DNA of 64,000 nucleotides, taken from the NCBI GenBank assembly GCA_934085595.1, contig CAKOHK010000001.1, positions 145,705 to 209,704 of the forward strand, read 5' to 3'. The notes beneath the pieces are model-generated. The model did not search any database, was not told the origin of the DNA, and saw only the letters and a list, made by a program, of their open reading frames with translations. The DNA is from an uncultured Bacilli bacterium (GTDB lineage: Bacteria > Bacillota_I > Bacilli_A > RF39 > UBA660). Of the stretch, positions 1-64,000 are shown piece by piece. A program made the position numbers and the translations under genes. The first letter of the stretch is position 1. Every line of letters starts with the position of its first letter.

Positions 1-127
1 TACTTCTATAACTTTCACTATTTATAGTAAACTTAGCATAGCTTATTGCAAGTACCGGACAAAGTCCAATAAGTACTAAAACTATAAAAATGTTTTTCTT
101 TATAAAATAAGATATTTTCTTCTTCAT
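1..127 (-). CDS. 5' end (about 42 codons) of another TasA/camelysin-like secreted-protein paralog. The gene runs off the window start
   Basis: ATG at 125-127 on the minus strand. Translation MKKKISYFIKKNIFIVLVLIGLCPVLAISYAKFTINSESYRS matches the N-termini of 20301..21818 and 62479..64000. DNA of 1..100 is near-identical to 63904..64000. Confidence 0.6.
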   Translation of the reverse strand, partial: MKKKISYFIKKNIFIVLVLIGLCPVLAISYAKFTINSESYRS

Positions 128-169
128 ATTATCTAGTTTACCCATAAACATACACTTCCATTATATAAA

Positions 170-200
170 ATTATAACAGGTACCCCCTCCCCCATGTCAA
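170..200 (-). promoter_or_regulatory. Candidate sigma-A promoter for the paralog starting at 127, with an interrupted homopolymeric tract (G5AG5 on the coding strand) in the spacer
   Basis: Minus strand reads TTGACA (195-200), then a 19-nt spacer tGGGGGaGGGGGtacctgt, then TATAAT (170-175). A second TATAAT lies just downstream. Confidence 0.45.
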
Positions 201-266
201 GTAGCAAACAAAAAGCGAACACTTTTGTGAACGCATTTTAATATCATATTCCTTTAAAAATCATTT

Positions 267-2429
267 TTACTTTTTATCTTTTTCAATATAATTTCCTTCA
301 AGTTTAACATTCAAAGTCATATCCTTAGTTATATCACTATCTTTTTTAATAGAGTATTCTTTTACATATCCATATCCCTCAAATGTAACATTAATACCAT
401 ACATTTTACATAAAAGTTCTACTTCACCCCTGCTCCATTTATTAATATCAATCATTTTATATTTTTCACCATTAGTTACCAAAAAAACTTTATTATCAAG
501 ATTAAGTATTGTTCCTTTACTTGGATATTGATTTATTATAACATCACCATCTCCAATTACTATAGGTGTAACTCCATCTTGTTTTAATAACTCTTCTACA
601 TCACTAACATTTTTATTATAATAATTGTCTACTGTATATGTTATTTCTTCATTCTCTTCATTATTATCATATATATTTAAGTATGTAGATATATTCTTAA
701 CTAAATCTTTAACAGCACTATACATTACTTTAGATGTACTAAGTTTACTTGCTGCTACATATATAATTATTTTTGGATCATTACCAGGAAATATTCCTCC
801 AAAACTTTTAACATAACTATTTTTTAAATATCCACCACTACCTGCTATTTCTGCAGTACCAGTTTTACCTACTAAATCATAACCCTTTAAATAGTATGAT
901 GTACCAGTACTCATTTTACTTGTCCCATCAACTACCCCTCTCATAAGTTCTATCATTTTGTTAACAGTTTCTGTGCTTGCTACTTTTTTAACTACTTCTC
1001 TTTCATTTTGTAAATATACTTCATTAGTAACTGGATTAACTATTTTATCTATTATATATGGTTTAATAACTTCTCCATCATTAGTAAGACTACTAAGAGC
1101 CTGCAGCATTTGTACAGCTGTTACCGTCATTCCTTGTCCATATGAAGCACTTGCTATTTCTGAATTATATCTTATATTATCAAGATTACCTTTCATCTCA
1201 TTAGAAAGCATAGTTCCAGTACTCTTACCAAATCCAAGAGAAGTATAATAATCTTTAAGTTTTGCTCTACCAAGAGATAAAGCAAGATTACTCGCAGCTA
1301 CATTACTTGAAGCCATAAATCCTTCATCATAAGTAATCTCTCCCCATCCTCTTTTATTCCAATCACGAATAGTATACTCATCTACCTTAACACTACCGCT
1401 TTTATATTTCTCATCTCCCTTATATATTCCATTTTCCATCGCAGCCATGAAACTAAAAGTTTTCATAACACTACCAGGTTCATATTCATATGAAACAAAA
1501 GGATCATAATATGATTTTATTTCTAGTGTATTATTATTAAAACTAGGACTACTAGCAACTCCAAGTATCTTACCACTTTTAGCATCCATAACACTTACTG
1601 TTGCCCATTCTAATGAAGCTGCTTCAAGTGCTTTAATTGCTTCTTCTGTAAACATTTGAATATTAGTATCTATCGTTAAATAAACATCACTTCCAGGAAT
1701 ACTTTCTACTTCTCTAGTAGGTGAAGTAGTTATCTGGTATCCATCTTTATCAGCCTGATATTCTATATATCCATCAGTACCAGTAAGTTTATCATTTAAT
1801 GTATACTCTATTCCCATTTCTCCCTTAAATACACCTTTATCATTCATTCTAGCATATCCAAGAGTATAAGATAAAAAATCTCCATTAGGATAATATCTCT
1901 TAGTACTAGAAATAAAATCTATCCCTGGAAGCCCAAGATCATCTATTTCATCTTTAACAAGTTCAGTAATTCCTCTTCCCCCAGGTCCAAGTTCTACTTG
2001 ATAAGGACTTACTTCCTTGCATTCTCCATTATCATCACATGATTTAATCTTAGTATTTAATATACTAAGTATCTTTTCTTCAGTCATATTAATAAGAGGA
2101 CTTAATTTTTTAGCAGTTTCTTCTTTATCTACAACATGATGTGGATGTTTACTATCACTAGTTCTACTAGAAGATAAATAAGCTATAACTGTATAACTAT
2201 TAACATCTTTAGCAAGTACTTCTTTATCACTAGAATATATAGTTCCACGCCTTGCTGTTATTACATCTTTCCTAGTATTTCTATTACTTGCAAACTCACT
2301 TAAAGATATACTTCCTACTTTAGTAGTTCCAAGACCAATTAAAAAAAGTTTTGCTATAATTATAACAAAAATAAAAACAACAATAATTAAAAAACTATTT
2401 GTTACATTAACTATTCTTGTTTTCTTCAT
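267..2429 (-). CDS. Class B penicillin-binding protein (FtsI/SpoVD-type transpeptidase with C-terminal PASTA-like domain)
   Basis: 720 aa with an N-terminal TM anchor, PBP dimerisation and transpeptidase regions (SxxK-type motifs, KTGTA). Sits directly downstream of ftsL-rsmH-mraZ. Confidence 0.9.
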   Translation of the reverse strand: MKKTRIVNVTNSFLIIVVFIFVIIIAKLFLIGLGTTKVGSISLSEFASNRNTRKDVITARRGTIYSSDKEVLAKDVNSYTVIAYLSSSRTSDSKHPHHVVDKEETAKKLSPLINMTEEKILSILNTKIKSCDDNGECKEVSPYQVELGPGGRGITELVKDEIDDLGLPGIDFISSTKRYYPNGDFLSYTLGYARMNDKGVFKGEMGIEYTLNDKLTGTDGYIEYQADKDGYQITTSPTREVESIPGSDVYLTIDTNIQMFTEEAIKALEAASLEWATVSVMDAKSGKILGVASSPSFNNNTLEIKSYYDPFVSYEYEPGSVMKTFSFMAAMENGIYKGDEKYKSGSVKVDEYTIRDWNKRGWGEITYDEGFMASSNVAASNLALSLGRAKLKDYYTSLGFGKSTGTMLSNEMKGNLDNIRYNSEIASASYGQGMTVTAVQMLQALSSLTNDGEVIKPYIIDKIVNPVTNEVYLQNEREVVKKVASTETVNKMIELMRGVVDGTSKMSTGTSYYLKGYDLVGKTGTAEIAGSGGYLKNSYVKSFGGIFPGNDPKIIIYVAASKLSTSKVMYSAVKDLVKNISTYLNIYDNNEENEEITYTVDNYYNKNVSDVEELLKQDGVTPIVIGDGDVIINQYPSKGTILNLDNKVFLVTNGEKYKMIDINKWSRGEVELLCKMYGINVTFEGYGYVKEYSIKKDSDITKDMTLNVKLEGNYIEKDKK

Positions 2430-2437
2430 ATCTTCTC

Positions 2438-2713
2438 CTATTCTTCTATTACTTTTATATTACTATTATTATAACTAAGTCCATAATTATTTGCAACACT
2501 TAAAGCATTATCAAGACTAGATAATTCATTTATTTTCATCTGCATTCCAAGATTTAATTCTTCTTGAGTATTTATTTCTTTTAATAGTCTTTGTTTAGTA
2601 GCATTCCCCGATTCAATAGCGGCACTAAATATGCTTTCACATAGTATTGTTCCTACCATGAATAATACTATTAAAGCTGTAAACATCTTTTCATACTTTG
2701 ATTTTGTTTTCAT
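2438..2713 (-). CDS. ftsL: Cell division protein FtsL-like (small bitopic membrane protein)
   Basis: 91 aa with a single TM and a coiled-coil-like tail. Lies between rsmH and the PBP gene, as in dcw clusters. Confidence 0.5.
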   Translation of the reverse strand: MKTKSKYEKMFTALIVLFMVGTILCESIFSAAIESGNATKQRLLKEINTQEELNLGMQMKINELSSLDNALSVANNYGLSYNNSNIKVIEE

Positions 2714-3630
2714 TATCTTACCCTTTCTATTACTCTTAGTTTTGCACTTCTGCTTCTATTATTTTCATCTATTTCTTTTTCGTTTGGTATTATTTTTATT
2801 ATTTGTTTTGCTCTTGCTTTCATATTTTCTGGTACCATAGGTAACTTACTTGCCATTTTATCATCACTACATAATTCTTTAAATATATTAGCTACTGTTT
2901 TATCTTCTAATGAATGAAATGTAATAACTGCAAGTCTTCCATCTACTTTAAGTAAATCAAACGCATCATTAATAGCTTTATTTAATATATCTATTTCATG
3001 ATTTACTTCTATTCTTATTGCTTGAAATACTTTTCTTGCTGGATGATGTTTAACTCTATAGCTCTCTGGAACACTATTTTTAATAACTTCTACTAGTTCT
3101 AAAGTAGTATCAATAGGTCTACTATTTACTATCTTTTTAGCTATTTGTTTACTATATTTTTCATCCCCATATTTATAAAATATATTAGATAATTCTTTTT
3201 CACTATAATTATTAACTACATAGTGTGCATCAAGTGTATTATCTCTATCCATTCTCATATCAAGATAAGCGTTTTTATGAAAGCTAAATCCTCTTTCATC
3301 TGTATCAAGCTGTGGACTACTAACTCCAAGATCAAACATGATACCATCTACATCTTTATCTATATATTTTTTAATATCTACAAAATTACTTTTAATTATT
3401 TTATAATTTTTAGATATTTTACTTAATTTCTGATCAGAATAATTAATCGCATCTATATCCTGATCAAAGGCGAATAAGAACCCCTTCTCATTCAATCTTT
3501 TAAGTACTTCACTAGAATGTCCTGCATACCCTAAGGTACAATCTATGTAAATGCCATCCGGCTTTACATTCAAATTATTTATTGTTTCCATAAGCATAAC
3601 TGATTTATGCTTCATAATTATCCCCCTCAA
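2713..3630 (-). CDS. rsmH: 16S rRNA (cytosine1402-N4)-methyltransferase RsmH/MraW
   Basis: 305 aa. Motifs DCTLGYAGHS and FHSLEDK are typical of MraW. Confidence 0.95.
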   Translation of the reverse strand: MRGIIMKHKSVMLMETINNLNVKPDGIYIDCTLGYAGHSSEVLKRLNEKGFLFAFDQDIDAINYSDQKLSKISKNYKIIKSNFVDIKKYIDKDVDGIMFDLGVSSPQLDTDERGFSFHKNAYLDMRMDRDNTLDAHYVVNNYSEKELSNIFYKYGDEKYSKQIAKKIVNSRPIDTTLELVEVIKNSVPESYRVKHHPARKVFQAIRIEVNHEIDILNKAINDAFDLLKVDGRLAVITFHSLEDKTVANIFKELCSDDKMASKLPMVPENMKARAKQIIKIIPNEKEIDENNRSRSAKLRVIERVR

Positions 3631-4078
3631 ATAAATCTTCTGCTATTTCTTCAAGTGTATTTTCATTTTCTTTAATAAACTTGTCAAACTCTTCTTTATC
3701 CCATATTTCAAGTCGTTCATTAACGCCAATAATAACACATTCTTTATTAATATTGGCGTAATGAATGAGCGGTGAGGTAATACTAATTCGACCTTGTTTA
3801 TCGAATTCATTTAAAGAAGCTCCACCAACGAAAAACCTTTCAAAAGCTCTTACATTTTTCTTAGTGAATTTTAAAGTGTTTAAGTCTTTAACAAGTTTAT
3901 TCCATTCATCTATTGAATATACAAATAAACATTTATCAAGACCTTTAGTTATTATGTATTGATTTCCAAGTTCATTTCTAAACTTAGAAGGAATTATAAG
4001 TCTACCTTTATCATCAATATTATGATGATATTCACCCATTAACATAAAAACTCCCCACTTTCCTCCACTTTGTTTCAC
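3605..4078 (-). CDS. mraZ: Transcriptional regulator MraZ
   Basis: 157 aa with the duplicated DxxxR MraZ fold (KGRLIIPSKFR ... KQGRISI). First gene of the dcw cluster. Confidence 0.9.
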   Translation of the reverse strand: MKQSGGKWGVFMLMGEYHHNIDDKGRLIIPSKFRNELGNQYIITKGLDKCLFVYSIDEWNKLVKDLNTLKFTKKNVRAFERFFVGGASLNEFDKQGRISITSPLIHYANINKECVIIGVNERLEIWDKEEFDKFIKENENTLEEIAEDLFEGDNYEA

Positions 4079-4160
4079 TTCCTACCACTATATTACTATA
4101 ACAATATATAAAAGTAAATACTAAATCATAAAAAAACACTCACTTTTTGTAAAGTAAGTG

Positions 4161-4838
4161 TTAATTACGTACTCTTTTAAGAATATCTCCTAAGTCAACT
4201 TCTATATCTTTATCACTACTAAGCATACTATTTATATATTCACTTAATTTTATTAATTCTTCTCTATCAAGAGTATCCTTATTTTTTTCTTCAGTTCTAG
4301 TCATAAAAGGTGTCACATTAGTATAAGTTTCACTATTAACTTGTTCATTTAAAGAAGCACTTACCGGTTTAATAACATCTTCTTCTTGATGATACTCATC
4401 AGCCCCCTCAAGAACATCAATACGTCTTGCTTTATATGGCTCCACTTCCTCAAACGCAACCCTACTAAGAGGTCTAAATAAACTATTATCAGGTTGCTTA
4501 ATAACACTAACATCATCAACATATATATCATTATTAGAATTAGTATTTTTAAAGTGTCCACTTAATACTTTACTATCTATAAAATCATTAAGACTCTTCT
4601 TATCATTAAGAAGTTTATTACATTTAATAACTGTATAAAATGGTATAAGTCCTTTCATATAATCACTTATATCAAGTAAACTTCCTTTATTTTTCTTAAG
4701 TCCCCTATTCTTAAGTTCAAAATTAATTCTAAAATTAACTTCATCACTCTTATATAAATAGTAAACTATACTAACTATTAATGTAATTAAATATATAATC
4801 ATTATATTGCTTAATACTTCACTCATAACTGCCTCCAC
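4161..4838 (-). CDS. Hypothetical membrane-anchored protein
   Basis: 225 aa with an N-terminal TM helix. No recognisable motif. Confidence 0.4.
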   Translation of the reverse strand: MEAVMSEVLSNIMIIYLITLIVSIVYYLYKSDEVNFRINFELKNRGLKKNKGSLLDISDYMKGLIPFYTVIKCNKLLNDKKSLNDFIDSKVLSGHFKNTNSNNDIYVDDVSVIKQPDNSLFRPLSRVAFEEVEPYKARRIDVLEGADEYHQEEDVIKPVSASLNEQVNSETYTNVTPFMTRTEEKNKDTLDREELIKLSEYINSMLSSDKDIEVDLGDILKRVRN

Positions 4839-4891
4839 ATCAAAAATATATTATATATTATAGTATTCTTTAGTATAGACTTCAAGTATTA

Positions 4892-5902
4892 TTACATAGC
4901 AAGTGCTAATTTCTCAAGACTATCATTATATTTGCTTTTAAGTCCTAGTTCTAATATCTCTCCAAAATGGTCACATAAATTATCAAACTCACTAGTTGCA
5001 TAGCGATCTTGATTTGGACATATTTGATAATTAAATCCATAATCTACAAGAAATGGTCTAATTAATCTATCTTGCCATCTTTCTCCTTGATATAAAATTA
5101 CTCTTTGCCCACATACATTAACTTGCATCCATCCAAGTACTTCAGTAGCAAAACTTTCTCTTATATCAGCAGTAACGTCACATACTCTTTGATATTCTTC
5201 ATATTTAGCACTCATTCTATTAAACGAATCTATATCATACTCTTTAAGTCCATCCATAAATGTTCTAAATAAACTTCCATGATCTTGTCTTCCATAACCA
5301 CCAGCAGCTTTATCATCATATTGACTAACAAGCTCACCATTAGGAAGTATCCAACCTCTAAAACTACTATTTCCACTTTTAGATGTAATATCTTCCATAA
5401 ACGAATCTATTATTTGCTTTTTATATTGTTCTCTTCTTTCTCTTTCAAGTCTTTCCCTTTCAAGTCTTTCTCTTTCGAGTCTTTCCCTTACAAGTCTTTC
5501 TCTTTCAAGTCTTTCTTGATCAATATCATCGCTTGTATTTGTTTGACTTTCTTCATTCTTAGTTTCTTCAGTAGTCTTACTAGTTTTACATAAATAAAGT
5601 GCTATTCTTTCAAGCTTTCTTATAACAGAATCTGTATTTTCACCTTTTGCAAGTTCATTTCTACAATAAGTTGTTAATTGAAGTAAACTCACTCCAGTAT
5701 CACGGCTTAAAGTAAGCAATAAATCATTTAGTACTACAGCACTATTAATATTACTATAACCGTTATTTAAATTACCATATCTTACATATCCTCTATCATC
5801 ATTACTATAGATTATTTTATCATTATTATTATACTTTATATCGTTATACTTATTATTTTCAATTTTTATATTATAATATTTTTTATCATCATAATATGAC
5901 AT
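4892..5902 (-). CDS. Hypothetical protein with a central (RERLE)n repeat
   Basis: 336 aa. The central ERLERERLVRERLERERLERERLERERRE is encoded by a 15-nt tandem DNA repeat. The C-terminal half is Cys/Trp-containing and unrecognised. Confidence 0.4.
   Translation of the reverse strand: MSYYDDKKYYNIKIENNKYNDIKYNNNDKIIYSNDDRGYVRYGNLNNGYSNINSAVVLNDLLLTLSRDTGVSLLQLTTYCRNELAKGENTDSVIRKLERIALYLCKTSKTTEETKNEESQTNTSDDIDQERLERERLVRERLERERLERERLERERREQYKKQIIDSFMEDITSKSGNSSFRGWILPNGELVSQYDDKAAGGYGRQDHGSLFRTFMDGLKEYDIDSFNRMSAKYEEYQRVCDVTADIRESFATEVLGWMQVNVCGQRVILYQGERWQDRLIRPFLVDYGFNYQICPNQDRYATSEFDNLCDHFGEILELGLKSKYNDSLEKLALAM
5436..5520 (-). repeat. In-frame 15-nt tandem repeat (about 5 copies) encoding the RERLE repeats
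   Basis: Plus strand reads ctttcaagtctttcc / ctttcaagtctttct / ctttcgagtctttcc ... inside CDS 4892..5902. Confidence 0.7.
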
Positions 5903-5995
5903 AGATTTACCCCCTTAATAAAAGTATTTACATTATAGCATATTTCTTCCATTTTGTCAAATTATTGTTCGTACGCAAAACCTTAAATAATATAA

Positions 5996-6451
5996 TTATT
6001 CTATATCATCTTTTTCGTATTTTTTCTTTTCTTCCATCATAAACTCAGTAATTTTATTTCCAATCTCAACAGCTCCATCAGGATCAATATTAGATAAATA
6101 TACATTTTCCTTAACTGTATCTATTTCTATATCACTCCATATTAGATTCTTTCTAATCTTTAAATCATTATACATATCAGGAGTAATAGTTGTTAAAACA
6201 TAACCCCATAACAATCCTTTCTGCCCTATTAATATTCTTTTATTAGTTAAAGCCATAACACAAGAATTAATAATCATAAAAGAACTTTCATTCTTTTGAG
6301 CACAAAAAGCATATAATACCTCTTCCCCAGGATTTAAATGCTTTCTAATAACTTTCGCATGAGATGTAACACGAAAAGCTACTGTCCTTTTATATTTCTT
6401 CTTAAACAACTTTGCAAGTTTAACTACATCCATTTTCTCTTTTCCTTTCAT
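5996..6451 (-). CDS. Bacterial PH-domain (YdbS/YdbT-like, bPH_2) protein
   Basis: 151 aa. LTNKRILIGQKG followed by a beta-rich tail is typical of bPH_2. Overlaps the upstream gene by 4 nt. Confidence 0.45.
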   Translation of the reverse strand: MKGKEKMDVVKLAKLFKKKYKRTVAFRVTSHAKVIRKHLNPGEEVLYAFCAQKNESSFMIINSCVMALTNKRILIGQKGLLWGYVLTTITPDMYNDLKIRKNLIWSDIEIDTVKENVYLSNIDPDGAVEIGNKITEFMMEEKKKYEKDDIE

Positions 6452-7149
6452 TTTCTTAAAGCCCTAACATTAACCCTATCAAGCACATTATCCATATAAA
6501 ACTCACCACTAAATATATCACTATTATCTTCTCTAGGATTATAAAATCTATCAAAGATATCAGTCATTTCCCTATCAAACACACTAGAAAAATATTTATA
6601 ATTTTCTCTTATTTCTCTACTTTTCATACCCATTATTATATTAGTACTTGTTATAAATAATCTCTCTTTATCTTTAGACATATCTTTGCTTACTCTTCTA
6701 ACACTATCCATATCACATAATAATATATCTCCATCATTATAAAGTATATTAGAAGTATTAACATCCCAATAATTAAATCCATAAGATAATATTAATCTAT
6801 ATAATTTATTAAGTTTAATAACAATATCTATTCTTTTTTCAGGATCAAGATCTCCCATTAAAAGCAATCTTCTTAAATTATCATATTCCTTATAATACTT
6901 CATCACATACCCAGCAAATATATCTTCTCTATTATTCCTAACAACTATCTTTTTTAAAGGAACCACTGATGATGGTATATTAAGCCTATTTAACTCTTCA
7001 ATCAAATCTTCTCTATAAGCATACTCTTTAAAATCATTATATATTTTATAGCAAAACTCATCATCATGATAAATAACACTTTCATAATGTGGCACTCTTA
7101 TACTATCTAGTTTATATATATTTAAGTTTTTTATATTAACTTTTTCCAT
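6448..7149 (-). CDS. Protein-kinase-like fold protein, possibly a spore-coat-associated kinase-like protein
   Basis: 233 aa. WDVNTSNILY...LLCDMDSV resembles a kinase catalytic loop (D.N..N) and a DFG-like DMD. Confidence 0.35.
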   Translation of the reverse strand: MEKVNIKNLNIYKLDSIRVPHYESVIYHDDEFCYKIYNDFKEYAYREDLIEELNRLNIPSSVVPLKKIVVRNNREDIFAGYVMKYYKEYDNLRRLLLMGDLDPEKRIDIVIKLNKLYRLILSYGFNYWDVNTSNILYNDGDILLCDMDSVRRVSKDMSKDKERLFITSTNIIMGMKSREIRENYKYFSSVFDREMTDIFDRFYNPREDNSDIFSGEFYMDNVLDRVNVRALRK

Positions 7150-7248
7150 AACTATATAATATCATATATTTGTAAAGTATACAAAATTATTAAATAAAAT
7201 TAAATATTTTAATCATTATATTATATAATTACATTAGAGGTAATTTAT

Positions 7249-8181
7249 ATGAAAAAAATATTATTTGCATTTTTATCACTTTTATTAACTATTAGTATTA
7301 TCTATACTATATATTATTTTATTAGTAAAGATAATAATATTAATAAAAACGATAACAACATAACTATTAAAGAAGATGAATTAACTACTATTGGTTATAC
7401 TAAAGAAGAAGCTAAAGAAATAAGAAAACTATTTACTAAAGAAGAAATCGATACTTATTTACTTAAAACTAAATATAATGATTTATTATCATATAAAAAA
7501 TGTAAAGCATTTAATATAGAAAACTTAAATAGATATATTGCTTACAAAGAAAAAAATAATTATTCTATAGAAAACATAGTTAATTATGTAGAAATAAACT
7601 TAGATAAAGAGTTCTATACCGATATTAAAGAAATAGATTCTTCTTCTATTAATAAACTTACTTTAGTAAATAAATATAATAAACTTATTGATAATTATGA
7701 AGCATCTGATTTAATAACACTTGATAAAAATTATTCTTCAAATAAACAAAAGGTTAAATCTGAAATATTTCCATATTTAAAAAATATGTTTGATGATGCT
7801 AAGAAAGAAGGACTTTCTCTTAAAGTAATATCTGGTTATAGAACACATTCTCTTCAAAATACTTTATTTAATAATTCGAAAAAAAGAAATGGTTTAGATC
7901 ATGCATTAATGTATTCAGCTCGTCCAGGTCACTCAGAACATCAGTTAGGTTACGCTGTTGATATAAATACTGTACAAGAAAAGTTTAAAAATACAAAAGA
8001 ATACGCATTCTTAAAAGATAATGCATATAAATATGGTTTTATAGAAAGATATAAAGAAGGAAAAGAGTTTATAACTGGTTATGGATATGAACCATGGCAC
8101 TATAGATATGTTGGAATAGATGCTGCTAAAATCATATATGAAAATGATTTAACTCTAGAAGAATATTTATTACTTTATTAA
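7249..8181 (+). CDS. D-alanyl-D-alanine carboxypeptidase, VanY/M15 family, membrane anchored
   Basis: N-terminal TM. SGYRTHSLQ, SARPGHSEHQLGYAVDI and EPWHYRYVG are the VanY zinc-peptidase motifs. Confidence 0.8.
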   Translation: MKKILFAFLSLLLTISIIYTIYYFISKDNNINKNDNNITIKEDELTTIGYTKEEAKEIRKLFTKEEIDTYLLKTKYNDLLSYKKCKAFNIENLNRYIAYKEKNNYSIENIVNYVEINLDKEFYTDIKEIDSSSINKLTLVNKYNKLIDNYEASDLITLDKNYSSNKQKVKSEIFPYLKNMFDDAKKEGLSLKVISGYRTHSLQNTLFNNSKKRNGLDHALMYSARPGHSEHQLGYAVDINTVQEKFKNTKEYAFLKDNAYKYGFIERYKEGKEFITGYGYEPWHYRYVGIDAAKIIYENDLTLEEYLLLY

Positions 8182-8882
8182 AATATTTTCTTAACAAACA
8201 ATAAATAAAAGCATAAAACAACAAGAAAACTACAAATAGTAATTACACAAATAATTACTATTTTTTTACTATTATAAGATAGTTCCCTAACACTATCTTC
8301 TTCACTTTTAAATACACTCTTAGTTTTACTAACATGAATAACATATTTATTATTATTCATATTGTTATTAGAAGTAATATTTACTATAACATCATTATTC
8401 CCATCATTAAAATTCCCATTATTTTCAATCTTAACTGTACTTATAGAACTATCTGTTTCATAATTAAATCTTAAATACTCATTATCATAAGCATCTATAT
8501 AATAATCATGTATATCATTCTTAAAATCTATATCATATCCATCTATATTAAAATATTTAAATGTAGCTATATTCTCATCATCATGACTATAATTTTTATA
8601 TACTCTTATAGTATACTCTCCACTCTTACTACTATTAATTTTAAATATATTTTCTCCATTAATTATATTAAAAACTCCATATCCATTTACTTCTTCATCT
8701 TTATCTTTAGATACACTTATTAATACACTATCTTTATCACTAAAATAATTATATACTTTAGTATTTATATCAAAATAAGGTATAACACTTTCATTATTAA
8801 TTTTTATATCAGATAAAGCAAATACTCTATCAAAACAAAAAGAAAAGATACACAAAATAATTATATAAAGTTTCTTTTTCAT
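8178..8882 (-). CDS. Secreted, C-terminally membrane-anchored hypothetical protein (beta-sandwich-like)
   Basis: 234 aa with a signal peptide and a C-terminal TM. No clear family. Confidence 0.35.
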   Translation of the reverse strand: MKKKLYIIILCIFSFCFDRVFALSDIKINNESVIPYFDINTKVYNYFSDKDSVLISVSKDKDEEVNGYGVFNIINGENIFKINSSKSGEYTIRVYKNYSHDDENIATFKYFNIDGYDIDFKNDIHDYYIDAYDNEYLRFNYETDSSISTVKIENNGNFNDGNNDVIVNITSNNNMNNNKYVIHVSKTKSVFKSEEDSVRELSYNSKKIVIICVITICSFLVVLCFYLLFVKKIF

Positions 8883-8890
8883 AGCTTCTC

Positions 8891-10195
8891 CTATATACTT
8901 TTTATAACTATATTATGTACTCTTTTCTTTTTATTATTTATTATAAATGCATTTTTAAATCTATTTTCCATATCATCTATGTTCTTATTATAATATATAA
9001 TTCCAAGTATATCATTACATCTTATCTTTTTACCTAAGTTTTCATTTATGTATACTCCTACATTATAATCTATATTATCTTCTTTTTTACTTCTTCCAGC
9101 ACCTAAATCAAATACTAGTTTCGCTATTTCTTCTGCATCTATTTTATTTAAATATCCTTCTTTATCACTACTTACTATATATTTATTAGCTTTAATTTCA
9201 AATCCATTTAATGTTCCATGTTGTGCTTTTATCCATTCATAAAACTTAGCTCTTGCCATTCCACTTTTAATACTTAATATAACCATTTCTTTTGCTTTTT
9301 TAAATGTTTTATTAAGTGAAACACTTACCATAGTACTTGCTATATAAATACATAATTCATATAATCTTTTATCATATATTCCATCAAAGAACTTAATTGC
9401 TTCTAATACTTCAAGTTTATTTCCAACATATTTTCCAAGTGGATTTTCCATATCACTAAGAACGCATATTAATTTCTTATTATATCTTTTAGCAATATTT
9501 TTCATAAGTTTACTAAGTTTAATAGCATCTTTCCTATTCTTCATGAAAGCACCACTACCTACTTTTAAATCTATAACTATACTATCAGCGCCACAAGCAA
9601 TCTTCTTAGACATAATAGAACTTGCTATTAAAGGTATTGAATTAGTAGCTCCAATTTCATTTCTAAGTGCATATATTTTTTTATCAGCAATGCACATATC
9701 ATCACTTTGACTAATTACATAACATCCTACTTTAGATAAAATATTTTTACTCTCTTCATCACTTATATTAAGTTTATAACCGCGAATGCTCTCAAGCTTA
9801 TCAGCAGTTCCACCAGTAAGTCCAAGACCCCTACCACTCATTTTAGGAACAGCCACTCCAAGAGATGCTACAATCGGAGCAACTATTATTGATACTTTAT
9901 CTCCAACTCCACCAGTAGAATGTTTATCTACTATCTTTTTATCTAAAAAACTCATATCATTAACTTTACCACTTTTAATCATAACATCAGTTAAATAATA
10001 AGTTTCTTCTTCGCTAATACCATTATTATATATATTAAGAATAAACTTACTCATATCTTTATCATTTATTTTGCCTTTAACATACCCCATAACCATATAT
10101 TCTATTTCACTATAAGTAAGTTTTTCTTTACCAGTTTTATTAATAATCTTATCTTTCATATATTCCCTTTCTATTCTATAACTATTATATAACAA
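8891..10195 (-). CDS. pdp: Pyrimidine-nucleoside (thymidine) phosphorylase
   Basis: 434 aa. HSTGGVGDKVS and SGRGLGLTGGTADKLESI are the family's signature motifs. Confidence 0.9.
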   Translation of the reverse strand: MLYNSYRIEREYMKDKIINKTGKEKLTYSEIEYMVMGYVKGKINDKDMSKFILNIYNNGISEEETYYLTDVMIKSGKVNDMSFLDKKIVDKHSTGGVGDKVSIIVAPIVASLGVAVPKMSGRGLGLTGGTADKLESIRGYKLNISDEESKNILSKVGCYVISQSDDMCIADKKIYALRNEIGATNSIPLIASSIMSKKIACGADSIVIDLKVGSGAFMKNRKDAIKLSKLMKNIAKRYNKKLICVLSDMENPLGKYVGNKLEVLEAIKFFDGIYDKRLYELCIYIASTMVSVSLNKTFKKAKEMVILSIKSGMARAKFYEWIKAQHGTLNGFEIKANKYIVSSDKEGYLNKIDAEEIAKLVFDLGAGRSKKEDNIDYNVGVYINENLGKKIRCNDILGIIYYNKNIDDMENRFKNAFIINNKKKRVHNIVIKSI

Positions 10196-10231
10196 AACTT
10201 AACATATTAAAAGATAGAATCAATCTATCTC

Positions 10232-11266
10232 CTATTTATCAAGAACTAATCTCGTTAGTGAATCTGAATAATTAATTCCATTACTAAACTTACTAGCTTT
10301 ATTAAAAGTATCTACACTCATAGATGCAATCATATTATACTTAAGTTCTTTTAATATCTCATCATAATATTTAGTAGTAGAAACAAGTTGATCATTATAT
10401 TTTGCATTCTCTTCAAAAACTCTTGCATCTACACTATTATCATATTTTATTAATCTTTCTATACTATCATCTCCATATAAAAATCTAACAAACACATTTT
10501 CTAATCCAGTAGACCATAAAGAACCATTTTCATCTTTATATCTTGTATTTCTTTGAATATCATTAAGTATATCTACTATACGATCAAAATCATATGAAAC
10601 CCTATATTTCCTAATCATATCGCCTTCTACTTTTAAATAAGTATCATTACTACAATTACGAAATACAAGATACCTAATATAATCTTTTTTACTTATTTCA
10701 TCTATTACTTCATAACTTATTGCTTCCATAACTGATTCATATAAACTTTTAAGATTAGGAAGATTAGAAGCTACATTTCTTTGTCTATATAACTCTCTTA
10801 TTTTATATAATTCTTTAGCATTAGCATTATTATCTTCTCTTTCTTTTATTTCTTTATCTATTAAAGAAACTAAATCTTCTTCACCATTATATTTTAAAAG
10901 TCCACTAATCGCAAGAGCTCCCATATATTCATTACTAAAGCATATATCATCTAAAAAAAATTCTTCTTCATCTTCTTCATCAAAATCATAAGCAACTCCA
11001 AGTAACATCGCAGTAAGTTTATAAAGTAAAGAATGATAAACTAATTTATATTCTATTTTTCCATCTTTACCTTCTTCTATAGTACTATCATCAAACTTTA
11101 CATACTTAAAATCAAGATCTTTTTTATCAAGAACGCCTTTATCTAACTTACTAGAATATTCAAAGTTACCCTTTCTAATCTCTAAAAATAAATCTTTAAG
11201 TTTATCATAATCAATATCTACTTTATATTTATAAAGCATTCCATCTTTTTCTTCAATATATTTCAT
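10232..11266 (-). CDS. Tandem-array paralog 1 (344 aa), unknown function
   Basis: Starts MKYIEEKDGMLYKYKVDIDYDKLKDL and ends LTRLVLDK, with GGAGG 7 nt upstream. Shares an N-domain, a DLVSLIDKEIKERE hinge and a C-domain (ELYxQRxVAS..., INIFR-like, FPxxxYNM, YYxEILxEL) with 11292..16902. Confidence 0.6.
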   Translation of the reverse strand: MKYIEEKDGMLYKYKVDIDYDKLKDLFLEIRKGNFEYSSKLDKGVLDKKDLDFKYVKFDDSTIEEGKDGKIEYKLVYHSLLYKLTAMLLGVAYDFDEEDEEEFFLDDICFSNEYMGALAISGLLKYNGEEDLVSLIDKEIKEREDNNANAKELYKIRELYRQRNVASNLPNLKSLYESVMEAISYEVIDEISKKDYIRYLVFRNCSNDTYLKVEGDMIRKYRVSYDFDRIVDILNDIQRNTRYKDENGSLWSTGLENVFVRFLYGDDSIERLIKYDNSVDARVFEENAKYNDQLVSTTKYYDEILKELKYNMIASMSVDTFNKASKFSNGINYSDSLTRLVLDK

Positions 11267-11291
11267 TTCAAAACCTCCATTAAATACTATA

Positions 11292-12143
11292 TTATTTTTT
11301 AAGAACTAATTTTGATATTTCTTCTTCACTTACATCATTATCAAATTCCATTATTCTTGTAACTACTTCCTTAGGTCCAGTTTCAATTAATTCAAATCTA
11401 AGTTCATTTAATATCTCATCATAATAATCTTGAGGTAAACCTACATTCATATTATATTTACTATTTGGAAACTCTATTCTAGCATCCATTAATAATTTAA
11501 TAGTTTCATCTATGTTACCATTGCTTATAGTAAGTTTATCAGCAACACCAAGTTGCTTAAAACGTTCTAAGCATCCACGTCTAAATATATTAATTTTTTC
11601 TTTTTTACTATCATATTGTATTAATGCTGAAATATATTCCTTTCCATTTAATACACCCCTTAATATCTGTTCTAAATTAGTCTTTGTCACAAAATATTCA
11701 GAATCCATAAATCCAGTATTTTCATCCAAATTAGCAAGTATTTCTTCCATCTTTTGTCTATCAAATGTTACTTCAAATTTATAATAAGAATCACCATCTA
11801 TTTTTAAATATTGAGTTTCAGATAAAGCTAATACTTTTTTACCCTTCAAATACTCTTCTTTACTTATTTCATCTACTTTTTCAAAATCAAAGTATTTCAT
11901 AAACTCATCAAATCTACCTACAAATCCAATAGGTCCAAATCGTTTAGCTATTGCTTCTTTTCTATCATATAATTTCTTTATTTCACATAATTCTTTAAAT
12001 GCATTATCAAAATCTAGTGCTTTTCTAAAAGCACATTTTCTTCTTTCAATATCTTCATCTATTGATAATAGTAGTTTATCTTCTTCCCTAGCTTTTACAA
12101 GATATTTATAAAGCATTCCATCTTTTTCTTCAATATATATCAT
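11292..12143 (-). CDS. Tandem-array paralog 2, internally deleted (N-domain mostly missing)
   Basis: Likely start MIYIEEKDGMLYKY at 12143 with GGAGG upstream. The ORF track begins 8 codons earlier at 12167. After about 25 aa it jumps straight into the C-domain (KELCEIKKLYDRKEAIAKRF...) and ends ISKLVLKK. Confidence 0.5.
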   Translation of the reverse strand: MIYIEEKDGMLYKYLVKAREEDKLLLSIDEDIERRKCAFRKALDFDNAFKELCEIKKLYDRKEAIAKRFGPIGFVGRFDEFMKYFDFEKVDEISKEEYLKGKKVLALSETQYLKIDGDSYYKFEVTFDRQKMEEILANLDENTGFMDSEYFVTKTNLEQILRGVLNGKEYISALIQYDSKKEKINIFRRGCLERFKQLGVADKLTISNGNIDETIKLLMDARIEFPNSKYNMNVGLPQDYYDEILNELRFELIETGPKEVVTRIMEFDNDVSEEEISKLVLKK

Positions 12144-12156
12144 TTTAAAACCTCCT

Positions 12157-13346
12157 CTAATTAACACATATTATAATATGTTCTATTTTTTTTGTCAATG
12201 ATAATTTCATCACTTCTTCACTTATACCTTCATCAAACTCTACTGCTTTTTTAACTTCTTCCACGCTTTCACTATCAATTAATTTAAATCTTAGTTCACT
12301 TAATATCTCATCATAGTATGCTTGAGGTTCTACTGTTAACTTCGTATTAAATTTACTATAAGGAAATTCGGCTTTAACACTCATTAATCGATCAATAATT
12401 TTGTCTATATCATCACCCATATTATCAGCAATTTCTTTTAAACGTTTTGCATACTTACGTCTAAATATATTAATTTCTTCTTTTTCACTATCATACTTAA
12501 GTAATGATGAAATATCTCCTCTTCCCTTTAATATACTTCTTAATATACATTCTAAATTAGTACTTATTATTATACCTTCATAATTCATAAAGCCACTATT
12601 TTTAACTAGTTTATTAAGTATTTCTTCCATATTATCTTTATTATATGTTACTTCATATTTACAATAACTACCGCATTCTATTTTCAAGCATTGATCTTTA
12701 GATAAAGCAAATATTTCTCTATCTTTAAGATACTCTTCTTTATTTATTTCTCCTACTTTTTTGAAACTAATACAGCCCATAACTTCAGCATACTTATCTA
12801 AAAATCCTGCAGGACTTAAAAGTTTTGACGCTACTTCTCTTTGATAATATAACTCTTCTATCTTAGAAGCTTCTTTAAGTTTACGCTCAGAATCACGTCC
12901 ATACACTCCATCATCTATTATTTTTTTCTTCCTTCTATTTCTTCATCTATTAAAGAAACTAAACTCTCTTCTCCTTCATAATTCAAAAGATTAGAAAGAC
13001 CTAGTATTTGTACATAGTTACTATCAAACCTTTTACCACTAGCATATAGTTCTTTATCAAGCGCTTCAATATTATCATCAAAATCAGCTAACCTACTTAC
13101 ATATTTATAAAGTTTTGAATAGTAAGTTAAATGATAACATAGTCTTTCACCAATTTTACTTTCAGTAATACTATCAGCATAACAAAAATCTAAATCATCC
13201 GCCTTAAGTATTCCATCCTTTAATAACCTATGGTAAATAAAATTACCCTTTCTTATTTCAGAAAATACCTCTTCAAGTCTATCATAATCAATATCTACTT
13301 TATATTTATAAAGCATTCCATCTTTTTCTTCAATATATATCATCAA
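12157..13346 (-). pseudogene. Tandem-array paralog 3, split by a frameshift at an A7 homopolymer. The two ORFs are 12918..13346 (N-domain) and 12157..12906 (C-domain)
   Basis: The N-half ends ...LVSLIDEEIEGRKK*. The C-half continues in the +1 frame as IIDDGVYGRDSERKLKEASKIEELYYQRE. The junction is minus-strand ggaagAAAAAAAtaatag (plus T7 at 12921-12927). One extra A would give a single ORF of about 398 aa. Confidence 0.6.
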
Positions 13347-13365
13347 AAGCTCCCTTAAATCTGTA

Positions 13366-14562
13366 TTACTTTTTAAGAACTAATCTTGATACTATTTCTT
13401 TATTTATTTCACTTTCAAACTTTTCACATCTAGCATATTCTTCAAGATCCATAGTAGAAATTAAAGTAAACTTTAGTTTACTCATTATTTTTTTATAATA
13501 ATCTTGAGGTAACTTTACTTTCATATTATATTCAGCATTTGGAAAATCTTTTTTAGCCGCTTCTAATAACTCAGTTATACGCATCAAATCTTCTTCATTT
13601 TTTCCTTTTTTATTTAACAGCTCTTCAATCTCTTTATAACGCTCATTACATTCTTTTCTGAAAATATTAATTTCTTCTTCAGCACTATTATAATTGATAA
13701 GTTCAGAAATATTAGCTTTACGATCAAATACATCACGTAATATATCTTCTAATTTAGTGGAACGTACATAGACATAAGGTTTATATCCAGTATTTCTATA
13801 TAAAGCATCAGACAATTCTCTCATATTATTTCTATTAAATGTTACTTTATATTTTTGAACATTGTTTCCTTGCACTCTTACATATGTATCATAGCTTTGA
13901 TTAGTAAAGCCTAAATATTTTTCATAGTCTTCTTTACTTATCTCATCTACTTTTTCAAAACTTATAGTTTCCATAACAGATTCATATAGTTTTGAAACAT
14001 CTAAAAGACTAGCTGCTTCTTCTCTTTGATTATATAACTCTTTTATTTTATAAGCTTCCCTAAGTTTCTTATCAAAATCAAATTTATTTTTTTTACTTTC
14101 TAACACTTTAATTCTTTCTTTAATTTCTTCATTTATTAAAGAAACTAGATCTTCTTCTCCATCATATTTTAAAAGTTCAATAAGACTTAATAGTTTTAAA
14201 TATTCACTATCAATCTTTCTATCAAGAGGGTACATTTGATCAGCAAAGTATAAATCATCTCTATGACATTTAACCTCATCTTCATAGCCAAGTAATCTAC
14301 CAATAATTATATAAAGTCTTGAACAGTGAACTAATTCATAACAAGTACCCAACATATCACCATTATTAGAAAGCAAATTCTTTTGATCAAACTTTGTATA
14401 TTCAAAATCTATATCATCCCAGTCATGTATATCTTTACCTAATGAACCAGTATAATAAAAATTACCTTCTTCTATCTTTAACATTAATTCTTTAAGTCTT
14501 TCTTCATCAATATCCACTTTATATTTATAAAGCATTCCATCTTTTTCTTCAATATATTTCAT
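13366..14562 (-). CDS. Tandem-array paralog 4 (398 aa)
   Basis: MKYIEEKDGMLYKYKVDIDEERLKEL ... VSRLVLKK. Full two-domain architecture. Confidence 0.6.
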   Translation of the reverse strand: MKYIEEKDGMLYKYKVDIDEERLKELMLKIEEGNFYYTGSLGKDIHDWDDIDFEYTKFDQKNLLSNNGDMLGTCYELVHCSRLYIIIGRLLGYEDEVKCHRDDLYFADQMYPLDRKIDSEYLKLLSLIELLKYDGEEDLVSLINEEIKERIKVLESKKNKFDFDKKLREAYKIKELYNQREEAASLLDVSKLYESVMETISFEKVDEISKEDYEKYLGFTNQSYDTYVRVQGNNVQKYKVTFNRNNMRELSDALYRNTGYKPYVYVRSTKLEDILRDVFDRKANISELINYNSAEEEINIFRKECNERYKEIEELLNKKGKNEEDLMRITELLEAAKKDFPNAEYNMKVKLPQDYYKKIMSKLKFTLISTMDLEEYARCEKFESEINKEIVSRLVLKK

Positions 14563-14587
14563 TTTAAAACCTCCCTTAAATATAAAA

Positions 14588-15709
14588 TTATTTACAAAGT
14601 ACTAACTTAGATGCTACTTCTTCACTTATTCCACTTTCAAACTCTTCTACTTTCTTATATGTTTCAATATCCATAGAAGAAACATTTTCATAATTAAGTT
14701 CACATAATATCTTTTCATAATATCCATATGTTGGAACTATACTCATATTATATTCTGCATAAGGAAAACTATTTCTAACTTCTTCTGTCACATTAATAAG
14801 ATCATCAACACTATTAGAATCTAAAGTGCCTATCTTTTTGGACTGTTCCATGCACTCTCTTCTATATATATTTATTTTTTCTTTATCAGGTTCGTAACTC
14901 AATAATGAAGTTATATTAGTTTTACCATTAATAAACTCAATTAATAGTTTCTCAAGTTCTGTACTTTCAAACTTACCAGAAGCATCCTTATAACGAGTAT
15001 CCATCTGCATAAGACGAAGTAAATAAACAAGACGATTCATATCAAAACATACTTTATTTTTATTAATATATTTTCCATCTTTTACCAAGAATGAATTATT
15101 ATCACATTTACATAGTTCCCTATATTTAGTATAATCTTTCAAACTTATTTCATCTATTTTTTCATAAGTTATTGTATTCATAATATCACTATAAAACCTA
15201 GTAATATCAGGAAGACTAGCTGCTTTTTCTCTTTGATTATATAGTTCTTTTAATATATATAGTCTAGTAAGTCTACCATTAAAATCATATTTAGATAAAC
15301 CACTATAAAGATTCTCTTTTCTCTTTTCTATTTCTTTATCTATTAAAGAAACCAAATCCACTTCCCCACTATAACTTTCAAGTTCATAAAGAGCATACAT
15401 CCTATCATACTCATCACAGTTACTTTTAGAAATTACATCATACTCTAATAATCTATTAGCAAGCTTATATAAATTAGAATAAAGAACTAATTCATAAGAT
15501 AACCCTTTTTCTCTACTAATACTATCTTCATCAAAATCTATATATGAAGTAAAATCTAAATCTTTATATGTAAGTGTTCCTTCTTCTACATCATGACTAT
15601 AATAAAAATTACCATCTTCTATCTTTAATATTAATTCTTTAAGTCTTTCTTCATCTATATCCACTTTATATTTATAAATCATTCCATCTTTTTCTTCAAT
15701 ATATATCAT
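14588..15709 (-). CDS. Tandem-array paralog 5 (373 aa)
   Basis: MIYIEEKDGMIYKYKVDIDEERLKEL ... ASKLVLCK. Confidence 0.6.
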   Translation of the reverse strand: MIYIEEKDGMIYKYKVDIDEERLKELILKIEDGNFYYSHDVEEGTLTYKDLDFTSYIDFDEDSISREKGLSYELVLYSNLYKLANRLLEYDVISKSNCDEYDRMYALYELESYSGEVDLVSLIDKEIEKRKENLYSGLSKYDFNGRLTRLYILKELYNQREKAASLPDITRFYSDIMNTITYEKIDEISLKDYTKYRELCKCDNNSFLVKDGKYINKNKVCFDMNRLVYLLRLMQMDTRYKDASGKFESTELEKLLIEFINGKTNITSLLSYEPDKEKINIYRRECMEQSKKIGTLDSNSVDDLINVTEEVRNSFPYAEYNMSIVPTYGYYEKILCELNYENVSSMDIETYKKVEEFESGISEEVASKLVLCK

Positions 15710-15735
15710 TTCAAAACCTCCTTTAAATACTTATA

Positions 15736-16902
15736 CTATTTACCAAGCACTAATTTAGATGCTGCTTCTTTATTTACTTCACTATCAAACTCTTGAGCTT
15801 TGTTATATATTTCACTATCTAGTGAAGGAATAAAAGTATATCTAAGTTCCTTAATTATTTCTTCATAATATGAATCAGTTGAATCTATGCTCATATTATA
15901 TTCAGCATATGGAAACTCATTTCTAAGTTTTTCCATTAGCTCAATCTCACCATCAATATTTTCTTCACTAAGTAAACCAATCTTTCTATAGCGTTCAGCA
16001 CATTTCTTTTTAAAAATATTTGCTTGTTCTTCTTCACTATTATAATTAATTAATGAAGAAATATCTCCTCCTTCATCAAGTATATTAACTAATATACGTT
16101 CTAAATTAGTTGGTACTAATCTTCCATCAAGAGCTTTAAATCTTGTATTATCTTCAATACTTTCTAATATATTTCTCATTCTCTCTTCATCAAATGAAAC
16201 TAAATATTTTCTAGCGTTTTCATTTTCAGTTTTACTAATAATTCTTGAGTTATAGTTAGATAAAACTAAATAAGCCATATAATCTTCTTTTAGAATCTCA
16301 TCTATTCTTTCAAAACTTATAGTGCTCATAACAGCATAAACAAATCTTCTAGCGTCCACAACGTCAGATGCCACTTTTCTTTGTTTATATAGCTCCTTTA
16401 TCTTATAAAGTTCTCCGCACTTTCCAGCATAATCAAACTTAGATGGTTCATTTCCGAGTAAACTTTCTCTTTCCTTAATTTCCTCATCTATTAAAGAAAC
16501 CAAATCCTTTTCACCATTATAATTTAAGAGTTCAAAAAGCCCAGAAGTCATTATATAATCTCTAATATCATCTTCATCACTAAATGGCTCCACGTAATAT
16601 TCTTCAATATCTTCAATATCTTCTTCCATACCAAGTAGTTTATTAACAATCTTATATAAATTTGAATAATAAACAAGTTCATATCTAGAACTAAATAAAC
16701 CGTCACTAAAAATCCAATTTATACTATCAAATCTTGTATAATCAAAATCTAATTCATCAAACTCTAACTTATCTTCATCTAGCGAATTAGAATATTTAAA
16801 GTTACACCCTTTCATCTCATTAAATATTTTTCTAAGTCTTTCTTCATCTATATCTACTTTATACTTATAAATCATTCCATCTTTTTCTTCTAAATATATC
16901 AT
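15736..16902 (-). CDS. Tandem-array paralog 6 (388 aa)
   Basis: MIYLEEKDGMIYKYKVDIDEERLRKI ... ASKLVLGK. GGAGG lies 12 nt after the stop of the upstream metallophosphoesterase gene. Confidence 0.6.
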   Translation of the reverse strand: MIYLEEKDGMIYKYKVDIDEERLRKIFNEMKGCNFKYSNSLDEDKLEFDELDFDYTRFDSINWIFSDGLFSSRYELVYYSNLYKIVNKLLGMEEDIEDIEEYYVEPFSDEDDIRDYIMTSGLFELLNYNGEKDLVSLIDEEIKERESLLGNEPSKFDYAGKCGELYKIKELYKQRKVASDVVDARRFVYAVMSTISFERIDEILKEDYMAYLVLSNYNSRIISKTENENARKYLVSFDEERMRNILESIEDNTRFKALDGRLVPTNLERILVNILDEGGDISSLINYNSEEEQANIFKKKCAERYRKIGLLSEENIDGEIELMEKLRNEFPYAEYNMSIDSTDSYYEEIIKELRYTFIPSLDSEIYNKAQEFDSEVNKEAASKLVLGK

Positions 16903-16914
16903 TTCAAAACCTCC

Positions 16915-18021
16915 CTATTTGATACCGTATCTTTTACTAAACTTATCTATCATAGATAAACTTCTACTATCTCCTACTTCTTCAATAATCTCTTCTTCTA
17001 TAACTTCTTGTGTTATTTCTTCACACACACTACTTTCTTCTTCTTTAAACTGTACATATCTTTTAAACTTATTTTCCGGACTACACACTATATGTGTCAT
17101 AATACTACTCTCTCCAAGAGATATAACCTTATGATCATTATTTAACCATAGTTCCTTTACATTTACAAGTGATATAGTATTATTTCCAGTATTAATAGTT
17201 ATATCTAAAAAACAAGGACACATTTCATTATTAATCATAATATCACTTAAAGTAGGAACTTTAATATATAAACTATTAGCGTGCTCTCTTATCTTAAATC
17301 TGTGTTCATGTCCACTAAGTACTATTCCACAAGCACTTTCTATATCAAGTTTAGTATTATTTTTATATGTTTTACCTAAGTCATGTCTCATAAATATATT
17401 AATCTTAGATAAAACAACTTTAGAAAGACCATACCCAGTAAACACCATATCATGCCTTCTAGAATTAATCATTTCCCCAATATCTATATTAAACTTCTCA
17501 TAAAAACTCATATCATGATTTCCACCAATCATAAAATTAATAATATTTTTATCAAACGGATATTTCTTAATCGTACTATCAATCATATCTATAGGATCAC
17601 TATAATTAACTTTATATATTGACGAAGGCATAAATCCTTCAAATATATCACCACTATTAAATATAATATTTATTCCATTCTTCTTAGCATAATCATATAC
17701 TATTTCCATATATCTATTATCTGAATATTTACTCTCTCTATGTTCATCACTAACAGCTATTATTCTATATATTCTATTAGTACTTTGCATAGGATTTCCA
17801 ACTATAAATATATCTTTATCTTCATTATTAAAAACACTTTTAATTCCATAAGTAATATTACCATTATCATGATAAAATCTATCTAAATTAATACCATAAC
17901 ATTTAAGTCTATTAAGTTTAATATATAACTGTTTATTACTAATTCCAAGTGTGCTAGCCATCTCATTAGCACTCTTCCCGTTTTTAATCATCTCTATTAT
18001 TTTAGCATTGTCTTCATCCAT
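16915..18021 (-). CDS. Helix-turn-helix N-terminal domain fused to a calcineurin-like metallophosphoesterase
   Basis: 368 aa. N-terminal GKSANEMASTLGISNKQLYIKLNRLK looks like an HTH. MPE motifs appear in canonical order: SDEH, GDIFEG, GGNHD, RHD, SGHEHR. Confidence 0.65.
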   Translation of the reverse strand: MDEDNAKIIEMIKNGKSANEMASTLGISNKQLYIKLNRLKCYGINLDRFYHDNGNITYGIKSVFNNEDKDIFIVGNPMQSTNRIYRIIAVSDEHRESKYSDNRYMEIVYDYAKKNGINIIFNSGDIFEGFMPSSIYKVNYSDPIDMIDSTIKKYPFDKNIINFMIGGNHDMSFYEKFNIDIGEMINSRRHDMVFTGYGLSKVVLSKINIFMRHDLGKTYKNNTKLDIESACGIVLSGHEHRFKIREHANSLYIKVPTLSDIMINNEMCPCFLDITINTGNNTISLVNVKELWLNNDHKVISLGESSIMTHIVCSPENKFKRYVQFKEEESSVCEEITQEVIEEEIIEEVGDSRSLSMIDKFSKRYGIK

Positions 18022-18063
18022 AACTATCCCCTAACATAATTTTAACAACTAATATTTATATAA

Positions 18064-18279
18064 TCAAGAATAATATTTAAACTTAATAAGTTTATATAAA
18101 TGAACTAAAACAAGCGCACTATTTAAAAACCATACACTAAAAGCATGTATTAATAGTCCATATATAACAAAAAGTATAGCTCCTATTAAATTAACTATTC
18201 TAATCTTTTCTTCACCCTTAAGTAAAAAAGATATTAAAACTATTACGCTCGCACAAACGCCTATAACTTCATAATTCAT
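18064..18279 (-). CDS. Small two-TM membrane protein
   Basis: 71 aa, hydrophobic. Confidence 0.4.
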   Translation of the reverse strand: MNYEVIGVCASVIVLISFLLKGEEKIRIVNLIGAILFVIYGLLIHAFSVWFLNSALVLVHLYKLIKFKYYS

Positions 18280-18281
18280 AT

Positions 18282-19022
18282 TTATTCCCTTTCAAAGCAA
18301 TCATTTACCTCACTATAACTATATCCTTTTCTAAGTAAATAATTAATTATCATATTTTTATCTTTATATTTCTTACTTGCTTTATTAAACTCATTAATTA
18401 TATTAGAATTATCTATATTTATATTACAAAGTTTACTACTTATCATATCTTTATCATATCCCATATTATATAAATCTATTTTAAGTTTATTTATTATCAT
18501 ATAACTACTTTTATTCTTAAGTGTTTTAAGTTTCTTTTCTATTATTTTATTTATTTTGTCTTCCCATACTTTATCATCAAATGTATATAAATATCCATCT
18601 ATTTCTTCACTACTAAACCCATTATCTATAAGTTCTCTTTTAATTTTATATGGTCCATCATACCCAAGATTAACTTTATCATTTATAAAACACTCTATAT
18701 ATACTTTATTATTAAGTAGTCCAAGTTCTTCTATTTTATTTATTGCAAAATCTATATATTTATTATCAAACTCTTTCTTTTCTAAATATTTAATAAGTTC
18801 CTTTTTATTTCTAAGTTTTACTTCTATATAACTAAGTAACATATGATATGCTTCATAATATTTATTTTCATCTATCATATTTGATAATTCTTCTATATTT
18901 ATATCACTTTTTAATAATAAATTATATTTAAGTATAATTTCTTCATATAAACATATTTGACTATCTTCTAAATATACATTATATCTATTCTTACCTACTT
19001 TTTTATACTTAGTAATTTTCAT
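18282..19022 (-). CDS. RecX-like regulatory protein
   Basis: 246 aa of three helical repeats. AINKIEELGLLNNKVYIECFINDKV and IINYLLRKGYSYSEV resemble RecX repeat signatures. Confidence 0.45.
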   Translation of the reverse strand: MKITKYKKVGKNRYNVYLEDSQICLYEEIILKYNLLLKSDINIEELSNMIDENKYYEAYHMLLSYIEVKLRNKKELIKYLEKKEFDNKYIDFAINKIEELGLLNNKVYIECFINDKVNLGYDGPYKIKRELIDNGFSSEEIDGYLYTFDDKVWEDKINKIIEKKLKTLKNKSSYMIINKLKIDLYNMGYDKDMISSKLCNINIDNSNIINEFNKASKKYKDKNMIINYLLRKGYSYSEVNDCFERE

Positions 19023-19044
19023 ATAAAATCACCCCCTAATATTA

Positions 19045-20232
19045 TTAATCATCTGCATAATTATCAAAATATCTTTGTACTAATACTACAGGTGTTCCTT
19101 TGTCTCCACTACCACTAGTAAGGTCACATAAACTTCCTAGTAAGTCTGTATAGTGTCTTGGTGTAGTACCTTGAGATGCCATTGTTCCAGCAAGATTACT
19201 ATTTTTATTCTTAATAGCTTTTTTCATAGCTTCATTAAGTTCTTCTCCTCTTAAATCTTTAAACTCATTCTCACTAAAATATTTAAGTTTAATTTCATTA
19301 GGGCTTCCATTAAGTCCACTTGTATAAGCAGGACTAACAACAGGATCAGCAAGTTCCCATATTTTACTTGTTGGATCTTTAAATGCTCCATCTCCATATA
19401 CCATTACTTCTATATTTTTACCAGTCTTTTTCCTCATCATTTCTTGTATTTTAAGAACAAGAGTGTCCCCAGTTCTAGGAAATAATTTAACCTTTTCACT
19501 AGTAGAACGATTACTACCAAGAAGTCCGTAAGGAGAATAACCACTACCATCTACACTACTATTAAGTATATCACTCATCATAATAACATTTCTAGCCCCA
19601 TGTTTAAGTAATCTATTTTTAGTATATTCTCTTGTATGTATATCACAGTTTATAATATCACCAGTATATTCAAGAATAACCTCAGGTTTATTAGCAAATA
19701 CCATTTCAAACTCACAGCCCTCTTTAGTAACTATATCTTTATATACTTGATACATATTAACACCAGTAAACATATGCTTAAAATGACTATAATTCTTCAC
19801 ATACTCTTCTTCACTAATAACATCATTACTTATATTTACATCATTCTTTATTAAATCTTCCATATACATAATATCATTACCAACTTCATCACTAGGATAA
19901 CTACATAATAATGTAATCTTCTTAGTACTTCTTGCCATAGCTGATAATAACACAGCAAATCTATTTCTTGATAATATCGGATACACAACTCCAATATGAT
20001 CACTATTAAGTTTATTTTTAATATCTTTAGCTATCTGATCTAAAGTAGCAAAATTACCTTCACTAATACCAACCACTGCTTCAGTAACTGCTATTACATC
20101 TTTATCATAAAATTCAAATCCTTCACTCTCACTTGCTTTAATAACACTATCTACTACTATAGAAGCTAAATCATCTCCTTCTTTAATAATAGGTGTTCTA
20201 ATTCCTCTAACTATAGTTCCAACGTTTCTCAT
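19045..20232 (-). CDS. COG1478 / CofE-like (F420-0:gamma-glutamyl ligase family) protein
   Basis: 395 aa. N-terminal PIIKEGDDLASIVVDSV...KDVIAVTEAVVGISEG resembles the CofE family motif. Confidence 0.4.
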   Translation of the reverse strand: MRNVGTIVRGIRTPIIKEGDDLASIVVDSVIKASESEGFEFYDKDVIAVTEAVVGISEGNFATLDQIAKDIKNKLNSDHIGVVYPILSRNRFAVLLSAMARSTKKITLLCSYPSDEVGNDIMYMEDLIKNDVNISNDVISEEEYVKNYSHFKHMFTGVNMYQVYKDIVTKEGCEFEMVFANKPEVILEYTGDIINCDIHTREYTKNRLLKHGARNVIMMSDILNSSVDGSGYSPYGLLGSNRSTSEKVKLFPRTGDTLVLKIQEMMRKKTGKNIEVMVYGDGAFKDPTSKIWELADPVVSPAYTSGLNGSPNEIKLKYFSENEFKDLRGEELNEAMKKAIKNKNSNLAGTMASQGTTPRHYTDLLGSLCDLTSGSGDKGTPVVLVQRYFDNYADD

Positions 20233-20261
20233 ATAATCCTCCTAAATAATAATATCACACC

Positions 20262-20289
20262 AAAAGAAAAAACTCTACACATGTAGAGT
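20262..20289 (-). terminator. Rho-independent terminator downstream of paralog 20301..21818
   Basis: Hairpin actctacaCATGtgtagagt (20272-20289) followed on the minus strand by a T-run (plus aaaagaaaaa 20262-20271). Confidence 0.55.
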
Positions 20290-20300
20290 AAATATTATAA

Positions 20301-21818
20301 TTATTCTATAACAAATGGATTATCTTTACTTCCATCACCTGACATATATTGCACACTCGAAGATAAAAATAATACGGGTCTTATATTATTATCAGTGTTA
20401 GTAGGCAAATAACTAGTTAAAGATCCATCATTAACTATGTTCATTACATTAGCAGCACTACCAGAACGAGGCGAAATTGTCCAATAATAAGAAGAATTAG
20501 CTAACCAATTAGTACTTGTACAAGTAGAATTATTATATGAACTTCCTAAAGTAGATGTATTATAGCATCCGCTACTTGCATACATATAATCACTCGGATA
20601 TACAAGTCCAACTTCTCCATCCCATGTTTGTTTATTTCCACTTGGCACACTTGTACTTCTTTCTTGAGTATATACTTGTTTTGTATTTCCAAAACTCATT
20701 CCATTTAATACTATATTTCCAAGATACCATTTTGTACTGCTTATTTGATTTCTTGCTTCAGCCGTTAATCCATTACTTGCATATGTTCCAGTTCTATTGT
20801 AATAATTCCCACTATTTAATGTTGTCTTTAAAGATGCTGTTGTCCAATCATTTTTTGATGCAGAAAACGCCACTTTTCCTATTTGATTCCTAATTATTTT
20901 TACTTTATTTTCTTTAGTATATGTTCCATCTTCATTTGGTGTTTCCACTTCAAATACCCCAATTATTCTCCATCTCTCAATTTCATCATTAAATGTTATA
21001 TAATTATTTGGACTTTTACCTTGATATCTATATTCAGTTGAATTATATTTTTGATTACCTGTTGCAGTTTGGTCAATTTTGGTTAGCTTCAAAGTTTGAT
21101 AATTACTTACTAAATACGTCACCAAAGATTTACTTTCTTCAAAATATAAACTGCATTTAGTTTGTTTATTTGAACCTATAATTATTTTTTTATTTAAAGT
21201 ATCATATTCTACTGTAGCATCATTATTACAAGTATAACTCTTTAACTTATAATATTTATTTAAATCGAGTTCATTTACTCTCTCACTATCAACATATAAT
21301 GCTGTTGTTTCAAAATCATATTTCCAGTAGTCATCTAAAATTTCTGTATATGTATCAAGAACTTTAATTTCATCTACGTCGTTAAATGAATATCCCCCAA
21401 ATACCATAAGTGATAATGTTTGTTTTTCATTGCTTTCATTTTTAATTATAAGTGATATTGTTCTTTTAGTGAGTATTCCTCCAAATGCTGGTTCAAGATA
21501 ATCTGAAGCATATTTAACATCAATGTAATCGTTATTTAAATATGCAAGTTTATAGTTAGTAGAAACTGCATTTAAACTTGTTATTTCTATAGTATGTTCT
21601 GTTTCTCCTGGATCTATATCAATAGTATAAGTGTTTTCATCATCTATTTTTATAGAATACAAAAGTTCCGAAATATACATTTCATTACTTCTATAACTTT
21701 CACTGTTTATAGTAAACTTCGCATAACTAAATGCAAGTAACGGACAAAGTCCGATCAACACTAAAACTATAAAAATGTTTTTCTTTATATAATATATTAC
21801 ATTTTTTCTTATACTCAT
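20301..21818 (-). CDS. Secreted TasA/camelysin-like protein with the shared unrecognised C-terminal domain (family member P1)
   Basis: 505 aa. Signal peptide ends ...LLAFSYAKFTINSE (SipW-cognate-like). C-terminal 260 aa carry NYQTLKLTKIDQTATGNQKYNSTEYRYQG, WRIIGVFEVETP, NQISSTKWYLGN, YPSDYMYASSGCY and NIRPVLFL. Confidence 0.6.
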   Translation of the reverse strand: MSIRKNVIYYIKKNIFIVLVLIGLCPLLAFSYAKFTINSESYRSNEMYISELLYSIKIDDENTYTIDIDPGETEHTIEITSLNAVSTNYKLAYLNNDYIDVKYASDYLEPAFGGILTKRTISLIIKNESNEKQTLSLMVFGGYSFNDVDEIKVLDTYTEILDDYWKYDFETTALYVDSERVNELDLNKYYKLKSYTCNNDATVEYDTLNKKIIIGSNKQTKCSLYFEESKSLVTYLVSNYQTLKLTKIDQTATGNQKYNSTEYRYQGKSPNNYITFNDEIERWRIIGVFEVETPNEDGTYTKENKVKIIRNQIGKVAFSASKNDWTTASLKTTLNSGNYYNRTGTYASNGLTAEARNQISSTKWYLGNIVLNGMSFGNTKQVYTQERSTSVPSGNKQTWDGEVGLVYPSDYMYASSGCYNTSTLGSSYNNSTCTSTNWLANSSYYWTISPRSGSAANVMNIVNDGSLTSYLPTNTDNNIRPVLFLSSSVQYMSGDGSKDNPFVIE

Positions 21819-21842
21819 CTTGATATACCTTCTTATATTAGA

Positions 21843-21874
21843 ATTATATCATAGGGTACCCCCCCCCCCGTCAA
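21843..21874 (-). promoter_or_regulatory. Candidate promoter of P1 containing a perfect homopolymeric tract (C11 on plus, G11 on the coding strand) between the -35 and -10 elements
   Basis: Minus strand reads cgccacTTGACgGGGGGGGGGGtaccctatgaTATAAT. C11 spans 21859-21869, the -35 is cgtcaa 21869-21874, and TATAAT is 21843-21848. The spacer of about 20 nt would be tuned by tract length. Confidence 0.45.
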
Positions 21875-21957
21875 GTGGCGAATGTGTATTTGCTTTAAGT
21901 ACTTCAAGTTTTTACAAAAAAATAGCAAACATTTTATATCATGTTCACTATTTATTA

Positions 21958-22356
21958 TTATTTATTTAACTCTTTATTTTGATAATCTTCTATAGCTGCT
22001 TTTATTGCTTCTTCAGCAAGTACTGAACAATGCATCTTTACTGGAGGTAATCCATCAAGTGCTTCAGCAACAGCTTTATTTGTTAAAGTTAACGCTTCAC
22101 TAATACTTTTACCTTTAATAAGTTCTGTTGCCATTGAAGAAGTAGCAATAGCGGAAGCACAACCAAATGTCTTAAACTTAACATCTGTTATAATTCCATC
22201 TTTTACTTTAATATACATCTTCATAACATCCCCACATACAGGGTTACCAACAGTACCTATTCCATCAGCATCTTCAATAACTCCAACATTTCTTGGATTT
22301 TCAAAATGATCCATAACTTTTTCTGAATACATTATTTTTTCTCCTCCTCTTCCCAT
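21958..22356 (-). CDS. iscU: Fe-S cluster assembly scaffold NifU/IscU
   Basis: 132 aa. DHFENPRNVG, GNPVCGD and HC motifs. Confidence 0.9.
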   Translation of the reverse strand: MGRGGEKIMYSEKVMDHFENPRNVGVIEDADGIGTVGNPVCGDVMKMYIKVKDGIITDVKFKTFGCASAIATSSMATELIKGKSISEALTLTNKAVAEALDGLPPVKMHCSVLAEEAIKAAIEDYQNKELNK

Positions 22357-23504
22357 AATGGTGACATATCTCTAAGTCTATCAATAATTTCTACCATACT
22401 ATCAATTAAATAATCTACTTCTTCTTTAGTATTATGTTTTCCTATACTTACTCTAATTGAACCATGTGCAACTTCATGAGGTAATCCAGTAGCAAGTAAC
22501 ACATATGATGGTTCTAGACTCTTAGAAGAACAAGCACTACCAGTACTAACACATATACCTTTAGCATCTAAAAGTAGTAATATACTCTCCCCTTCAACAC
22601 ATTTAAATGAGAAGTTAGCATTCCCTGGAAGTCTATCATTCCTGTCCCCATTTAATATAACCTCTGGTATTCTCTTTTCTATTTCACTTATATAGTAATC
22701 TCTAAGTTCTTTGATTCTCTTAGTATTTTCATCAAAATCTCTATAAGCCTTTTCAATAGCATAACTAATTCCAATTATACCAGGAGTATTTTCTGTACCA
22801 CTTCTTTTATCTTTCTCTTGGTGTCCTCCATCATTAATTCTACTAATTCTAACTCCAGTTCTAACAAACAAAACACCAATTCCTTTAGGTCCATAAAACT
22901 TATGTCCTGACATACTAAGCATATCTATATTCATTTCATTTACATCTATAAGTACGCTTCCAACTGCCTGAACAGCATCTGTATGAAATACTATATTATG
23001 TTTATGAGCTATTTCTCCTATTTCTTTAATAGGTTCTATAGTACCTATTTCATTATTAGCAAACATAATACTAATTAAAATAGTATCTTCTCTAATAGCA
23101 TCTTCTAATTCTTTAAGACTTATCTTACCATTTTTATCTACCCCAAGATAAGTAACTTCAAATCCTTCTTTTTCAAGCGCTTTCATACTATTAATAATAG
23201 CAGGATGCTCTATACATGATGTAATAATATGTTTTCCTTTATGTTTATTAGCAAGAGCAAACCCTTTAACAGCTAAATTATCACTTTCAGTTCCACCAGA
23301 AGTAAAATATATTTCACTTCCCTTAGCATTTATACATCCAGCTATTCTATCTCTTGCCTCATTTACTTCTTTATTTAAATCTTGACTTACACTATATATT
23401 GAAGATGGATTATAATACTTATCCATAAAATAAGGTTTCATTTTCTCAAATACTTCACTATCTAGCATAGTAGTCGCAGAATTATCAAAATATTTTATAT
23501 TCAT
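22332..23504 (-). CDS. iscS: Cysteine desulfurase NifS/IscS
   Basis: 390 aa. SGHKFYGPKGIGVL PLP-lysine region and CSSKSLEPSYVLLAT motif. Confidence 0.9.
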   Translation of the reverse strand: MNIKYFDNSATTMLDSEVFEKMKPYFMDKYYNPSSIYSVSQDLNKEVNEARDRIAGCINAKGSEIYFTSGGTESDNLAVKGFALANKHKGKHIITSCIEHPAIINSMKALEKEGFEVTYLGVDKNGKISLKELEDAIREDTILISIMFANNEIGTIEPIKEIGEIAHKHNIVFHTDAVQAVGSVLIDVNEMNIDMLSMSGHKFYGPKGIGVLFVRTGVRISRINDGGHQEKDKRSGTENTPGIIGISYAIEKAYRDFDENTKRIKELRDYYISEIEKRIPEVILNGDRNDRLPGNANFSFKCVEGESILLLLDAKGICVSTGSACSSKSLEPSYVLLATGLPHEVAHGSIRVSIGKHNTKEEVDYLIDSMVEIIDRLRDMSPLWEEEEKK

Positions 23505-23544
23505 TTTATTATTTCCTTTCTTTCAAAAATTATTATAACACTTT

Positions 23545-24432
23545 TTAATGATGATGGTGTCCTAATTCTTTATGTTCTATATGACATTCTTTATCATCAC
23601 ATACTTCTCCATCATATTCTATTTCTACTGTAACATGTGATATTCCATGTTCTTTAAGTTCTTCTTTTATAAGTGATTTTATATCTTTATTTTTATTTTT
23701 CTTATCTATCACTGCATGTAAAGATGCAAAACTATTAACTCCATCTATACTCCATATATGATAGTGATGTATATTCTTAACTCCATCTATAGAAAGTACA
23801 TGTTCTTTTATCTCATCAAACTTTATACCTTTAGGAGCTTTAAGTAAGAATAAATCATTTATATTTTTCATATTACCCGTGCATCCATAAAGTATAAATA
23901 ATGCTACTAGTATAGACATTATACTATCTATTAAACTAATATTAGTAAACTTCATAAGTATTGAACCTATAAGCACAACTATCCATCCAAGTACATCTTC
24001 AAGCATATGTAAGTTTACTGATTTTTGATTAAGACTATCTCCTTCTCTTGTAAAATATGCTGCTAGGAAGTTTATAATAACTCCAAATATCGCAAACACT
24101 ATCATACCATTATAATTTATAGTAACTGGATTTATTATTCTCTTAACACTTTCATAAATAACAAACACACTTCCACATATAAGCATAACAGTAGTTATTA
24201 AAGCACCTAAGACTGAATATCTTATATATCCATAAGTATAATTATCATTTGCTTTCTTTTTACTTATTTTTTCTAATATAAAGCTTATTAATATACTTAT
24301 CGCATCTATCATATCATGAACAGCGTCACTTACAATAGCTATACTTCCTGTAAATATACCACCTACAAACTCAAATATAGAAAATGTAATATTAAGTATA
24401 AATGCCACTAATATATTCTTTTCTGTTTTCAC
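23545..24432 (-). CDS. Cation diffusion facilitator (CzcD-like) metal efflux transporter with a His-rich C-terminus
   Basis: 295 aa with six TMs. HDMIDA motif and a GHHHH tail. Overlaps the ArsR gene. Confidence 0.8.
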   Translation of the reverse strand: MKTEKNILVAFILNITFSIFEFVGGIFTGSIAIVSDAVHDMIDAISILISFILEKISKKKANDNYTYGYIRYSVLGALITTVMLICGSVFVIYESVKRIINPVTINYNGMIVFAIFGVIINFLAAYFTREGDSLNQKSVNLHMLEDVLGWIVVLIGSILMKFTNISLIDSIMSILVALFILYGCTGNMKNINDLFLLKAPKGIKFDEIKEHVLSIDGVKNIHHYHIWSIDGVNSFASLHAVIDKKNKNKDIKSLIKEELKEHGISHVTVEIEYDGEVCDDKECHIEHKELGHHHH

Positions 24433-24803
24433 GCTTCTTCCTCCATCTTATGATATATATGTTCAAGTCCAACTTCAAATAATCTACTTACATGATCATC
24501 ATCTAAACTATAATAAACTATTTTTCCATCTTTTCTCGACTTAACTACACCACTTTCTTTAAGTGTACTAAGTTGATGTGAAACAGAAGACTTACTCATA
24601 GAAAGAACATTAGCTATATCACATACACACATTTCTTTATTATCAAGTGTATATAGTATTTTACATCTTGTATCATCTCCAAGTAATTTATAAAAAGCAC
24701 CTAATTTATTCATAATATCATTATTAGGCATCTTACTAATAACTTCATCTACATCATTTCTATTTATAACATCACAGTCACAAATATACTCGTTTTTACT
24801 CAT
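24429..24803 (-). CDS. ArsR/SmtB-family metal-sensing transcriptional repressor
   Basis: 124 aa. LGDDTRCKILYTL...CVCDIANVLSMSKSSVSHQL is a winged HTH with a metal-site Cys pair. Coupled to the CDF gene. Confidence 0.8.
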   Translation of the reverse strand: MSKNEYICDCDVINRNDVDEVISKMPNNDIMNKLGAFYKLLGDDTRCKILYTLDNKEMCVCDIANVLSMSKSSVSHQLSTLKESGVVKSRKDGKIVYYSLDDDHVSRLFEVGLEHIYHKMEEEA

Positions 24804-24869
24804 CCACTTCTCCTTTCATATATATTATAGTTGAATAGTTGTTCAACTGTCAACACAAAATAAAAAGAA

Positions 24870-25409
24870 TTAATAAATAATTCTCTTTTCACTTATAACA
24901 TAATCCATTAATATATCATTTTCATAACTAAACTTTATATCTGTGATAGTTTCATCATAACAAAGTCCTATTTTAACTCCCTTAGTATTTTCTAAATATC
25001 TATCATAATATCCTTTACCATAACCACATCTATCTTTATATATACTAAAGCATACACCAGGTACTATAAATAAATCTATATCATTTTTAAATGCTTCTTC
25101 ACTACTAATAGGTTCTTTTATATTAAACTTCCCATTTATATATTTAGTATTTTCATCTATATAATACATCTTCATAATCCCATCACTATAACTTTTAGGG
25201 ACACATACTTTCTTATTTAATCTAATACTTTCTTTAATTATATTTTCTGTATTAACTTCTTCACTATTACTTAAATATATACATATAACTTTACTATTCT
25301 TAAACTCTTCTATTTCAAATAATCTTTTTTCTATATTTTTATCTTTATCTTCTTTAAAATTAATACTCTTACGTATCACTTTGTATTTATTTCTAAGTTC
25401 GTTTTTCAT
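24870..25409 (-). CDS. 5-formyltetrahydrofolate cyclo-ligase family protein
   Basis: 179 aa. LFIVPGVCFSIYKDRCGYGKGYYDRYL matches the family motif. Confidence 0.7.
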   Translation of the reverse strand: MKNELRNKYKVIRKSINFKEDKDKNIEKRLFEIEEFKNSKVICIYLSNSEEVNTENIIKESIRLNKKVCVPKSYSDGIMKMYYIDENTKYINGKFNIKEPISSEEAFKNDIDLFIVPGVCFSIYKDRCGYGKGYYDRYLENTKGVKIGLCYDETITDIKFSYENDILMDYVISEKRIIY

Positions 25410-25411
25410 AA

Positions 25412-26023
25412 TTATAATTTAGATATCACAAGCAAAACAACTTCAATAATAGTAACTGCTACTCCAAGAGATATAAATAGTGATCCTTTATTTATAAATC
25501 CATAAGAATTACCTTTAGGTGTAAGTGTTAATGTAGTTTCTTCTTTCTTTTCCATACTTCTTTCTTTATCAAGCATTATTTGTCTTAATGCTTCTTCTTT
25601 TAAATATTTAAGTTCAGCAAGTTCTGGATTTTCTAAAGTAACCTTTTCTGGTTTTGGATATTTCTTTCTCTTTTCTTCTCTTATATTATCCATTCTAATA
25701 TTTAAACTCTTAAAGAAATTATGAATATTATCTACTTTATTACTAGGATAACTTCCCATTTCACTTCCCATATCCTGTACATATCCAAGATTAGTTTTAC
25801 TACTTCTAACAATAGTTCCATTTTTTCTCTCTTCCCCTATTATTCCAAGATATCTTTTATCACTTTCCATAACTTCTTTAACTCTACCTTTTAAAGCATT
25901 TAAAAGCCCATCAGACACACTATATAAAGTAGTAAACTCTGCTTCATTACTAACACTTATATTTTCATCTGACATAAAACCATCAACATCATTTAATATT
26001 TTTAAAGATTCATTATTTATCAT
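25412..26023 (-). CDS. Hypothetical C-terminally membrane-anchored protein
   Basis: 203 aa with a single C-terminal TM. Confidence 0.35.
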   Translation of the reverse strand: MINNESLKILNDVDGFMSDENISVSNEAEFTTLYSVSDGLLNALKGRVKEVMESDKRYLGIIGEERKNGTIVRSSKTNLGYVQDMGSEMGSYPSNKVDNIHNFFKSLNIRMDNIREEKRKKYPKPEKVTLENPELAELKYLKEEALRQIMLDKERSMEKKEETTLTLTPKGNSYGFINKGSLFISLGVAVTIIEVVLLVISKL

Positions 26024-26024
26024 A

Positions 26025-26264
26025 TTATTTCACTAAAGACTCTATAAATTTATTAATCGCAAGTCTATGCCCTTCATCATCTACTTTAACAAGTTTATCA
26101 TTTCCACTCTCATCTTTAATTATCTTAGATGCAACAAGTAAACTAGTATTATCAGTATTCTTAATACTATATAATAAATATCTTACCCCAGATATACTAA
26201 TAACAGTAATCTTAGTAGCTTCTTTTAAAACCCCTTTATCATTTACTTTAAAAGTATCATCCAT
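26025..26264 (-). CDS. Small hypothetical protein
   Basis: 79 aa. Its stop/start overlaps 25412..26023. Confidence 0.35.
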   Translation of the reverse strand: MDDTFKVNDKGVLKEATKITVISISGVRYLLYSIKNTDNTSLLVASKIIKDESGNDKLVKVDDEGHRLAINKFIESLVK

Positions 26265-26358
26265 ATTCTTCCTACTTTCCTATTTAAATTATAATACAAA
26301 ATTATTTTATTGTAAATATATTTTAAAATTGATAAAATAATTAAGTTAGGAGTTATAT

Positions 26359-28500
26359 ATGAATAAAGAAATAATAAATGAATTAGTACAAGAATTAAAC
26401 ATTAAGAGTGTCCAAATAGAGAGTGTTCTTAAATTATTAAGTGAAAATAACACTGTTCCATTTATAGCTAGATATAGAAAGGAAGCTACCGGCAACCTTA
26501 ATGAGGAAGAAATTAGAAGAATTAATGAACTTTATACTTATGAGTGTAATTTACTTAAGAGAAAAGAAGATGTTATTAGGTTAATAGATGAAAAAGGTCT
26601 TTTAACTGATGAGTTAAAGAATAATATAATGAGTGCTAAGAAATTAGTTGAGGTTGAGGATATTTATTTACCTTTCAAAGAGAAAAAGAAAACTAAAGCA
26701 ACTGAAGCTATTAAAAATGGTCTTGAACCTCTTGCTAAAATAATTATGTCACAGCCTGCTACATTTAATGATGATATTATAAATAAATATTTAAATGAAA
26801 ATGTTAAGACTAAGGAAGATGCTATCACTGGCAGTAAATATATAATCGCAGAATGGATAAGCGATAATGCTTACTATAGAAAATATATAAGAAGTTATAT
26901 ATGGAAAAACGGTAATCTTACTAGTACTTTAAAACCTAAAAGTAATGATGAAAATAAAACATATGAAATATATTATAATTTTACTGAACCAGTAAAATAT
27001 ATTAAATCACATAGAGTTCTTGCTATTAACAGAGGTGAAAATGAAAAAATACTTACTGTTAAAATAGATATTAATGATGAAGATATAATTAAATATTTAG
27101 AATCAAGAATAATTAAAAAAGACTCTATAGTAAATGAATATATTAAAGATGCTATTAAAGATAGTTATAAAAGATTAATATTCCCTTCTATCGAAAGAGA
27201 AATAAGAAGTGAACTTACTCTTAGAAGTGAAGATGTTGCTACTAAAGTATTTCAAGATAACTTAGAGCATTTACTTCTAGTGCCACCTATGAAAGATAAA
27301 GTAGTACTTGGCTTTGACCCAGCATTTAGAACTGGATGTAAACTTGCTATTATTGACCCAACAAGTAAAATATTAGGTATATTTAAAATATATCCTCACG
27401 AACCACAAAATGAATGGGAAAAATCTAAAGAAGTATTAAAAACACTTATTAAAAAATATAATGTAGACATAATTGCTATCGGAAATGGAACTGCATCAAG
27501 AGAAAGTGAAAAGCTTGTAAGCGAAACATTAAAAAAAATGAATACCGCTTGTAAATACGCTATTGTAAGTGAAGCAGGAGCTAGCGTATACTCAGCATCA
27601 AAATTAGCAATTAGTGAGTTTCCAGATTTACACGTAGAAGAAAGAAGCGCTATATCTATCGGAAGGCGTCTTCAAGACCCACTAAATGAATTAGTTAAAA
27701 TCGATCCTAAAAGTATCGGTGTCGGTCAATATCAGCATGATATAACTCCTAAAAAACTAAGTGAATCTTTAGATTTCACAGTAATAAAATGTGTAAATAA
27801 CGTCGGAGTAAATATAAATACCGCTTCCCCTTCTATACTAAAATATATCTCAGGCCTAACAAAACCAGCTATAGATAAAATAATTAAATATAGAGAAACA
27901 AATGGTAAAATAAAATCAAGAAAAGAAATAAAAGATAAAAAAATACTAAATGATAAAATATATGAACAATCAATAGGTTTCATGAGAGTAATTGATGGAA
28001 CTAACCCACTTGATATAACAAATATACATACAGAAAGTTATGATATTGTTACTAAACTTCTAGAAAGTATAAACTCTTCTGTAAATGATCTTGGTACAAA
28101 AGAACTTATAGATAAATTAAATAATATTAATATAGAAGAAAAATGTAAAGAATTAAATACTGATATTTATACTCTTGAAGATATTATTAAATCTCTTGAA
28201 ATGCCTAATAGAGATTATAGAGATAACTATGATATGCCTCTTTTAAAAAGTGATATATTAACTATAGATAATTTAAAAGTTGGTATGGAACTTGAAGGAA
28301 CAGTAAGAAATGTAGTAGACTTCGGAGCATTTATTGATATAGGTCTTCATGATGACGCACTTGTTCATATATCAAAAATAACTAAAAAGTTTATTAAGCA
28401 TCCAAGCGAAGTATTAAGTGTTGGTGATATAGTTAAATGTTATATATTAAATATTGATAAAGATAAAAACAAAGTATCTCTTACTCTAATAAAAGAATAA
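26359..28500 (+). CDS. tex: Transcription accessory protein Tex (YqgF/RNase H-like, HhH and S1 domains)
   Basis: 713 aa. N-terminal PFIARYRKEATG and a C-terminal S1 domain (GTVRNVVDFGAFIDIG). Confidence 0.9.
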   Translation: MNKEIINELVQELNIKSVQIESVLKLLSENNTVPFIARYRKEATGNLNEEEIRRINELYTYECNLLKRKEDVIRLIDEKGLLTDELKNNIMSAKKLVEVEDIYLPFKEKKKTKATEAIKNGLEPLAKIIMSQPATFNDDIINKYLNENVKTKEDAITGSKYIIAEWISDNAYYRKYIRSYIWKNGNLTSTLKPKSNDENKTYEIYYNFTEPVKYIKSHRVLAINRGENEKILTVKIDINDEDIIKYLESRIIKKDSIVNEYIKDAIKDSYKRLIFPSIEREIRSELTLRSEDVATKVFQDNLEHLLLVPPMKDKVVLGFDPAFRTGCKLAIIDPTSKILGIFKIYPHEPQNEWEKSKEVLKTLIKKYNVDIIAIGNGTASRESEKLVSETLKKMNTACKYAIVSEAGASVYSASKLAISEFPDLHVEERSAISIGRRLQDPLNELVKIDPKSIGVGQYQHDITPKKLSESLDFTVIKCVNNVGVNINTASPSILKYISGLTKPAIDKIIKYRETNGKIKSRKEIKDKKILNDKIYEQSIGFMRVIDGTNPLDITNIHTESYDIVTKLLESINSSVNDLGTKELIDKLNNINIEEKCKELNTDIYTLEDIIKSLEMPNRDYRDNYDMPLLKSDILTIDNLKVGMELEGTVRNVVDFGAFIDIGLHDDALVHISKITKKFIKHPSEVLSVGDIVKCYILNIDKDKNKVSLTLIKE

Positions 28501-28530
28501 TTGACATATATGTATCACTTTTGATACAAT
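28501..28530 (+). promoter_or_regulatory. Promoter (TTGACA-18-TACAAT) driving a probably leaderless HTH gene
   Basis: ttgaca 28501-28506 and tacaat 28525-28530. ATG at 28539 lies about 8 nt after the -10. Confidence 0.45.
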
Positions 28531-28538
28531 ATAAAACC

Positions 28539-28799
28539 ATGAAAGAAGAAAATATAAATTATATTAAACCTAAAAGAACTATTAATGAACTTGAAAAAGA
28601 TTTTTTAAGAGAATTCAAAATATTTAGAAGAGAAAACAACCTAACTCAAAAACTAATGGCTGAATATACTCTACTTACAAGAGAAAAAATAGCCAGAATT
28701 GAAACAGGAGCACACTCTCCTACTTTAAGGACATTACTTACTATTTTAGGTCCTTTAGGTTATACACTTAAAATCGAAAAAATAAAAAGAAAGCACTAA
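28539..28799 (+). CDS. XRE-family helix-turn-helix transcriptional regulator
   Basis: NLTQKLMAEYTLLTREKIARIETGAHSPTLRTLLTI is a Cro/C1-type HTH. The ORF-track start at 28521 is a TTG inside the -10 box, so ATG 28539 is preferred. Confidence 0.6.
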   Translation: MKEENINYIKPKRTINELEKDFLREFKIFRRENNLTQKLMAEYTLLTREKIARIETGAHSPTLRTLLTILGPLGYTLKIEKIKRKH

Positions 28800-28805
28800 A
28801 ACATT

Positions 28806-28830
28806 GAGCCTACAATAAGGCTCTTTATCT
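28806..28830 (+). terminator. Rho-independent terminator after the tex/HTH gene pair
   Basis: gagcc-tacaataa-ggctc hairpin followed by tttatctt. Confidence 0.55.
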
Positions 28831-28997
28831 TGTACAATTAAAAATATACTTACTTCAAATTATAAGTATATTTTTTTATTTTATTCACTCTATTCTTTTT
28901 AATCTTATATAATATAACCCTAGTTATAACAAGTACTATACTAAGTATTAAAGCACATATAAATAATGTACATAACCAAATATCTTTTTCCATATAT

Positions 28998-29741
28998 CTA
29001 CTCCATATCATTTATTATAAGATTACATTTATTAAGAAGACTATAATATTGTACATCATTATTCTTATATAATATAGGTATCTTGTTATTAAATAAATAC
29101 CCAGTTATATTTTTAAAAAATCCTTCTCTTAAAATAGTATAATCTATATTAGCCCCTATTATTTCTATCATTTCTTCATAACTAAAATATTGATCTTTAA
29201 AATCAAATGCACTATTATAAAGTACTTTATATTTATAAATTCCTATATCATTAAACATAGTTATAACATTTTTCATATTCTTAATATTTACTATATCATT
29301 AGTAAGAATAAGTAGTACTTCATCACATAAATTAAATATATTTTCATTAAAATCATTATAAGAACTATTAGTATCTATAACTATAAAATCATATATATTT
29401 TTAGCATCTTCTATAATTTTATCCATATATTTTTCTTTAATTAAACTTGCTTCTAATTGTATTTTAGTAGAACATAATATATCAAGTCCTTCATTATAAT
29501 TATATACATAATCAAGTATACTTTCATATTTATTATTCTTTATATCATTTGATAATGTATATATATTCTTTTTTATTTCTTCATTTACAAATAAAGATAA
29601 TCCTCCATCATATAAATCTGCATCTATAAGTAATGTTCTTTTTCCCATAAGATAACTACTACCCGCTATATTAGCAGATATTATTGATTTTCCTACTCCA
29701 CCCTTAGGTGAGTACACACATAACACTTTACCCTTTTTCAT
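28998..29741 (-). CDS. ParA/MinD/CpaE-family P-loop ATPase
   Basis: 247 aa. Deviant Walker A SPKGGVGKS and LLIDADL. Confidence 0.7.
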   Translation of the reverse strand: MKKGKVLCVYSPKGGVGKSIISANIAGSSYLMGKRTLLIDADLYDGGLSLFVNEEIKKNIYTLSNDIKNNKYESILDYVYNYNEGLDILCSTKIQLEASLIKEKYMDKIIEDAKNIYDFIVIDTNSSYNDFNENIFNLCDEVLLILTNDIVNIKNMKNVITMFNDIGIYKYKVLYNSAFDFKDQYFSYEEMIEIIGANIDYTILREGFFKNITGYLFNNKIPILYKNNDVQYYSLLNKCNLIINDME

Positions 29742-29750
29742 AATACTTCC

Positions 29751-30191
29751 TTATTTAAAACATTCACTATAAATACTATTTGATGAAACATTTTTATCTG
29801 TATAATATTCACTACCACATGCTAAATATACATTTGCTCCAGTACTATCAAATGTTATAACTCCTTTGCAATCGGTTTTACTATATTTAACACTTTCTAT
29901 ATAAGGTTCACTTCCACTAGTAAGTTCACTTAAGCACACAAACTTACTACTATTATAAGTAGAAGGACATGTATAAAGTTTTCCAGTTTCAGGATCATAT
30001 AAAGGATCCGTGCAGTGTTCATTAACATATATATTTGCTGCATCTTTAACATTATTTTCTACTATTTCCATACTTTTATTAAGAGAGTTTTTATAACTAT
30101 CAACAACATTTGGAACAACCATAATAGCAAGCACACCAATAATTGCAATAACAGCAAGTAATTCTATTAAAGTAAATCCACTCTTTTTCAT
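29751..30191 (-). CDS. Type IV pilin / pseudopilin-like protein (prepilin-type N-terminal methylation domain)
   Basis: MKKSGFTLIELLAVIAIIGVLA is a class III signal with G-F cleavage and E+5. Cys-rich C-terminal region. Confidence 0.8.
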   Translation of the reverse strand: MKKSGFTLIELLAVIAIIGVLAIMVVPNVVDSYKNSLNKSMEIVENNVKDAANIYVNEHCTDPLYDPETGKLYTCPSTYNSSKFVCLSELTSGSEPYIESVKYSKTDCKGVITFDSTGANVYLACGSEYYTDKNVSSNSIYSECFK

Positions 30192-30199
30192 ATATTCTC

Positions 30200-30448
30200 C
30201 TATCTAAGTTTAATAACAACAATTATAAACACAATAATTATCATAAATATAAGCGTTAGTAATATATAATCAGTTATCTTCATCATTCTTTTCTTTTTAA
30301 CTACACTCTCTTCTTCAGATATTTGTGTTTTAGTTACAATTGGATCCATTTTAATTGTATTCATTAATTCTTCATTATTTATATCATCATCTATATTTTT
30401 ACTCATAATCAACTTCCTTACTATATATAATAATATCAAAATCACCAC
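30200..30448 (-). CDS. Small single-TM membrane protein
   Basis: 82 aa. Confidence 0.35.
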   Translation of the reverse strand: MVILILLYIVRKLIMSKNIDDDINNEELMNTIKMDPIVTKTQISEEESVVKKKRMMKITDYILLTLIFMIIIVFIIVVIKLR

Positions 30449-30482
30449 ATTAATTCAAGGGCATATTTGTTAAAAAAAGTAC

Positions 30483-30503
30483 AAAAAAAGCATCCGAAGA
30501 TGC
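30483..30503 (-). terminator. Rho-independent terminator following tRNA-Arg
   Basis: gcatc-ttcg-gatgc hairpin followed by a T7 run on the minus strand. Confidence 0.6.
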
Positions 30504-30516
30504 TTATTTACTAAAG

Positions 30517-30593
<77 letters not shown>

Positions 30594-30747
30594 ATTTCTT
30601 TCAAGTACTAGTTAAGTATACAATAGAAATTATACTTTTTCAAGTACTTTTTACAAGATTTTTCAAAAAAATATACTTTTTTTATACGGTTTAACATAAC
30701 TTTAAAAAAAATATTAAATAAAATTAATAAAACTTTCAAAAAACATA

Positions 30748-30776
30748 TTGACTAGTATTATCAATTTTGATATTAT
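30748..30776 (+). promoter_or_regulatory. Promoter TTGACT-17-TATTAT for the Y-family polymerase gene. A weak Cheo/LexA-box-like element cgAAAgtgtgTTTg lies at +7..+20
   Basis: ttgact 30748-30753 and tattat 30771-30776. GAAA-N4-GTTT at 30784-30797 has two mismatches to GAAC-N4-GTTC. Confidence 0.4.
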
Positions 30777-30796
30777 ATCTACGAAAGTGTGTTTGT

Positions 30797-32029
30797 ATGA
30801 ATAAAAATATAATTTGTATTGATTTAAAAAGTTTTTTTGCATCAGTCGAATGTATAGATAGAGGACTAGATCCATTCACTACTCCACTAGTGGTAGCAGA
30901 CATTTCTCGTGGTGAAGGAGCTATGACTCTCGCGGCGACCCCATATTTAAGAAGTCTTGGCGTAGAATCAAGAAGCAGAGTTTTCACATTACCAAAAAAC
31001 ATCAAAATAATATTCGCAAAACCAAGAATGAAATTATATGAAACATACAGTAAAAAAGTAATGAATATATATAAAAGTTTTGTAAGTGAAGAAGATGTAT
31101 ATGTTTTTTCGGTAGATGAAGCATTTTTAGATGTTACTAAATATCTAGACTACTATAAAATGACTGACTTTGAACTAGCAAAAACAATAATGAACAAAGT
31201 AAAAGAAGAAACAGGACTTACTACAACATGTGGTATCGGTCCAAACATGTTTTTATGCAAAGTAGCAATGGACACAGAAGCAAAGAAAAATAAAAGTTTT
31301 ATAGCTAAATGGACATACAAAGATGTAGAAACTAAACTGCAAGAAATAACACCACTAAACAAAATATGTGGAATTGGAAGACAATACGAAAAGCATTTAA
31401 ATGATTTAAAAATATACAAACTAAAAGATGTATTTAAATACACAAGAGGATTTTATATAAAAAGATTTGGAAATGTAGCAGGTAACGATATATGGCTTAA
31501 AGCATCAGGCCTAGACTACAATACAGTACAAGAACTGAATAAAAAGCAAAGAGAAAAGTCTATGAGTTTAAGCCAAATATTAAAAAGAGATTATAAAATA
31601 GAAGAAGCATTTACAATAATAATAGAAATGACGGATATGCTTTGTAGAAAATTAAGAAAAAGTAATAAAATGACTGGAAGAATCACTCTATTTTTAAGAT
31701 ATACAAGAGACTTAAATAATGGATTTTCAAAATCAATAAGTATAGAACCAACAGATAATCAAAATAAAATAATAGAAATATTTAAAAGAATATATAATGA
31801 AAATATAGAAGACTATCCAGTTAGAAAACTAGGCATAGCATTTAGTAATTTAGAAACTAAAAACACATCCCAGTTAAGCATATTTGATGATGTAGAAAAA
31901 GAAGATAAATACACTTCCGCAATAGACGAAATACAAGAAAAGTATGGCCCACTATCTATCCTAAGAGCTTCTTCTTTAATGGAAAACTCAACAATAAAAG
32001 AAAGAGAAAAGTTTAAAAATCTATTTTAA
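30797..32029 (+). CDS. Y-family (DinB/UmuC-like) translesion DNA polymerase
   Basis: MNKNIICIDLKSFFASVECIDRGLDP...PLVV is the Y-family N-terminal catalytic motif. Start at 30797 is preferred over the upstream ATG of the ORF track. Confidence 0.8.
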   Translation: MNKNIICIDLKSFFASVECIDRGLDPFTTPLVVADISRGEGAMTLAATPYLRSLGVESRSRVFTLPKNIKIIFAKPRMKLYETYSKKVMNIYKSFVSEEDVYVFSVDEAFLDVTKYLDYYKMTDFELAKTIMNKVKEETGLTTTCGIGPNMFLCKVAMDTEAKKNKSFIAKWTYKDVETKLQEITPLNKICGIGRQYEKHLNDLKIYKLKDVFKYTRGFYIKRFGNVAGNDIWLKASGLDYNTVQELNKKQREKSMSLSQILKRDYKIEEAFTIIIEMTDMLCRKLRKSNKMTGRITLFLRYTRDLNNGFSKSISIEPTDNQNKIIEIFKRIYNENIEDYPVRKLGIAFSNLETKNTSQLSIFDDVEKEDKYTSAIDEIQEKYGPLSILRASSLMENSTIKEREKFKNLF

Positions 32030-32818
32030 CAACTCATCCAAAGAAACTATATTAAAACCTTTACTCTTAATATATTTAATCGCAACACTAAGTTCACTCA
32101 AAATATACTCATTTTCACTAATAAAAATAATATTCCCCGCACCTACATTATTTTTAATATAAGAAACAAGATTACGATTAACTACTTCACTTACATATAA
32201 AGTACTTATATTATCATTAGCGCACAAACTCAAAACATCAAACTTATCACTCTTACTACAATAATATTTATCTATATTATAAGATTTAAGTGTATTTTTA
32301 AAACTCTTATACTCTCTTTCACTATTCCCACTAAAAACTATATTACTTCTTCCATCAATATACTTAACATTATTATAATTAGCAAGCATATTAACAAAAG
32401 CATTATTTTTATCAAAAATACTTACCATCTCATTAATATATTTTCCATCATTAATCTTAACAACTATACTAACCTTATTTAAAGTATTAAAAGCACCTAT
32501 AATATACTTATCCAAATTATTACTAGCACTCGTAACACACTCGTCACTATCATAAGATATTAAATCTTTTCTAAAGCCAATTCCTTTCATATTACCATAA
32601 CTTTTAATAACATTAACACTTTTCCCACTATTTCCAATAATAATGTTACTATCATTAATGCTTCCCTCAGCACACTTATAATCAAAATCATCTTTATATA
32701 AATTAATCGCATCCATAATAACATCATTCTTTTTAGAAAGTTCAAAAACCTTATTCATATATATAATACAAAATACAAAAATCATAATCATATAAAAATA
32801 TCTAATAAACCTCTTCAT
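32021..32818 (-). CDS. Hypothetical N-terminally membrane-anchored protein
   Basis: 265 aa with an N-terminal TM. Confidence 0.35.
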   Translation of the reverse strand: MKRFIRYFYMIMIFVFCIIYMNKVFELSKKNDVIMDAINLYKDDFDYKCAEGSINDSNIIIGNSGKSVNVIKSYGNMKGIGFRKDLISYDSDECVTSASNNLDKYIIGAFNTLNKVSIVVKINDGKYINEMVSIFDKNNAFVNMLANYNNVKYIDGRSNIVFSGNSEREYKSFKNTLKSYNIDKYYCSKSDKFDVLSLCANDNISTLYVSEVVNRNLVSYIKNNVGAGNIIFISENEYILSELSVAIKYIKSKGFNIVSLDELLK

Positions 32819-32848
32819 ATTAAACTATATGAAAAAACACTTTAAATA

Positions 32849-33940
32849 TTATAAAGTGCTTGAAATATTAAATCTCTTATTAAAATCTTGAACTCTCTTT
32901 CTAATATAAGGCTCTACATAATCTCCATCAATAAATGAATCAATATCTATTTTAAAATAATCAAGTATCTGCCCTATATCATAGTCAAAATATAATCTAT
33001 TACTGCATATCTCATCAAGAATCTCAAGAGCCTTCTTTTTATCTTTTCTATAAAGAACTGCTAAATGAAGACTTACATAATTACCAATAAAATAATTAAA
33101 ACTTTCATTGTAATTATATAATTCTTCAAGCTTTATATTCCCATTATCATACCCCTCAGACATATAATTATAAAAATCAATAACGTCATCTGCATAACAA
33201 ATAAATGGAAAAGACCTTCTATTAAAATAAACATCACTAGCTTTTTCATCTATTTTATTATCTTTAATATAATCTAAAAATATTCTTTCATAAAATGTAG
33301 ATGGAACTTCATCCAAAAAGCATTTATAATATGGCTTCATCTGACCATAAGGTAAAGCATACTTATAAAAATCAATAGCGTGCCCTATCTCATGAGATAA
33401 AATACACCCGTTTCCATAATGAGAAAGTCCAGTAAATAACAAAACATAACATTTTTGTAAATAATAACTCCAGTTACATACTCCGCCATACACCGGATTA
33501 TAAAACTCATCACTAACAAGGCCATTTTTAAACATACTCTTAGTTATTTCATAATCCCTATCACTTACACTTTTCATAAACTCAAGTAAAGTACAAATAA
33601 TATCAGATTTACTTTTACACTCAAGCGCGTCATCCATAGGCATATAAATATAACCACAAGAATCATATATATCAGTAATACTACTAGCCATAGTATTTAA
33701 ATATAATTGATTATCTTCTAAAGCTCTTAGTAGTTTATCTTCATTCTTCTTATTTATATCTTTTACTCTAGAATATTTATACTTACTCTCAATACTACTT
33801 TTAACGCCTCCCAAAATATTAGCTGACATATTTCCAAGAGTATTCACATCAGTAGGATACATTAAAGAATTATTTCCTTTTTCTAAGAACTTATAAAGTC
33901 TATCCATGTCTCTTTTAATTTGTTTAACATCAAAATCCAT
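32849..33940 (-). CDS. Putative zinc metallopeptidase (HExxH)
   Basis: 363 aa. GCILSHEIGHAIDFY contains HEIGH. Otherwise unrecognised. Confidence 0.4.
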   Translation of the reverse strand: MDFDVKQIKRDMDRLYKFLEKGNNSLMYPTDVNTLGNMSANILGGVKSSIESKYKYSRVKDINKKNEDKLLRALEDNQLYLNTMASSITDIYDSCGYIYMPMDDALECKSKSDIICTLLEFMKSVSDRDYEITKSMFKNGLVSDEFYNPVYGGVCNWSYYLQKCYVLLFTGLSHYGNGCILSHEIGHAIDFYKYALPYGQMKPYYKCFLDEVPSTFYERIFLDYIKDNKIDEKASDVYFNRRSFPFICYADDVIDFYNYMSEGYDNGNIKLEELYNYNESFNYFIGNYVSLHLAVLYRKDKKKALEILDEICSNRLYFDYDIGQILDYFKIDIDSFIDGDYVEPYIRKRVQDFNKRFNISSTL

Positions 33941-33967
33941 TATAATCCCCCTCTATAAGAAAACCTA

Positions 33968-35257
33968 CTAATGGCTAGTAGGCACAATTTTATCTTTACC
34001 ACCCATATAAGGTCTTAATACTTCTGGTACAGTAATACTTCCATCTTCATTATAATTATTTTCAATAACAGCAATTAACCCTCTAGGACTAGCAACAACA
34101 GTATTATTTAGAGTATGTACAAAATAAGTACCATCTTCACCCTTAGTTCTAATACCAAGTCTACGAGCTTGAGCATCACCAAGAGTACTACAGCTACCAA
34201 CTTCAAAATACTTTTGTTGTCTTGGACTCCAAGCCTCTATATCACAAGATTTAACTTTCAAATCAGCAAGATCACCACTACAGCACTCAAGTTGTCTAAC
34301 TGGAACATTAAGATTTCTAAATATTTCTACTGTATATCTCCACATTTTTTCATAAAAATCCATAGACTCACTAGGTTTACATAAAACTATCATTTCTTGT
34401 TTTTCAAATTGATGAACTCTATAAAGTCCTCTTTCTTCAAGTCCATGACTTCCACCCTCTTTTCTAAAACAAGGACTATAAGAAGTCATAGTAATTGGAA
34501 GTTCACTTTCATTAATTATTCTATCTTTAAATCTACCAATCATAGAATGTTCACTTGTACCAATTAAATATAAATCTTCATTTTCTATTTTATACATCAT
34601 AGCTTCCATTTCAGGAAAACTCATAACACCTTCAACTACACTTGCATGAATCATAAAAGGTGGAATAGCAAATGTAAATCCTTTATCAATCATATAATCA
34701 CGAGCATAAGCAAGCATTGCTTCATGAAGTCTAGCAGCATCTCCAAGTAAATAATAAAAACCTTGACCACTAGTTTTACCAGCACTATCTTTATCAAGTC
34801 CATTTATAGATTCAAGTATATCAGCATGATAAGGTATAGTATAAGAAGGAACAGTTGCTTCTCCAAATCTTTGAACCTCAACATTCTCACTATCATCTTT
34901 TCCGATAGGTACACTCTCATCTATTATATTAGGAATAACCATCATTTTTTCTCTAATTAATTTTTCAAGTTCAACTTCCCTATTACCGCATTCTTCAATT
35001 TCACGAGATATCTCTTGAACTCTCTTTTTAGCTTCTTCTATCTTATCAGTTTCTTTGTTTTTAACATACTCTCCTATAGAAGCACTAACTTTATTTTTTT
35101 CACTTCTTAAATTATCAGCCTTAAACTTAGCAAGTCTATATTCTTCATCAAGATTATACACTTCATCCACAATAGGAAGTTTTTCATCTTGGAACTTTTT
35201 CTTAATATTTTCTTTAACTAAATCTCTATTTTCTCTTATTAATTTAATATCTATCAT
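33968..35257 (-). CDS. serS: Serine--tRNA ligase
   Basis: 429 aa with an N-terminal coiled coil. Class II motifs: YSPCFRKEGGSHGLEERGLYRVHQFEKQE. Confidence 0.85.
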   Translation of the reverse strand: MIDIKLIRENRDLVKENIKKKFQDEKLPIVDEVYNLDEEYRLAKFKADNLRSEKNKVSASIGEYVKNKETDKIEEAKKRVQEISREIEECGNREVELEKLIREKMMVIPNIIDESVPIGKDDSENVEVQRFGEATVPSYTIPYHADILESINGLDKDSAGKTSGQGFYYLLGDAARLHEAMLAYARDYMIDKGFTFAIPPFMIHASVVEGVMSFPEMEAMMYKIENEDLYLIGTSEHSMIGRFKDRIINESELPITMTSYSPCFRKEGGSHGLEERGLYRVHQFEKQEMIVLCKPSESMDFYEKMWRYTVEIFRNLNVPVRQLECCSGDLADLKVKSCDIEAWSPRQQKYFEVGSCSTLGDAQARRLGIRTKGEDGTYFVHTLNNTVVASPRGLIAVIENNYNEDGSITVPEVLRPYMGGKDKIVPTSH

Positions 35258-35357
35258 ATTTCACAACCTCACTCATATTTTAACATCAAAAATATTAAAT
35301 GTAAATGATAACAAATATTCTAAAGAAAAAAACTAACAAACTATAGTTCATTAGTTA

Positions 35358-37553
35358 TTACATAACAGGTCCTGAATCTTCAAGATTTGCATTATTATTC
35401 ATATTCATCTCATTCATATGAGTTTGCATTAAATATTGAATCATTTGTTTACTATAATCGCCTTTTTTTCGTTCTTTAGAATAATACATATCATAATATC
35501 CTAAAACATCACTTTCACTTACTCCCATCTTCTGTGAAACATCACTTAAATATTCTTGTATCTTACTATTATCAGGCATCTTTTTCTTTTTTTCCATTAA
35601 CAACTTACAAAAACTAGATTTTTCTTTAGCCTCTAAAGGAAATGTTCTAATCGCTTCAGGATTCCTCTGAAACAAATCAGTTATTTGACTATACATATAA
35701 TCTGATGTATTAAATCCACCAATCATCATATTATCAACAACATTATTAAGAGGTGAATAATCATAATACTCTGAAGGTATATCAAAATTATCAGGAGAAA
35801 AACTAGTACTCCTCTTCATCACTTCAGCATTACCAGCTATAGATTGCATCGCCATAAGATCACCTACTAACTTATTACCCTCAAAGTTAATATCACCCGC
35901 ATAATCCTTATCCCTAACAGCATCTTGATAATGTTCAATCTCCGTTATTATTTGAGCTTTAATAGTTTTTAAAGCACCTTCATCATAACTACTAATATCT
36001 ACTCCATTAAGCATCTGTGCAAACACACTATCAACATCAAAATCATAACTATCAGATTTATCCAAAAGATATTTCAAAAACTGAGCTTGATGTGCATACT
36101 TACCACCAGCTTCTTTAGAAAAATCTAAATTAAGACTCTTTAACATAGATATATTAAGTGATGAAATATAACTATCTTCTTTACTCCTATTAATCAAATC
36201 TAAAATATCATCACTACCCTTTGCATATTTACCACTCACATTAGCAGTATAAGCAAGTAAATAGCCTAAATACTTACTCTTTAATTCATCATAATCAGCA
36301 TTAATACTATCTTCAATCGGAGGAATATTTACTTTAGTTTCAGCTTTAGGTAAAACTATACCCTTTTCTTCATCTGTTAAAGTACGACTAAGTATTTCTT
36401 CACTACTACTTGTTAAAAATAAATCTGTATTATATGCTTTAAGAAAACTATCAGAAGGACTTCCAAGTCTTTTAACATTAACAAAATCATATTCAGACTG
36501 TAAAGTCTTTGCCATAACTGCGATTTCATCTAATTTACTATAAAATAATTCTTCGTTTTTAGCTATATCAACAAGCATAGGATATCTTCCAATGATACTT
36601 GATATAGGATGAAAAGAAACAGTCTCATCAAAAGAAGATATTTTATTTTCACGTACACTTTCAATTGCTCCCATTATTGCTCTAACGCCATATCCCATGT
36701 CAAAGAAATCATATTTTCCACTAGCCTCAACTTCATGAACATGATTTTCAAACGACGCTTTAGCAAGGCTAGGATCAATTCCTTTCATATTATAAGCTTT
36801 ATAAGCAGCAATAGATTCAAATCTATCAAGTTGGCTAGCCGTAGGCACAACAAGTCTATCCATATCCGCAAATACCATTACTTGACTACGTCCAAACTTA
36901 TCTAAAACAGCAGCATAATCCATATCTTTTCCAATAGTAGTACTTACATTTTCTTTACCGTAAACTTTTTCAGTTATTGCTTTTACCATATCTTCCATTT
37001 TTTTAGGATAAACATTAACCACAATAGGTGCTTTAACTGTATTTACTCCATACTTATTTACCTGCATCTCACCAGCCTCATATATCGCATGATGTAAGCA
37101 ATATAAGTTCCACTTTTCATTTGACTTCTGTGCTACCTCCATCTCATCTTCTCTATTCTTGCACACATCACTAGAAAATATAGGAAGTCCTTCTTTTTTC
37201 TTATATTCAACAGTTTCAAGAGTATGATTCGCTTTTACATATCTAGATTCAACTTCATCTTCCTTAACCCCATACATAAAATCAACAAATGGACTTATAT
37301 AAACAGATCTACGTAATGCATCATTTATAGAATATTCTGTAAGTGAATCACTAGTATCATAACCAGTCATAGCGTACAAAGAAGGTATGCTTCCTTCTAA
37401 AGCCTCTTTACTCTTATCATACCCAGTCCATATCCTATAATAATTAGGATCAATACGCACACTCGTCATAAAGTTTGGATAATCACGCATATTTTTATCA
37501 AAATAATAAAGATTACTAGGTATCTCACCATAATTTACTACAAAATCAGCCAT
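35358..37553 (-). CDS. Large (731 aa) cytoplasmic hypothetical protein with no recognisable domain
   Basis: No signal peptide. Acidic. Ends in an Asn/Met-rich tail. Immediately upstream of serS. Confidence 0.4.
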   Translation of the reverse strand: MADFVVNYGEIPSNLYYFDKNMRDYPNFMTSVRIDPNYYRIWTGYDKSKEALEGSIPSLYAMTGYDTSDSLTEYSINDALRRSVYISPFVDFMYGVKEDEVESRYVKANHTLETVEYKKKEGLPIFSSDVCKNREDEMEVAQKSNEKWNLYCLHHAIYEAGEMQVNKYGVNTVKAPIVVNVYPKKMEDMVKAITEKVYGKENVSTTIGKDMDYAAVLDKFGRSQVMVFADMDRLVVPTASQLDRFESIAAYKAYNMKGIDPSLAKASFENHVHEVEASGKYDFFDMGYGVRAIMGAIESVRENKISSFDETVSFHPISSIIGRYPMLVDIAKNEELFYSKLDEIAVMAKTLQSEYDFVNVKRLGSPSDSFLKAYNTDLFLTSSSEEILSRTLTDEEKGIVLPKAETKVNIPPIEDSINADYDELKSKYLGYLLAYTANVSGKYAKGSDDILDLINRSKEDSYISSLNISMLKSLNLDFSKEAGGKYAHQAQFLKYLLDKSDSYDFDVDSVFAQMLNGVDISSYDEGALKTIKAQIITEIEHYQDAVRDKDYAGDINFEGNKLVGDLMAMQSIAGNAEVMKRSTSFSPDNFDIPSEYYDYSPLNNVVDNMMIGGFNTSDYMYSQITDLFQRNPEAIRTFPLEAKEKSSFCKLLMEKKKKMPDNSKIQEYLSDVSQKMGVSESDVLGYYDMYYSKERKKGDYSKQMIQYLMQTHMNEMNMNNNANLEDSGPVM

Positions 37554-37642
37554 CTTACACCTCCATTATATCATCTAGTAATATATCTTCTATTTAAATT
37601 ATACTCTAATATATTAAATACCACAAGGACTAATAAAAATCC

Positions 37643-38158
37643 TTATTTTATACTATTAAGCCCTCTAGCATACTCTTCTAACATCTTACATTTTCTTTCT
37701 ATCTCATTAACAACATCTTTTATACTTCTATGATTACCATCTCTATCATAATAATCAATCACAGATTCAATAGTACTCCTCTTTTCATCTTCACCATCAT
37801 CTATCCTATAATAAAAACCATCAGGTAAGTTATCAAACTTATATTCTCTTTCAAATAATATGTATAAAAGAGTATTTTCAATTTCTTCAAAGCAATCAAA
37901 ACCATCTTCCCTTATTCTTTTAATAAGTATTTTATTATTATTTTGATATTCTTTCAATTTATCAATACTAACATTCAAACTCTCACGAAACTCTATTTTA
38001 TAATGTCCTGAACAACTAGCAAATGTCTTATATCCTTTTTTATTAAATAATGAAACTGCATTAGCTATAGCTTTATCACAAATAAACACATCTTTATTGT
38101 CTTCAGCATGAAACCACACTTCAAAAGTATTTCTATCAATCAAACTATTTTTATCCAT
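37643..38158 (-). CDS. Hypothetical protein
   Basis: 171 aa. Confidence 0.35.
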   Translation of the reverse strand: MDKNSLIDRNTFEVWFHAEDNKDVFICDKAIANAVSLFNKKGYKTFASCSGHYKIEFRESLNVSIDKLKEYQNNNKILIKRIREDGFDCFEEIENTLLYILFEREYKFDNLPDGFYYRIDDGEDEKRSTIESVIDYYDRDGNHRSIKDVVNEIERKCKMLEEYARGLNSIK

Positions 38159-38233
38159 TTACTTCTCCCGTTAATATTATATCATCACTTCTAAAAAATT
38201 AAAAAACAATCAGCAACTAATTCACTAATTGTT

Positions 38234-39046
38234 TCATTCTTTAACTATCTTATAACTTTCATAAATATACTTTAAACTATCTTTAACATATATAGTCTTC
38301 TCTACTTCACTACCAGACAAAACCATTTTAGGTGGTATAGAAATCAATATCTTAAATAAAAGTTCTTCTTCTTTAAGTAATTCAAAATTATTTTTATATG
38401 TTTTAAATAGTATATCAAAATTAAGTTTATATCCATCACTTTTATAATATTTATATAAATCTAAAACGGGAGTATCGACCAAATGTTTTTCCCAACTAAT
38501 TAAATAATTTTTATCCCCTCTAATAAAATGTTCTTTTTTAATATTATTATGAACTATACATACTCTCTCAGTAGTTTTATCTTTTACAATATTCATCCAT
38601 TTCTTAATATTTTCTTCAGCATACTTTAAACTACCAAGAATAGTACTATAATTTCTAGCAAGTAAATAATGTGATGGACTCATATAAACTTCACCCTCTA
38701 TACTATCCATAAGATTCTCATAGTAATCTTTTAAATAAAGAATATTACCCTCTATTTTCTCTTTAACCTCTTTATGTTTATTACTACTTATATCTTTATA
38801 AAATACAGTTTTACTATGAAGTTTAGCCATAGTTTCTATTATAGATGTCCCACTAGCTACTTCCCTATACTTTTCGCTCTTAATATATTTACTCCTAACA
38901 CTATCATCAAGAACCTCTATAACAGAAGGAAAATTATCAAACCCACTCAAAAGTAAATAATCATATAGCTCAAGTACCTCATCATTTCTTTTCTTAACAA
39001 CACTATCCCCATCTATAACCACACTATTTTTATATTTCTTACTCAT
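38234..39046 (-). CDS. CotS/YsxE-family (kinase-like) spore coat protein
   Basis: 270 aa. CIVHNNIKKEHFI...YLISWEK...DTPVLDL is the CotS/YutH-type catalytic-loop and DFG-like region. Downstream of the SpoVID-like gene, as spoVID-ysxE in Bacillus. Confidence 0.5.
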   Translation of the reverse strand: MSKKYKNSVVIDGDSVVKKRNDEVLELYDYLLLSGFDNFPSVIEVLDDSVRSKYIKSEKYREVASGTSIIETMAKLHSKTVFYKDISSNKHKEVKEKIEGNILYLKDYYENLMDSIEGEVYMSPSHYLLARNYSTILGSLKYAEENIKKWMNIVKDKTTERVCIVHNNIKKEHFIRGDKNYLISWEKHLVDTPVLDLYKYYKSDGYKLNFDILFKTYKNNFELLKEEELLFKILISIPPKMVLSGSEVEKTIYVKDSLKYIYESYKIVKE

Positions 39047-39740
39047 TTATATAAGGTATTATTATCTTATCTCCAACACTTACATTACTTAAATCATTAT
39101 AATCTTTAATATCATCATACTTAACATTATATTTCTGACATATGCCATCTATCGTATCATTATCTCTAACTATATAAACTTTATAAATATTATAATTTTC
39201 TTTATTAACAATATTATTAGTTAAATTACTAATTTCTTCATTCCCTATATTATTAACCTCTTCATTAATATTAGTAGTCTTATTATTAGAATTATTAATT
39301 ATATTATCACTTATATCAGTATTAATATTAACATCAACATTATTATCATTAATTTCATTTTCTTCTTTAAAATAATCTTCATTATTTAAATTATCAAATA
39401 CATCCATAGGAATACTCTCTTCTTTCTTATCACAAGTAAATAATAAACTAGCATTAATACTCATAATATCTTTTACATAATCATATTTAAAATCATCTAT
39501 TTCTATATTAATAGTATCTTTTAATACATCATCTCCTATAGATATTTGATATGGTACTTCATAATAGAAATCTTCTTCTATTAAAGATGCCTCCGTCATT
39601 TTATATGTACCTGATATTATAATGTTTCCATTAACTGTATTATCTTTAATTTTATGATTTTCTTCTACATCTATTGATGTAACTTCACTAATTTTACTTT
39701 TAAAAATTATATCTTTTTTAAGTGGTATTAACTCTTTCAT
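39039..39740 (-). CDS. Short SpoVID/SipL-like spore morphogenesis protein with a C-terminal LysM domain
   Basis: 233 aa. N-terminal region (NGNIIISGTYKMTE...) resembles the SpoVID N-domain. C-terminal YIVRDNDTIDGICQKYNV...GDKIIIPY is LysM. Confidence 0.5.
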   Translation of the reverse strand: MKELIPLKKDIIFKSKISEVTSIDVEENHKIKDNTVNGNIIISGTYKMTEASLIEEDFYYEVPYQISIGDDVLKDTINIEIDDFKYDYVKDIMSINASLLFTCDKKEESIPMDVFDNLNNEDYFKEENEINDNNVDVNINTDISDNIINNSNNKTTNINEEVNNIGNEEISNLTNNIVNKENYNIYKVYIVRDNDTIDGICQKYNVKYDDIKDYNDLSNVSVGDKIIIPYINE

Positions 39741-39804
39741 ATTTCTCCTCTCACAAAAATATATGAAAGACTATCTTTTTTTAGTACAAAAAACCTCATA
39801 ACAT

Positions 39805-40155
39805 TTAATTACGAGGTTTAAATAAAAGTGTAACAATAAAAGCACATACAATAGCAGTAGTAAGCCCAGCTCCTGCATTATCAAATAATCCTTTAATAAG
39901 CCCTAGAAATCCAGATGCTTTATATCCAGCACTAGCACCAGTTACTAAAAGATGTCCAAAGTTAACTATCGGAACAGTTGCTCCAGCACAGCAAAGTCCT
40001 ATTATTTTATCATATATTCCAAATCCAGAAAGAGCACATCCAAATATAACTAAAATTGTATTCATATGTCCAGAAGTTAAATTAGTTTTTTCAAGAATAT
40101 ACTGTGAAATAGCACAAAGCAAACCACAAAATAGAAAAGCATAAAAATATGTCAT
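39805..40155 (-). CDS. spoVAE: Stage V sporulation protein AE (SpoVAEb-like)
   Basis: 116-aa membrane protein. Third gene of the spoVAC-AD-AE arrangement. Confidence 0.65.
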   Translation of the reverse strand: MTYFYAFLFCGLLCAISQYILEKTNLTSGHMNTILVIFGCALSGFGIYDKIIGLCCAGATVPIVNFGHLLVTGASAGYKASGFLGLIKGLFDNAGAGLTTAIVCAFIVTLLFKPRN

Positions 40156-41120
40156 AGAACCTCCAAACTAACAGCGTGACTAACACTAGGTATACTAAGA
40201 GATAAATTACAGCTTGTAGTATTATGAAGTGACCCAGTAGCCACTATTAATATTTTCTTATATTCTTTATTCTTTAATATATAATCAAACAAAACTAAAG
40301 GAAGACACGCAGGCCCACTAGCCCCAGCATAAATACTCTTAGAAGAATAATATATACTCCCCGCATCTATAACATTATTAAGACGCGCCCCATAACTTCT
40401 ATAGTAATATTCTTTCATAACTTCTACACCATATTTACCAAGATCGCCAGTTAATATAAGATCATAATATTCACTTTTTCTTTTACTACTTTTCAAGTGT
40501 TCATAAATAACCTTAGCACATGAAGGAGCCATCGCACTACCCATATCATTCGCATCCTTATGATTAGTTACGCACACTTTTCCAATACTAGCACTCTCAA
40601 CTCTAATATTACTTTTTTTACTGCTCAAAAGAACACTAATCGCACCACTTGCTGTCGCACTATTACTCATTTTTCTAATCGCACCATATTCAAGCGGATA
40701 CCTAAACTGTTTCTCACTCGCAAGATAATGAGAAGAAACACTAATAATAGCTTTATCTCTAGTATTATCAATAAACTTACTACCAATAATTAACCCCTCG
40801 CAAAAAGAAGCACAAGCACTATATATATTAAGAGATGGAATATCAAATCTCGAAGATGCAAAATTAGAAGCAAATAACTGATTTAATAAATCACTATTAA
40901 TCATAAGACTAATATTCTTACTAAGTAATTTATTCTTCTTAAGTATCCCATTAATACACATATATTGGTACTCGCTCTCAGCTTCCTCTACGCTTCTCTT
41001 TCCATTATAATAATCATTCTTAAATACATCACAGTTATCTTTAACTATAGGATTCTTATAGCCAGAAAACACACAAGAAAACTTATCATTAATATAAACT
41101 TTATCAAAATAATATATCAT
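40152..41120 (-). CDS. spoVAD: Stage V sporulation protein AD (thiolase/KAS-III-like fold)
   Basis: 322 aa. Translationally coupled between the AC-like and AE-like genes. Confidence 0.75.
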   Translation of the reverse strand: MIYYFDKVYINDKFSCVFSGYKNPIVKDNCDVFKNDYYNGKRSVEEAESEYQYMCINGILKKNKLLSKNISLMINSDLLNQLFASNFASSRFDIPSLNIYSACASFCEGLIIGSKFIDNTRDKAIISVSSHYLASEKQFRYPLEYGAIRKMSNSATASGAISVLLSSKKSNIRVESASIGKVCVTNHKDANDMGSAMAPSCAKVIYEHLKSSKRKSEYYDLILTGDLGKYGVEVMKEYYYRSYGARLNNVIDAGSIYYSSKSIYAGASGPACLPLVLFDYILKNKEYKKILIVATGSLHNTTSCNLSLSIPSVSHAVSLEVL

Positions 41121-41602
41121 AACAATACTCCCCTTATAAATCCAAATATAAGTCCAAAAATAACACCATATAATATAATACTTCCAGTAAGTTTAAACAT
41201 ATTACCGCCTATTCCCTTAACAAATCCTTCATTTCTATAATCCATACTACTACTTGTCATAGAATTAGCAAATCCAGTACTAGGTACTATAAGTCCACTC
41301 TTAGTAAAAGATAATACTTTATCAAAAAAACCAAGTCCTGTTAAAAGAGAACCAACTAAAACAAATGTAATAAAAACAAGTAAAAATGAATCACTAGAAT
41401 TAATGCTAAGTGTTCTAATATAGTAGTTATACAAATACTCTCCTATAAGTCCCATAATACCTCCACTTATAAAAGCAATAAAAACATTTTTAAATGTACT
41501 TTCTTTCTTAACAATACTACTAACTAATTTATCATATTCTTCATTATTCATATTAATATTGTGCTCTTTATATTTAAGTTCATACATAAAAAATAGTGCC
41601 AT
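41117..41602 (-). CDS. spoVAC: Stage V sporulation protein AC
   Basis: 161-aa polytopic membrane protein. First gene of the tricistron. Confidence 0.65.
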   Translation of the reverse strand: MALFFMYELKYKEHNINMNNEEYDKLVSSIVKKESTFKNVFIAFISGGIMGLIGEYLYNYYIRTLSINSSDSFLLVFITFVLVGSLLTGLGFFDKVLSFTKSGLIVPSTGFANSMTSSSMDYRNEGFVKGIGGNMFKLTGSIILYGVIFGLIFGFIRGVLL

Positions 41603-41629
41603 TTTTAGACACTATATTATTCTAGTAAA

Positions 41630-43630
41630 CTATTTTATTTCAAATGCAAAGCACGAACTTCCATTACCTGTAATATATGTTACATTAGATTTAAGATATA
41701 ATGTAGGCTGAAAGCCAGGAAAAGCACTATTTGTATCTTGAGGCTGAACTTCGCCATTAGCTGACACAGCTATTGAATTATGGAATATATTAAAGAAAGT
41801 AGGCATAGGTGAAATAGTTAAATTATGAGAATTAACATATAACCAATTTGTATTCCTACAAATACTAGCTCTATAATCTGTATTACAAGTATTTAAATTT
41901 GAACTACATGATGAATTATTATAATCACACGCTTTTTTTGTACTATCATTATAGCAACTACTACTTGCATACATATAATCACTTATGTATATTAACCCTA
42001 CTTTTCCATCCCAAGTTTGACTATTTCCACTATCTACACTTGCGCCTCTCTCTTGGATATATACTTCTGGTGCTGTTTTAAGAAGTCCACCATTTGATGC
42101 ATTATAATCTATGTTACCTATATACCATTTTGTACTACTTATCTGATTTCTTGCACTGTTTGTTAATCCATTATTAGCATATGTACCAGTTCTATTAAAA
42201 TATTCTCCACTATTTAAAGTTCTCATTAATGACGATTTTGTCCAATTGTTTGTACCTGCAGAATCCCAAGCAGCAGCTCCAATTTGATTTCTCACTATTT
42301 TCACTCTATACTGTTTTGTATAGCCATTACCATTAGGAGTTAATACTTCAAAGACTCCAATAATTCTCCACACACCATTATCCATATTTATTCCGGTTGT
42401 CCACATTCCTGTTTCTCCATTAAATATAATATAATTGTTAGGATTTGCCCCTTGATATCTATATTCTGTAGTAGCATAATTTTGATTACCTGTTGCTGCA
42501 TGTGATATTTTAGTTAAACCTAAAGTTTGATAATTACTTATAAGACAATTTGCTAAAGTTTTACCAGAGCATAAAGATTCAATAGGATTATTCCATCTAG
42601 CAGTTAAAACAGTATTTTTAGTTGCTATAGTATTGCTTGTTACTAGATTTCCACTTTCATCATACCATCCGCCAAAATTATATCCGCACTTGCTTGTACT
42701 ACACAATGTTCCATATGTTTCACCTTGCATAACATTCTTTTTTGAGCATTCACTTCCACCATTAGTATCATATACAAGAGTATACATTTTCAAACTCCAC
42801 TTAGCATAAAGAGTAATATCGTTTTTTACTATATCAGTACTTTCAATTTTAGTTTCATATGTTTTACTAGTATACCATCCATCAAAAGTATAATTGTCTT
42901 TACTAGGAGTACATAAATCGCCATAAGCTTGCCCTTTTTGGATACTATCACTCGCGCATCCTCTACCACCATTATTATCAAAAGTTATCTTTTTCATATC
43001 TTTTTCAAATGATACATAACAGTCCATATCATCACTAACAGATAATAATGTTAAAGTATTATTATCATTTAACATACCACATGTATTAGAAGAATACTTA
43101 TATCCAAGAGATGGAATATATTCAAAACTAACTCTATCTAAATATCCAGCATACACTTTATTTTTATTAACTTTTCCCATACTTTCATCTGTACTAAATA
43201 AACTAACTATATACATATTTGTAAATCTCCATGGATCTTTATATGTACCTTTACCTGTAATTTTAGTTCCTTTTTTTACATATTCAGTAACTCTTATATT
43301 ACTATCATCACTATTACTATTATCAGATATCTTTTTACCACTAATCTCCCAGTATGAAAAAGATGCTGTAAGATAACTTAAATTATTTATTTTTGATGTA
43401 TTAACTTCATAATTATTTATAAGTCCTCCAGTAATAAACTTATTATCATAACTTATATTTTTATTATTATATATAAATGGAACTCTATCTTCTTTTATTA
43501 AATATATTTCATTCTTAACATTATTATTTATATAATTATTAGAAACACTTATAGTATCATTAAAAGAATATGCTTTTACATTTATTATCGTAAATAAAAC
43601 TAATAAAGCACTTATAATTATCTTCTTCAT
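41630..43630 (-). CDS. Secreted protein with two Listeria-Bacteroides (Flg_new) repeats and the shared C-terminal domain (family member P2)
   Basis: 666 aa. Signal peptide ...INVKAYSFNDT (TasA-like AxFND). Two ...YTFDGWY...LYAKW / YNFGGWY...LTARW repeats. C-terminal domain carries LTKISHAATGNQNYATTEYRYQG, WRIIGVFEVLTP, NQISSTKWYIGN and YISDYMYASSSCY. Confidence 0.6.
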   Translation of the reverse strand: MKKIIISALLVLFTIINVKAYSFNDTISVSNNYINNNVKNEIYLIKEDRVPFIYNNKNISYDNKFITGGLINNYEVNTSKINNLSYLTASFSYWEISGKKISDNSNSDDSNIRVTEYVKKGTKITGKGTYKDPWRFTNMYIVSLFSTDESMGKVNKNKVYAGYLDRVSFEYIPSLGYKYSSNTCGMLNDNNTLTLLSVSDDMDCYVSFEKDMKKITFDNNGGRGCASDSIQKGQAYGDLCTPSKDNYTFDGWYTSKTYETKIESTDIVKNDITLYAKWSLKMYTLVYDTNGGSECSKKNVMQGETYGTLCSTSKCGYNFGGWYDESGNLVTSNTIATKNTVLTARWNNPIESLCSGKTLANCLISNYQTLGLTKISHAATGNQNYATTEYRYQGANPNNYIIFNGETGMWTTGINMDNGVWRIIGVFEVLTPNGNGYTKQYRVKIVRNQIGAAAWDSAGTNNWTKSSLMRTLNSGEYFNRTGTYANNGLTNSARNQISSTKWYIGNIDYNASNGGLLKTAPEVYIQERGASVDSGNSQTWDGKVGLIYISDYMYASSSCYNDSTKKACDYNNSSCSSNLNTCNTDYRASICRNTNWLYVNSHNLTISPMPTFFNIFHNSIAVSANGEVQPQDTNSAFPGFQPTLYLKSNVTYITGNGSSCFAFEIK

Positions 43631-43704
43631 AACTAGACCTCTATCTTATATCTTTATTATACAATCTTTAATTAAATTAAAAAAGACCATTTTTTAAAAA
43701 TAGT

Positions 43705-44586
43705 CTAATCTATAACTTCTTGTTCTAATATTAAATCTATATTATATTCTTTTTTAACTTTATCTTTAATAGTTTTAACTAATACATCATAATCTTCTTT
43801 ACTGCCTTTTCCCTTATTAATTATAAAGTTAGCATGCTTTTCACTTATACATAAATCTCCCACATTATATCCTTTTAATCCAAGATCATCTATAAGTTTA
43901 CCTGCCGCAATATCATCTGGATTTCTAAATACACTACCGCATGATGGATAATTTAAAGGTTGACTTTTAATTCTTTTATCCAGTCTTTCTTTTATTATAC
44001 TTTTAATTTCTTCAAGGTTGCCTTTACTAACTTTCATCATGCATGATAACACTATTTTATTCTTATCATTTCTAAATATACTAGTTCTATATCCAAACAA
44101 TGCTTCACTATTATTTATAGTTTTAATATTTCCATTATCTAATATTGTAATAGATGTTATCACATCACTAATTTGTCCTTTATATGCCCCTGCATTAGAA
44201 TAAATACTTCCACCAATAGTCCCAGGTATATGACTAGCCCATTCAAGACCAGTATACCCTCGATTAGAAACATCACTCGCTATCACATTAAGCATACACC
44301 CAGCTTCAGCATATATATTTCCATTATCAAAAGTATAATTATTTAATTTATTAAGTTTAATACACACCCCATCATAATATATAGGTAATATCACATTAGA
44401 TCCATTACCAAGTATAAAATATTTACTTTTATACTTTGAAACTATATCAAGAACACTCTTAAGTTCATCTATATCTTTAGGTTCAACAAGAACATGTGCT
44501 TTACTTCTAAGTTTCATAGTATTTAAATCAGTTAAATCATAATTTACATAATGTTTTATATTTAATAAATTAAACTCATCTATCAT
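43705..44586 (-). CDS. murB: UDP-N-acetylenolpyruvoylglucosamine reductase
   Basis: 293 aa. FAD-binding ILGNGSNVI, plus GYRTSIFRN and CGSVFRNP motifs. Confidence 0.9.
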   Translation of the reverse strand: MIDEFNLLNIKHYVNYDLTDLNTMKLRSKAHVLVEPKDIDELKSVLDIVSKYKSKYFILGNGSNVILPIYYDGVCIKLNKLNNYTFDNGNIYAEAGCMLNVIASDVSNRGYTGLEWASHIPGTIGGSIYSNAGAYKGQISDVITSITILDNGNIKTINNSEALFGYRTSIFRNDKNKIVLSCMMKVSKGNLEEIKSIIKERLDKRIKSQPLNYPSCGSVFRNPDDIAAGKLIDDLGLKGYNVGDLCISEKHANFIINKGKGSKEDYDVLVKTIKDKVKKEYNIDLILEQEVID

Positions 44587-45116
44587 TTTAAATACTCTTC
44601 TATTTCTTCTTCACCAGTTTTATACATATCAATCTTACCATTTTTAATTCTAATTAAAGTTACATCATTAATCTTAAGTTCACTTGCATTCTTAGCATTC
44701 TTATTTGTTTCATCACTAGCATACTTTTTATTAAATCCATCATTCATATCAACATAATATACTTTATCTTTTCTACTAGATAATAAACTTCTAATATAAC
44801 TACTTCCATTATTATCAAGTTTATCAAATAATACTAAATATTCATCATTATTTCTATTAAATACTTCTCCTATTAATATATTAGTTTCACTAATAGTTAC
44901 ATCATTACTTGGTTTAGTATATCCTTTTTCAAATAATCCAAGTTTTTCAAGTCCAAGTAATCCTAAATATACAAGTAATATGAATGCCACTATGCATGCG
45001 GCAGATATTATATTCTTCTTAAGTTCATTATCACTACTTACATTTACATTTTTATTTCTTTTTCTTTTAGGCTCCTTATATTTAATTTGCATTTTATTTT
45101 TAGACATTTTAACCAC
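44583..45116 (-). CDS. Hypothetical membrane-anchored protein
   Basis: 177 aa with a basic N-terminus and one TM. Overlaps murB by 4 nt. Confidence 0.35.
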   Translation of the reverse strand: MVKMSKNKMQIKYKEPKRKRNKNVNVSSDNELKKNIISAACIVAFILLVYLGLLGLEKLGLFEKGYTKPSNDVTISETNILIGEVFNRNNDEYLVLFDKLDNNGSSYIRSLLSSRKDKVYYVDMNDGFNKKYASDETNKNAKNASELKINDVTLIRIKNGKIDMYKTGEEEIEEYLK

Positions 45117-45198
45117 TCCTCTAATAAATTATAGCATATCAATTATATTTTTAGTAGTATTTTATATTTAAAATTAAAAGTAGTACTTAGTACTACAA

Positions 45199-46680
45199 TT
45201 ATTTAATTATAAATGGATTAGTGCTTTTTCCGTTTCCAGAAACAAATTTTACATCAGCATTAAGATACACAGTAGGTCTTATATTGACATCACTAGCAGA
45301 ATCTACACCATTAATATATAAAGTACCTTCACTCTGTGCAATAAGTACAGCGTGTTGGTCTATAGATTCAGGTGACAACAACCAATAAACGGTATTATTC
45401 ATCAGCCAATTAGTACTAACGCACTCATCATCTTTATAATTTCCAGAGTCTGCCCCATCATAACATACATTACTAGCATACATATAATCACTAGGATATA
45501 AAAGTCCTACTTTGCCATCCCATGTTTGACTATTTCCATCCCATACATCAGTACTTCTTTCGCGTGTATATATGCTTTCTGCTGTTCCATAACCACCAGA
45601 AGAATAAACCTGATTACCAAGGTACCATTTCGTAGTACTTATTTGACTTCTAGCTTCATCAGTTAATCCAGTAGTTGTATAATCGCACAAAGGATTAGTA
45701 TCATCATATGGATGAAAATATATTGAACACCCAAGAGGAGAATATCCATATTGTCTATTAAAATATGCTCCTTCATTTAACAAAGTCATAAGTGATGCTT
45801 TTGTCCAATCATTAACAGAGCCAGAAGCAGAACTAAAATCCCAAGCTGCTTGTCCAATAGAATCTCTAACTATTTTAACTTTGTTTTCCTTTTTATAAGT
45901 TCCATCACTCTGAGGTGTTTCTACTTCAAATAATCCAACTATTCTCCACAGTCCCTCTTCTTTATTAAATGTAATATAATTGCTAGGATCTTTCCCTTGA
46001 AATCTGTATTCAGTAGTACTATATTCCTGATTTCCTGTAGCTTCATGCGTTATAGATATTAAATCAAGTTTTTTATAATTATCTATTAAAGTTTGAGCAA
46101 GTGTAGCTGTTTGAATACTTTCTGCGACACCAAGAACACCATAAAACTTCTTTCCTTGATTATAGTTTTGCGCTTTATCAGTATAATTAACAAAACGAAT
46201 TGAAACAGTGTAAGTATGAGTTTCTCCAGGTAATATTTTTTGTGATTCTTTATATGGATACAACACTTCACCCTTATTAGCTATAGCCTCAGTAGTAACT
46301 TGTGGCACAATAACTGTAGAACCATTAACACAGCTTCCATTATCAACACCACTACTACCACAAACGCATCTAATCATAAGTTCATCTTTTTGAATCCCAT
46401 TATAAAGCTTCTGCCATCCAAGACTATAATAAGTTTCTTCATTTCCTTTGTTTTCAACAGTTATAGTTTTCGTAGTTGTCCATCCAGGCTCTATATTTTC
46501 TGCAATTATTTGATTACCATCAGTATATTTAAGTTCAAGCTTAGTAGTACCAACATCTATAGTTTCAGCCACATCATTACCACTAACAGTCTGACTAAAA
46601 TACGCATAAGTAAGCCCAACCGTTAATAAAAATGCAACTGTAAGTACACTTCCATAAATAAACTTTTTATCTTTCATCAT
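45199..46680 (-). CDS. Secreted TasA/camelysin-like protein with the shared C-terminal domain (family member P3)
   Basis: 493 aa. Signal peptide ...VGLTYAYFSQT (AYFSD-type SipW-cognate motif), then TTKLELKY...NIEPGW...ITVENKG as in TasA. C-terminal domain carries ITHEATGNQEYSTTEYRFQG, WRIVGLFEVETP, SQISTTKWYLGN and YPSDYMYASNVCY. Confidence 0.65.
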   Translation of the reverse strand: MMKDKKFIYGSVLTVAFLLTVGLTYAYFSQTVSGNDVAETIDVGTTKLELKYTDGNQIIAENIEPGWTTTKTITVENKGNEETYYSLGWQKLYNGIQKDELMIRCVCGSSGVDNGSCVNGSTVIVPQVTTEAIANKGEVLYPYKESQKILPGETHTYTVSIRFVNYTDKAQNYNQGKKFYGVLGVAESIQTATLAQTLIDNYKKLDLISITHEATGNQEYSTTEYRFQGKDPSNYITFNKEEGLWRIVGLFEVETPQSDGTYKKENKVKIVRDSIGQAAWDFSSASGSVNDWTKASLMTLLNEGAYFNRQYGYSPLGCSIYFHPYDDTNPLCDYTTTGLTDEARSQISTTKWYLGNQVYSSGGYGTAESIYTRERSTDVWDGNSQTWDGKVGLLYPSDYMYASNVCYDGADSGNYKDDECVSTNWLMNNTVYWLLSPESIDQHAVLIAQSEGTLYINGVDSASDVNIRPTVYLNADVKFVSGNGKSTNPFIIK

Positions 46681-46797
46681 CCACCTCTATTCTCTATAAG
46701 CATTATACTCTTTTATAAGCGTTCAAGTCAATACAGTTTTTGGCAAATTGCATTTTATTATTTAAATAAGTTTATATAATAGGATTTTCAAAAAAAC

Positions 46798-46826
46798 TTG
46801 ATTTTTTTTCACTTTTAGTGTATACT
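46798..46826 (+). promoter_or_regulatory. rpsD promoter TTGATT-17-TATACT with a roughly 150-nt leader
   Basis: ttgatt 46798-46803 and tatact 46821-46826. The long leader is consistent with S4 autoregulation. Confidence 0.45.
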
Positions 46827-46974
46827 TTAGAAGTATTTATGTGGCAAGACTATAAATAGTTATAATGTGTTTCTATAATAAAACAAGTAACTTATGCCAA
46901 AGCGAAAGGAAAGAAACTCCCTATAATGAAAATATAGTTGCCTGATACAAATATTTGTAGAAGGAGGAAAATAC

Positions 46975-47574
46975 ATGTCAAGATATACTGGACCATCATT
47001 CAAGAAATCTAGAAGATATGGTTTTTCATTAACTGAAACTGGTAAAGAATTAAGACGTAAACCTACTGCTCCTGGTATCCACGGAACTAGTAGAAAGAAA
47101 CTTAGTGATTACGGTGTTCAATTACAAGAAAAACAAAAAGTTAAATTCATGTACGGACTATCTGAAAAGCAATTCAGAAAAACATTTGATGCTGCTGGTA
47201 AGATGAGTGGTATTCATGGTTATAACTTATTAATACTTCTTGAAAGCAGACTAGATAACTTAGTTTATCGTATGGGTCTTGCTAAAACAAGAAGAGCTGC
47301 TAGACAACTTGTAAATCACGGTCATATCACTGTAAATGGAAAGAAAGTTGATATTCCATCATACAGAGTTAAAGTTGGAGATACTATCGCTGTTAGAGAA
47401 AGTTCTTTAGAACATCCAGTTATTACTGAATGCTTAAATATGGATGTTACATTACCAGCTTACGTTTCATTTGATAAATCAAAGAAATGTGGAAGCTATG
47501 TAAGATATCCTGAAAGAGAAGAATTAAATAGCGAAATTAACGAAGCTTTAATAGTTGAATACTACAATAGATAG
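46975..47574 (+). CDS. rpsD: 30S ribosomal protein S4
   Basis: 199 aa. [19 protein letters not shown]... with a C-terminal S4 domain. GGAGG upstream. Confidence 0.95.
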
Positions 47575-47581
47575 TATATTA

Positions 47582-47608
47582 AAAGAGTTCACATCGAACT
47601 CTTTTTTT
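47582..47608. terminator. Bidirectional rho-independent terminator between rpsD (+) and alaS (-)
   Basis: aagagttc-acatc-gaactctt hairpin with a T-run on plus and an A/T-rich flank on minus. Confidence 0.6.
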
Positions 47609-47615
47609 ATATAAA

Positions 47616-49361
47616 TTATTCTAATATAGCTTTAATTCTTCTAACCCCAGCACTACTAGCTTCCTCTTTAACTATTTTAAAATGCCCAAGTTCACTTGTA
47701 TTCTTAACATGAGGACCACCACATAATTCTTTTGAAACATCACCAATAGAATATACAGTTACCATATCAGGATACTTCTCAATAAACATACACTCAGCCC
47801 CACTATTAATCGCATCTTTCTTACTCATCTCTTCTACTTTTACATCAAGACCTTCTTTAATCCATTCATTAACTAAATCCTCAGTCTTTTGCTTCTCTTC
47901 ATCACTAAGTTTATGATCACAAGAAAAATCAAATCTCATTCTCTCTTCAGTAATATTACTTCCCTTTTGATGTACATCTTTATTTACTACAACTTTTAAA
48001 GCAGCATTTAATAAATGAGTCGCAGTATGATATTTAGTTTCCTTTTCACCATTACCACCAAGACCACCTTTAAACTGTCCACTACTAGCAGTTCTACTAA
48101 GTTCCTGATGAGCCTTATACTTTTCCTTAAAACCATCTTCATCAACTTTAATACCTTTTTCTAAAGCAAGTTCTATAGTAAGTTCAATAGGAAATCCATA
48201 AGTATCATATAATCTAAATGCACTACTAGCATCTATATCTTTTCCATCTTTAACTGTTTTTTCAAACTCTCTAAGTCCTTTTTCTAATGTTTTATTAAAC
48301 TTCTCTTTTTCATTCTTTAAAACTTCTAAAACAACATTTTTATTTTCTTTAAGTTCACTATAATATTTTTCATATTTACTAATTATTAAAGATGCTACTT
48401 TGCTTTCCCAATCACTATTTATATCTATATTTAATTTCTTAGCATGTCTTATGCTTCTTCTTATAAGTCTTCTAAGTATATACCCTTGTCCTACATTACT
48501 AGGTTTAATTCCTGCTGGATCTGCACTTATAAATACACTAGTTCTAATATGATCTGCTATTATACGCATACTTTTTTCATTACCTTCATATGGCAAAGAA
48601 GTAATTTCACATATTAAATCAATAACATCTTTCCATATACTAGATGCATAATTATCATTTACCCCTTCAAGTACACTTGTAACCCTTTCAAGACCCATAC
48701 CCGTGTCTACATTCTTATGTGCAAGTGGAACTATGCTACCATCTTCCTTATGTTCATACTGCATAAACACATCATTCCATATCTCAACCCATCTATTATC
48801 TTCAGGATCAAATACTTCTGGTACTTCTTCATCACTTCTGAAATAAAACATTTCTGTATCAGGCCCACATAACCCTACCATCTCAAGATTAGGCCACCAG
48901 TTATCCTCTTTAGTCCTAGCTATTCTCTCTTCCTTAATACCTAAACTTTTCCAAAGTTCAATAGCCTCAGTATCCTCATCAGCTATTTCATTCCCAGCAA
49001 ATACAGTAACCGCAAGTTTTTCCACTGGTATATTAAGTACTTTAGTTAAAAACTCAAAACTCCACTCAATAGCTTCCTTCTTAAAATAATCACCAAGACT
49101 CCAGTTACCAAGCATTTCAAAGAAAGTATGATGATATGAATCCCCTACTTCATCTAAATCATTAGTTCTAATACACTTTTGATAATCACAAAGTCTTTTC
49201 CCATAAGGATGCTCTTTCCCACTTAAATATGGTACTAATGGCTGCATACCAGCTGTATTAAAAAGAACAGTATTATCATTCTCTGGTACAACCGGAGCAC
49301 TAGGTATTTGCTTATGTCCCTTACTAACAAAAAAATCAATAAATAAATCTCTTACATTCAT
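47616..49361 (-). CDS. alaS: Alanine--tRNA ligase, unusually short form (581 aa) with aminoacylation and editing motifs but no C-Ala domain
   Basis: N-terminal FNTAGMQP, HHTFFEMLGNWSLGDYFK and WPNLEMVGLCGPDTEMFYF. Editing-domain HTATHLL (HxxxH) and CGGPH. Preceded by a T-box with a GCU specifier. Confidence 0.75.
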   Translation of the reverse strand: MNVRDLFIDFFVSKGHKQIPSAPVVPENDNTVLFNTAGMQPLVPYLSGKEHPYGKRLCDYQKCIRTNDLDEVGDSYHHTFFEMLGNWSLGDYFKKEAIEWSFEFLTKVLNIPVEKLAVTVFAGNEIADEDTEAIELWKSLGIKEERIARTKEDNWWPNLEMVGLCGPDTEMFYFRSDEEVPEVFDPEDNRWVEIWNDVFMQYEHKEDGSIVPLAHKNVDTGMGLERVTSVLEGVNDNYASSIWKDVIDLICEITSLPYEGNEKSMRIIADHIRTSVFISADPAGIKPSNVGQGYILRRLIRRSIRHAKKLNIDINSDWESKVASLIISKYEKYYSELKENKNVVLEVLKNEKEKFNKTLEKGLREFEKTVKDGKDIDASSAFRLYDTYGFPIELTIELALEKGIKVDEDGFKEKYKAHQELSRTASSGQFKGGLGGNGEKETKYHTATHLLNAALKVVVNKDVHQKGSNITEERMRFDFSCDHKLSDEEKQKTEDLVNEWIKEGLDVKVEEMSKKDAINSGAECMFIEKYPDMVTVYSIGDVSKELCGGPHVKNTSELGHFKIVKEEASSAGVRRIKAILE

Positions 49362-49364
49362 ATA

Positions 49365-49560
49365 TAACCTCCAAAATAAAAAGAACAGTACAAGGAGCCA
49401 ATATAGGCGGTACCATCCTTTAATTAACTTAATTATTATAACGCATTACCGTGATAGTTTTCTATCAAACAAAGAAAAGTAGCTTCAAATAACAATATTA
49501 TTAGTTCGCACCAACCACTAACTCTCTTAAAATATTTAAATATTCTAATAATCTTTCCCG
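49365..49560 (-). promoter_or_regulatory. T-box riboswitch leader (tRNA-Ala-responsive) upstream of alaS
   Basis: The minus-strand RNA contains AAUUAAAGGAUGGUACCGCC, close to the T-box consensus AAUUAGGGUGGNACCGCG, with a UGGU bulge to pair NCCA. Candidate specifier uugaaGCUacu lies at 49481-49483. A U-rich tract precedes the RBS. Confidence 0.6.
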
Positions 49561-49568
49561 ATGAACAT

Positions 49569-49597
49569 ATATTATCACATTTTTAATATCTATGCAA
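49569..49597 (-). promoter_or_regulatory. Promoter TTGCAT-17-TAATAT for the T-box/alaS transcript
   Basis: Minus strand has ttgcat (49592-49597) and taatat (49569-49574). Confidence 0.45.
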
Positions 49598-49868
49598 GTA
49601 CCCTATTTAATAACTATATACTTATAATATTTATCTATCATATCAAGATTATCTTTTCTCTTATCATTTAAATATTAATTAATTAACACAATACCACATT
49701 TGAAGGGTTCTATCTTTATCTTTTTAATTAAACCAATTCCACTTATGAAAGAAATCTAAACTGCCCGAACTAATAATTGAAACTACTATAGATATTATTA
49801 AAAATATAATAAATAATACTAAAGTTATAAATCTAGTATTTTCATATTTATTTCCTTAAATAATATTT

Positions 49869-50096
49869 TTAATCTCTAACACTTTTAATATTCTGTAGTT
49901 CAAAGCGATACTTTTGTCCATTCTTATTAACTTCTTCAGTAAACATATCATAAGGTCTACACCATAAACCATTGTCACCATATAACGCTCTATATATAAC
50001 CATTACTTCTTCAGTCTCACTATTACGAGCTATATCCTCTACTAAATATAAGTCACCCTTAAAATGTCTATAAATCCCTTTAACTTTAACTTCCAT
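49869..50096 (-). CDS. DUF1653-like small protein
   Basis: 75 aa. YRHFKG...Y...SETEE..V.YRALYG...LWCRP...F pattern. Confidence 0.45.
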   Translation of the reverse strand: MEVKVKGIYRHFKGDLYLVEDIARNSETEEVMVIYRALYGDNGLWCRPYDMFTEEVNKNGQKYRFELQNIKSVRD

Positions 50097-50114
50097 AATT
50101 CCTCCAAAACATTA

Positions 50115-51860
50115 TTATTTATTATATAAAACTTTTTTAAGTTCTTCTATATCTTCAGCCATAACATTAAATCCTGACTGCATTACATCTGTATTTATTA
50201 AATTAATATTAAGTAGTTTTAATAAATCTAATGAATACATACTACTTCCAGCAGATAAAAAATTAATATAATCAGCAATTTCCAATTTTTTCTTATCAAT
50301 AAGACTATCACAAACAGCACTTGCCATCAACAATCCCGTAGCGTACTTATACGGATAATAACTATGTCTATATAAATGTCCAAGCCTACACCAGCCATTA
50401 TTATCTACTTCTTCATATTTTACATTTCCATAATATTTTCTAATTATATTACCATACTTTTCACTTAGTACTTCTTTAGTTAATTCAATATTTCTCTTAG
50501 TATTATATAAATCATCTTCAAACTCAGTATACATAGTTTGTTTAAATACAGTTGTAAAATAATTTTCTATTTCTTTACTTAAATAAAATATCTCTTCTTC
50601 TTTACTTCTAGCATTCTTACGTAAATATCTATTTAATAATATTTCATTTATAATAGATGCTGTTTCTCCAACAAATATAGTACTATCTTCGTACATAAAA
50701 GGTTGTTTCTTTTGAGATAAATAATAATTAACAATATGTCCTATTTCATGTATCATATTTTTTAAATCTACATACGATCCTCTATAATTCATAAAAGAAT
50801 ATGTATTCCAAGAAAAAGTAATTGACTGATGTTTATTTTCATCTATTACTGCATCAATATGACCATCAAATAATAATTTAACTACATCTATATACTCTTT
50901 TCCAAGAACACTAAGCGCATTTAAAATAATATTTTTAGCTTCATCTAAAGAATATTCTATTCTTAAATTACTATCAAAAGGTACATTAAAATCATATAAA
51001 TATGCTTCATCTACTCCAAGCAAACTTGCTTTAATTTTTAAATATTCATGAGCAAGATTCAAATTATTATTTACAGTTTTAATTAACTCATTTATGATTC
51101 TCGAATTAATATTTTCTTCAAATAATATTTTTTCTAAAACAGAATCATATTCTTCTAAACTAGCATTTTCTATTCTATATCCATATATTTTATTTATAAT
51201 ATCAGCAAACCCATCTAATTCTTTTTGATTAGCTTCTCCTACTATAGAATATGCCTGTTTTCTCACATCTCTATCTCTAGAAGATAAATATTTAGCAAGA
51301 TTAGATGATGTTAAAAGAATATCTTCTCCATCTATATTTATATATCCATATTTTATATCTCTAAGTATATTATTATATCTAGATACTTCTTCACTTATAT
51401 TAATATTATTATTTTTAATTTTTTCATTTATTTCATTAGACATTATATGTTTTTTTAATCTAAATAAATTACATAATGAAAATCTATATGTTTCTAATTT
51501 AGGATTTTCATCTACAAATAATAAAACTTTATCTATTCCAAGGTTTAATATCATTCTATCAATAAACATAAGTTTCGTATTAACTTCACCATTAAACTCT
51601 TCAGCATCCTTTTTTAACTTAATACTTTCTTCATCATTAATATTCTTATAATATCTTAGTGACCCATATACTAATATATTATTACTCATTTCTTTAATTT
51701 TCCATTTTTCATCAAGTACTTCTTCTAACACACTTGCGTTCATTTCTACCTTTTCATATTTTTTAATATCTTCAAGTAATAATTTAGTTTTATCTATTTC
51801 AGCATAAAATGCTTCACTACTTTCAAATAATTCATCTAGATTCCATTCTAAACTTTCCAT
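50115..51860 (-). CDS. Oligoendopeptidase F-like M3B metallopeptidase
   Basis: 581 aa. HEIGH zinc motif within MIHEIGHIVNYY and a PepF-like length. Confidence 0.7.
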   Translation of the reverse strand: MESLEWNLDELFESSEAFYAEIDKTKLLLEDIKKYEKVEMNASVLEEVLDEKWKIKEMSNNILVYGSLRYYKNINDEESIKLKKDAEEFNGEVNTKLMFIDRMILNLGIDKVLLFVDENPKLETYRFSLCNLFRLKKHIMSNEINEKIKNNNINISEEVSRYNNILRDIKYGYINIDGEDILLTSSNLAKYLSSRDRDVRKQAYSIVGEANQKELDGFADIINKIYGYRIENASLEEYDSVLEKILFEENINSRIINELIKTVNNNLNLAHEYLKIKASLLGVDEAYLYDFNVPFDSNLRIEYSLDEAKNIILNALSVLGKEYIDVVKLLFDGHIDAVIDENKHQSITFSWNTYSFMNYRGSYVDLKNMIHEIGHIVNYYLSQKKQPFMYEDSTIFVGETASIINEILLNRYLRKNARSKEEEIFYLSKEIENYFTTVFKQTMYTEFEDDLYNTKRNIELTKEVLSEKYGNIIRKYYGNVKYEEVDNNGWCRLGHLYRHSYYPYKYATGLLMASAVCDSLIDKKKLEIADYINFLSAGSSMYSLDLLKLLNINLINTDVMQSGFNVMAEDIEELKKVLYNK

Positions 51861-52041
51861 ACTACCCTCACTCTTATCTAACTAATAACTATCCAAAGTA
51901 TAGCATTTATATAAAACAAAAACAAGTATCATTAATTAGAGAATACTTATACTTTTCAGCACGAATTACAAAGAAATACATTGACAAATCGCAATAAATA
52001 AACTATAATAACAAACAACATTTGAAGGGAGAAATATTATC

Positions 52042-52626
52042 ATGTATTTAAAAGAATTAGATTTAAAAGATGGAGTAAAATGTACTTGTGAAGTATGTAA
52101 TGGAACCGGAGTTTTTAAAGGATATTCAGAAAAAGATGATATTGGTGTTTTATGTCATTATTGTAATGGTAAAGGCTATAATACTATGTATTCAAAAATG
52201 GACTCACACGATATTATGCTTGTAGAAGATGAAAAAAATAAAATCATTTACAAAGTTGTTGATGGTATTATTGAAGATAGTGTTACTTTATTTGATAAAT
52301 TACAAATAAGAGATGATATTAAATATGTTATGTATGGAATTGGTAAAATAGTATCTACAGAATGTCTTTTCGCACAAGGAGCAAATGAAATTAATCTTAT
52401 GTCTTACAAAGAATTCATTAATGGAAAATATCCATTACCTTTAATGAGGTATACTTGTCCAAAATTTTTATCAGAAAACTATGGTAATGGCGAATTTGAT
52501 AACGATTGTAAAGAGGGATATATGTTTGACTGTGAAAAGTTCGGAACACAAGAATGTTGGAAAAAGTTCTATGGTGAAGCTGAAAGTATAGAAGAAAAAC
52601 AAGCTGTATTAGAAATGATCAGATAG
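52042..52626 (+). CDS. Cys-rich hypothetical protein (CxxC...CxxC zinc-ribbon-like N-terminus)
   Basis: 194 aa. CTCEVCNGTG...CHYCNGKG. Confidence 0.4.
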   Translation: MYLKELDLKDGVKCTCEVCNGTGVFKGYSEKDDIGVLCHYCNGKGYNTMYSKMDSHDIMLVEDEKNKIIYKVVDGIIEDSVTLFDKLQIRDDIKYVMYGIGKIVSTECLFAQGANEINLMSYKEFINGKYPLPLMRYTCPKFLSENYGNGEFDNDCKEGYMFDCEKFGTQECWKKFYGEAESIEEKQAVLEMIR

Positions 52627-52644
52627 TAGTTTATAAAAAGGGGG

Positions 52645-53154
52645 GTGAGATTTAATATGGATAAAGAAATAATAAAAGAAGAAGAACTAGATAATAAAAA
52701 AGTAATTTTAAGAACAATAAAAATAAATGATACTGAATATGGAAACATCATTTTACCACACTTAACAGATCTAGAATTATTTGAAAGATATAAAAGAATT
52801 AAACCTATAGTAGTTTTTAATAGCTTATGTTACTATTTAAGAGATTATTCATTAAAAGAATTAAGAGGTCAATCATATCTATGGAATGCTCATAATGACA
52901 TAAGAAACAAAGTAGACTTATCAAATACAGAAATTCTAATGGATTTCTCATGTTATCATACTTATGGATATTACGGTTTATTTAAACCTTCTATTGCAGA
53001 AGTTTTAGAACAATTTCCAGATGAAGTTTTAGAAGAAGCAAACGCATTTTACGTGTTATCACATCCAGAAGATATTAGAGATTTAAACTTAGAAAAAAAA
53101 ATTACTGAAGCAGGATGTCATCATTCAAGAGTTAGAGCACTAGTTATAAAATAA
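52645..53154 (+). CDS. Hypothetical protein
   Basis: 169 aa. GGTGAGA RBS-like sequence upstream. Confidence 0.4.
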   Translation: MRFNMDKEIIKEEELDNKKVILRTIKINDTEYGNIILPHLTDLELFERYKRIKPIVVFNSLCYYLRDYSLKELRGQSYLWNAHNDIRNKVDLSNTEILMDFSCYHTYGYYGLFKPSIAEVLEQFPDEVLEEANAFYVLSHPEDIRDLNLEKKITEAGCHHSRVRALVIK

Positions 53155-53191
53155 CATAAGCAAAAACACACTTTAGCATTAGTGTGTTTTT

Positions 53192-54349
53192 TTACAAACT
53201 CTTTTCATTCTCCATACTCAAAGCGTATTCAAGCACATTATCAATTCCATTCAAATAATCTTCCTTACTCTGCTCTATATAAACGTCAGGCATAAAAATA
53301 ACAGGTGTAATAAACTCATCTCTTACTTCAGATTTATATTCTTCTTTTGAAGAAGCACTCCACTCATAATTAGGAGCAAAGAAACAAGAAGACGAAGAAA
53401 AACGATAACCATTATATTCTATCCAATCTGAATTACCATAGCAATTTAAAGGTGTTGATATCCCAGTTCCAATAGTAATTGCTCCAAGTTTTATTAAATC
53501 TACAAGTAGAGATTTACCAGAAGAAAACACTCTATAATCAGTCAAACATATTATTCTTTTTTTAGTCTTAATAATAAAATCAATTAAAGGTTTATTAAGC
53601 CCAGAATTACCACCAGTATTACCTCTTATATCTACAATTATTGTATCTATTTCTGATAAATCAAGTTTACTTATTTCACTCATCATATTCTCAATATTAC
53701 TTTTAAACTTATTTTGAACAGAAGAATAATTAATAATTAATTTCTTATCTTTAACACCATAAGTTCCAACATTTCCATAAGCAAATATATCCCAATCAAA
53801 CATTTCTTCTTCACTATATTCTTCATCTTTTTTAAACTCTCTAGTAATTATTCTACCATCAGTTTTTTTAAAACTCATAACTAAAGAATCAGCACCTCTA
53901 AACATAGGTATTCCAAACATTTTTTTCTTATTAAATAGTGCCTTCTCAAGTTCATATATTCTTTTCTCTTCAGTTCCATAAGTAATGACATCATCTAATT
54001 GATCTAATACATCTTTTATATCATACCCATTTATAGATATTAATTCATAACCCTTTAAATTATCAGGATAGTTTATAATAACATCTTCACCAAATATTCT
54101 AAAGTTCATCGGTATCATTTTAACATCTTCATACTTACTATGAGCATCCACTTCACCACATAATCTCTTTAAAATAACATTCATCAAATAATTAAAAGAA
54201 TAATCATCATTTATATCTTGATTAGAAACTATATTATTATAAAGTTTATCTAACTCACTTTCACTAATCTCATGCCATGGATTTACATGTTTATTTTTAT
54301 AATGATTTATAAATACATCATACATTTCTTTATATTTAATAGAAATCAT
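53192..54349 (-). CDS. S41-family (C-terminal processing peptidase-like) protein, cytoplasmic
   Basis: 385 aa. IVDIRGNTGGNSGL resembles the S41 catalytic-region motif. No signal peptide. Confidence 0.4.
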   Translation of the reverse strand: MISIKYKEMYDVFINHYKNKHVNPWHEISESELDKLYNNIVSNQDINDDYSFNYLMNVILKRLCGEVDAHSKYEDVKMIPMNFRIFGEDVIINYPDNLKGYELISINGYDIKDVLDQLDDVITYGTEEKRIYELEKALFNKKKMFGIPMFRGADSLVMSFKKTDGRIITREFKKDEEYSEEEMFDWDIFAYGNVGTYGVKDKKLIINYSSVQNKFKSNIENMMSEISKLDLSEIDTIIVDIRGNTGGNSGLNKPLIDFIIKTKKRIICLTDYRVFSSGKSLLVDLIKLGAITIGTGISTPLNCYGNSDWIEYNGYRFSSSSCFFAPNYEWSASSKEEYKSEVRDEFITPVIFMPDVYIEQSKEDYLNGIDNVLEYALSMENEKSL

Positions 54350-54450
54350 AACTTACCTCTTCAATGATATTATATCACATAAAAGAACTTTATAATAAAG
54401 TCCTTACTCTTATCACTATCATTATATTAATAGCCTTCAAATTACAATAA

Positions 54451-54678
54451 CTATCTTCTTCCATTTTGTTGAAATTGCTTTAAGGTATAATCTTCATAAC
54501 TCATTGTTTTTTGATTTGCATATGCTCTTTGATTTTCATTATATTCTTTTAAAACACCTGTAGTCACAACTGCTCTACCATAAGCATCTTCATTAAAGCC
54601 ACAAACAACTCTACTTTTTTCTGCTTGATATGCTTGTTTCTTTAATAACAATAAATATTCTTTTTCTGTCATATGCAT
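54451..54678 (-). CDS. Small hypothetical protein
   Basis: 75 aa. Confidence 0.3.
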   Translation of the reverse strand: MHMTEKEYLLLLKKQAYQAEKSRVVCGFNEDAYGRAVVTTGVLKEYNENQRAYANQKTMSYEDYTLKQFQQNGRR

Positions 54679-54743
54679 CTCCTTTAACTGTTTTATATTA
54701 TATCAAAACTATGGTAGGTGTCAACTTTCAAAAAAGCTATTCT

Positions 54744-55106
54744 TTATACATTTTTAGGAACTAATTCTTTTTTAATTTCATTTTTATTATTTCTAAGTTT
54801 CCACCAAAAACATCTAATAAAATCAAAATCATATAAAACTTTTAATACCTCTATTGGAAGAAAATCTAAGTTATAACTACAACTATTAGATGGTATAATT
54901 ACTTCTCCAATTACTTTAAAATCACCATAACTTAATGATTCAGAAGTGACTATAATATCTAAGTTTCTTTTATTAAACTCTTTTTGTAAAAAATAACCAA
55001 ATTGATTAAGTTCTGATATTGTAATATATCCTTCATTAAAAATATGCTTCTTTGATTCAATAAGTGATATTGCTACATATCCGTTTCCTAAAAAATAAGT
55101 ATTCAT
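54744..55106 (-). CDS. Hypothetical protein
   Basis: 120 aa. Confidence 0.35.
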   Translation of the reverse strand: MNTYFLGNGYVAISLIESKKHIFNEGYITISELNQFGYFLQKEFNKRNLDIIVTSESLSYGDFKVIGEVIIPSNSCSYNLDFLPIEVLKVLYDFDFIRCFWWKLRNNKNEIKKELVPKNV

Positions 55107-55328
55107 AAAACCTCCTTCATAAAATATATATTAGCTAACATTTATTATTTATTATTTTTTTACATAAGCACCATTACTGATTACTTCTCTGCCCAAGAAA
55201 TCCAGTACTTAACATACAATTAGAACATTCGCACAAATAATGCTTGGTTCGATGTACCTTAAAGGTCTTCTAACAATATCATATCATTTTTTTACAGATT
55301 TACAACAAATTATCACTTATAAAAATTT

Positions 55329-55390
55329 AAAAAGCCTAAGGCTTCTAAAGTTTCATAGGCACTTTTCAATATATAATATTGCATTATTTA
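55329..55390. repeat. Intergenic repeat A, copy 1 (hairpin-containing, about 60-80 nt)
   Basis: aaaagcctaaggcttctaaagtttcataggcacttttcaatatataatatt is about 80% identical to 57836..57900. aagcc-taa-ggctt hairpin with a T-run on the minus strand. Confidence 0.55.
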
Positions 55391-55503
55391 AAACAAAAAA
55401 GCAAGTCAGACGCATCTAACTTGCTCAGATGGGATCCGAAGATACACCATCGCCATTCACATTTATAATATACCATAATTGCAAAAATTATGCAATAATT
55501 CGA

Positions 55504-56490
55504 TCAACTTTTTATAAATTTTCGTAAAGCTGATAATTTATTCTTTGTATCAGAATATATAATCTTATTATAAATACTAATGGAAATCTTATTTCTAAAC
55601 TCCTCAATAATTTTTTCATAATCATTTACAAATTTATTAATTTCAGTTTTAGTAATTCCATACTTTTTTAATAAAACTGAAATAATAAGAACATAATCAG
55701 TAATTGTATTAAAATCTATTCCAGTACAACATATTTCATTTTCTAGATATTTAGATAATTTAGTATCAATTTGCCCGTCTTTAAATCTCACATCAAAAAC
55801 TACATCATTATGTGCAATTGAATTTCTTAATGATTTAATTAAATACATAATCTTTTCAGGAAATTTAGCATTAGTATCAAATGCAATATTTATATTCATT
55901 TCTTTATCAATTTTATTTCTAACTTTAAATTCTAAACTTTTAATTAAATCCGCAAACGTTCCTAATGTAATTATTTCAAATATACCCCAAATTGGAACAT
56001 ATCTATCTTTTGAATAAAAATGACTAACAATTTTATTTTCATTATTATAACTTCTAGATAAAGAAGAATAAATACTATTTTGTACTGATAATCTTTGCTT
56101 CATTTTCTTTTTATATTCTTCGCTAGTATTACTATTTCTATAATCAGTCATACCATTTTCATAAATAACATTAAATTCATCAGTTTTATACTCTTCAACT
56201 AACATTTGAAGTACAATATTTTTTGAAATCGTTTCTATTTGCATTATTTGTGGATATAATAAACTTTTTAACTTAGAGTCAAAATCAACTATTGAAACTA
56301 TTTCATCAAAACTAGATAAATTTATTCTATTTTGTGTATTATTAATGTATCTATAACCCTTATAACCATGATAATAACCTATATTTCTTAAACTCTTTTT
56401 ATCTTTAGTACCTCCAATAGAAATATTATGCTTTTTTCTTAAATATATCATTAAAGCATTTGTTGTTCTAACTTTCATTTTTATATTCAC
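55504..56490 (-). CDS. Abi_2 (AbiD/AbiF-like) abortive-infection family protein
   Basis: 328 aa. N-terminal LRNIGYYHGYKGYRYI matches the Abi_2 NIGYYRLSGY signature. Confidence 0.6.
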   Translation of the reverse strand: MNIKMKVRTTNALMIYLRKKHNISIGGTKDKKSLRNIGYYHGYKGYRYINNTQNRINLSSFDEIVSIVDFDSKLKSLLYPQIMQIETISKNIVLQMLVEEYKTDEFNVIYENGMTDYRNSNTSEEYKKKMKQRLSVQNSIYSSLSRSYNNENKIVSHFYSKDRYVPIWGIFEIITLGTFADLIKSLEFKVRNKIDKEMNINIAFDTNAKFPEKIMYLIKSLRNSIAHNDVVFDVRFKDGQIDTKLSKYLENEICCTGIDFNTITDYVLIISVLLKKYGITKTEINKFVNDYEKIIEEFRNKISISIYNKIIYSDTKNKLSALRKFIKS

Positions 56491-56567
56491 CTCATTTCTA
56501 CATATAGAAAAAGAGCAAAATAAATCTTATTCCTAATAAGTCACTACTTGCCCTTATTTTTTCTTAT

Positions 56568-57434
56568 TTAAATATATTTAATATTATTTCTGATATTTAT
56601 GTTTGGTATTCTTCTAACAAGAGTTTTCTGTAATTCTGTTTTTTCTCTACAAAAAGCTAAAGAATGCTGATTTTTTTCATCTTCAAAATCTTTATCTGTT
56701 AATCCATAATCATCTAATAATAACTCATGAAACGTTTTTGTAATTTCTATTTCTTTTTTATCATCATCAGTTAATTCTTTTTTTGCATCTAACTGATTAA
56801 ACTTTTCTTCATATGCTCTTATTTTTCGAGCATGTTCAAAATCCCATTGTGGAGCAGGTCCACCATAAGTATTAGGTCTAGAATGATATGGATTTCTCTC
56901 ATCGTATAATCTATCTAATTCACTTATTACTCGCATCAATTCTGCTTCCCTATGTTCTTTACTATCGATAGTTTGAAATAAAGAAATATTACCTATTTTC
57001 ATTGTTTTATAACCACTCGGTATTTTTGAACTAAAGCCCATAGGACCTTCATGATAATCAAAGTCAAATAATTTAAAGCTTCTTTCTTCGCCTAATGAAG
57101 CATATACTTCTAATCCTTCAATATCATCATTATCATCAGATATTTCAAGCTCTGATTCATTTTGTTTAAATATGTTTAATGCCCTATTATAAATATTATA
57201 CATTGCTATTCTTTTATATACTTCTAATTCTGATATAGCAGCTCTATCATTATCACTAATGTACTCTCTGATAACTGAAAATTCCAAATCTATTAAAGAC
57301 TTTAAATAGTTAATCATTGAAACATTTAGTATTCCCTTATAACCTTTCAAAAGTTCAATTAATTCTTCCCTAGTGTTTATTTTATTCCAATTCTCATTCA
57401 TTTGCATTATTTCCATTTTTAAACCTCCCTTCAT
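56568..57434 (-). CDS. Hypothetical protein (288 aa), possibly co-transcribed with the Abi gene
   Basis: Acidic, cytoplasmic, no motif. Confidence 0.4.
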   Translation of the reverse strand: MKGGLKMEIMQMNENWNKINTREELIELLKGYKGILNVSMINYLKSLIDLEFSVIREYISDNDRAAISELEVYKRIAMYNIYNRALNIFKQNESELEISDDNDDIEGLEVYASLGEERSFKLFDFDYHEGPMGFSSKIPSGYKTMKIGNISLFQTIDSKEHREAELMRVISELDRLYDERNPYHSRPNTYGGPAPQWDFEHARKIRAYEEKFNQLDAKKELTDDDKKEIEITKTFHELLLDDYGLTDKDFEDEKNQHSLAFCREKTELQKTLVRRIPNINIRNNIKYI

Positions 57435-57710
57435 CTAATCATTTATTATAGCATAATTTTTATAATTTGAAACAAAAATTGTTTTTTTGAGTATTATCTT
57501 TCAAAAGTTAGGTTTTAAATAGTTTTTCTTGTTTCAGATAATTTAATCTTATTATTTAAATTTTAAATAAACATCTCGTTAGAATAATCAAAAGATATAA
57601 AGATAATATTATTAATTATAATTCTATGTGGTTCTAGATAAGTAAGATTGGTCTTATCAATACCCCTCAAATCACCATTAATAACAATTGGCTTAACTCT
57701 ACAAAACCAT

Positions 57711-57900
57711 AAAAAGTTCAAGTAGATTTTCCTATGGTGTCCTAAGGAAAGAAGTAAAACAACTTTTAAGCAACATTTAATAGTTAGTAATAAAATAAAC
57801 TAATACAAATATATCATAAAAATTTATAAAATGAAAAAGACCTAGGGCTTCAAAAGTTTTATAGGCACATTTTAACAAATAATATACACTATTTATTGAT
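57711..57900. repeat. Intergenic repeat B copy 1 (57711-57815) followed immediately by repeat A copy 2 (57836-57900)
   Basis: B reads aaaagttcaagtag...tatggtgtcctaaggaaagaagtaaaacaacttttaagc...aatagttagtaataaa..aactaatacaaatat and is about 85-90% identical to 59463..59575. Confidence 0.55.
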
Positions 57901-58111
57901 AATTTATAGTTAAGTATCAATTTTATTGTTAGTTTTATCACTAGTTTTATCTTTATCGAATAATGATTTTTTTAATTCTTTCTAATTCATAAGTTTTTCC
58001 ATATCCATTTGGTCATATAAATATTTATAACATAATTCACTTCTAACCACATAAAAAGAGCGTAGTATTCCTTATTATATTAATAAGTCTTTACTAGCCC
58101 TTATTTTTAAT

Positions 58112-59311
58112 TTAATTATTTTTTAATACTAATTGTTCAGTACTCGTTTTTTTCTTCATATTTTCAATTGTAACTTCTGATGCATAGCTTGCCGTTTTTA
58201 ATAATTCATCATAAACAAAAGCAATTTGTTCAGGAGTAGCAGGGATTTTATCTTCATAAGTTTCTCCAGCTTTTCCATTAGTAATATTCAATCTTATATC
58301 AATTTTATCAACATTATCTCCACAATAATAAATTGCTACAACTTCACCCTTATCTGATTCAAAATTACCACTAGTTGAAAAATAATGTAAAACCTGCAAA
58401 TAATTTTCTTCTCCCAAATTATAAGATAATTGAAATGAAAATCCATCTGGGCTTCTATAATAGGTTGTTTTATTTCCTGTACTAATATCTGTTATTTCTA
58501 GCCTACAACAACCTTGTCTATATTTACCATGTTCAGAGTTATATGAGTTAGCATTAATTTTAACATTCTTTAAATAGTTACTAATCTCATCAATTTCAAT
58601 ATCGTCATTAAGAAAAGGATTAACAGCTTTATCAAAATCTAGAACAGCCTTTCTAAATATTTGTCCCAATTTTGTTTTATTATCTCTCTCAACTGAAGAA
58701 TTATAATTGTTTTTATTTTCTTTATCATCTTGCATCCAGTCATATGCGGAAATATAAGGATTTACCTTTTTTAAAATTTCAGAAGTAATCTTTGATATTA
58801 ATTCATCATACTTTTCAACTTCAGTTTCAGGTAAATTATTTTTTCTCAAGAAATAATCTTTCATTTCAGTTAAAAAGATTAATAGTCCTTCTTTTGAATC
58901 AATATGATAGGTTTTTAAATATTTATCATCAATATTTTTCCTTCTTTTGAAATTTCTTTTAGCATTTTCACATTTTGATAAATACTCATCAATACCAAGA
59001 TGTTCTTCCACATATTTTTGAATATCTTTTTCATATTTCTCATCTGTAGCCCAATCAATTGGATTCCAATCCTTACATCCTCCGTCTACTCTAATATCAT
59101 AAGGATTACCAGGATATTTTTGATAAATAATATTTGCAACTTCTAGTGGGATTCTACCATTAACTATTGTATAATAACTACCACCAAAACATATTGCGAG
59201 ATTATTCCAATAATGTACTTCTTCTATTGTACCATATCTTCCTTCAGCTGTTGACAAAGGATTATTTATACCAACAGCTTTCATAACCTCATTAAATTCT
59301 AAACGATTCAT
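58112..59311 (-). CDS. Hypothetical protein (399 aa)
   Basis: Single gene between repeat units. No motif. Confidence 0.4.
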   Translation of the reverse strand: MNRLEFNEVMKAVGINNPLSTAEGRYGTIEEVHYWNNLAICFGGSYYTIVNGRIPLEVANIIYQKYPGNPYDIRVDGGCKDWNPIDWATDEKYEKDIQKYVEEHLGIDEYLSKCENAKRNFKRRKNIDDKYLKTYHIDSKEGLLIFLTEMKDYFLRKNNLPETEVEKYDELISKITSEILKKVNPYISAYDWMQDDKENKNNYNSSVERDNKTKLGQIFRKAVLDFDKAVNPFLNDDIEIDEISNYLKNVKINANSYNSEHGKYRQGCCRLEITDISTGNKTTYYRSPDGFSFQLSYNLGEENYLQVLHYFSTSGNFESDKGEVVAIYYCGDNVDKIDIRLNITNGKAGETYEDKIPATPEQIAFVYDELLKTASYASEVTIENMKKKTSTEQLVLKNN

Positions 59312-59462
59312 TATAAACCTCCCTTGTTAATTGTTTATTGTAACACACACAATTTAAGATGTAAACATTTGCTACTCTAGATATTTTGATACAAGCATCA
59401 AAATTATCAGTGATGATTTTATTACATAAAAACGTACCTATATTTCAAACTGAAAATATATT

Positions 59463-59600
59463 AAAAGTTCGAATAGTTCAAACATATTTACTTATGGTGC
59501 CCTAAGGGAAGAAGTAGAACAACTTCTAGGGCAAAAGAAATAGTTAGTAATAACTATTAACTAATATAAGTATAACACAAATTTTCAAAAAAACATTAAA
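59463..59600. repeat. Intergenic repeat B copy 2 plus a truncated A-like start
   Basis: aaaagttcgaatag...tatggtgccctaagggaagaagtagaacaacttctagggc...aatagttagtaataac..aactaatataagtat. Here GCCCTA...GAAG...CTTC...TAGGGC forms a nested stem. Confidence 0.55.
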
Positions 59601-59657
59601 TAATGTTCATATTTAAGTAAAATATGTTATAATATCAATCACTAAGGAGGTCTTTTT

Positions 59658-60485
59658 ATGAATGCTTATGTTGAAAGTGGAATTTCTATTTTGAATGACA
59701 CTACTAAAGATTTGAAAAATTTAAATGAACTTGGAATATATTTGGCTAAACAAACTGATATTGATGCTTTAAAATCATTAAAACTTTTAATTTTAGCCTC
59801 TGAAAATTCATTATTAGATAAAGAGTTTGATATTAATAGTATTAAGTCTTATACCGAAACAATTATGCGTAATACGTATAAAAGAAATGAAACAGTAATT
59901 GGTAACTTATCTATGAATCCACAAAATATTGCTCTGGAATTAATGGACTATATTTTACATAATTATAAAGTTGATTTAACTGTTCAACCCTATGATAGCG
60001 GTTATACTGTATTCGATTTTTGGGTTCGTTCACTTGTTAGAATCGAAGATGACCAAGACATATTTTATAAAAGATATGATATGATTGATAAAAAGTTAGA
60101 AATTGCTTCGTACATGATTAGAAGTGAATTATTGAATGTTAATCAAATTGATTATTTACTAATTGCATTTGATAGATGTATACAGCGTCAACATTCTTAT
60201 ACAAAAGAACAATTGTTAAGAATGCAAGAAATGCTTAATAGTGTGAAATTAAGAGAACAATTAGAACTTAATGTTGCAAATTTAATTACTCAAAATAAAA
60301 TACAACTTAATTGTTCTAGAGATGAACTTATTAAAGGTTTATCAACGACTGGGACTCAAGTAGATCAACATTCTGGGAAAGAAGATTTTTGGGGTGAAAT
60401 ATCGAATTATCAAATGTTAAATGACCAATGTGTATATATGTTACAAACTATACCTACATTAGTTAAGAAAAAAATAATAAAATAA
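59658..60485 (+). CDS. Hypothetical protein (275 aa)
   Basis: Strong RBS aaggagg. No motif. Confidence 0.4.
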   Translation: MNAYVESGISILNDTTKDLKNLNELGIYLAKQTDIDALKSLKLLILASENSLLDKEFDINSIKSYTETIMRNTYKRNETVIGNLSMNPQNIALELMDYILHNYKVDLTVQPYDSGYTVFDFWVRSLVRIEDDQDIFYKRYDMIDKKLEIASYMIRSELLNVNQIDYLLIAFDRCIQRQHSYTKEQLLRMQEMLNSVKLREQLELNVANLITQNKIQLNCSRDELIKGLSTTGTQVDQHSGKEDFWGEISNYQMLNDQCVYMLQTIPTLVKKKIIK

Positions 60486-60618
60486 TACTATTTACACACG
60501 CTAATTGATTATGTCGATTTGCAAGTGTGTTTCTAAATTATTAAAATAAAAACTAGTTTCAATTTAATTTGAGAGTAGTTTTTATATTATCTCGAAAAGT
60601 TCGAGTTTCCTATCAATC

Positions 60619-60695
60619 TGGTGCTGAAAACAGGAATCGAACCCGCAACCTACTGATTACGATTCAGTTGCTCTACCTAATTGAGCTATTTCAGC
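60619..60695 (-). tRNA. tRNA-Thr (anticodon CGT)
   Basis: GCTGAAATAGCTCAATTAGGTAGAGCAACTGAATCGTAATCAGTAGGTTGCGGGTTCGATTCCTGTTTTCAGCACCA. Anticodon loop is auCGUaa. Confidence 0.8.
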
Positions 60696-60776
60696 ATATA
60701 TAAATTATATGACAATATTTAATAAATGTATAGATTTTTATTATTTTTTTAGATATAATTTTCATGGAGGAATAAA

Positions 60777-60977
60777 ATGGAAAAATTACATGTAGATAGT
60801 AATAAATGTATAGGATGTGGACTATGCGTAAGTATGAATGAAGAACACTTTGAGTTTAATGATGAAGGAGTAAGCACAGTTAAAATACCTGAAGTAACTC
60901 CAGAAGAAAAAAATGATTTACTTACAGTAGTTGAAAGTTGCCCTGTAGGCGCTATTACTATTGAAGAAGAAAACTAA
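60777..60977 (+). CDS. Small [4Fe-4S]/[3Fe-4S] ferredoxin
   Basis: 66 aa. CIGCGLC ... CP motif. RBS ggagg. Confidence 0.8.
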   Translation: MEKLHVDSNKCIGCGLCVSMNEEHFEFNDEGVSTVKIPEVTPEEKNDLLTVVESCPVGAITIEEEN

Positions 60978-61004
60978 ATAAAATAAAAGAACACTTAAGT
61001 TCTT

Positions 61005-61718
61005 TTATTTTGCACTATTATATAATTCTTTAACTTCTTTAGGATTTATTCTTCTATATTCACCCTTCTTTAAACCATCAAGAGTAAGAAAATCAAATCT
61101 CTCTCTTTTTAATTTAAGAACTTTATATCCAAAATAATTAAATAAGTTCTTTACTTCATGATTTCTTCCCTCAGTTAAAGTAATCATTAGATAAGATTTA
61201 TTATTTTTCTTATCTATTTTTTTAAGTTTAATTTTACACCTCTTTGTTTTAACTCCATCAATTACAACACCTTTTTCTAAAGTTTTAATCTCAGGTACTT
61301 TTATTATTCCATCTATCTTAACACTATATTCTTTTTCAATATCATTTTTAGGATGTGTTAAAAGATTAGTAAGTTCTCCATCATTAGTTAATATTAAAAG
61401 CCCACTAGTATCATAATCAAGTCTACCAACAGGAAATATTTTAGCTTCACTATTAATAAGTTCTATAACAGAAGTTCTTCCTTTTTCATCTTTAGTAGTA
61501 GTAACAACTTTCTCTGGTTTATATAAAAGAAAATACTCTTTATCCTCATAATTTATAACATTACCATTAACCATTACCAAATCTTTTGAAGATACTTTAG
61601 TTCCAAGTTCTCTTACAACTTCACCATTTACACTTACTTTTCCATTTTTAATTAACTCTTCACTCTTACGTCTTGAAGCAACCCCACATTTACTTAAATA
61701 TTTTTGTAATCTTTCCAT
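61005..61718 (-). CDS. Pseudouridine synthase, RsuA/RluB family, with an N-terminal S4 domain
   Basis: MERLQKYLSKCGVASRR is S4-like and GRLDYDTSGLLILTNDG is the catalytic motif. The ORF-track N-terminal extension to 61769 is probably not translated. Confidence 0.85.
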   Translation of the reverse strand: MERLQKYLSKCGVASRRKSEELIKNGKVSVNGEVVRELGTKVSSKDLVMVNGNVINYEDKEYFLLYKPEKVVTTTKDEKGRTSVIELINSEAKIFPVGRLDYDTSGLLILTNDGELTNLLTHPKNDIEKEYSVKIDGIIKVPEIKTLEKGVVIDGVKTKRCKIKLKKIDKKNNKSYLMITLTEGRNHEVKNLFNYFGYKVLKLKRERFDFLTLDGLKKGEYRRINPKEVKELYNSAK

Positions 61719-61776
61719 TTTAAACACCACCACAATTTTATCAAAAAAATAGAAATAATTAAATATCATTTCTAAT

Positions 61777-62424
61777 TTATTTTTTTAATTTAGGACATAC
61801 CCCATACATTCTTTTATCTTTATCTAGTGCTTCTTCTCTACTTATAAGTCCAAAATATGCCGGCTTACACTTATCTTTTTCACTTTCATCTTTTGCTGGA
61901 TACTTTCTATTACAACTTTCACACGTTAAATAATACTTATATTTAGGATTAGAATCAGTTAAAATAGTTCTAAAGTATTCACAATCACAGCATCTTACTT
62001 CATTAACTTTATATTTATTGCCTTTTCTAAGTATATCAGAACTACTAACTTCATCAAAATCAGGAACTTTAATAGAAGGTAAATCAAGTATCAAATCAGC
62101 AAGTCTATCAGAACCATTTTCAATTAAAGTTGAAGCACTTTTAACCATATTTGAAAGTTTGCCATATATTGATTCCAAAGTACCTTTTTCATCAGTAAGT
62201 TTTTTTAATCTAGATATAACTCTTCCCTTTTCATCAAGTGTAACATTAGGCATAAACTTAATATTTTTACATACAAAACCAATAATATACATCTTTTCTT
62301 CCATATTATTTCCAAATACTGTAAAAGTATCTAAAAAATCATATAAATTCATATCACCAGAATATGTAATACCTTTTTTAAGTATCATTGCATCTAAATA
62401 TACTCTTCTTTTATTATCTATCAT
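61777..62424 (-). CDS. Cys-rich hypothetical protein
   Basis: 215 aa. C-terminal CCDCEYF...CESCNRKY...CKP...CPK cysteine cluster. Confidence 0.4.
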   Translation of the reverse strand: MIDNKRRVYLDAMILKKGITYSGDMNLYDFLDTFTVFGNNMEEKMYIIGFVCKNIKFMPNVTLDEKGRVISRLKKLTDEKGTLESIYGKLSNMVKSASTLIENGSDRLADLILDLPSIKVPDFDEVSSSDILRKGNKYKVNEVRCCDCEYFRTILTDSNPKYKYYLTCESCNRKYPAKDESEKDKCKPAYFGLISREEALDKDKRMYGVCPKLKK

Positions 62425-62478
62425 AATAACCCCCTAAAGCATCTAGATTATATCACATATATGTTTGCATGTCAATTA

Positions 62479-64000
62479 TTACTTAATTATAAACGGACTA
62501 TTACTGCTTCCATTACCTGAAACATAAGATGTATTTGCATCAAGGTATACTGACGGACGTACATCAACATTTGAAAGAGTAACTTCATCAGAGCCTAAAT
62601 TACCACTACTACCAACATACATAACACGAATCATACCAGAAGTTGGTGATATATTCCAAAACCAATTACTAGATGAATACATCCAGTCAGTATTTATGCA
62701 AGTTTCATTTCTATAATCATAGCTTGAACCACTATAACTAAATCCATACATTGTATCATTATTATAGCATCCACTACTTGCATACATATAATCACTTGGA
62801 TACACAAGTCCTACTTTTCCATCCCACGTTTGATTATTTCCACTCCACACACTTGTACTTCTTTCTTGAGCATACAACGCTTTTGTATTTCCATAGCCAA
62901 CACTATTTGTCCAAATCGCATTACCTAAATACCACTTTGTACTACTTATTTGATTTTTAGCTTCATTTGTTAAACCATTACTTGCGTATGTAGCAGTTTT
63001 ATTATAATAATCTCCACTATTTAGTACTCCCATTAATGATGTAATTGCCCAGTTATTATAATTGGATCCTGTTTTTGATGTATTCCACGCTTGTGTACCT
63101 ATGGAATCTCTTATTAACTTCACTTTATACTCTTTTGCGTATCCACTACTACTAGGTGTTTCTACTTCAAACACACCAACAATTCTCCACACTCCAGTTT
63201 CACCATTAAATGTTATATAGTTATTTGGGCTTTTTCCTTGATATCTATATTCAGTTGTTGCATAATTTTGATTTCCTGTTGCTGATTGTGATATTTTAGT
63301 TAGTCCTAAAGTACCATAACTTAGCATCAAATAATCACTAAACTTATTATATTCTTCAAAATACAAACTACATTTAGTTTGTTTAAAAGTATTTATAGTC
63401 AAATCATTAGTTTTCGCATCATATTTCACAGTTGCATTATTTGTACAAGTATAATTAACAAGATTATATTTTTTATTACTATCAAGTTCATCCACTCTAG
63501 TATTATCTACATAAAAAGCAGTTGTCTCATAGTCATAATGTAAATAGTTTGTATCTATTTCTGTGTATGTATCAAGTACTTTCACTTCCTCTACATCATT
63601 AAATAAATATCCTCCAAAGACCATAAGTGATAATGTTTGTTTTCTGTTACTTTTATTTTTAATCGTAAGTGATATTGTTCTTTTAGTAAGTATTCCACCT
63701 AGTGATGGTTCTAAATAATCACCCGCATATCTGATTTCTAAGTTGGTGTTATTTAAATATGCTAATTTATAATTTGATGATATTGCATTTAAACTAGTTA
63801 TCTCTACTGTATGTTCCATTTCACCAGGTTCCATCTCTATTGAATACACATTATTTCCATCTATTTTTATAGAATATAAAAGCTCTGAAATATACATTTC
63901 ATTACTTCTATAACTTTCACTATTTATAGTAAACTTAGCATAACTTAGTGCTAGTACTGGACATAAACTTATCAACACTAAAACTATAAAAATGTTTTTC
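62479..64000 (-). CDS. Secreted TasA/camelysin-like protein with the shared C-terminal domain (family member P4). Its 5' end runs off the window
   Basis: ...KNIFIVLVLISLCPVLALSYAKFTINSESYRS... N-terminus is about 70% identical to P1. C-terminal domain carries LTKISQSATGNQNYATTEYRYQG, WRIVGVFEVETP, NQISSTKWYLGN and YPSDYMYASSGCY. The true start lies beyond 64000. Confidence 0.6.
   Translation of the reverse strand, partial: KNIFIVLVLISLCPVLALSYAKFTINSESYRSNEMYISELLYSIKIDGNNVYSIEMEPGEMEHTVEITSLNAISSNYKLAYLNNTNLEIRYAGDYLEPSLGGILTKRTISLTIKNKSNRKQTLSLMVFGGYLFNDVEEVKVLDTYTEIDTNYLHYDYETTAFYVDNTRVDELDSNKKYNLVNYTCTNNATVKYDAKTNDLTINTFKQTKCSLYFEEYNKFSDYLMLSYGTLGLTKISQSATGNQNYATTEYRYQGKSPNNYITFNGETGVWRIVGVFEVETPSSSGYAKEYKVKLIRDSIGTQAWNTSKTGSNYNNWAITSLMGVLNSGDYYNKTATYASNGLTNEAKNQISSTKWYLGNAIWTNSVGYGNTKALYAQERSTSVWSGNNQTWDGKVGLVYPSDYMYASSGCYNNDTMYGFSYSGSSYDYRNETCINTDWMYSSSNWFWNISPTSGMIRVMYVGSSGNLGSDEVTLSNVDVRPSVYLDANTSYVSGNGSSNSPFIIK

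Follow-up and report, generated by a model that had tools for sequence, protein, structure and literature searches.

A probable mosaic of resident orphan genes and inserted defence genes in a small, partly decayed variable region beside tRNA-Thr of an uncultured Bacilli bacterium

The closest described counterparts of the locus analysed here are the abortive-infection proteins AbiD, AbiD1 and AbiF (Pfam PF07751), which belong to the HEPN superfamily and include AbiF of the C. difficile prophage phi027 and the solved Abi family protein 8VZ6; the OLD family, with class 1 stand-alone OLD, GajA of Gabija and AriA/AriB of PARIS; integrative mobilisable elements (IMEs) that encode a relaxase of the Mob_Pre type together with a large serine recombinase; and the defence islands and integration hotspots next to tRNA or tmRNA genes (Makarova et al. 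2011, cited via PMC3710099). The catalytic motif of HEPN proteins has the form Rx4-6H (PMC3710099), and in PbAbiF the residues R210 and H215 are reported to be essential (PMC12373285). An upstream non-coding RNA with one or more abiF motifs (RF03085) occurs in only part of the family, namely in AbiF systems of the RNA-antitoxin type, and does not characterise the whole Pfam family (PMC12373285).

Within the window, i.e. the whole stretch of 64,000 nucleotides that was analysed, the segment at 54400-60700 is small (about 6 kb), mosaic and partly decayed, and lies on the 3' side of a tRNA-Thr(CGT) gene in a low-G+C genome. It is best explained, with a probability of roughly two in three, as a tRNA-side variable region in which defence genes were inserted among resident orphan genes; as variable regions go, it is modest and of a familiar type. 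All ORFs listed in a preliminary description were found on the strands given there: 120 aa (p120, 54744-55106), 328 aa (55504-56490), 288 aa (p288, 56568-57434) and 399 aa (p399, 58112-59311) on the minus strand, and 275 aa (p275, 59658-60485) on the plus strand. An additional ORF of 75 aa (p75, 54451-54678) was absent from that list. Except for p275 with its promoter-like site, the features of the segment described below lie on the minus strand. The tRNA-Thr(CGT) gene, the anchor of the region, was located at 60619-60695, where ARAGORN and Rfam (tRNA, 68.8 bits) agree with the earlier placement.

The long inter-ORF spacers measure 397, 677 and 346 nt. Their length, pointed out previously, is real, but their AT-richness is not distinctive, as G+C is 24-27% in the segment and 20-32% across the window; the spacers consist of gene wreckage and repeats, namely a pseudogenised OLD/GajA-like ATPase-nuclease, the remnant of a 170-aa coiled-coil gene and the repeat families D7·D1, D4 and D2. 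Comparison of G+C with the rest of the window revealed no compositional anomaly or signature of foreign DNA, and the ORF list and Pfam gave no integrase or recombinase ORF in 54400-60700. The five ORFs other than Abi_2 had no above-threshold match in Pfam, PADLOC, PHROGs or NCBIfam. One intact gene (AbiD) and one pseudogene (OLD) are the defence genes recognised, with no further PADLOC match below E 0.006. For the boundary gene, the label S41-like derives from a Pfam match of 22 bits, below the cut-off of 24.

The 328-aa ORF matches Pfam Abi_2 (PF07751) at model positions 2-184 of 184 (E 3.6e-31, 109.3 bits against a cut-off of 25.6), PADLOC AbiD (1.9e-28) and phrog_2158, which bears out its earlier assignment as Abi_2/AbiD-F-like; the motif LRNIGYYHGYKGY is present in it. 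The mechanical ORF reaches a GTG at 56490, and the start is most likely the ATG at 56478, behind a GAGGTG ribosome-binding site, giving a gene of 324 aa (55504-56478). An HEPN Rx4H motif, RNSIAH, occupies residues 222-227; it is kept in the relative L043 and aligns with RNSCCH of 8VZ6. The window copy is 94% identical in amino acids to the 324-aa copy of L043, with 33 synonymous and 18 nonsynonymous codon differences, and is intact and under purifying selection. At this locus the gene occurs in close relatives only, next to p288 in those at least 78% identical (L043-45 and L049; four contigs with different outer flanks). Its relatives at 30-36% identity come from Streptococcus satellite phages, Streptococcus phages and Enterococcus plasmids, a distribution which, judged from these matches, is of the mobile type, and by homology the protein would act in phage defence. 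The gene has an intrinsic terminator at 55399-55426, with a 12-bp stem and then a T-run. On the upstream side, only about 30 nt separate the T-run of the p288 terminator from the start codon, leaving no room for a promoter of its own. Searches for the abiF motif RNA (RF03085) were negative both over 52000-62000 (E up to 1) and over 56440-56640 (E up to 10); the regulation of this Abi_2 may accordingly differ from the model, or a divergent RNA may have been missed.

A second defence gene survives as wreckage behind p399. A tblastn search with the intact 391-aa gene of L029 identified, at 57907-58033, a pseudogene of an OLD/GajA-like ABC-ATPase with a TOPRIM nuclease, of which codons 1-18 (including the Walker A motif GPNGYGKT) and 326-344 remain; there are three in-frame stops, and about 300 codons are deleted. 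Intact copies of 389-391 aa, carrying AAA_21 and OLD-like_TOPRIM domains, are encoded in L029 and L100, and the L029 copy also matches PDC-M01A, GajA and AriA in PADLOC. Adjoining them in both loci are p399 and D repeats, with no UvrD-like helicase GajB, and they have no sequence relative in the PDB. These intact genes are of the defence type. The order p399-OLD, with a gap of 58-79 nt, recurs in L029 (p399 88% identical), in L100/101 (55%) and, with the pseudogene, in the window.

The families of p275, p399 and p288 were each found to comprise 150-220 full-length homologues at roughly 30-100% identity, restricted to an uncultured gut Bacilli/"Mollicutes" lineage and forming a smooth identity gradient. 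For p275 there are 216 homologues, with 60-99% identity among the matches listed, and no Pfam or PDB match; a promoter-like site of its own lies at 59606-59633. For p399 a very confident fold is predicted, to which no solved structure is related. No full-length relative of any of the three turned up in the phage, IMG/VR viral-contig or plasmid collections, where Abi_2 does have relatives. Residency of these genes was judged from family breadth and from neighbourhoods in about 9 (p399), about 18 (p288) and 2 (p275) distinct contexts. OLD follows p399 in three of nine contexts; in the remaining ones the neighbours include WhiA/PRK/GAPDH, tmRNA/HD/SHMT and HD/M3. An M3 peptidase gene, 63% identical to the window M3 gene at 50115-51860, comes immediately after the p399 homologue in L037, an arrangement which suggests that this adjacency is likely ancestral and that everything between p399 and the M3 gene in the window is secondary. 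Almost every genome sampled has a different neighbourhood around p399, as would also be expected of a mobile accessory gene. For p288, the more distant homologues examined in 14 distinct contexts are flanked by housekeeping genes and lack Abi_2, and across many contigs the synteny is steady: tRNA-Glu, p288, then racemase and GlyRS. For homologues of both p399 and p288, the gene just upstream is often that of a tRNA or tmRNA. In the genomes sampled the three orphans show no consistent link to phage defence.

The non-coding sequences between the genes form a collinear scaffold of D7·D1, D4 and D2 elements, which within the window is confined to the island. Copy b of D7·D1 (59463-59609; repeat search, nhmmer E 7e-37) and copy a (57702-57831) are 77% identical over 121 nt. 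Aligned with the tRNA-Thr flank, copy b shows an extended -10 box, a body of about 73 nt ending in GCACCA and a degenerate tRNA-type terminator hairpin. As a tRNA gene it was rejected: ARAGORN and Rfam RF00005 found no cloverleaf, and the consensus fold is weak (-1.3 kcal/mol). The repeat search further identified two paralogous D4 hairpins, the terminators of p288 (56491-56569) and p399 (58037-58111); D4 also follows p399 in L099, where OLD is absent, and so accompanies orphan genes without a defence gene behind them. Copy a of D2 (55319-55390) stands at the end of the block shared with L043, which ends at 55317, and copy b (57826-57895) contains a short terminator-like hairpin; in L029, D2 comes directly after the OLD gene. 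An integron-like cassette array, considered because the cassette boundaries are repeated, was also rejected: there is no IntI integrase, and the repeats are not attC sites but three distinct segments in collinear order, one promoter-like and two terminators. The coiled-coil remnant, interrupted by an in-frame stop, lies at 57518-57706 (tblastn E 4e-20, with 73% identity over 64 aa), and the 170-aa gene is intact upstream of p288 in L043. Of the small ORFs, p120 has 55 representative homologues of about 115-135 aa, with no family or PDB match and no match in any fetched locus; p75, preceded by a perfect sigma-70 consensus promoter (54697-54724), was likewise not found in any fetched locus.

The same tRNA stands immediately ahead of the p399 homologue in L029-34. 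Next to it, alignment to the L100 flanks revealed an unoccupied IME insertion site (60491-60624), made up of the CCA end of the tRNA with the CTCGAACTTTTCGAG hairpin (60591-60624), a second hairpin of 48 nt and the p275 terminator region (60491-60547). Positions 3254-3286 of L100 correspond to window 60623-60591 at 100%, and 6820-6876 to window 60547-60491 at 93%. Between these flanks, 44-48 nt apart in the window, L100/101 and L039-42 carry a 3.6-kb element that encodes a serine recombinase of 613 aa, a Mob_Pre relaxase of 413 aa and a further protein of 88 aa; the element itself is missing from the window. The p275 gene is missing at the matching position in L029 and L100 and adjoins tmk in L039-42; depending on the genome, OLD may be intact, dead or missing, and the outer flanks differ. 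The gene content of the tRNA-Thr flank thus varies among relatives instead of being the same in all, and the idea of a variable region survives for that reason. As for the proposed horizontally acquired defence hotspot, the Abi_2 gene, the variable content, the OLD pseudogene and the IME site speak for it, whereas a compositional sign of recent foreign origin and an integrase are lacking.

In the preferred reading, the backbone would consist of three resident monocistronic orphans, p275, p399 and p288, conserved across the lineage. Most likely, OLD came in directly after the intrinsic terminator of p399 and Abi_2 directly after that of p288; OLD would then have decayed to a pseudogene in the window genome, with Abi_2 staying intact. 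By analogy with the characterised AbiD1 and AbiF, Abi_2 is most likely a toxic HEPN RNase halting the infected cell. Because its start codon lies so close behind the T-run, its basal expression probably depends on read-through of the p288 terminator and would be kept low. The D7·D1 repeats mimic a tRNA 3' end with its terminator and stand at module boundaries, and relatives have the tRNA-proximal IME site; this suggests that the patchwork was built and reshuffled by recombination at tRNA-proximal and D7·D1-type sites.

The pairing of an orphan with the defence gene behind it could alternatively mean that p399-OLD and p288-Abi_2 are functional two-gene systems, the orphan being a sensor, regulator or antitoxin; the window would then hold one live system (p288-Abi_2) and one decayed system of which only the harmless p399 is left. 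That p399-OLD recurs, at 55% and 88% identity, could reflect such a pair rather than repeated co-location, p288-Abi_2 occurs in four contigs of relatives with different outer flanks, both pairs stand on the same non-coding scaffold without promoter room for either defence gene, and loss of a toxin with its partner kept is the path of decay to be expected. We nevertheless consider this unlikely: p399 lacks OLD in six of nine contexts, and p288 lacks Abi_2 in all 23 loci with flanking sequence at 68% identity or below. The divergence of the partners is also discordant (OLD 75% against p399 53% between L029 and L100; Abi_2 94% against p288 84% between the window and L043), a terminator separates them, and Abi_2/AbiD and class 1 OLD are known to work as single genes (PMC3710099, PMC12392090). 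A bolder version, in which the tandem units represent an undescribed modular arrangement, is held to be very improbable; there a leaky terminator of the shared type would couple p399 or p288, as sensor or antitoxin, to a toxic effector that can be exchanged (an Abi_2 HEPN RNase or a compact OLD nuclease), and the tRNA-end-like D7·D1 elements, as recombination sites or small RNA genes, would bound the units and allow the effector to be swapped.

The view of the preliminary description, that horizontal acquisition brought in the entire segment as a defence island of single-gene cassettes in which p275, p399, p288, p120 and p75 are novel stand-alone anti-phage genes, has in its favour the tRNA side, the variability between relatives, the Abi_2 gene with the OLD remnant, the frequent tRNA or tmRNA gene just upstream of p399 and p288 homologues, the highly variable neighbourhood of p399 and the lack of p120 and p75 in every fetched locus. 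It is very unlikely to hold for the segment as a whole, where composition shows no anomaly and no integrase is present. The three large unknowns belong to large families conserved at full length over a deep lineage, with a smooth identity gradient, and are not rare or sporadic cargo. An anti-phage role for them is weakened by the want of full-length relatives in the phage, viral-contig and plasmid collections, of PADLOC matches and, for p288, of defence neighbours elsewhere, its synteny there being stable and housekeeping. Least probable among the readings weighed is that D7·D1 encodes a functional tRNA-sized small RNA and that the scaffold provides common regulation of the orphans, e.g. by an RNA antitoxin or regulator. 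The extended -10 box and the body of about 73 nt ending in CACCA are conserved, the L029, L043 and L050 copies bear the same terminator hairpin as genuine tRNA genes, and seven copies in at least five genomes always lie beside p275, p399-OLD or p288 units. Against this, there is no tRNA or Rfam match, the weak RNAalifold consensus has almost no covariation, the outer stem is not kept from copy to copy, both window copies have a degenerate terminator hairpin, and the orientation to p275 is opposite to that to p399 and p288.

The proposed mosaic of resident orphans and inserted defence genes adds, for an uncultured gut lineage that has been little studied, a divergent chromosomal Abi_2 gene and a case of gain and decay of defence genes at a hotspot beside a tRNA; for annotation this is useful and not surprising. 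The p275, p399 and p288 families, sizeable, conserved and without a known domain, are good targets for functional work in abundant gut organisms. The position of two unrelated toxic defence genes, each no more than about 30 nt from a resident-gene terminator and with no promoter room, suggests a simple and general means of holding such genes at very low expression, and the scaffold with its tRNA-end-like repeats hints at how small defence modules may move without a resident integrase.

Compared with AbiD, AbiD1 and AbiF, the window gene likewise is a single gene of about 320 aa with a full-length Abi_2 domain above threshold and a conserved HEPN motif aligning with 8VZ6, and, like abiF of C. 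difficile (PMC12373285), it lies behind a terminator hairpin and has a GAGGTG ribosome-binding site, without a promoter in between. It differs in its identity of at most 36% to any annotated phage or plasmid copy, in its chromosomal instead of plasmid or prophage location, in lacking the upstream RF03085 motif and in its upstream hairpin, which here terminates a protein-coding gene (p288) and has a paralogue after p399. The L029 and L100 genes resemble the OLD family in their domains and in their PADLOC matches to GajA, AriA and PDC-M01A, but are short (389-391 aa), without a GajB partner or PDB relative, and have the uncharacterised p399 as upstream neighbour; the window retains only two stop-containing fragments. 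The serine recombinase/Mob_Pre IMEs are matched by the element lying exactly between window-type flanks in L100/101 and L039-42, and the window differs in being without it. With defence islands and tRNA/tmRNA hotspots the region shares variable content, a tRNA side, defence genes, gene decay and a mobilisable element at the same site in relatives. It differs from them in its very small size (about 6 kb), in its single intact recognisable defence gene, in having neither integrase nor compositional anomaly, and in a coding capacity made up mostly of lineage-conserved orphans and not of cargo.

The island next to tRNA-Thr(CGT), at about 54400-60700 of the window, is an ordinary, small variable region. 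All ORFs that the preliminary description had reported were found with unchanged coordinates and strands, and the tRNA-Thr(CGT) gene was confirmed beside them (minus strand, 60619-60695). As had been proposed, the 328-aa ORF belongs to the Abi_2 family, according to its Pfam, PADLOC and PHROGs matches and a HEPN motif. The ORFs of 75, 120, 288, 399 and 275 aa (p75, p120, p288, p399 and p275) stayed below significance in Pfam, PADLOC, PHROGs and NCBIfam. No paralogy was found among the island proteins. The A+T-richness ascribed to the spacers is real but does not set the island apart: the G+C content of the window is uniformly low (20-32%) and that of the island is equal to it, which gives no compositional evidence of foreign origin, and the spacers consist of gene wreckage and repeats. 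The observation as a whole is thus upheld, and its interpretation as horizontally acquired novel defence is supported in part only. The best explanation, to which we assign a probability of roughly two in three, is a small hotspot flanking the tRNA on its 3' side, in which the resident genes would be lineage-specific orphans. Two of these orphans would each have received a mobile-type defence gene behind their terminator; one of the inserted genes, encoding an OLD/GajA-like ABC-ATPase with a TOPRIM nuclease domain (OLD), would since have decayed, and the other, Abi_2, still intact, would be subject to purifying selection.

Two gene remnants lie within the 677-nt spacer that separates p399 from p288. 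The first derives from OLD and retains codons 1-18 with the Walker A motif GPNGYGKT (58033-57980) and codons 326-344 (57963-57907); three in-frame stops fall within the fragments, and a deletion of about 300 codons separates them. Intact OLD genes are present in the compared loci L029 (391 aa) and L100 (389 aa), where they possess AAA_21 and OLD-like_TOPRIM domains and match the PADLOC models PDC-M01A, GajA, AriA and PtuA. A role of OLD nucleases in defence is established (PMC10568477, PMC12392090). The second remnant, 64 codons interrupted by an in-frame stop, comes from a coiled-coil gene of 170 aa, an intact copy of which lies upstream of p288 in L043.

Three repeat families, D7·D1, D4 and D2, occur in the island in exactly two copies each, with no further copy in the 64-kb window. 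They are collinear over two tandem units (successively: D7·D1–orphan gene–D4–defence gene–D2), the orphan slot being filled by p399 or by the 170-aa remnant with p288, and the defence slot by the OLD pseudogene or by Abi_2. An integron-like reading of this arrangement was ruled out, as neither an integrase nor an attC-like structure is present. D4 is a terminator belonging to the orphan gene itself; it is also located 3' of p399 in L099 and of p288 in L049 and L051, with no recognisable defence gene next to it there. The distance from the end of the D4 T-run to the OLD and Abi_2 start codons is only about 24-30 nt, too short to accommodate a promoter, and we infer that both defence genes would be expressed by read-through of this terminator.

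The D7·D1 repeat is located at 57702-57831 and 59463-59609 in the window and recurs in L029 (12509-12696), L043 (9136-9281), L039 (9813-9950), L050 (696-828), L080 (5769-5863) and L100 (9424-9546). On the minus strand it consists of a conserved extended -10 box (TGnTATAMT) followed by a body of about 73 nt with a GCACCA end, and in L029, L043 and L050 its terminal hairpin is the same as that found after genuine tRNA genes. An RNA gene of tRNA size would be laid out in this way, as would a tRNA 3' end copied to another place. An identity as tRNA or structured RNA is unsupported: ARAGORN and Rfam did not recognise the element, no cloverleaf was found, and folding of the consensus gave a negligible -1.3 kcal/mol with almost no covariation. 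D7·D1 may represent a recombination scar or a secondary attachment-like site.

In relatives of the window a mobilisable element occupies the tRNA-proximal site of the island. This integrative mobilisable element (IME) of 3.6 kb is common to L100/101 (L100 3254-6874) and L039-42 (L039 10833-14451), two different species, at 94% identity, and encodes an 88-aa protein, a 613-aa large serine recombinase (split in L039/L040 into ORFs of 254 and 231 aa) and a 413-aa Mob_Pre relaxase. One junction shares 33 identical nucleotides with window 60591-60623, composed of the tRNA CCA end and the CTCGAACTTTTCGAG hairpin, and the other matches window 60491-60547. In the window and in L029 the two flanks are separated by a 48-nt hairpin segment alone, so that the site is unoccupied. 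The insertion points lie directly behind tmRNA or tRNA-type terminators, that in L100 directly after the tmRNA gene, and a relic of the end of this IME (84% identity) persists just downstream of Abi_2-D2 in L043. Neither D7·D1 nor the 33-nt IME target was found in the viral contigs searched.

The proteins p399, p288 and p275 represent conserved, lineage-restricted orphan families. Homologues number 153 for p399 (42-99% identity among the matches listed), 167 for p288, with a further 50 metagenome loci and identity down to about 30%, and 216 for p275 (60-99% among the matches listed). Nearly all are full length, and all originate from one group of gut MAGs, under names such as “Firmicutes bacterium CAG:321”, “Mollicutes bacterium” and “Bacilli bacterium”. 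Family profiles had no match in the PDB, no Pfam family recurred among the members, and no full-length relatives were present in GenBank phages, IMG/VR contigs or PLSDB plasmids. An origin of these genes in phages or plasmids was rejected on this basis; the single exception is a weak match (32% identity to p399 residues 36-154, E 2e-4) to a stand-alone 157-aa hypothetical protein of the Aneurinibacillus megaplasmid NZ_CP116888.1 (L103 3872-4345), which suggests that the p399 N-terminal domain exists alone outside the lineage.

The species-level comparison of the neighbourhood was anchored on the flanking pseudouridine synthase gene (RluB), and the search returned nothing other than MAGs of uncultured gut “Bacilli”, “Mollicutes” and “Erysipelotrichaceae”, none above 67% identity. 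In these the RluB–ferredoxin pair is kept, synteny is lost directly after the ferredoxin gene, and a stretch of about 5 kb and a tRNA cluster follow, with none of the island genes, the S41-like gene or the M3 gene present. These relatives are too distant for the comparison to reveal whether the island is present or absent. Closer comparisons were made with metagenome contigs retrieved through the island proteins themselves. Of the window's own species only short contigs (99-100% identity) are available, and the exact sequences of its p399 and Abi_2 were not on record in look-ups.

In relatives with at least 78% identity (L043-45, L049) p288 is followed by Abi_2 as in the window, and the block D2a–Abi_2–p288 (55317-57478) is 91.6% identical to L043, with different outer flanks. 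Abi_2 is missing from all 23 p288 loci with flanking sequence at 68% identity or less, many of which have the stable order tRNA-Glu, p288, two unknown genes, Asp/Glu racemase and GlyRS. Across 14 distinct contexts, the great majority of the 34 genes directly adjoining p288 are housekeeping genes, among them GyrB, ScpB, thymidylate kinase, PPIase, NlpC/P60 and ABC transporters; the 50 metagenome loci led us to reject the idea that p288 is obligatorily paired with Abi_2. Nine contexts were sampled for p399: (i) the window itself; (ii) tRNA-Thr(CGT), p399 and OLD in L029-34 (88% identity); (iii) WhiA, p399, PRK and GAPDH in L099 (82%); (iv) KilA-N, with p399 and RsgI_M further on (68%); (v) IME, p399 and OLD in L100/101 (55%); (vi) tmRNA, p399 and HD in L035 (51%); (vii) p399 with AAA_14/DUF4143 in L102 (48%); (viii) tRNA-Thr(GGT), HD, p399 and M3 peptidase in L037 (45%); (ix) a distant 341-aa paralogue near infC-rpmI-rplT in L046 (18333-19358), L047 and L048. 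The last shares 22-24% identity with p399 over about 275 aa (E 1e-15 to 1e-18), and the p399 family is thus broader than its form of about 400 aa. In L037/L038 a gene annotated Peptidase_M3 stands immediately behind the p399 homologue and shares 63% identity with the window M3 gene (50115-51860); this adjacency suggests that the stretch between p399 and M3 in the window is secondary. The p275 gene adjoins thymidylate kinase in L039-42; L029 and L100 lack it at their tRNA-Thr/p399 junction.

The main alternative, that p399–OLD and p288–Abi_2 are genuine two-gene systems, draws on the recurrence of the p399–OLD pairing at both 55% and 88% p399 identity. It is nevertheless unlikely, since the effector is missing beside most copies of the orphan genes, a terminator sits between orphan and effector, and the partners have diverged discordantly (OLD 75% vs p399 53%; Abi_2 94% vs p288 84%). 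The unknown genes, which the preliminary description had put forward as candidate novel anti-phage functions, are more interesting as uncharacterised conserved families than as likely new defence systems.

Further features were recorded in and around the island. Directly upstream of p75, at 54697-54724 on the minus strand, a promoter sequence agrees with the sigma-70 consensus at 12 of 12 positions (TTGACA, 16 nt, TG-n-TATAAT) and is by far the strongest such match in the region. The plus-strand ORFs 52042-52626 and 52645-53154, located between M3 and the S41-like gene, were found in none of the fetched loci; one contains zinc-ribbon-like CxxC-x-G motifs and gave weak matches to DnaJ_CXXCXGXG and anti-TRAP, and the other (169 aa) has no match. 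Two 581-aa ORFs (47616-49361 and 50115-51860) do not match each other in BLASTP. Four large paralogous ORFs (62479-63978, 20304-21848, 41633-43645 and 45202-46686) share a Ser/Asn/Gly/Tyr-rich C-terminal part of about 280 aa (48-64% identity), with a fragment of a fifth at 2-160, and look like a multigene family, probably of surface or secreted proteins.

The Abi_2 protein matches Pfam PF07751 over the full model (E 3.6e-31), PADLOC AbiD (1.9e-28) and phrog_2158, “abortive infection resistance protein”. Its start is probably the ATG at 56478, behind a GAGGTG ribosome-binding site, judging from the 324-aa copy in L043; 33 synonymous and 18 nonsynonymous codon differences from that copy point to an intact gene under purifying selection. 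Full-length relatives (30-36% identity) are found in Streptococcus satellite phages, Streptococcus phages and Enterococcus plasmids, a distribution that would be expected for a mobile defence gene. The HEPN Rx4H motif RNSIAH (residues 222-227) corresponds in the alignment to RNSCCH in 8VZ6, an “Abi family protein” of solved structure. Abi2/AbiD/AbiF have been placed in the HEPN RNase superfamily (PMC3710099), and the equivalent R and H residues are reported to be required for AbiF protein activity (PMC12373285); Abi_2 is a new, divergent member of this already known family. The leader of C. difficile abiF is an antitoxin RNA with abiF motifs (RF03085), whereas none were detected upstream of Abi_2, where the D4 hairpin is the orphan genes' own terminator, and an abiF RNA motif was rejected there. 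In layout, however, the two loci are comparable, C. difficile abiF likewise combining a terminator, no promoter and an AGGTGA ribosome-binding site (PMC12373285).

Follow-up and report, generated by a model that had tools for sequence, protein, structure and literature searches.

The island behind a tRNA-Thr gene in the 64,000-nt window (the whole stretch of DNA analysed, from an uncultured Bacilli bacterium) contains short intergenic repeats between its cassettes, which raises the question of what these repeats are and how the cassettes came to lie beside them. Repeats A and B together probably make up a conserved module at the right end of integrative mobilizable elements (IMEs) and of recombinase-less derivatives, all of which insert at the base that follows the CCA of tRNA or tmRNA genes. 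On this reading the repeats bracket units as recombination sites, and integrative elements have accreted in tandem at a tRNA gene. The observations behind it are the unit boundaries, the conservation of unit ends across species, tandem arrays, one unit that is cleanly present or absent depending on the strain, and full-length relatives that encode a large serine recombinase and Mob_Pre. Accretion is a known route to bacterial gene islands, and the present island is a variant of that route, with precedents in CIME/IME accretion and Tn4451 (PMC5704250), tandem serine-recombinase islands at ssrA (PMC3146451) and tycheposons (10.1101/2020.12.28.424599).

Comparison of the window with itself by blastn recovered two copies of each repeat, A at 55317-55395 and 57824-57900 (81% over 75 nt between 55317-55390 and 57824-57895, E 2e-12) and B at 57711-57831 and 59472-59592 (77% over 121 nt between 57712-57831 and 59472-59592, E 1e-21), with no copy of either beyond these pairs in the 64 kb. 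The two families proposed in the sequence-only reading are thus real, and B was also recovered independently by a repeat search (family D1). A third family, C, occurs at 56492-56567 (C1, a spacer that precedes the AbiD gene) and 58037-58105 (C2, a conserved spacer separating the 399-aa gene from a lost OLD-family gene), the copies being ~70% identical; C2 can fold into either of two hairpins, but not both at once, each of which includes CTTATT. Genes of the island lie on the minus strand, as do all features described here except the 275-aa ORF of unit 1, which is listed as plus.

Repeat A, which lies upstream of the promoter-like motif of the right end, is a weak terminator module. The short hairpin and T-run ascribed to it earlier are present, the hairpin being G+C and the pair visible only on the minus strand: A1 carries AGAAGCCTTAGGCTTTTT at 55329-55346, flagged at 55346-55330 by the terminator scan, and A2, in a spacer just upstream of the B1 promoter-like motif, carries the weak terminator-like hairpin GAAGCCCTAGGTCTTTTT (57834-57852). 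Termination of the preceding cassette by A is plausible on this strand; folding is weak in both copies (z -1.5 and -0.85). The truncated A-like start suspected after 59575 turned out to belong to B2, as its promoter-like portion; nothing but AT-rich background aligns there.

In B, a 31-nt core at the minus-strand 3' end, AAGTTGTTCTACTTCTTCCCTTAGGGCACCA, is the functional unit. In B2, the right-end module of unit 1 (59495-59592, delimited by similarity breakpoints and a strain polymorphism boundary), an extended -10-like motif TGTTATACT (59569-59577) is followed by the hairpin P1 (AATAGTTA-TTAC-TAACTATT, 59539-59558), the 5' arm GCCCTAG (59526-59532) and the core (59495-59525). B1, the right-end module of unit 2 (57735-57816), has the corresponding motif TGATATATT (57808-57816), P1 (57781-57802) and core AAGTTGTTTTACTTCTTTCCTTAGGACACCA (57735-57765). 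The nested inverted repeat described earlier in B2 was found as GCCCTAG/GAAG...CTTC/TTAGGGC and is degraded in B1. P1 and the 5' arm lie outside a typical 50-bp attP, and attachment-site function alone does not account for their strong conservation.

Confinement of the repeats to a single locus, envisaged earlier as the mark of local duplication, was not what we found, since they are conserved in dozens of genomes. The core pattern occurs in 39 stretches of species-representative genomes, 38 of them gut Bacilli/Tenericutes/Mollicutes MAGs, and is nearly invariant, also when copies are retrieved via the P1 hairpin. Across 73 distinct junctions the sequence is constant to the left of CACCA| and heterogeneous to its right from the first base; B2 loses its similarity to L027, L054, L058 and L051 at 59494/59495. 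It is 95-98% identical to copies in L030/L035 and B1 87-90% identical to L001 (8496/8568-8691), whereas B1 and B2 share only 77%. In many units the A spacer, the extended -10-like motif and P1 precede the core. Neither the core nor the left end shows significant dyad symmetry.

The integration target is the tRNA-Thr(CGT) gene at 60619-60695 (Rfam, 68.8 bits; ARAGORN; sequence), which ends in ...TTTTCAGCACCA, and the island begins one base past its CCA. The left end of unit 1 ('alpha', GATTGATAGGAAACTCGAACTTTTCGAG, 60591-60618) consists of a 12-13-nt spacer and a CTCGAA/TTCGAG hairpin. The same sequence stands directly after the CCA at seven different tRNA/tmRNA genes in other genomes (targets being tRNA-Thr(cgt), Thr(ggt), Leu, Arg, Lys and Ala genes and tmRNA genes) and also opens recombinase-bearing elements; it is absent after tRNA-Thr in the sister strains L091 and L093. 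The beta-like left end of unit 2, TAAGTAAATATGTTTGAACTATTCGAAC (59467-59494), has a spacer and a GTTTGAA/TTCGAAC hairpin seen in the fold, and follows tRNA-Thr directly in L091/L093 and a 48-nt tRNA' repeat in L087. That of unit 3, TAGGAAAATCTACTTGAACTTTTTATGG (57707-57734), shares with other left ends a TTGAAC motif, here at +14. Of 57 distinct right flanks, 42 have a TCGAAC-like motif that begins between +11 and +16 (3.9 expected from shuffles). The general left end of a unit is ~12 nt followed by a YTCGAAC hairpin.

Three tandem recombinase-less units follow the tRNA gene in minus-strand order and carry phage-defence genes. Unit 1 (60618-59495) comprises B2 and the 275-aa ORF (59658-60485, plus strand), which matched no family in Pfam, PADLOC or NCBIfam and has homologues at the same position in L027 and L051; the L027 homologue sits between Mob_Pre and the right end. 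A terminator-like hairpin with a U-run at 60543-60583 (fold z -3.05 for 60500-60618) has the same sequence as the terminator after the Mob_Pre gene in full elements, as blastn matches to L009 (5846-5901), L027 (6280-), L012, L025 and L028 show. Window positions 60546-59494 are 87% identical to L027 6280-7330, with similarity ending exactly at the core end, and unit 1 is, by this comparison, a derivative without the 3.5-kb segment for the 88-aa protein, recombinase and Mob.

Unit 2 (59494-57735) contains the 399-aa cargo gene (58112-59311; no family match), remnants of an OLD-family gene, A2 and B1. Between its left end and the 399-aa gene lies a palindrome, ATAATTTTGATGCTTGTATCAAAATATCTAG (59377-59407), conserved in L020, L025, L028 and L048. 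Relatives pair the 399-aa gene with an OLD-family ATPase/TOPRIM nuclease gene (AAA_21 + OLD-like TOPRIM), of which remnants persist at 57903-58033: 58033-57980 corresponds to L009 7259-7312 and 57964-57903 to L001 8269-8330, the L001 gene spanning 7295-8470, and ~0.9 kb is deleted from the window copy. Unit 3 (57734 to about 55300) holds the remnant of a small 81/88-aa-family gene (57513-57652, 83% identity to L009 8750-8887), a family that comes after the left end in related units, followed by the 288-aa cargo gene (56568-57434; no family match), the AbiD/Abi_2 abortive-infection gene (55504-56490; Pfam Abi_2 3.6e-31, PADLOC AbiD 1.9e-28) and A1. The AbiD region is 92% identical at the DNA level to L009 9294-10544; the longest AbiD ORF at this locus encodes 328 aa and annotated relatives 324 aa. 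A strong intrinsic AbiD terminator (55395-55426; terminator scan) has a 12-bp stem and a T-run. The right end of unit 3 is degraded; a possible and uncertain trace, TGATATGAT then TTGTTAGAAGACCTTTAAGGTACATCGAACC at 55246-55286, is a by-eye likeness only, with no nhmmer hit to the core model and no strain polymorphism. Comparable arrays occur in L015, L033, L034, L037, L046 and L048, where co-oriented cores lie 0.5-3.4 kb apart, and some cores stand directly after a stop codon, yielding single-gene units.

Strains differ in unit 1 with single-nucleotide boundaries. L091 and L093 precisely lack it, tRNA-Thr...GCACCA being joined directly to the left end of unit 2, and the missing segment is 59495/59501-60612/60618, its ends being ambiguous by 6 nt. 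Every strain recovered carries units 2 and 3. For unit 1, the difference could reflect a deletion instead of an insertion; it is precise either way.

Relatives have the core as the right end of their integrative mobilizable elements, which are located immediately after the CCA of tRNA or tmRNA genes and encode an 88-aa protein, a large serine recombinase (Resolvase + Recombinase + Zn_ribbon_recom) and a Mob_Pre relaxase (1.8e-23). In seven of them (L012, L017, L026, L027, L044, L058 and L063) the alpha left end leads into these three genes, and the elements run on to a type-1 B core within the stretch fetched. Near the island, no recombinase or relaxase gene was found within the window, so activity there would be in trans or past.

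These features suggest a mechanism. Like the tRNA, the core ends in GCACCA, and the left end has the look of a tRNA trailer; each tRNA|left-end junction would thus still be target-like and new units would stack in front. Judging from gene content, the serine recombinase would catalyse integration between attP (core joined to left end) and attB (tRNA end plus trailer), with crossover presumably in or next to the CCA, and short units may have been moved in trans. The -10-like motif could act as an outward promoter and may drive the cargo of the next unit. Counting against this explanation are the missing recombinase and relaxase genes near the island, the lack of significant dyad symmetry in core and left end, the fixation of units 2 and 3, the degraded right end of unit 3 and the strong conservation of P1 and the 5' arm; in addition, serine-recombinase IMEs described so far insert mostly inside genes (PMC5704250).

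Among other explanations, B could be mainly an RNA, a promoter with a ~70-nt structured leader or small RNA mimicking a tRNA, built of P1 and an acceptor-like helix (GCCCUAG/UUAGGGC) that ends in ACCA. Such an RNA would control the defence cassette downstream of it or work in trans, for instance through base pairing between CUUCCCUU and the Shine-Dalgarno sequence AAGGGAGG of the 399-aa and 288-aa genes. We consider this unlikely. An extended -10-like motif does lie 6-8 nt upstream of P1 in every type-1 copy, the layout of promoter, ~70 nt, ...CACCA and trailer copies that of a tRNA gene, and in L001 the 12-mer found in the B2 promoter-like motif recurs ~7 nt ahead of the tRNA-Thr gene. Folding is better than in shuffles for B2 (z -3.19) but not for B1 (z -0.24); across 58 B copies paired cells reach 92%, and 5' arm C/U variation and P1 changes are mostly G.U-compatible on the gene strand, but RNAalifold gives only -2.4 kcal/mol and the variants CCATTAGGG, CTTATGG and CCCTCAGGG are unconstrained and uncompensated. 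Hairpins with compensatory variants and U-runs follow the core; these, however, belong to the next unit or the tRNA trailer. Without a match to any Rfam family even at E<=10, and with covariation no higher than shuffles (159/500), the shared regulatory leader or small RNA suggested earlier finds no support. About ten copies keep the 31-nt core alone, immediately preceded by unrelated sequence or a stop codon, and an RNA role leaves the abrupt breakpoints and strain polymorphism unexplained. The junctions could otherwise be made by the Mob_Pre relaxase ('plasmid recombination enzyme') at an oriT/RSA-like site inside B instead of by the serine recombinase, which appears improbable. Full elements encode Mob_Pre, B would in a circular form come to lie ahead of the 88-aa/recombinase/mob operon, the expected place for an oriT, and TGTGTTATACTT in B2 (59568-59579) is identical over 12 nt to the pMV158 oriT nick region TGTG/TTATACTT, which overlaps an extended -10 promoter (PMC5863519). 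This 12-mer is nevertheless at chance level in the AT-rich window, is not conserved despite near-identical Mob proteins (TATGATATAAT, TATGTTATACT and others), lies ~75 nt upstream of the actual junction and is missing from type-2 units that have identical junctions.

Local tandem duplication, or modules shuffled purely by homologous recombination without site-specific mobility, is more improbable still. The B repeats are direct and 1.76 kb apart, and an identical 31-nt core could support RecA-dependent exchange that also breaks at core edges. Duplication is contradicted because each copy of A and B resembles copies from other species more closely than the second copy in the window, and the segments between the repeats are unrelated; moreover, recombinase-bearing elements at seven different tRNA/tmRNA genes have these ends as well. 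The edges of unit 1 share only 6 nt (GCACCA), too short for homologous recombination, which may still add to mosaicism. Least probable of all is an integron-like array, with B an attC/attI-type site, an IntI-type tyrosine recombinase and promoterless ORFs as cassettes. Co-oriented ~100-nt repeats between one- or two-gene cassettes, cores directly after stop codons and a possible imperfect bulged hairpin in B2 recall it, but no Phage_integrase domain occurs among the ORFs scanned from 50 to 64 kb, RYYYAAC/GTTRRRY core sites (R''/R') are lacking, and the junction is CACCA| as against G|TTRRRY. The B core is conserved in sequence across species, attC sites are not, and related autonomous elements have a serine recombinase and relaxase, with arrays starting at tRNA genes; an integron was rejected on these grounds. 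Of the earlier suggestion of recombination sites in a cassette array, the tandem units behind a tRNA gene and their exact strain boundaries hold, and the integron does not.

Accretion at a tRNA gene, the favoured explanation, has a close counterpart in streptococcal ICE/IME and CIME accretion (ICESt1/ICESt3, IME_Sag2603_tRNAlys), where integration is repeatedly site-specific at one locus, at tRNA or other 3' gene ends, and decayed CIMEs without integrase and transfer genes keep both ends and adaptive cargo (PMC5704250). In streptococci integration relies on tyrosine integrases, and the direct repeats duplicate the 3' end of the target gene (PMC5704250), whereas the window units have an element-borne 31-nt core with only GCACCA in common with the tRNA, and a large serine recombinase is the only recombinase of full-length relatives. 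The mobilizable transposons Tn4451/Tn4453 (TnpX/TndX, TnpZ) have the same backbone gene content, with one large serine recombinase and a MobV/Mob_Pre relaxase (PMC5704250), but Tn4451 has low target specificity and a 2-bp GA crossover, while the elements described here sit precisely after tRNA/tmRNA CCA; the best plasmid-borne relatives are only ~32% identical. Dehalococcoides ssrA islands (DsiB) are likewise serine-recombinase islands in tandem at a tmRNA 3' end, some without an integration module and read as CIME-like (PMC3146451); the present elements, by contrast, occupy at least seven tRNA/tmRNA genes, have a repeat that does not derive from the target, and carry Mob_Pre in their backbone and no DsiA/ParB/Mom. 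Integron gene cassettes (attC arrays) resemble the units in outcome, being small, co-oriented and often single-gene with a conserved recombination site between them, but the window units have no IntI, attI, attC structure or core sites, are anchored at a tRNA gene and in some cases bear their own promoter-like motifs and terminators. The pMV158 oriT/Pmob1 nick region, which matches the B2 12-mer and doubles as promoter of the MobV relaxase gene (PMC5863519), is a match at chance level that other copies do not conserve, and the comparison showed no IR1/IR3 equivalents at the right spacing. Prochlorococcus tycheposons also place cargo elements beside tRNA genes, with older ones pushed inward and degraded remnants (10.1101/2020.12.28.424599), but they belong to a different phylum, mostly use tyrosine recombinases, are flanked by partial tRNA copies and in many cases carry replication modules.

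The observation of conserved intergenic repeats around the island genes is real. Within-window blastn aligned repeat A at 55317-55390 with 57824-57895 (81% over 75 nt, E 2e-12) and repeat B at 57712-57831 with 59472-59592 (77% over 121 nt, E 1e-21), and recovered no further copy of either family in the 64 kb; the truncated third A copy proposed after 59575 by the sequence-only reading is not real. The window has a G+C content of 26.7%. Apart from a divergent 275-aa ORF on the plus strand (59658-60485), which adjoins B2 and carries no recognised domain, the genes of the region all lie on the minus strand: a 399-aa gene (58112-59311) and a 288-aa gene (56568-57434), both without a family match, an Abi_2/AbiD gene (55504-56490; Pfam 3.6e-31, PADLOC 1.9e-28) and tRNA-Thr(CGT) (60619-60695). 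A third repeat family, C, occurs on the minus strand at 56492-56567 and 58037-58105, directly 3' of the stop codons of the 288-aa and 399-aa genes, respectively, giving the gene-strand order B2, 399-aa gene, C2, A2, B1, 288-aa gene, C1, AbiD, A1. As a conserved spacer, repeat C directly precedes the second member of each gene pair (the OLD-family gene or AbiD), and recurs at 7209-7305 in L001 and 9290-9383 in L009 (the L prefix denotes comparison loci from other genomes or metagenomes). Its sequence permits two hairpins, each excluding the other, that have CTTATT in common (AATAAG...CTTATT and CTTATTA...TAATAAG), and window and L001 differ by one compensatory change, U-A to C-G, with four distinct copies seen in all; C is possibly a small regulatory switch.

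Aligned copies of B share a composite architecture on the gene strand, comprising an extended -10-like motif (TGTTATACT or TGATATAAT, with TGATATATT as a further form), a hairpin termed P1 (AATAGTTA-TTAC-TAACTATT), a variable arm (GYYCTAG) and an almost invariant 31-nt core, AAGTTGTTCTACTTCTTCCCTTAGGGCACCA. The window cores lie at 59495-59525 and 57735-57765, both on the minus strand and thus in direct orientation. Scanning one genome per species for the core pattern returned 39 stretches, 38 of them in gut MAGs whose titles name uncultured Bacilli, Tenericutes, Mollicutes or Clostridia and, in one case, Muribaculaceae; the single cyanobacterial match was set aside as a chance match, its surrounding sequence being unrelated. 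The core was also nearly invariant in a metagenome scan keyed on P1, although it had not been used for retrieval. Two types of copy were distinguished, type 1 with promoter-like motif, P1, arm and core, and type 2 with the core alone behind unrelated sequence, in several cases directly abutted by a stop codon. A core HMM further detected more divergent, co-oriented cores spaced 0.5-3.4 kb apart in L015, L033, L034, L037, L046 and L048, and these series are arrays like that of the window.

Conservation extends beyond this locus, as a BLAST comparison with relatives established: human-gut metagenomes commonly encode homologues of the 399-aa protein, on contigs that also carry A, B and C. B1 matches the L001 copy at 87-90% identity and B2 those of L030 and L035 at 95-98%, whereas B1 and B2 share only 77%; because each is closer to copies from other genomes than to its neighbour, a local tandem duplication unique to this locus does not account for the repeats. 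Repeat A, a spacer ~75 nt long, combines a short G+C hairpin with a U-run and is located directly upstream of the promoter-like motif of the right end in the window, L001, L009 and L035; its hairpin is weak, and it probably shields the element end against transcription from the cargo. In type-1 ends, the extended -10-like motif faces outward and, as a prediction, could drive the genes of the next unit (399 aa; 288 aa plus AbiD). A promoter scan of the region was uninformative, with 41 sites against 48 expected in 27% G+C DNA.

The position at which copies cease to resemble one another bears on the nature of B. Near-identical upstream sequences diverge abruptly directly after CACCA when B2 is compared with L027, L051, L054, L058 and L075, and likewise between L009 and L012. 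Across 73 distinct junctions, the sequence to the left of the break is constant and that to the right is heterogeneous from the first base, with all boundaries reading ...GGGCACCA|N. Judged from these alignments, such a pattern is the signature of an element end rather than of a leader RNA.

Comparison of contigs from other samples carrying an identical ferredoxin gene next to the tRNA resolved three states of the locus, in which up to three proposed tandem mobile units follow tRNA-Thr. The window arrangement recurs in L085 (metagenome ERZ27287352), L086, L088 and L089. In L091 (metagenome ERZ28575672) and L093, tRNA-Thr ending ...TTTTCAGCACCA is joined straight to TAAGTAAATATGTTTGAAC, the left end of unit 2, so that the junction without unit 1 reads ...TTTTCAGCACCA|TAAGTAAATATG; unit 1 is missing with single-nucleotide precision, and the two junctions share only GCACCA (6-nt ambiguity). 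Homologous recombination requires more than six shared nucleotides, so unit 1 represents a discrete unit that was site-specifically inserted or excised. In L087, a 7.1-kb tyrosine-integrase island occupies the same tRNA and is again followed by unit 2. Alongside the integrase gene, this island (2677-9835, at the locus of window 59501-60618) carries genes for an HTH_17 excisionase-like product, an AAA_25 protein, a nuclease with Mrr_cat/NA-iREase1 domains and a regulator of the HTH_3 type. It is bordered by a perfect repeat (48 nt) of the tRNA 3' half and represents an island of the classical kind, in competition for this site. No presence/absence polymorphism of units 2 and 3 was found among the strains recovered, and a look-up of the 120-aa flank protein returned only strains with the same units 2-3.

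The left ends of the three units map to 60591-60618, 59467-59494 and 57707-57734, all on the minus strand, the first starting directly behind tRNA-Thr (60619-60695). Unit 1 (60618-59495) is 87% identical to L027 over a stretch that runs from the terminator behind the L027 Mob gene across the 275-aa ORF and ends with the final base of the core, and lacks the 3.5-kb segment with the 88-aa, recombinase and Mob genes. Unit 2 (59494-57735) comprises a beta-like left end, a conserved palindrome, the 399-aa gene, C2, OLD remnants, A2 and B1. The palindrome, ATAATTTTGATGCTTGTATCAAAATATCTAG, lies at 59377-59407 (minus) between left end and 399-aa gene, is kept as (CTAG)GTATTTTGATGCTTGCATCAAAATACCTAG in L020, L025, L028 and L048, and is operator-like. 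Unit 3 (57734 to ~55300) contains a left end, a remnant of an 81/88-aa-family gene, the 288-aa gene, C1, AbiD, a strong terminator and A1. No right end could be recognised for it, the degenerate candidate at 55246-55286 being a resemblance only.

In relatives, the 399-aa homologue is followed by a gene of ~390 aa with AAA_21/AAA_15 and OLD-like TOPRIM domains (L001 7295-8470, L009 7259-8428), of which the window retains two remnants only, at 57980-58033 and 57903-57964 (minus). The two genes may constitute an undescribed defence pair, the 399-aa member having no PADLOC match, and the window gene is probably orphaned, its partner reduced to these remnants. Exact-protein look-ups with the 399-aa and pseudouridine-synthase proteins returned no match. 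Other cargo was seen in the comparison contigs. A type-I toxin-antitoxin-like cassette lies at ~8700-9000 in L001, within 1.5 kb without a called gene, and also downstream of cores in L015, L035, L046 and L050; on one strand, a promoter-like TGTTATTCT is conserved and accompanied by a structured region, and the other strand bears GGGAGGTGA ahead of a hydrophobic peptide of 33 aa, MLVGKKDFLICSLVIIILLLIALLFVILK. Single-gene units, with a stop codon abutting the core, occur in L034 (3376-4305), L037 (637-1521) and L048 (5485-6378), and their cargo includes an R2K-clade ATP-grasp domain protein (Pfam 3.5e-7) and a 294-297-aa family without a recognised domain.

These units target the 3' ends of tRNA and tmRNA genes. 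In the window, the sequence of tRNA-Thr closes with ...CAGCACCA, and directly behind it stands GATTGATAGGAAACTCGAACTTTTCGAG..., the alpha left-end type, which also follows many cores. Among fetched loci, alpha was located directly after the CCA of seven genes: tRNA-Thr(cgt), Thr(ggt), Leu(caa), Arg(cct), Lys(ctt), Ala(tgc) and tmRNA. It is absent behind the other tRNA of the window (Arg, 30517-30593), where the trailer is ordinary. Behind the last core of an array, a short unique trailer and a plain terminator were found (L017, L043, L045, L051, L054, L060 and L076), and this trailer looks like a native tRNA trailer.

Seven loci (L012, L017, L026, L027, L044, L058 and L063) carry full-length relatives in the order alpha, 88-aa gene, recombinase, Mob_Pre, cargo and type-1 B core. 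The recombinase (3192-5033 in L027) has 613 aa with Resolvase, Recombinase and Zn_ribbon_recom domains (2.1e-33, 2.7e-17 and 2.5e-4 in L027), that is, a large serine recombinase (LSR), and overlaps a 413-aa Mob_Pre relaxase gene (1.8e-23 in L027); the island of the window has neither of the two. By their gene content, these relatives are integrative mobilizable elements (IMEs) with alpha as left end and the core as right end. In a second IME subfamily (L029, L035, L058 and L071), the left end differs (...CGAGTTTAAGTAATAAATGCTAACTAG...) and the product of the first gene starts MTIETKE; in L058 it begins at 9740, in tandem right behind a full recombinase-bearing element (5128-9739). At least two further right-end types also end in GCACCA, reading ...CTTAACTATCGCACCA| in L009 and ...GCGTATTTATGGCACCA| in L035, with A and an extended -10-like motif upstream, which suggests that several related element families use the same target logic. 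The L009 type occurs at 2240-2282 and 10600-10640 (...GGTTTCGGACTATCTTAACTATCGCACCA|) and the L035 type at ~680-720 (minus strand), each preceded by repeat A and the -10-like TGGTATAAT. A strong promoter-like site, TTGACA-17-TATAAT, follows the alpha left end and a terminator in L048 (~3140-3180) and in other loci; its window counterpart at 60489-60517 (minus) is weakened to TCGACA...TAAATA and reads into the 275-aa ORF from its 3' end, in antisense.

These data allow the functions initially suggested for the repeats to be weighed. Recombination sites bracketing cassettes proved right in substance, given the conserved ends and the precise presence or absence of unit 1. An integron would give a similar array of cargo genes between repeated sites. 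Integrons are marked by an IntI tyrosine recombinase and attI beside the array, and by attC sites with R'', L'', L' and R' elements and G|TTRRRY boundaries. Here, no Phage_integrase match was obtained in the ORFs scanned at 50-64 kb, attC-type RYYYAAC/GTTRRRY pairs are absent and boundaries read ...GGGCACCA|N, so the integron reading is wrong. A shared RNA leader or small RNA would be in keeping with the pairing potential of P1 and of P2, the helix of the 5' arm with the core, and B2 folds better than its shuffles; B1 does not. This reading is unsupported: at the gathering threshold, only the two tRNAs of the window match Rfam, and relaxation to E<=10 over 55000-60000 yielded nothing relevant, only tRNAs and noise. 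With P1 and P2 specified explicitly on 58 distinct copies, the covariation score was no higher than in shuffles, at 0.092 against 0.090 (159 of 500 shuffles as high or higher), and RNAalifold on 29 type-1 copies found essentially no consensus (-2.4 kcal/mol).

Other identities for B fared no better. A tRNA-like cloverleaf received no ARAGORN call, the GTTC...CCA distance being 26 nt, not 24; by-eye comparison with dif sequences showed no resemblance to a XerC/D site; and a phage att site is not supported, as no core copy occurs in the viral contig collection searched. An origin of transfer was considered for the B2 12-mer TGTGTTATACTT, identical at 12/12 positions to the pMV158 oriT nick region (PMC5863519), and appears unlikely: the match is at chance level, and the 12-mer varies among elements with near-identical Mob N-termini. 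Coding explanations were discarded, since the 15-codon ORF of B2 is not kept in B1 and, for translational read-through past stop codons, core frames differ between L034 and L037.

Ends, arrays, target and polymorphism are direct observations, as are the recombinase and relaxase genes of the full-length relatives, and a mechanism can be proposed from them. The LSR would recombine attP (core plus left end) with attB (tRNA end plus trailer), with crossover in or next to CCA, and the circular joint expected for unit 1 would read ...CCCTTAGGGCACCA|GATTGATAGGAAACTCGAAC. The left end would copy the layout of a tRNA trailer, keeping the tRNA|left-end junction usable as a target; newcomers would consequently insert in front of older units, unit 1 before unit 2. 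Units without a recombinase would be either moved in trans or fossils. Of 57 distinct right flanks, 42 have a TCGAAC-like motif whose first base lies +11 to +16 behind CACCA (3.9 in shuffles), and there is a loose resemblance between the core (GTTCTACTTC...GGGCACCA) and the 3' half of a tRNA (GTTCGATTCC...GGCACCA). Dyad symmetry between core and left end, however, did not exceed that of shuffles.

As a tentative synthesis, in which we place rather low confidence, we propose an undescribed serine-recombinase IME family in gut Bacilli (Mollicutes-like MAGs), with insertion exactly behind the CCA of many different tRNA and tmRNA genes. The right end would mimic a tRNA gene (extended -10 promoter, ~70 nt, ...GGGCACCA) and the left end a trailer, the target being regenerated at each insertion; miniature derivatives, some of a single gene, would stack as integron-like defence and toxin-antitoxin arrays mobilised in trans, and the right-end mimic would perhaps be transcribed as a functional tRNA-like RNA. 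Attachment-site function alone does not account for the strong conservation of P1. If the recombination model outlined above holds, recombinase-less units with standard ends are stacked behind tRNA genes by the recombinase of a related element, which explains how small-genome gut Bacilli, represented by metagenome assemblies only, build and exchange phage-defence islands. The LSR would then have as its natural target a universally conserved sequence, the 3' end of tRNA genes, at several loci, which matters for recombinase specificity and for the development of tools. For annotation, an intergenic repeat conserved beside defence genes can be the end of an element and not a regulatory RNA, and the 31-nt core offers a simple sequence handle for the discovery of cargo, which so far includes AbiD, the 399-aa protein together with its OLD-family nuclease partner, a peptide resembling type-I toxins and several uncharacterised proteins.

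A limited search of the literature found no description of this element family. The closest concept is the accretion of ICEs and IMEs with cis-mobilizable elements (CIMEs) at one att site, and the gene content of the autonomous relatives, LSR plus Mob/Pre relaxase, is that of Tn4451-type elements (PMC5704250). Tn4451-like elements are marked by very short (2-bp) crossover identity and att sites of imperfect dyad symmetry; at the polymorphic junctions described here, 5-6 nt (CACCA/GCACCA) are shared. Tandem serine-recombinase islands are known at the tmRNA gene of Dehalococcoides (PMC3146451), and tycheposons are tandem tRNA-linked cargo elements (10.1101/2020.12.28.424599). The present elements differ from known systems in host lineage, in a repeated boundary sequence that is element-borne and not a copy of the tRNA end, in insertion exactly after the CCA of several different tRNA and tmRNA genes, and in the miniature single-gene derivatives that give their arrays an integron-like look.
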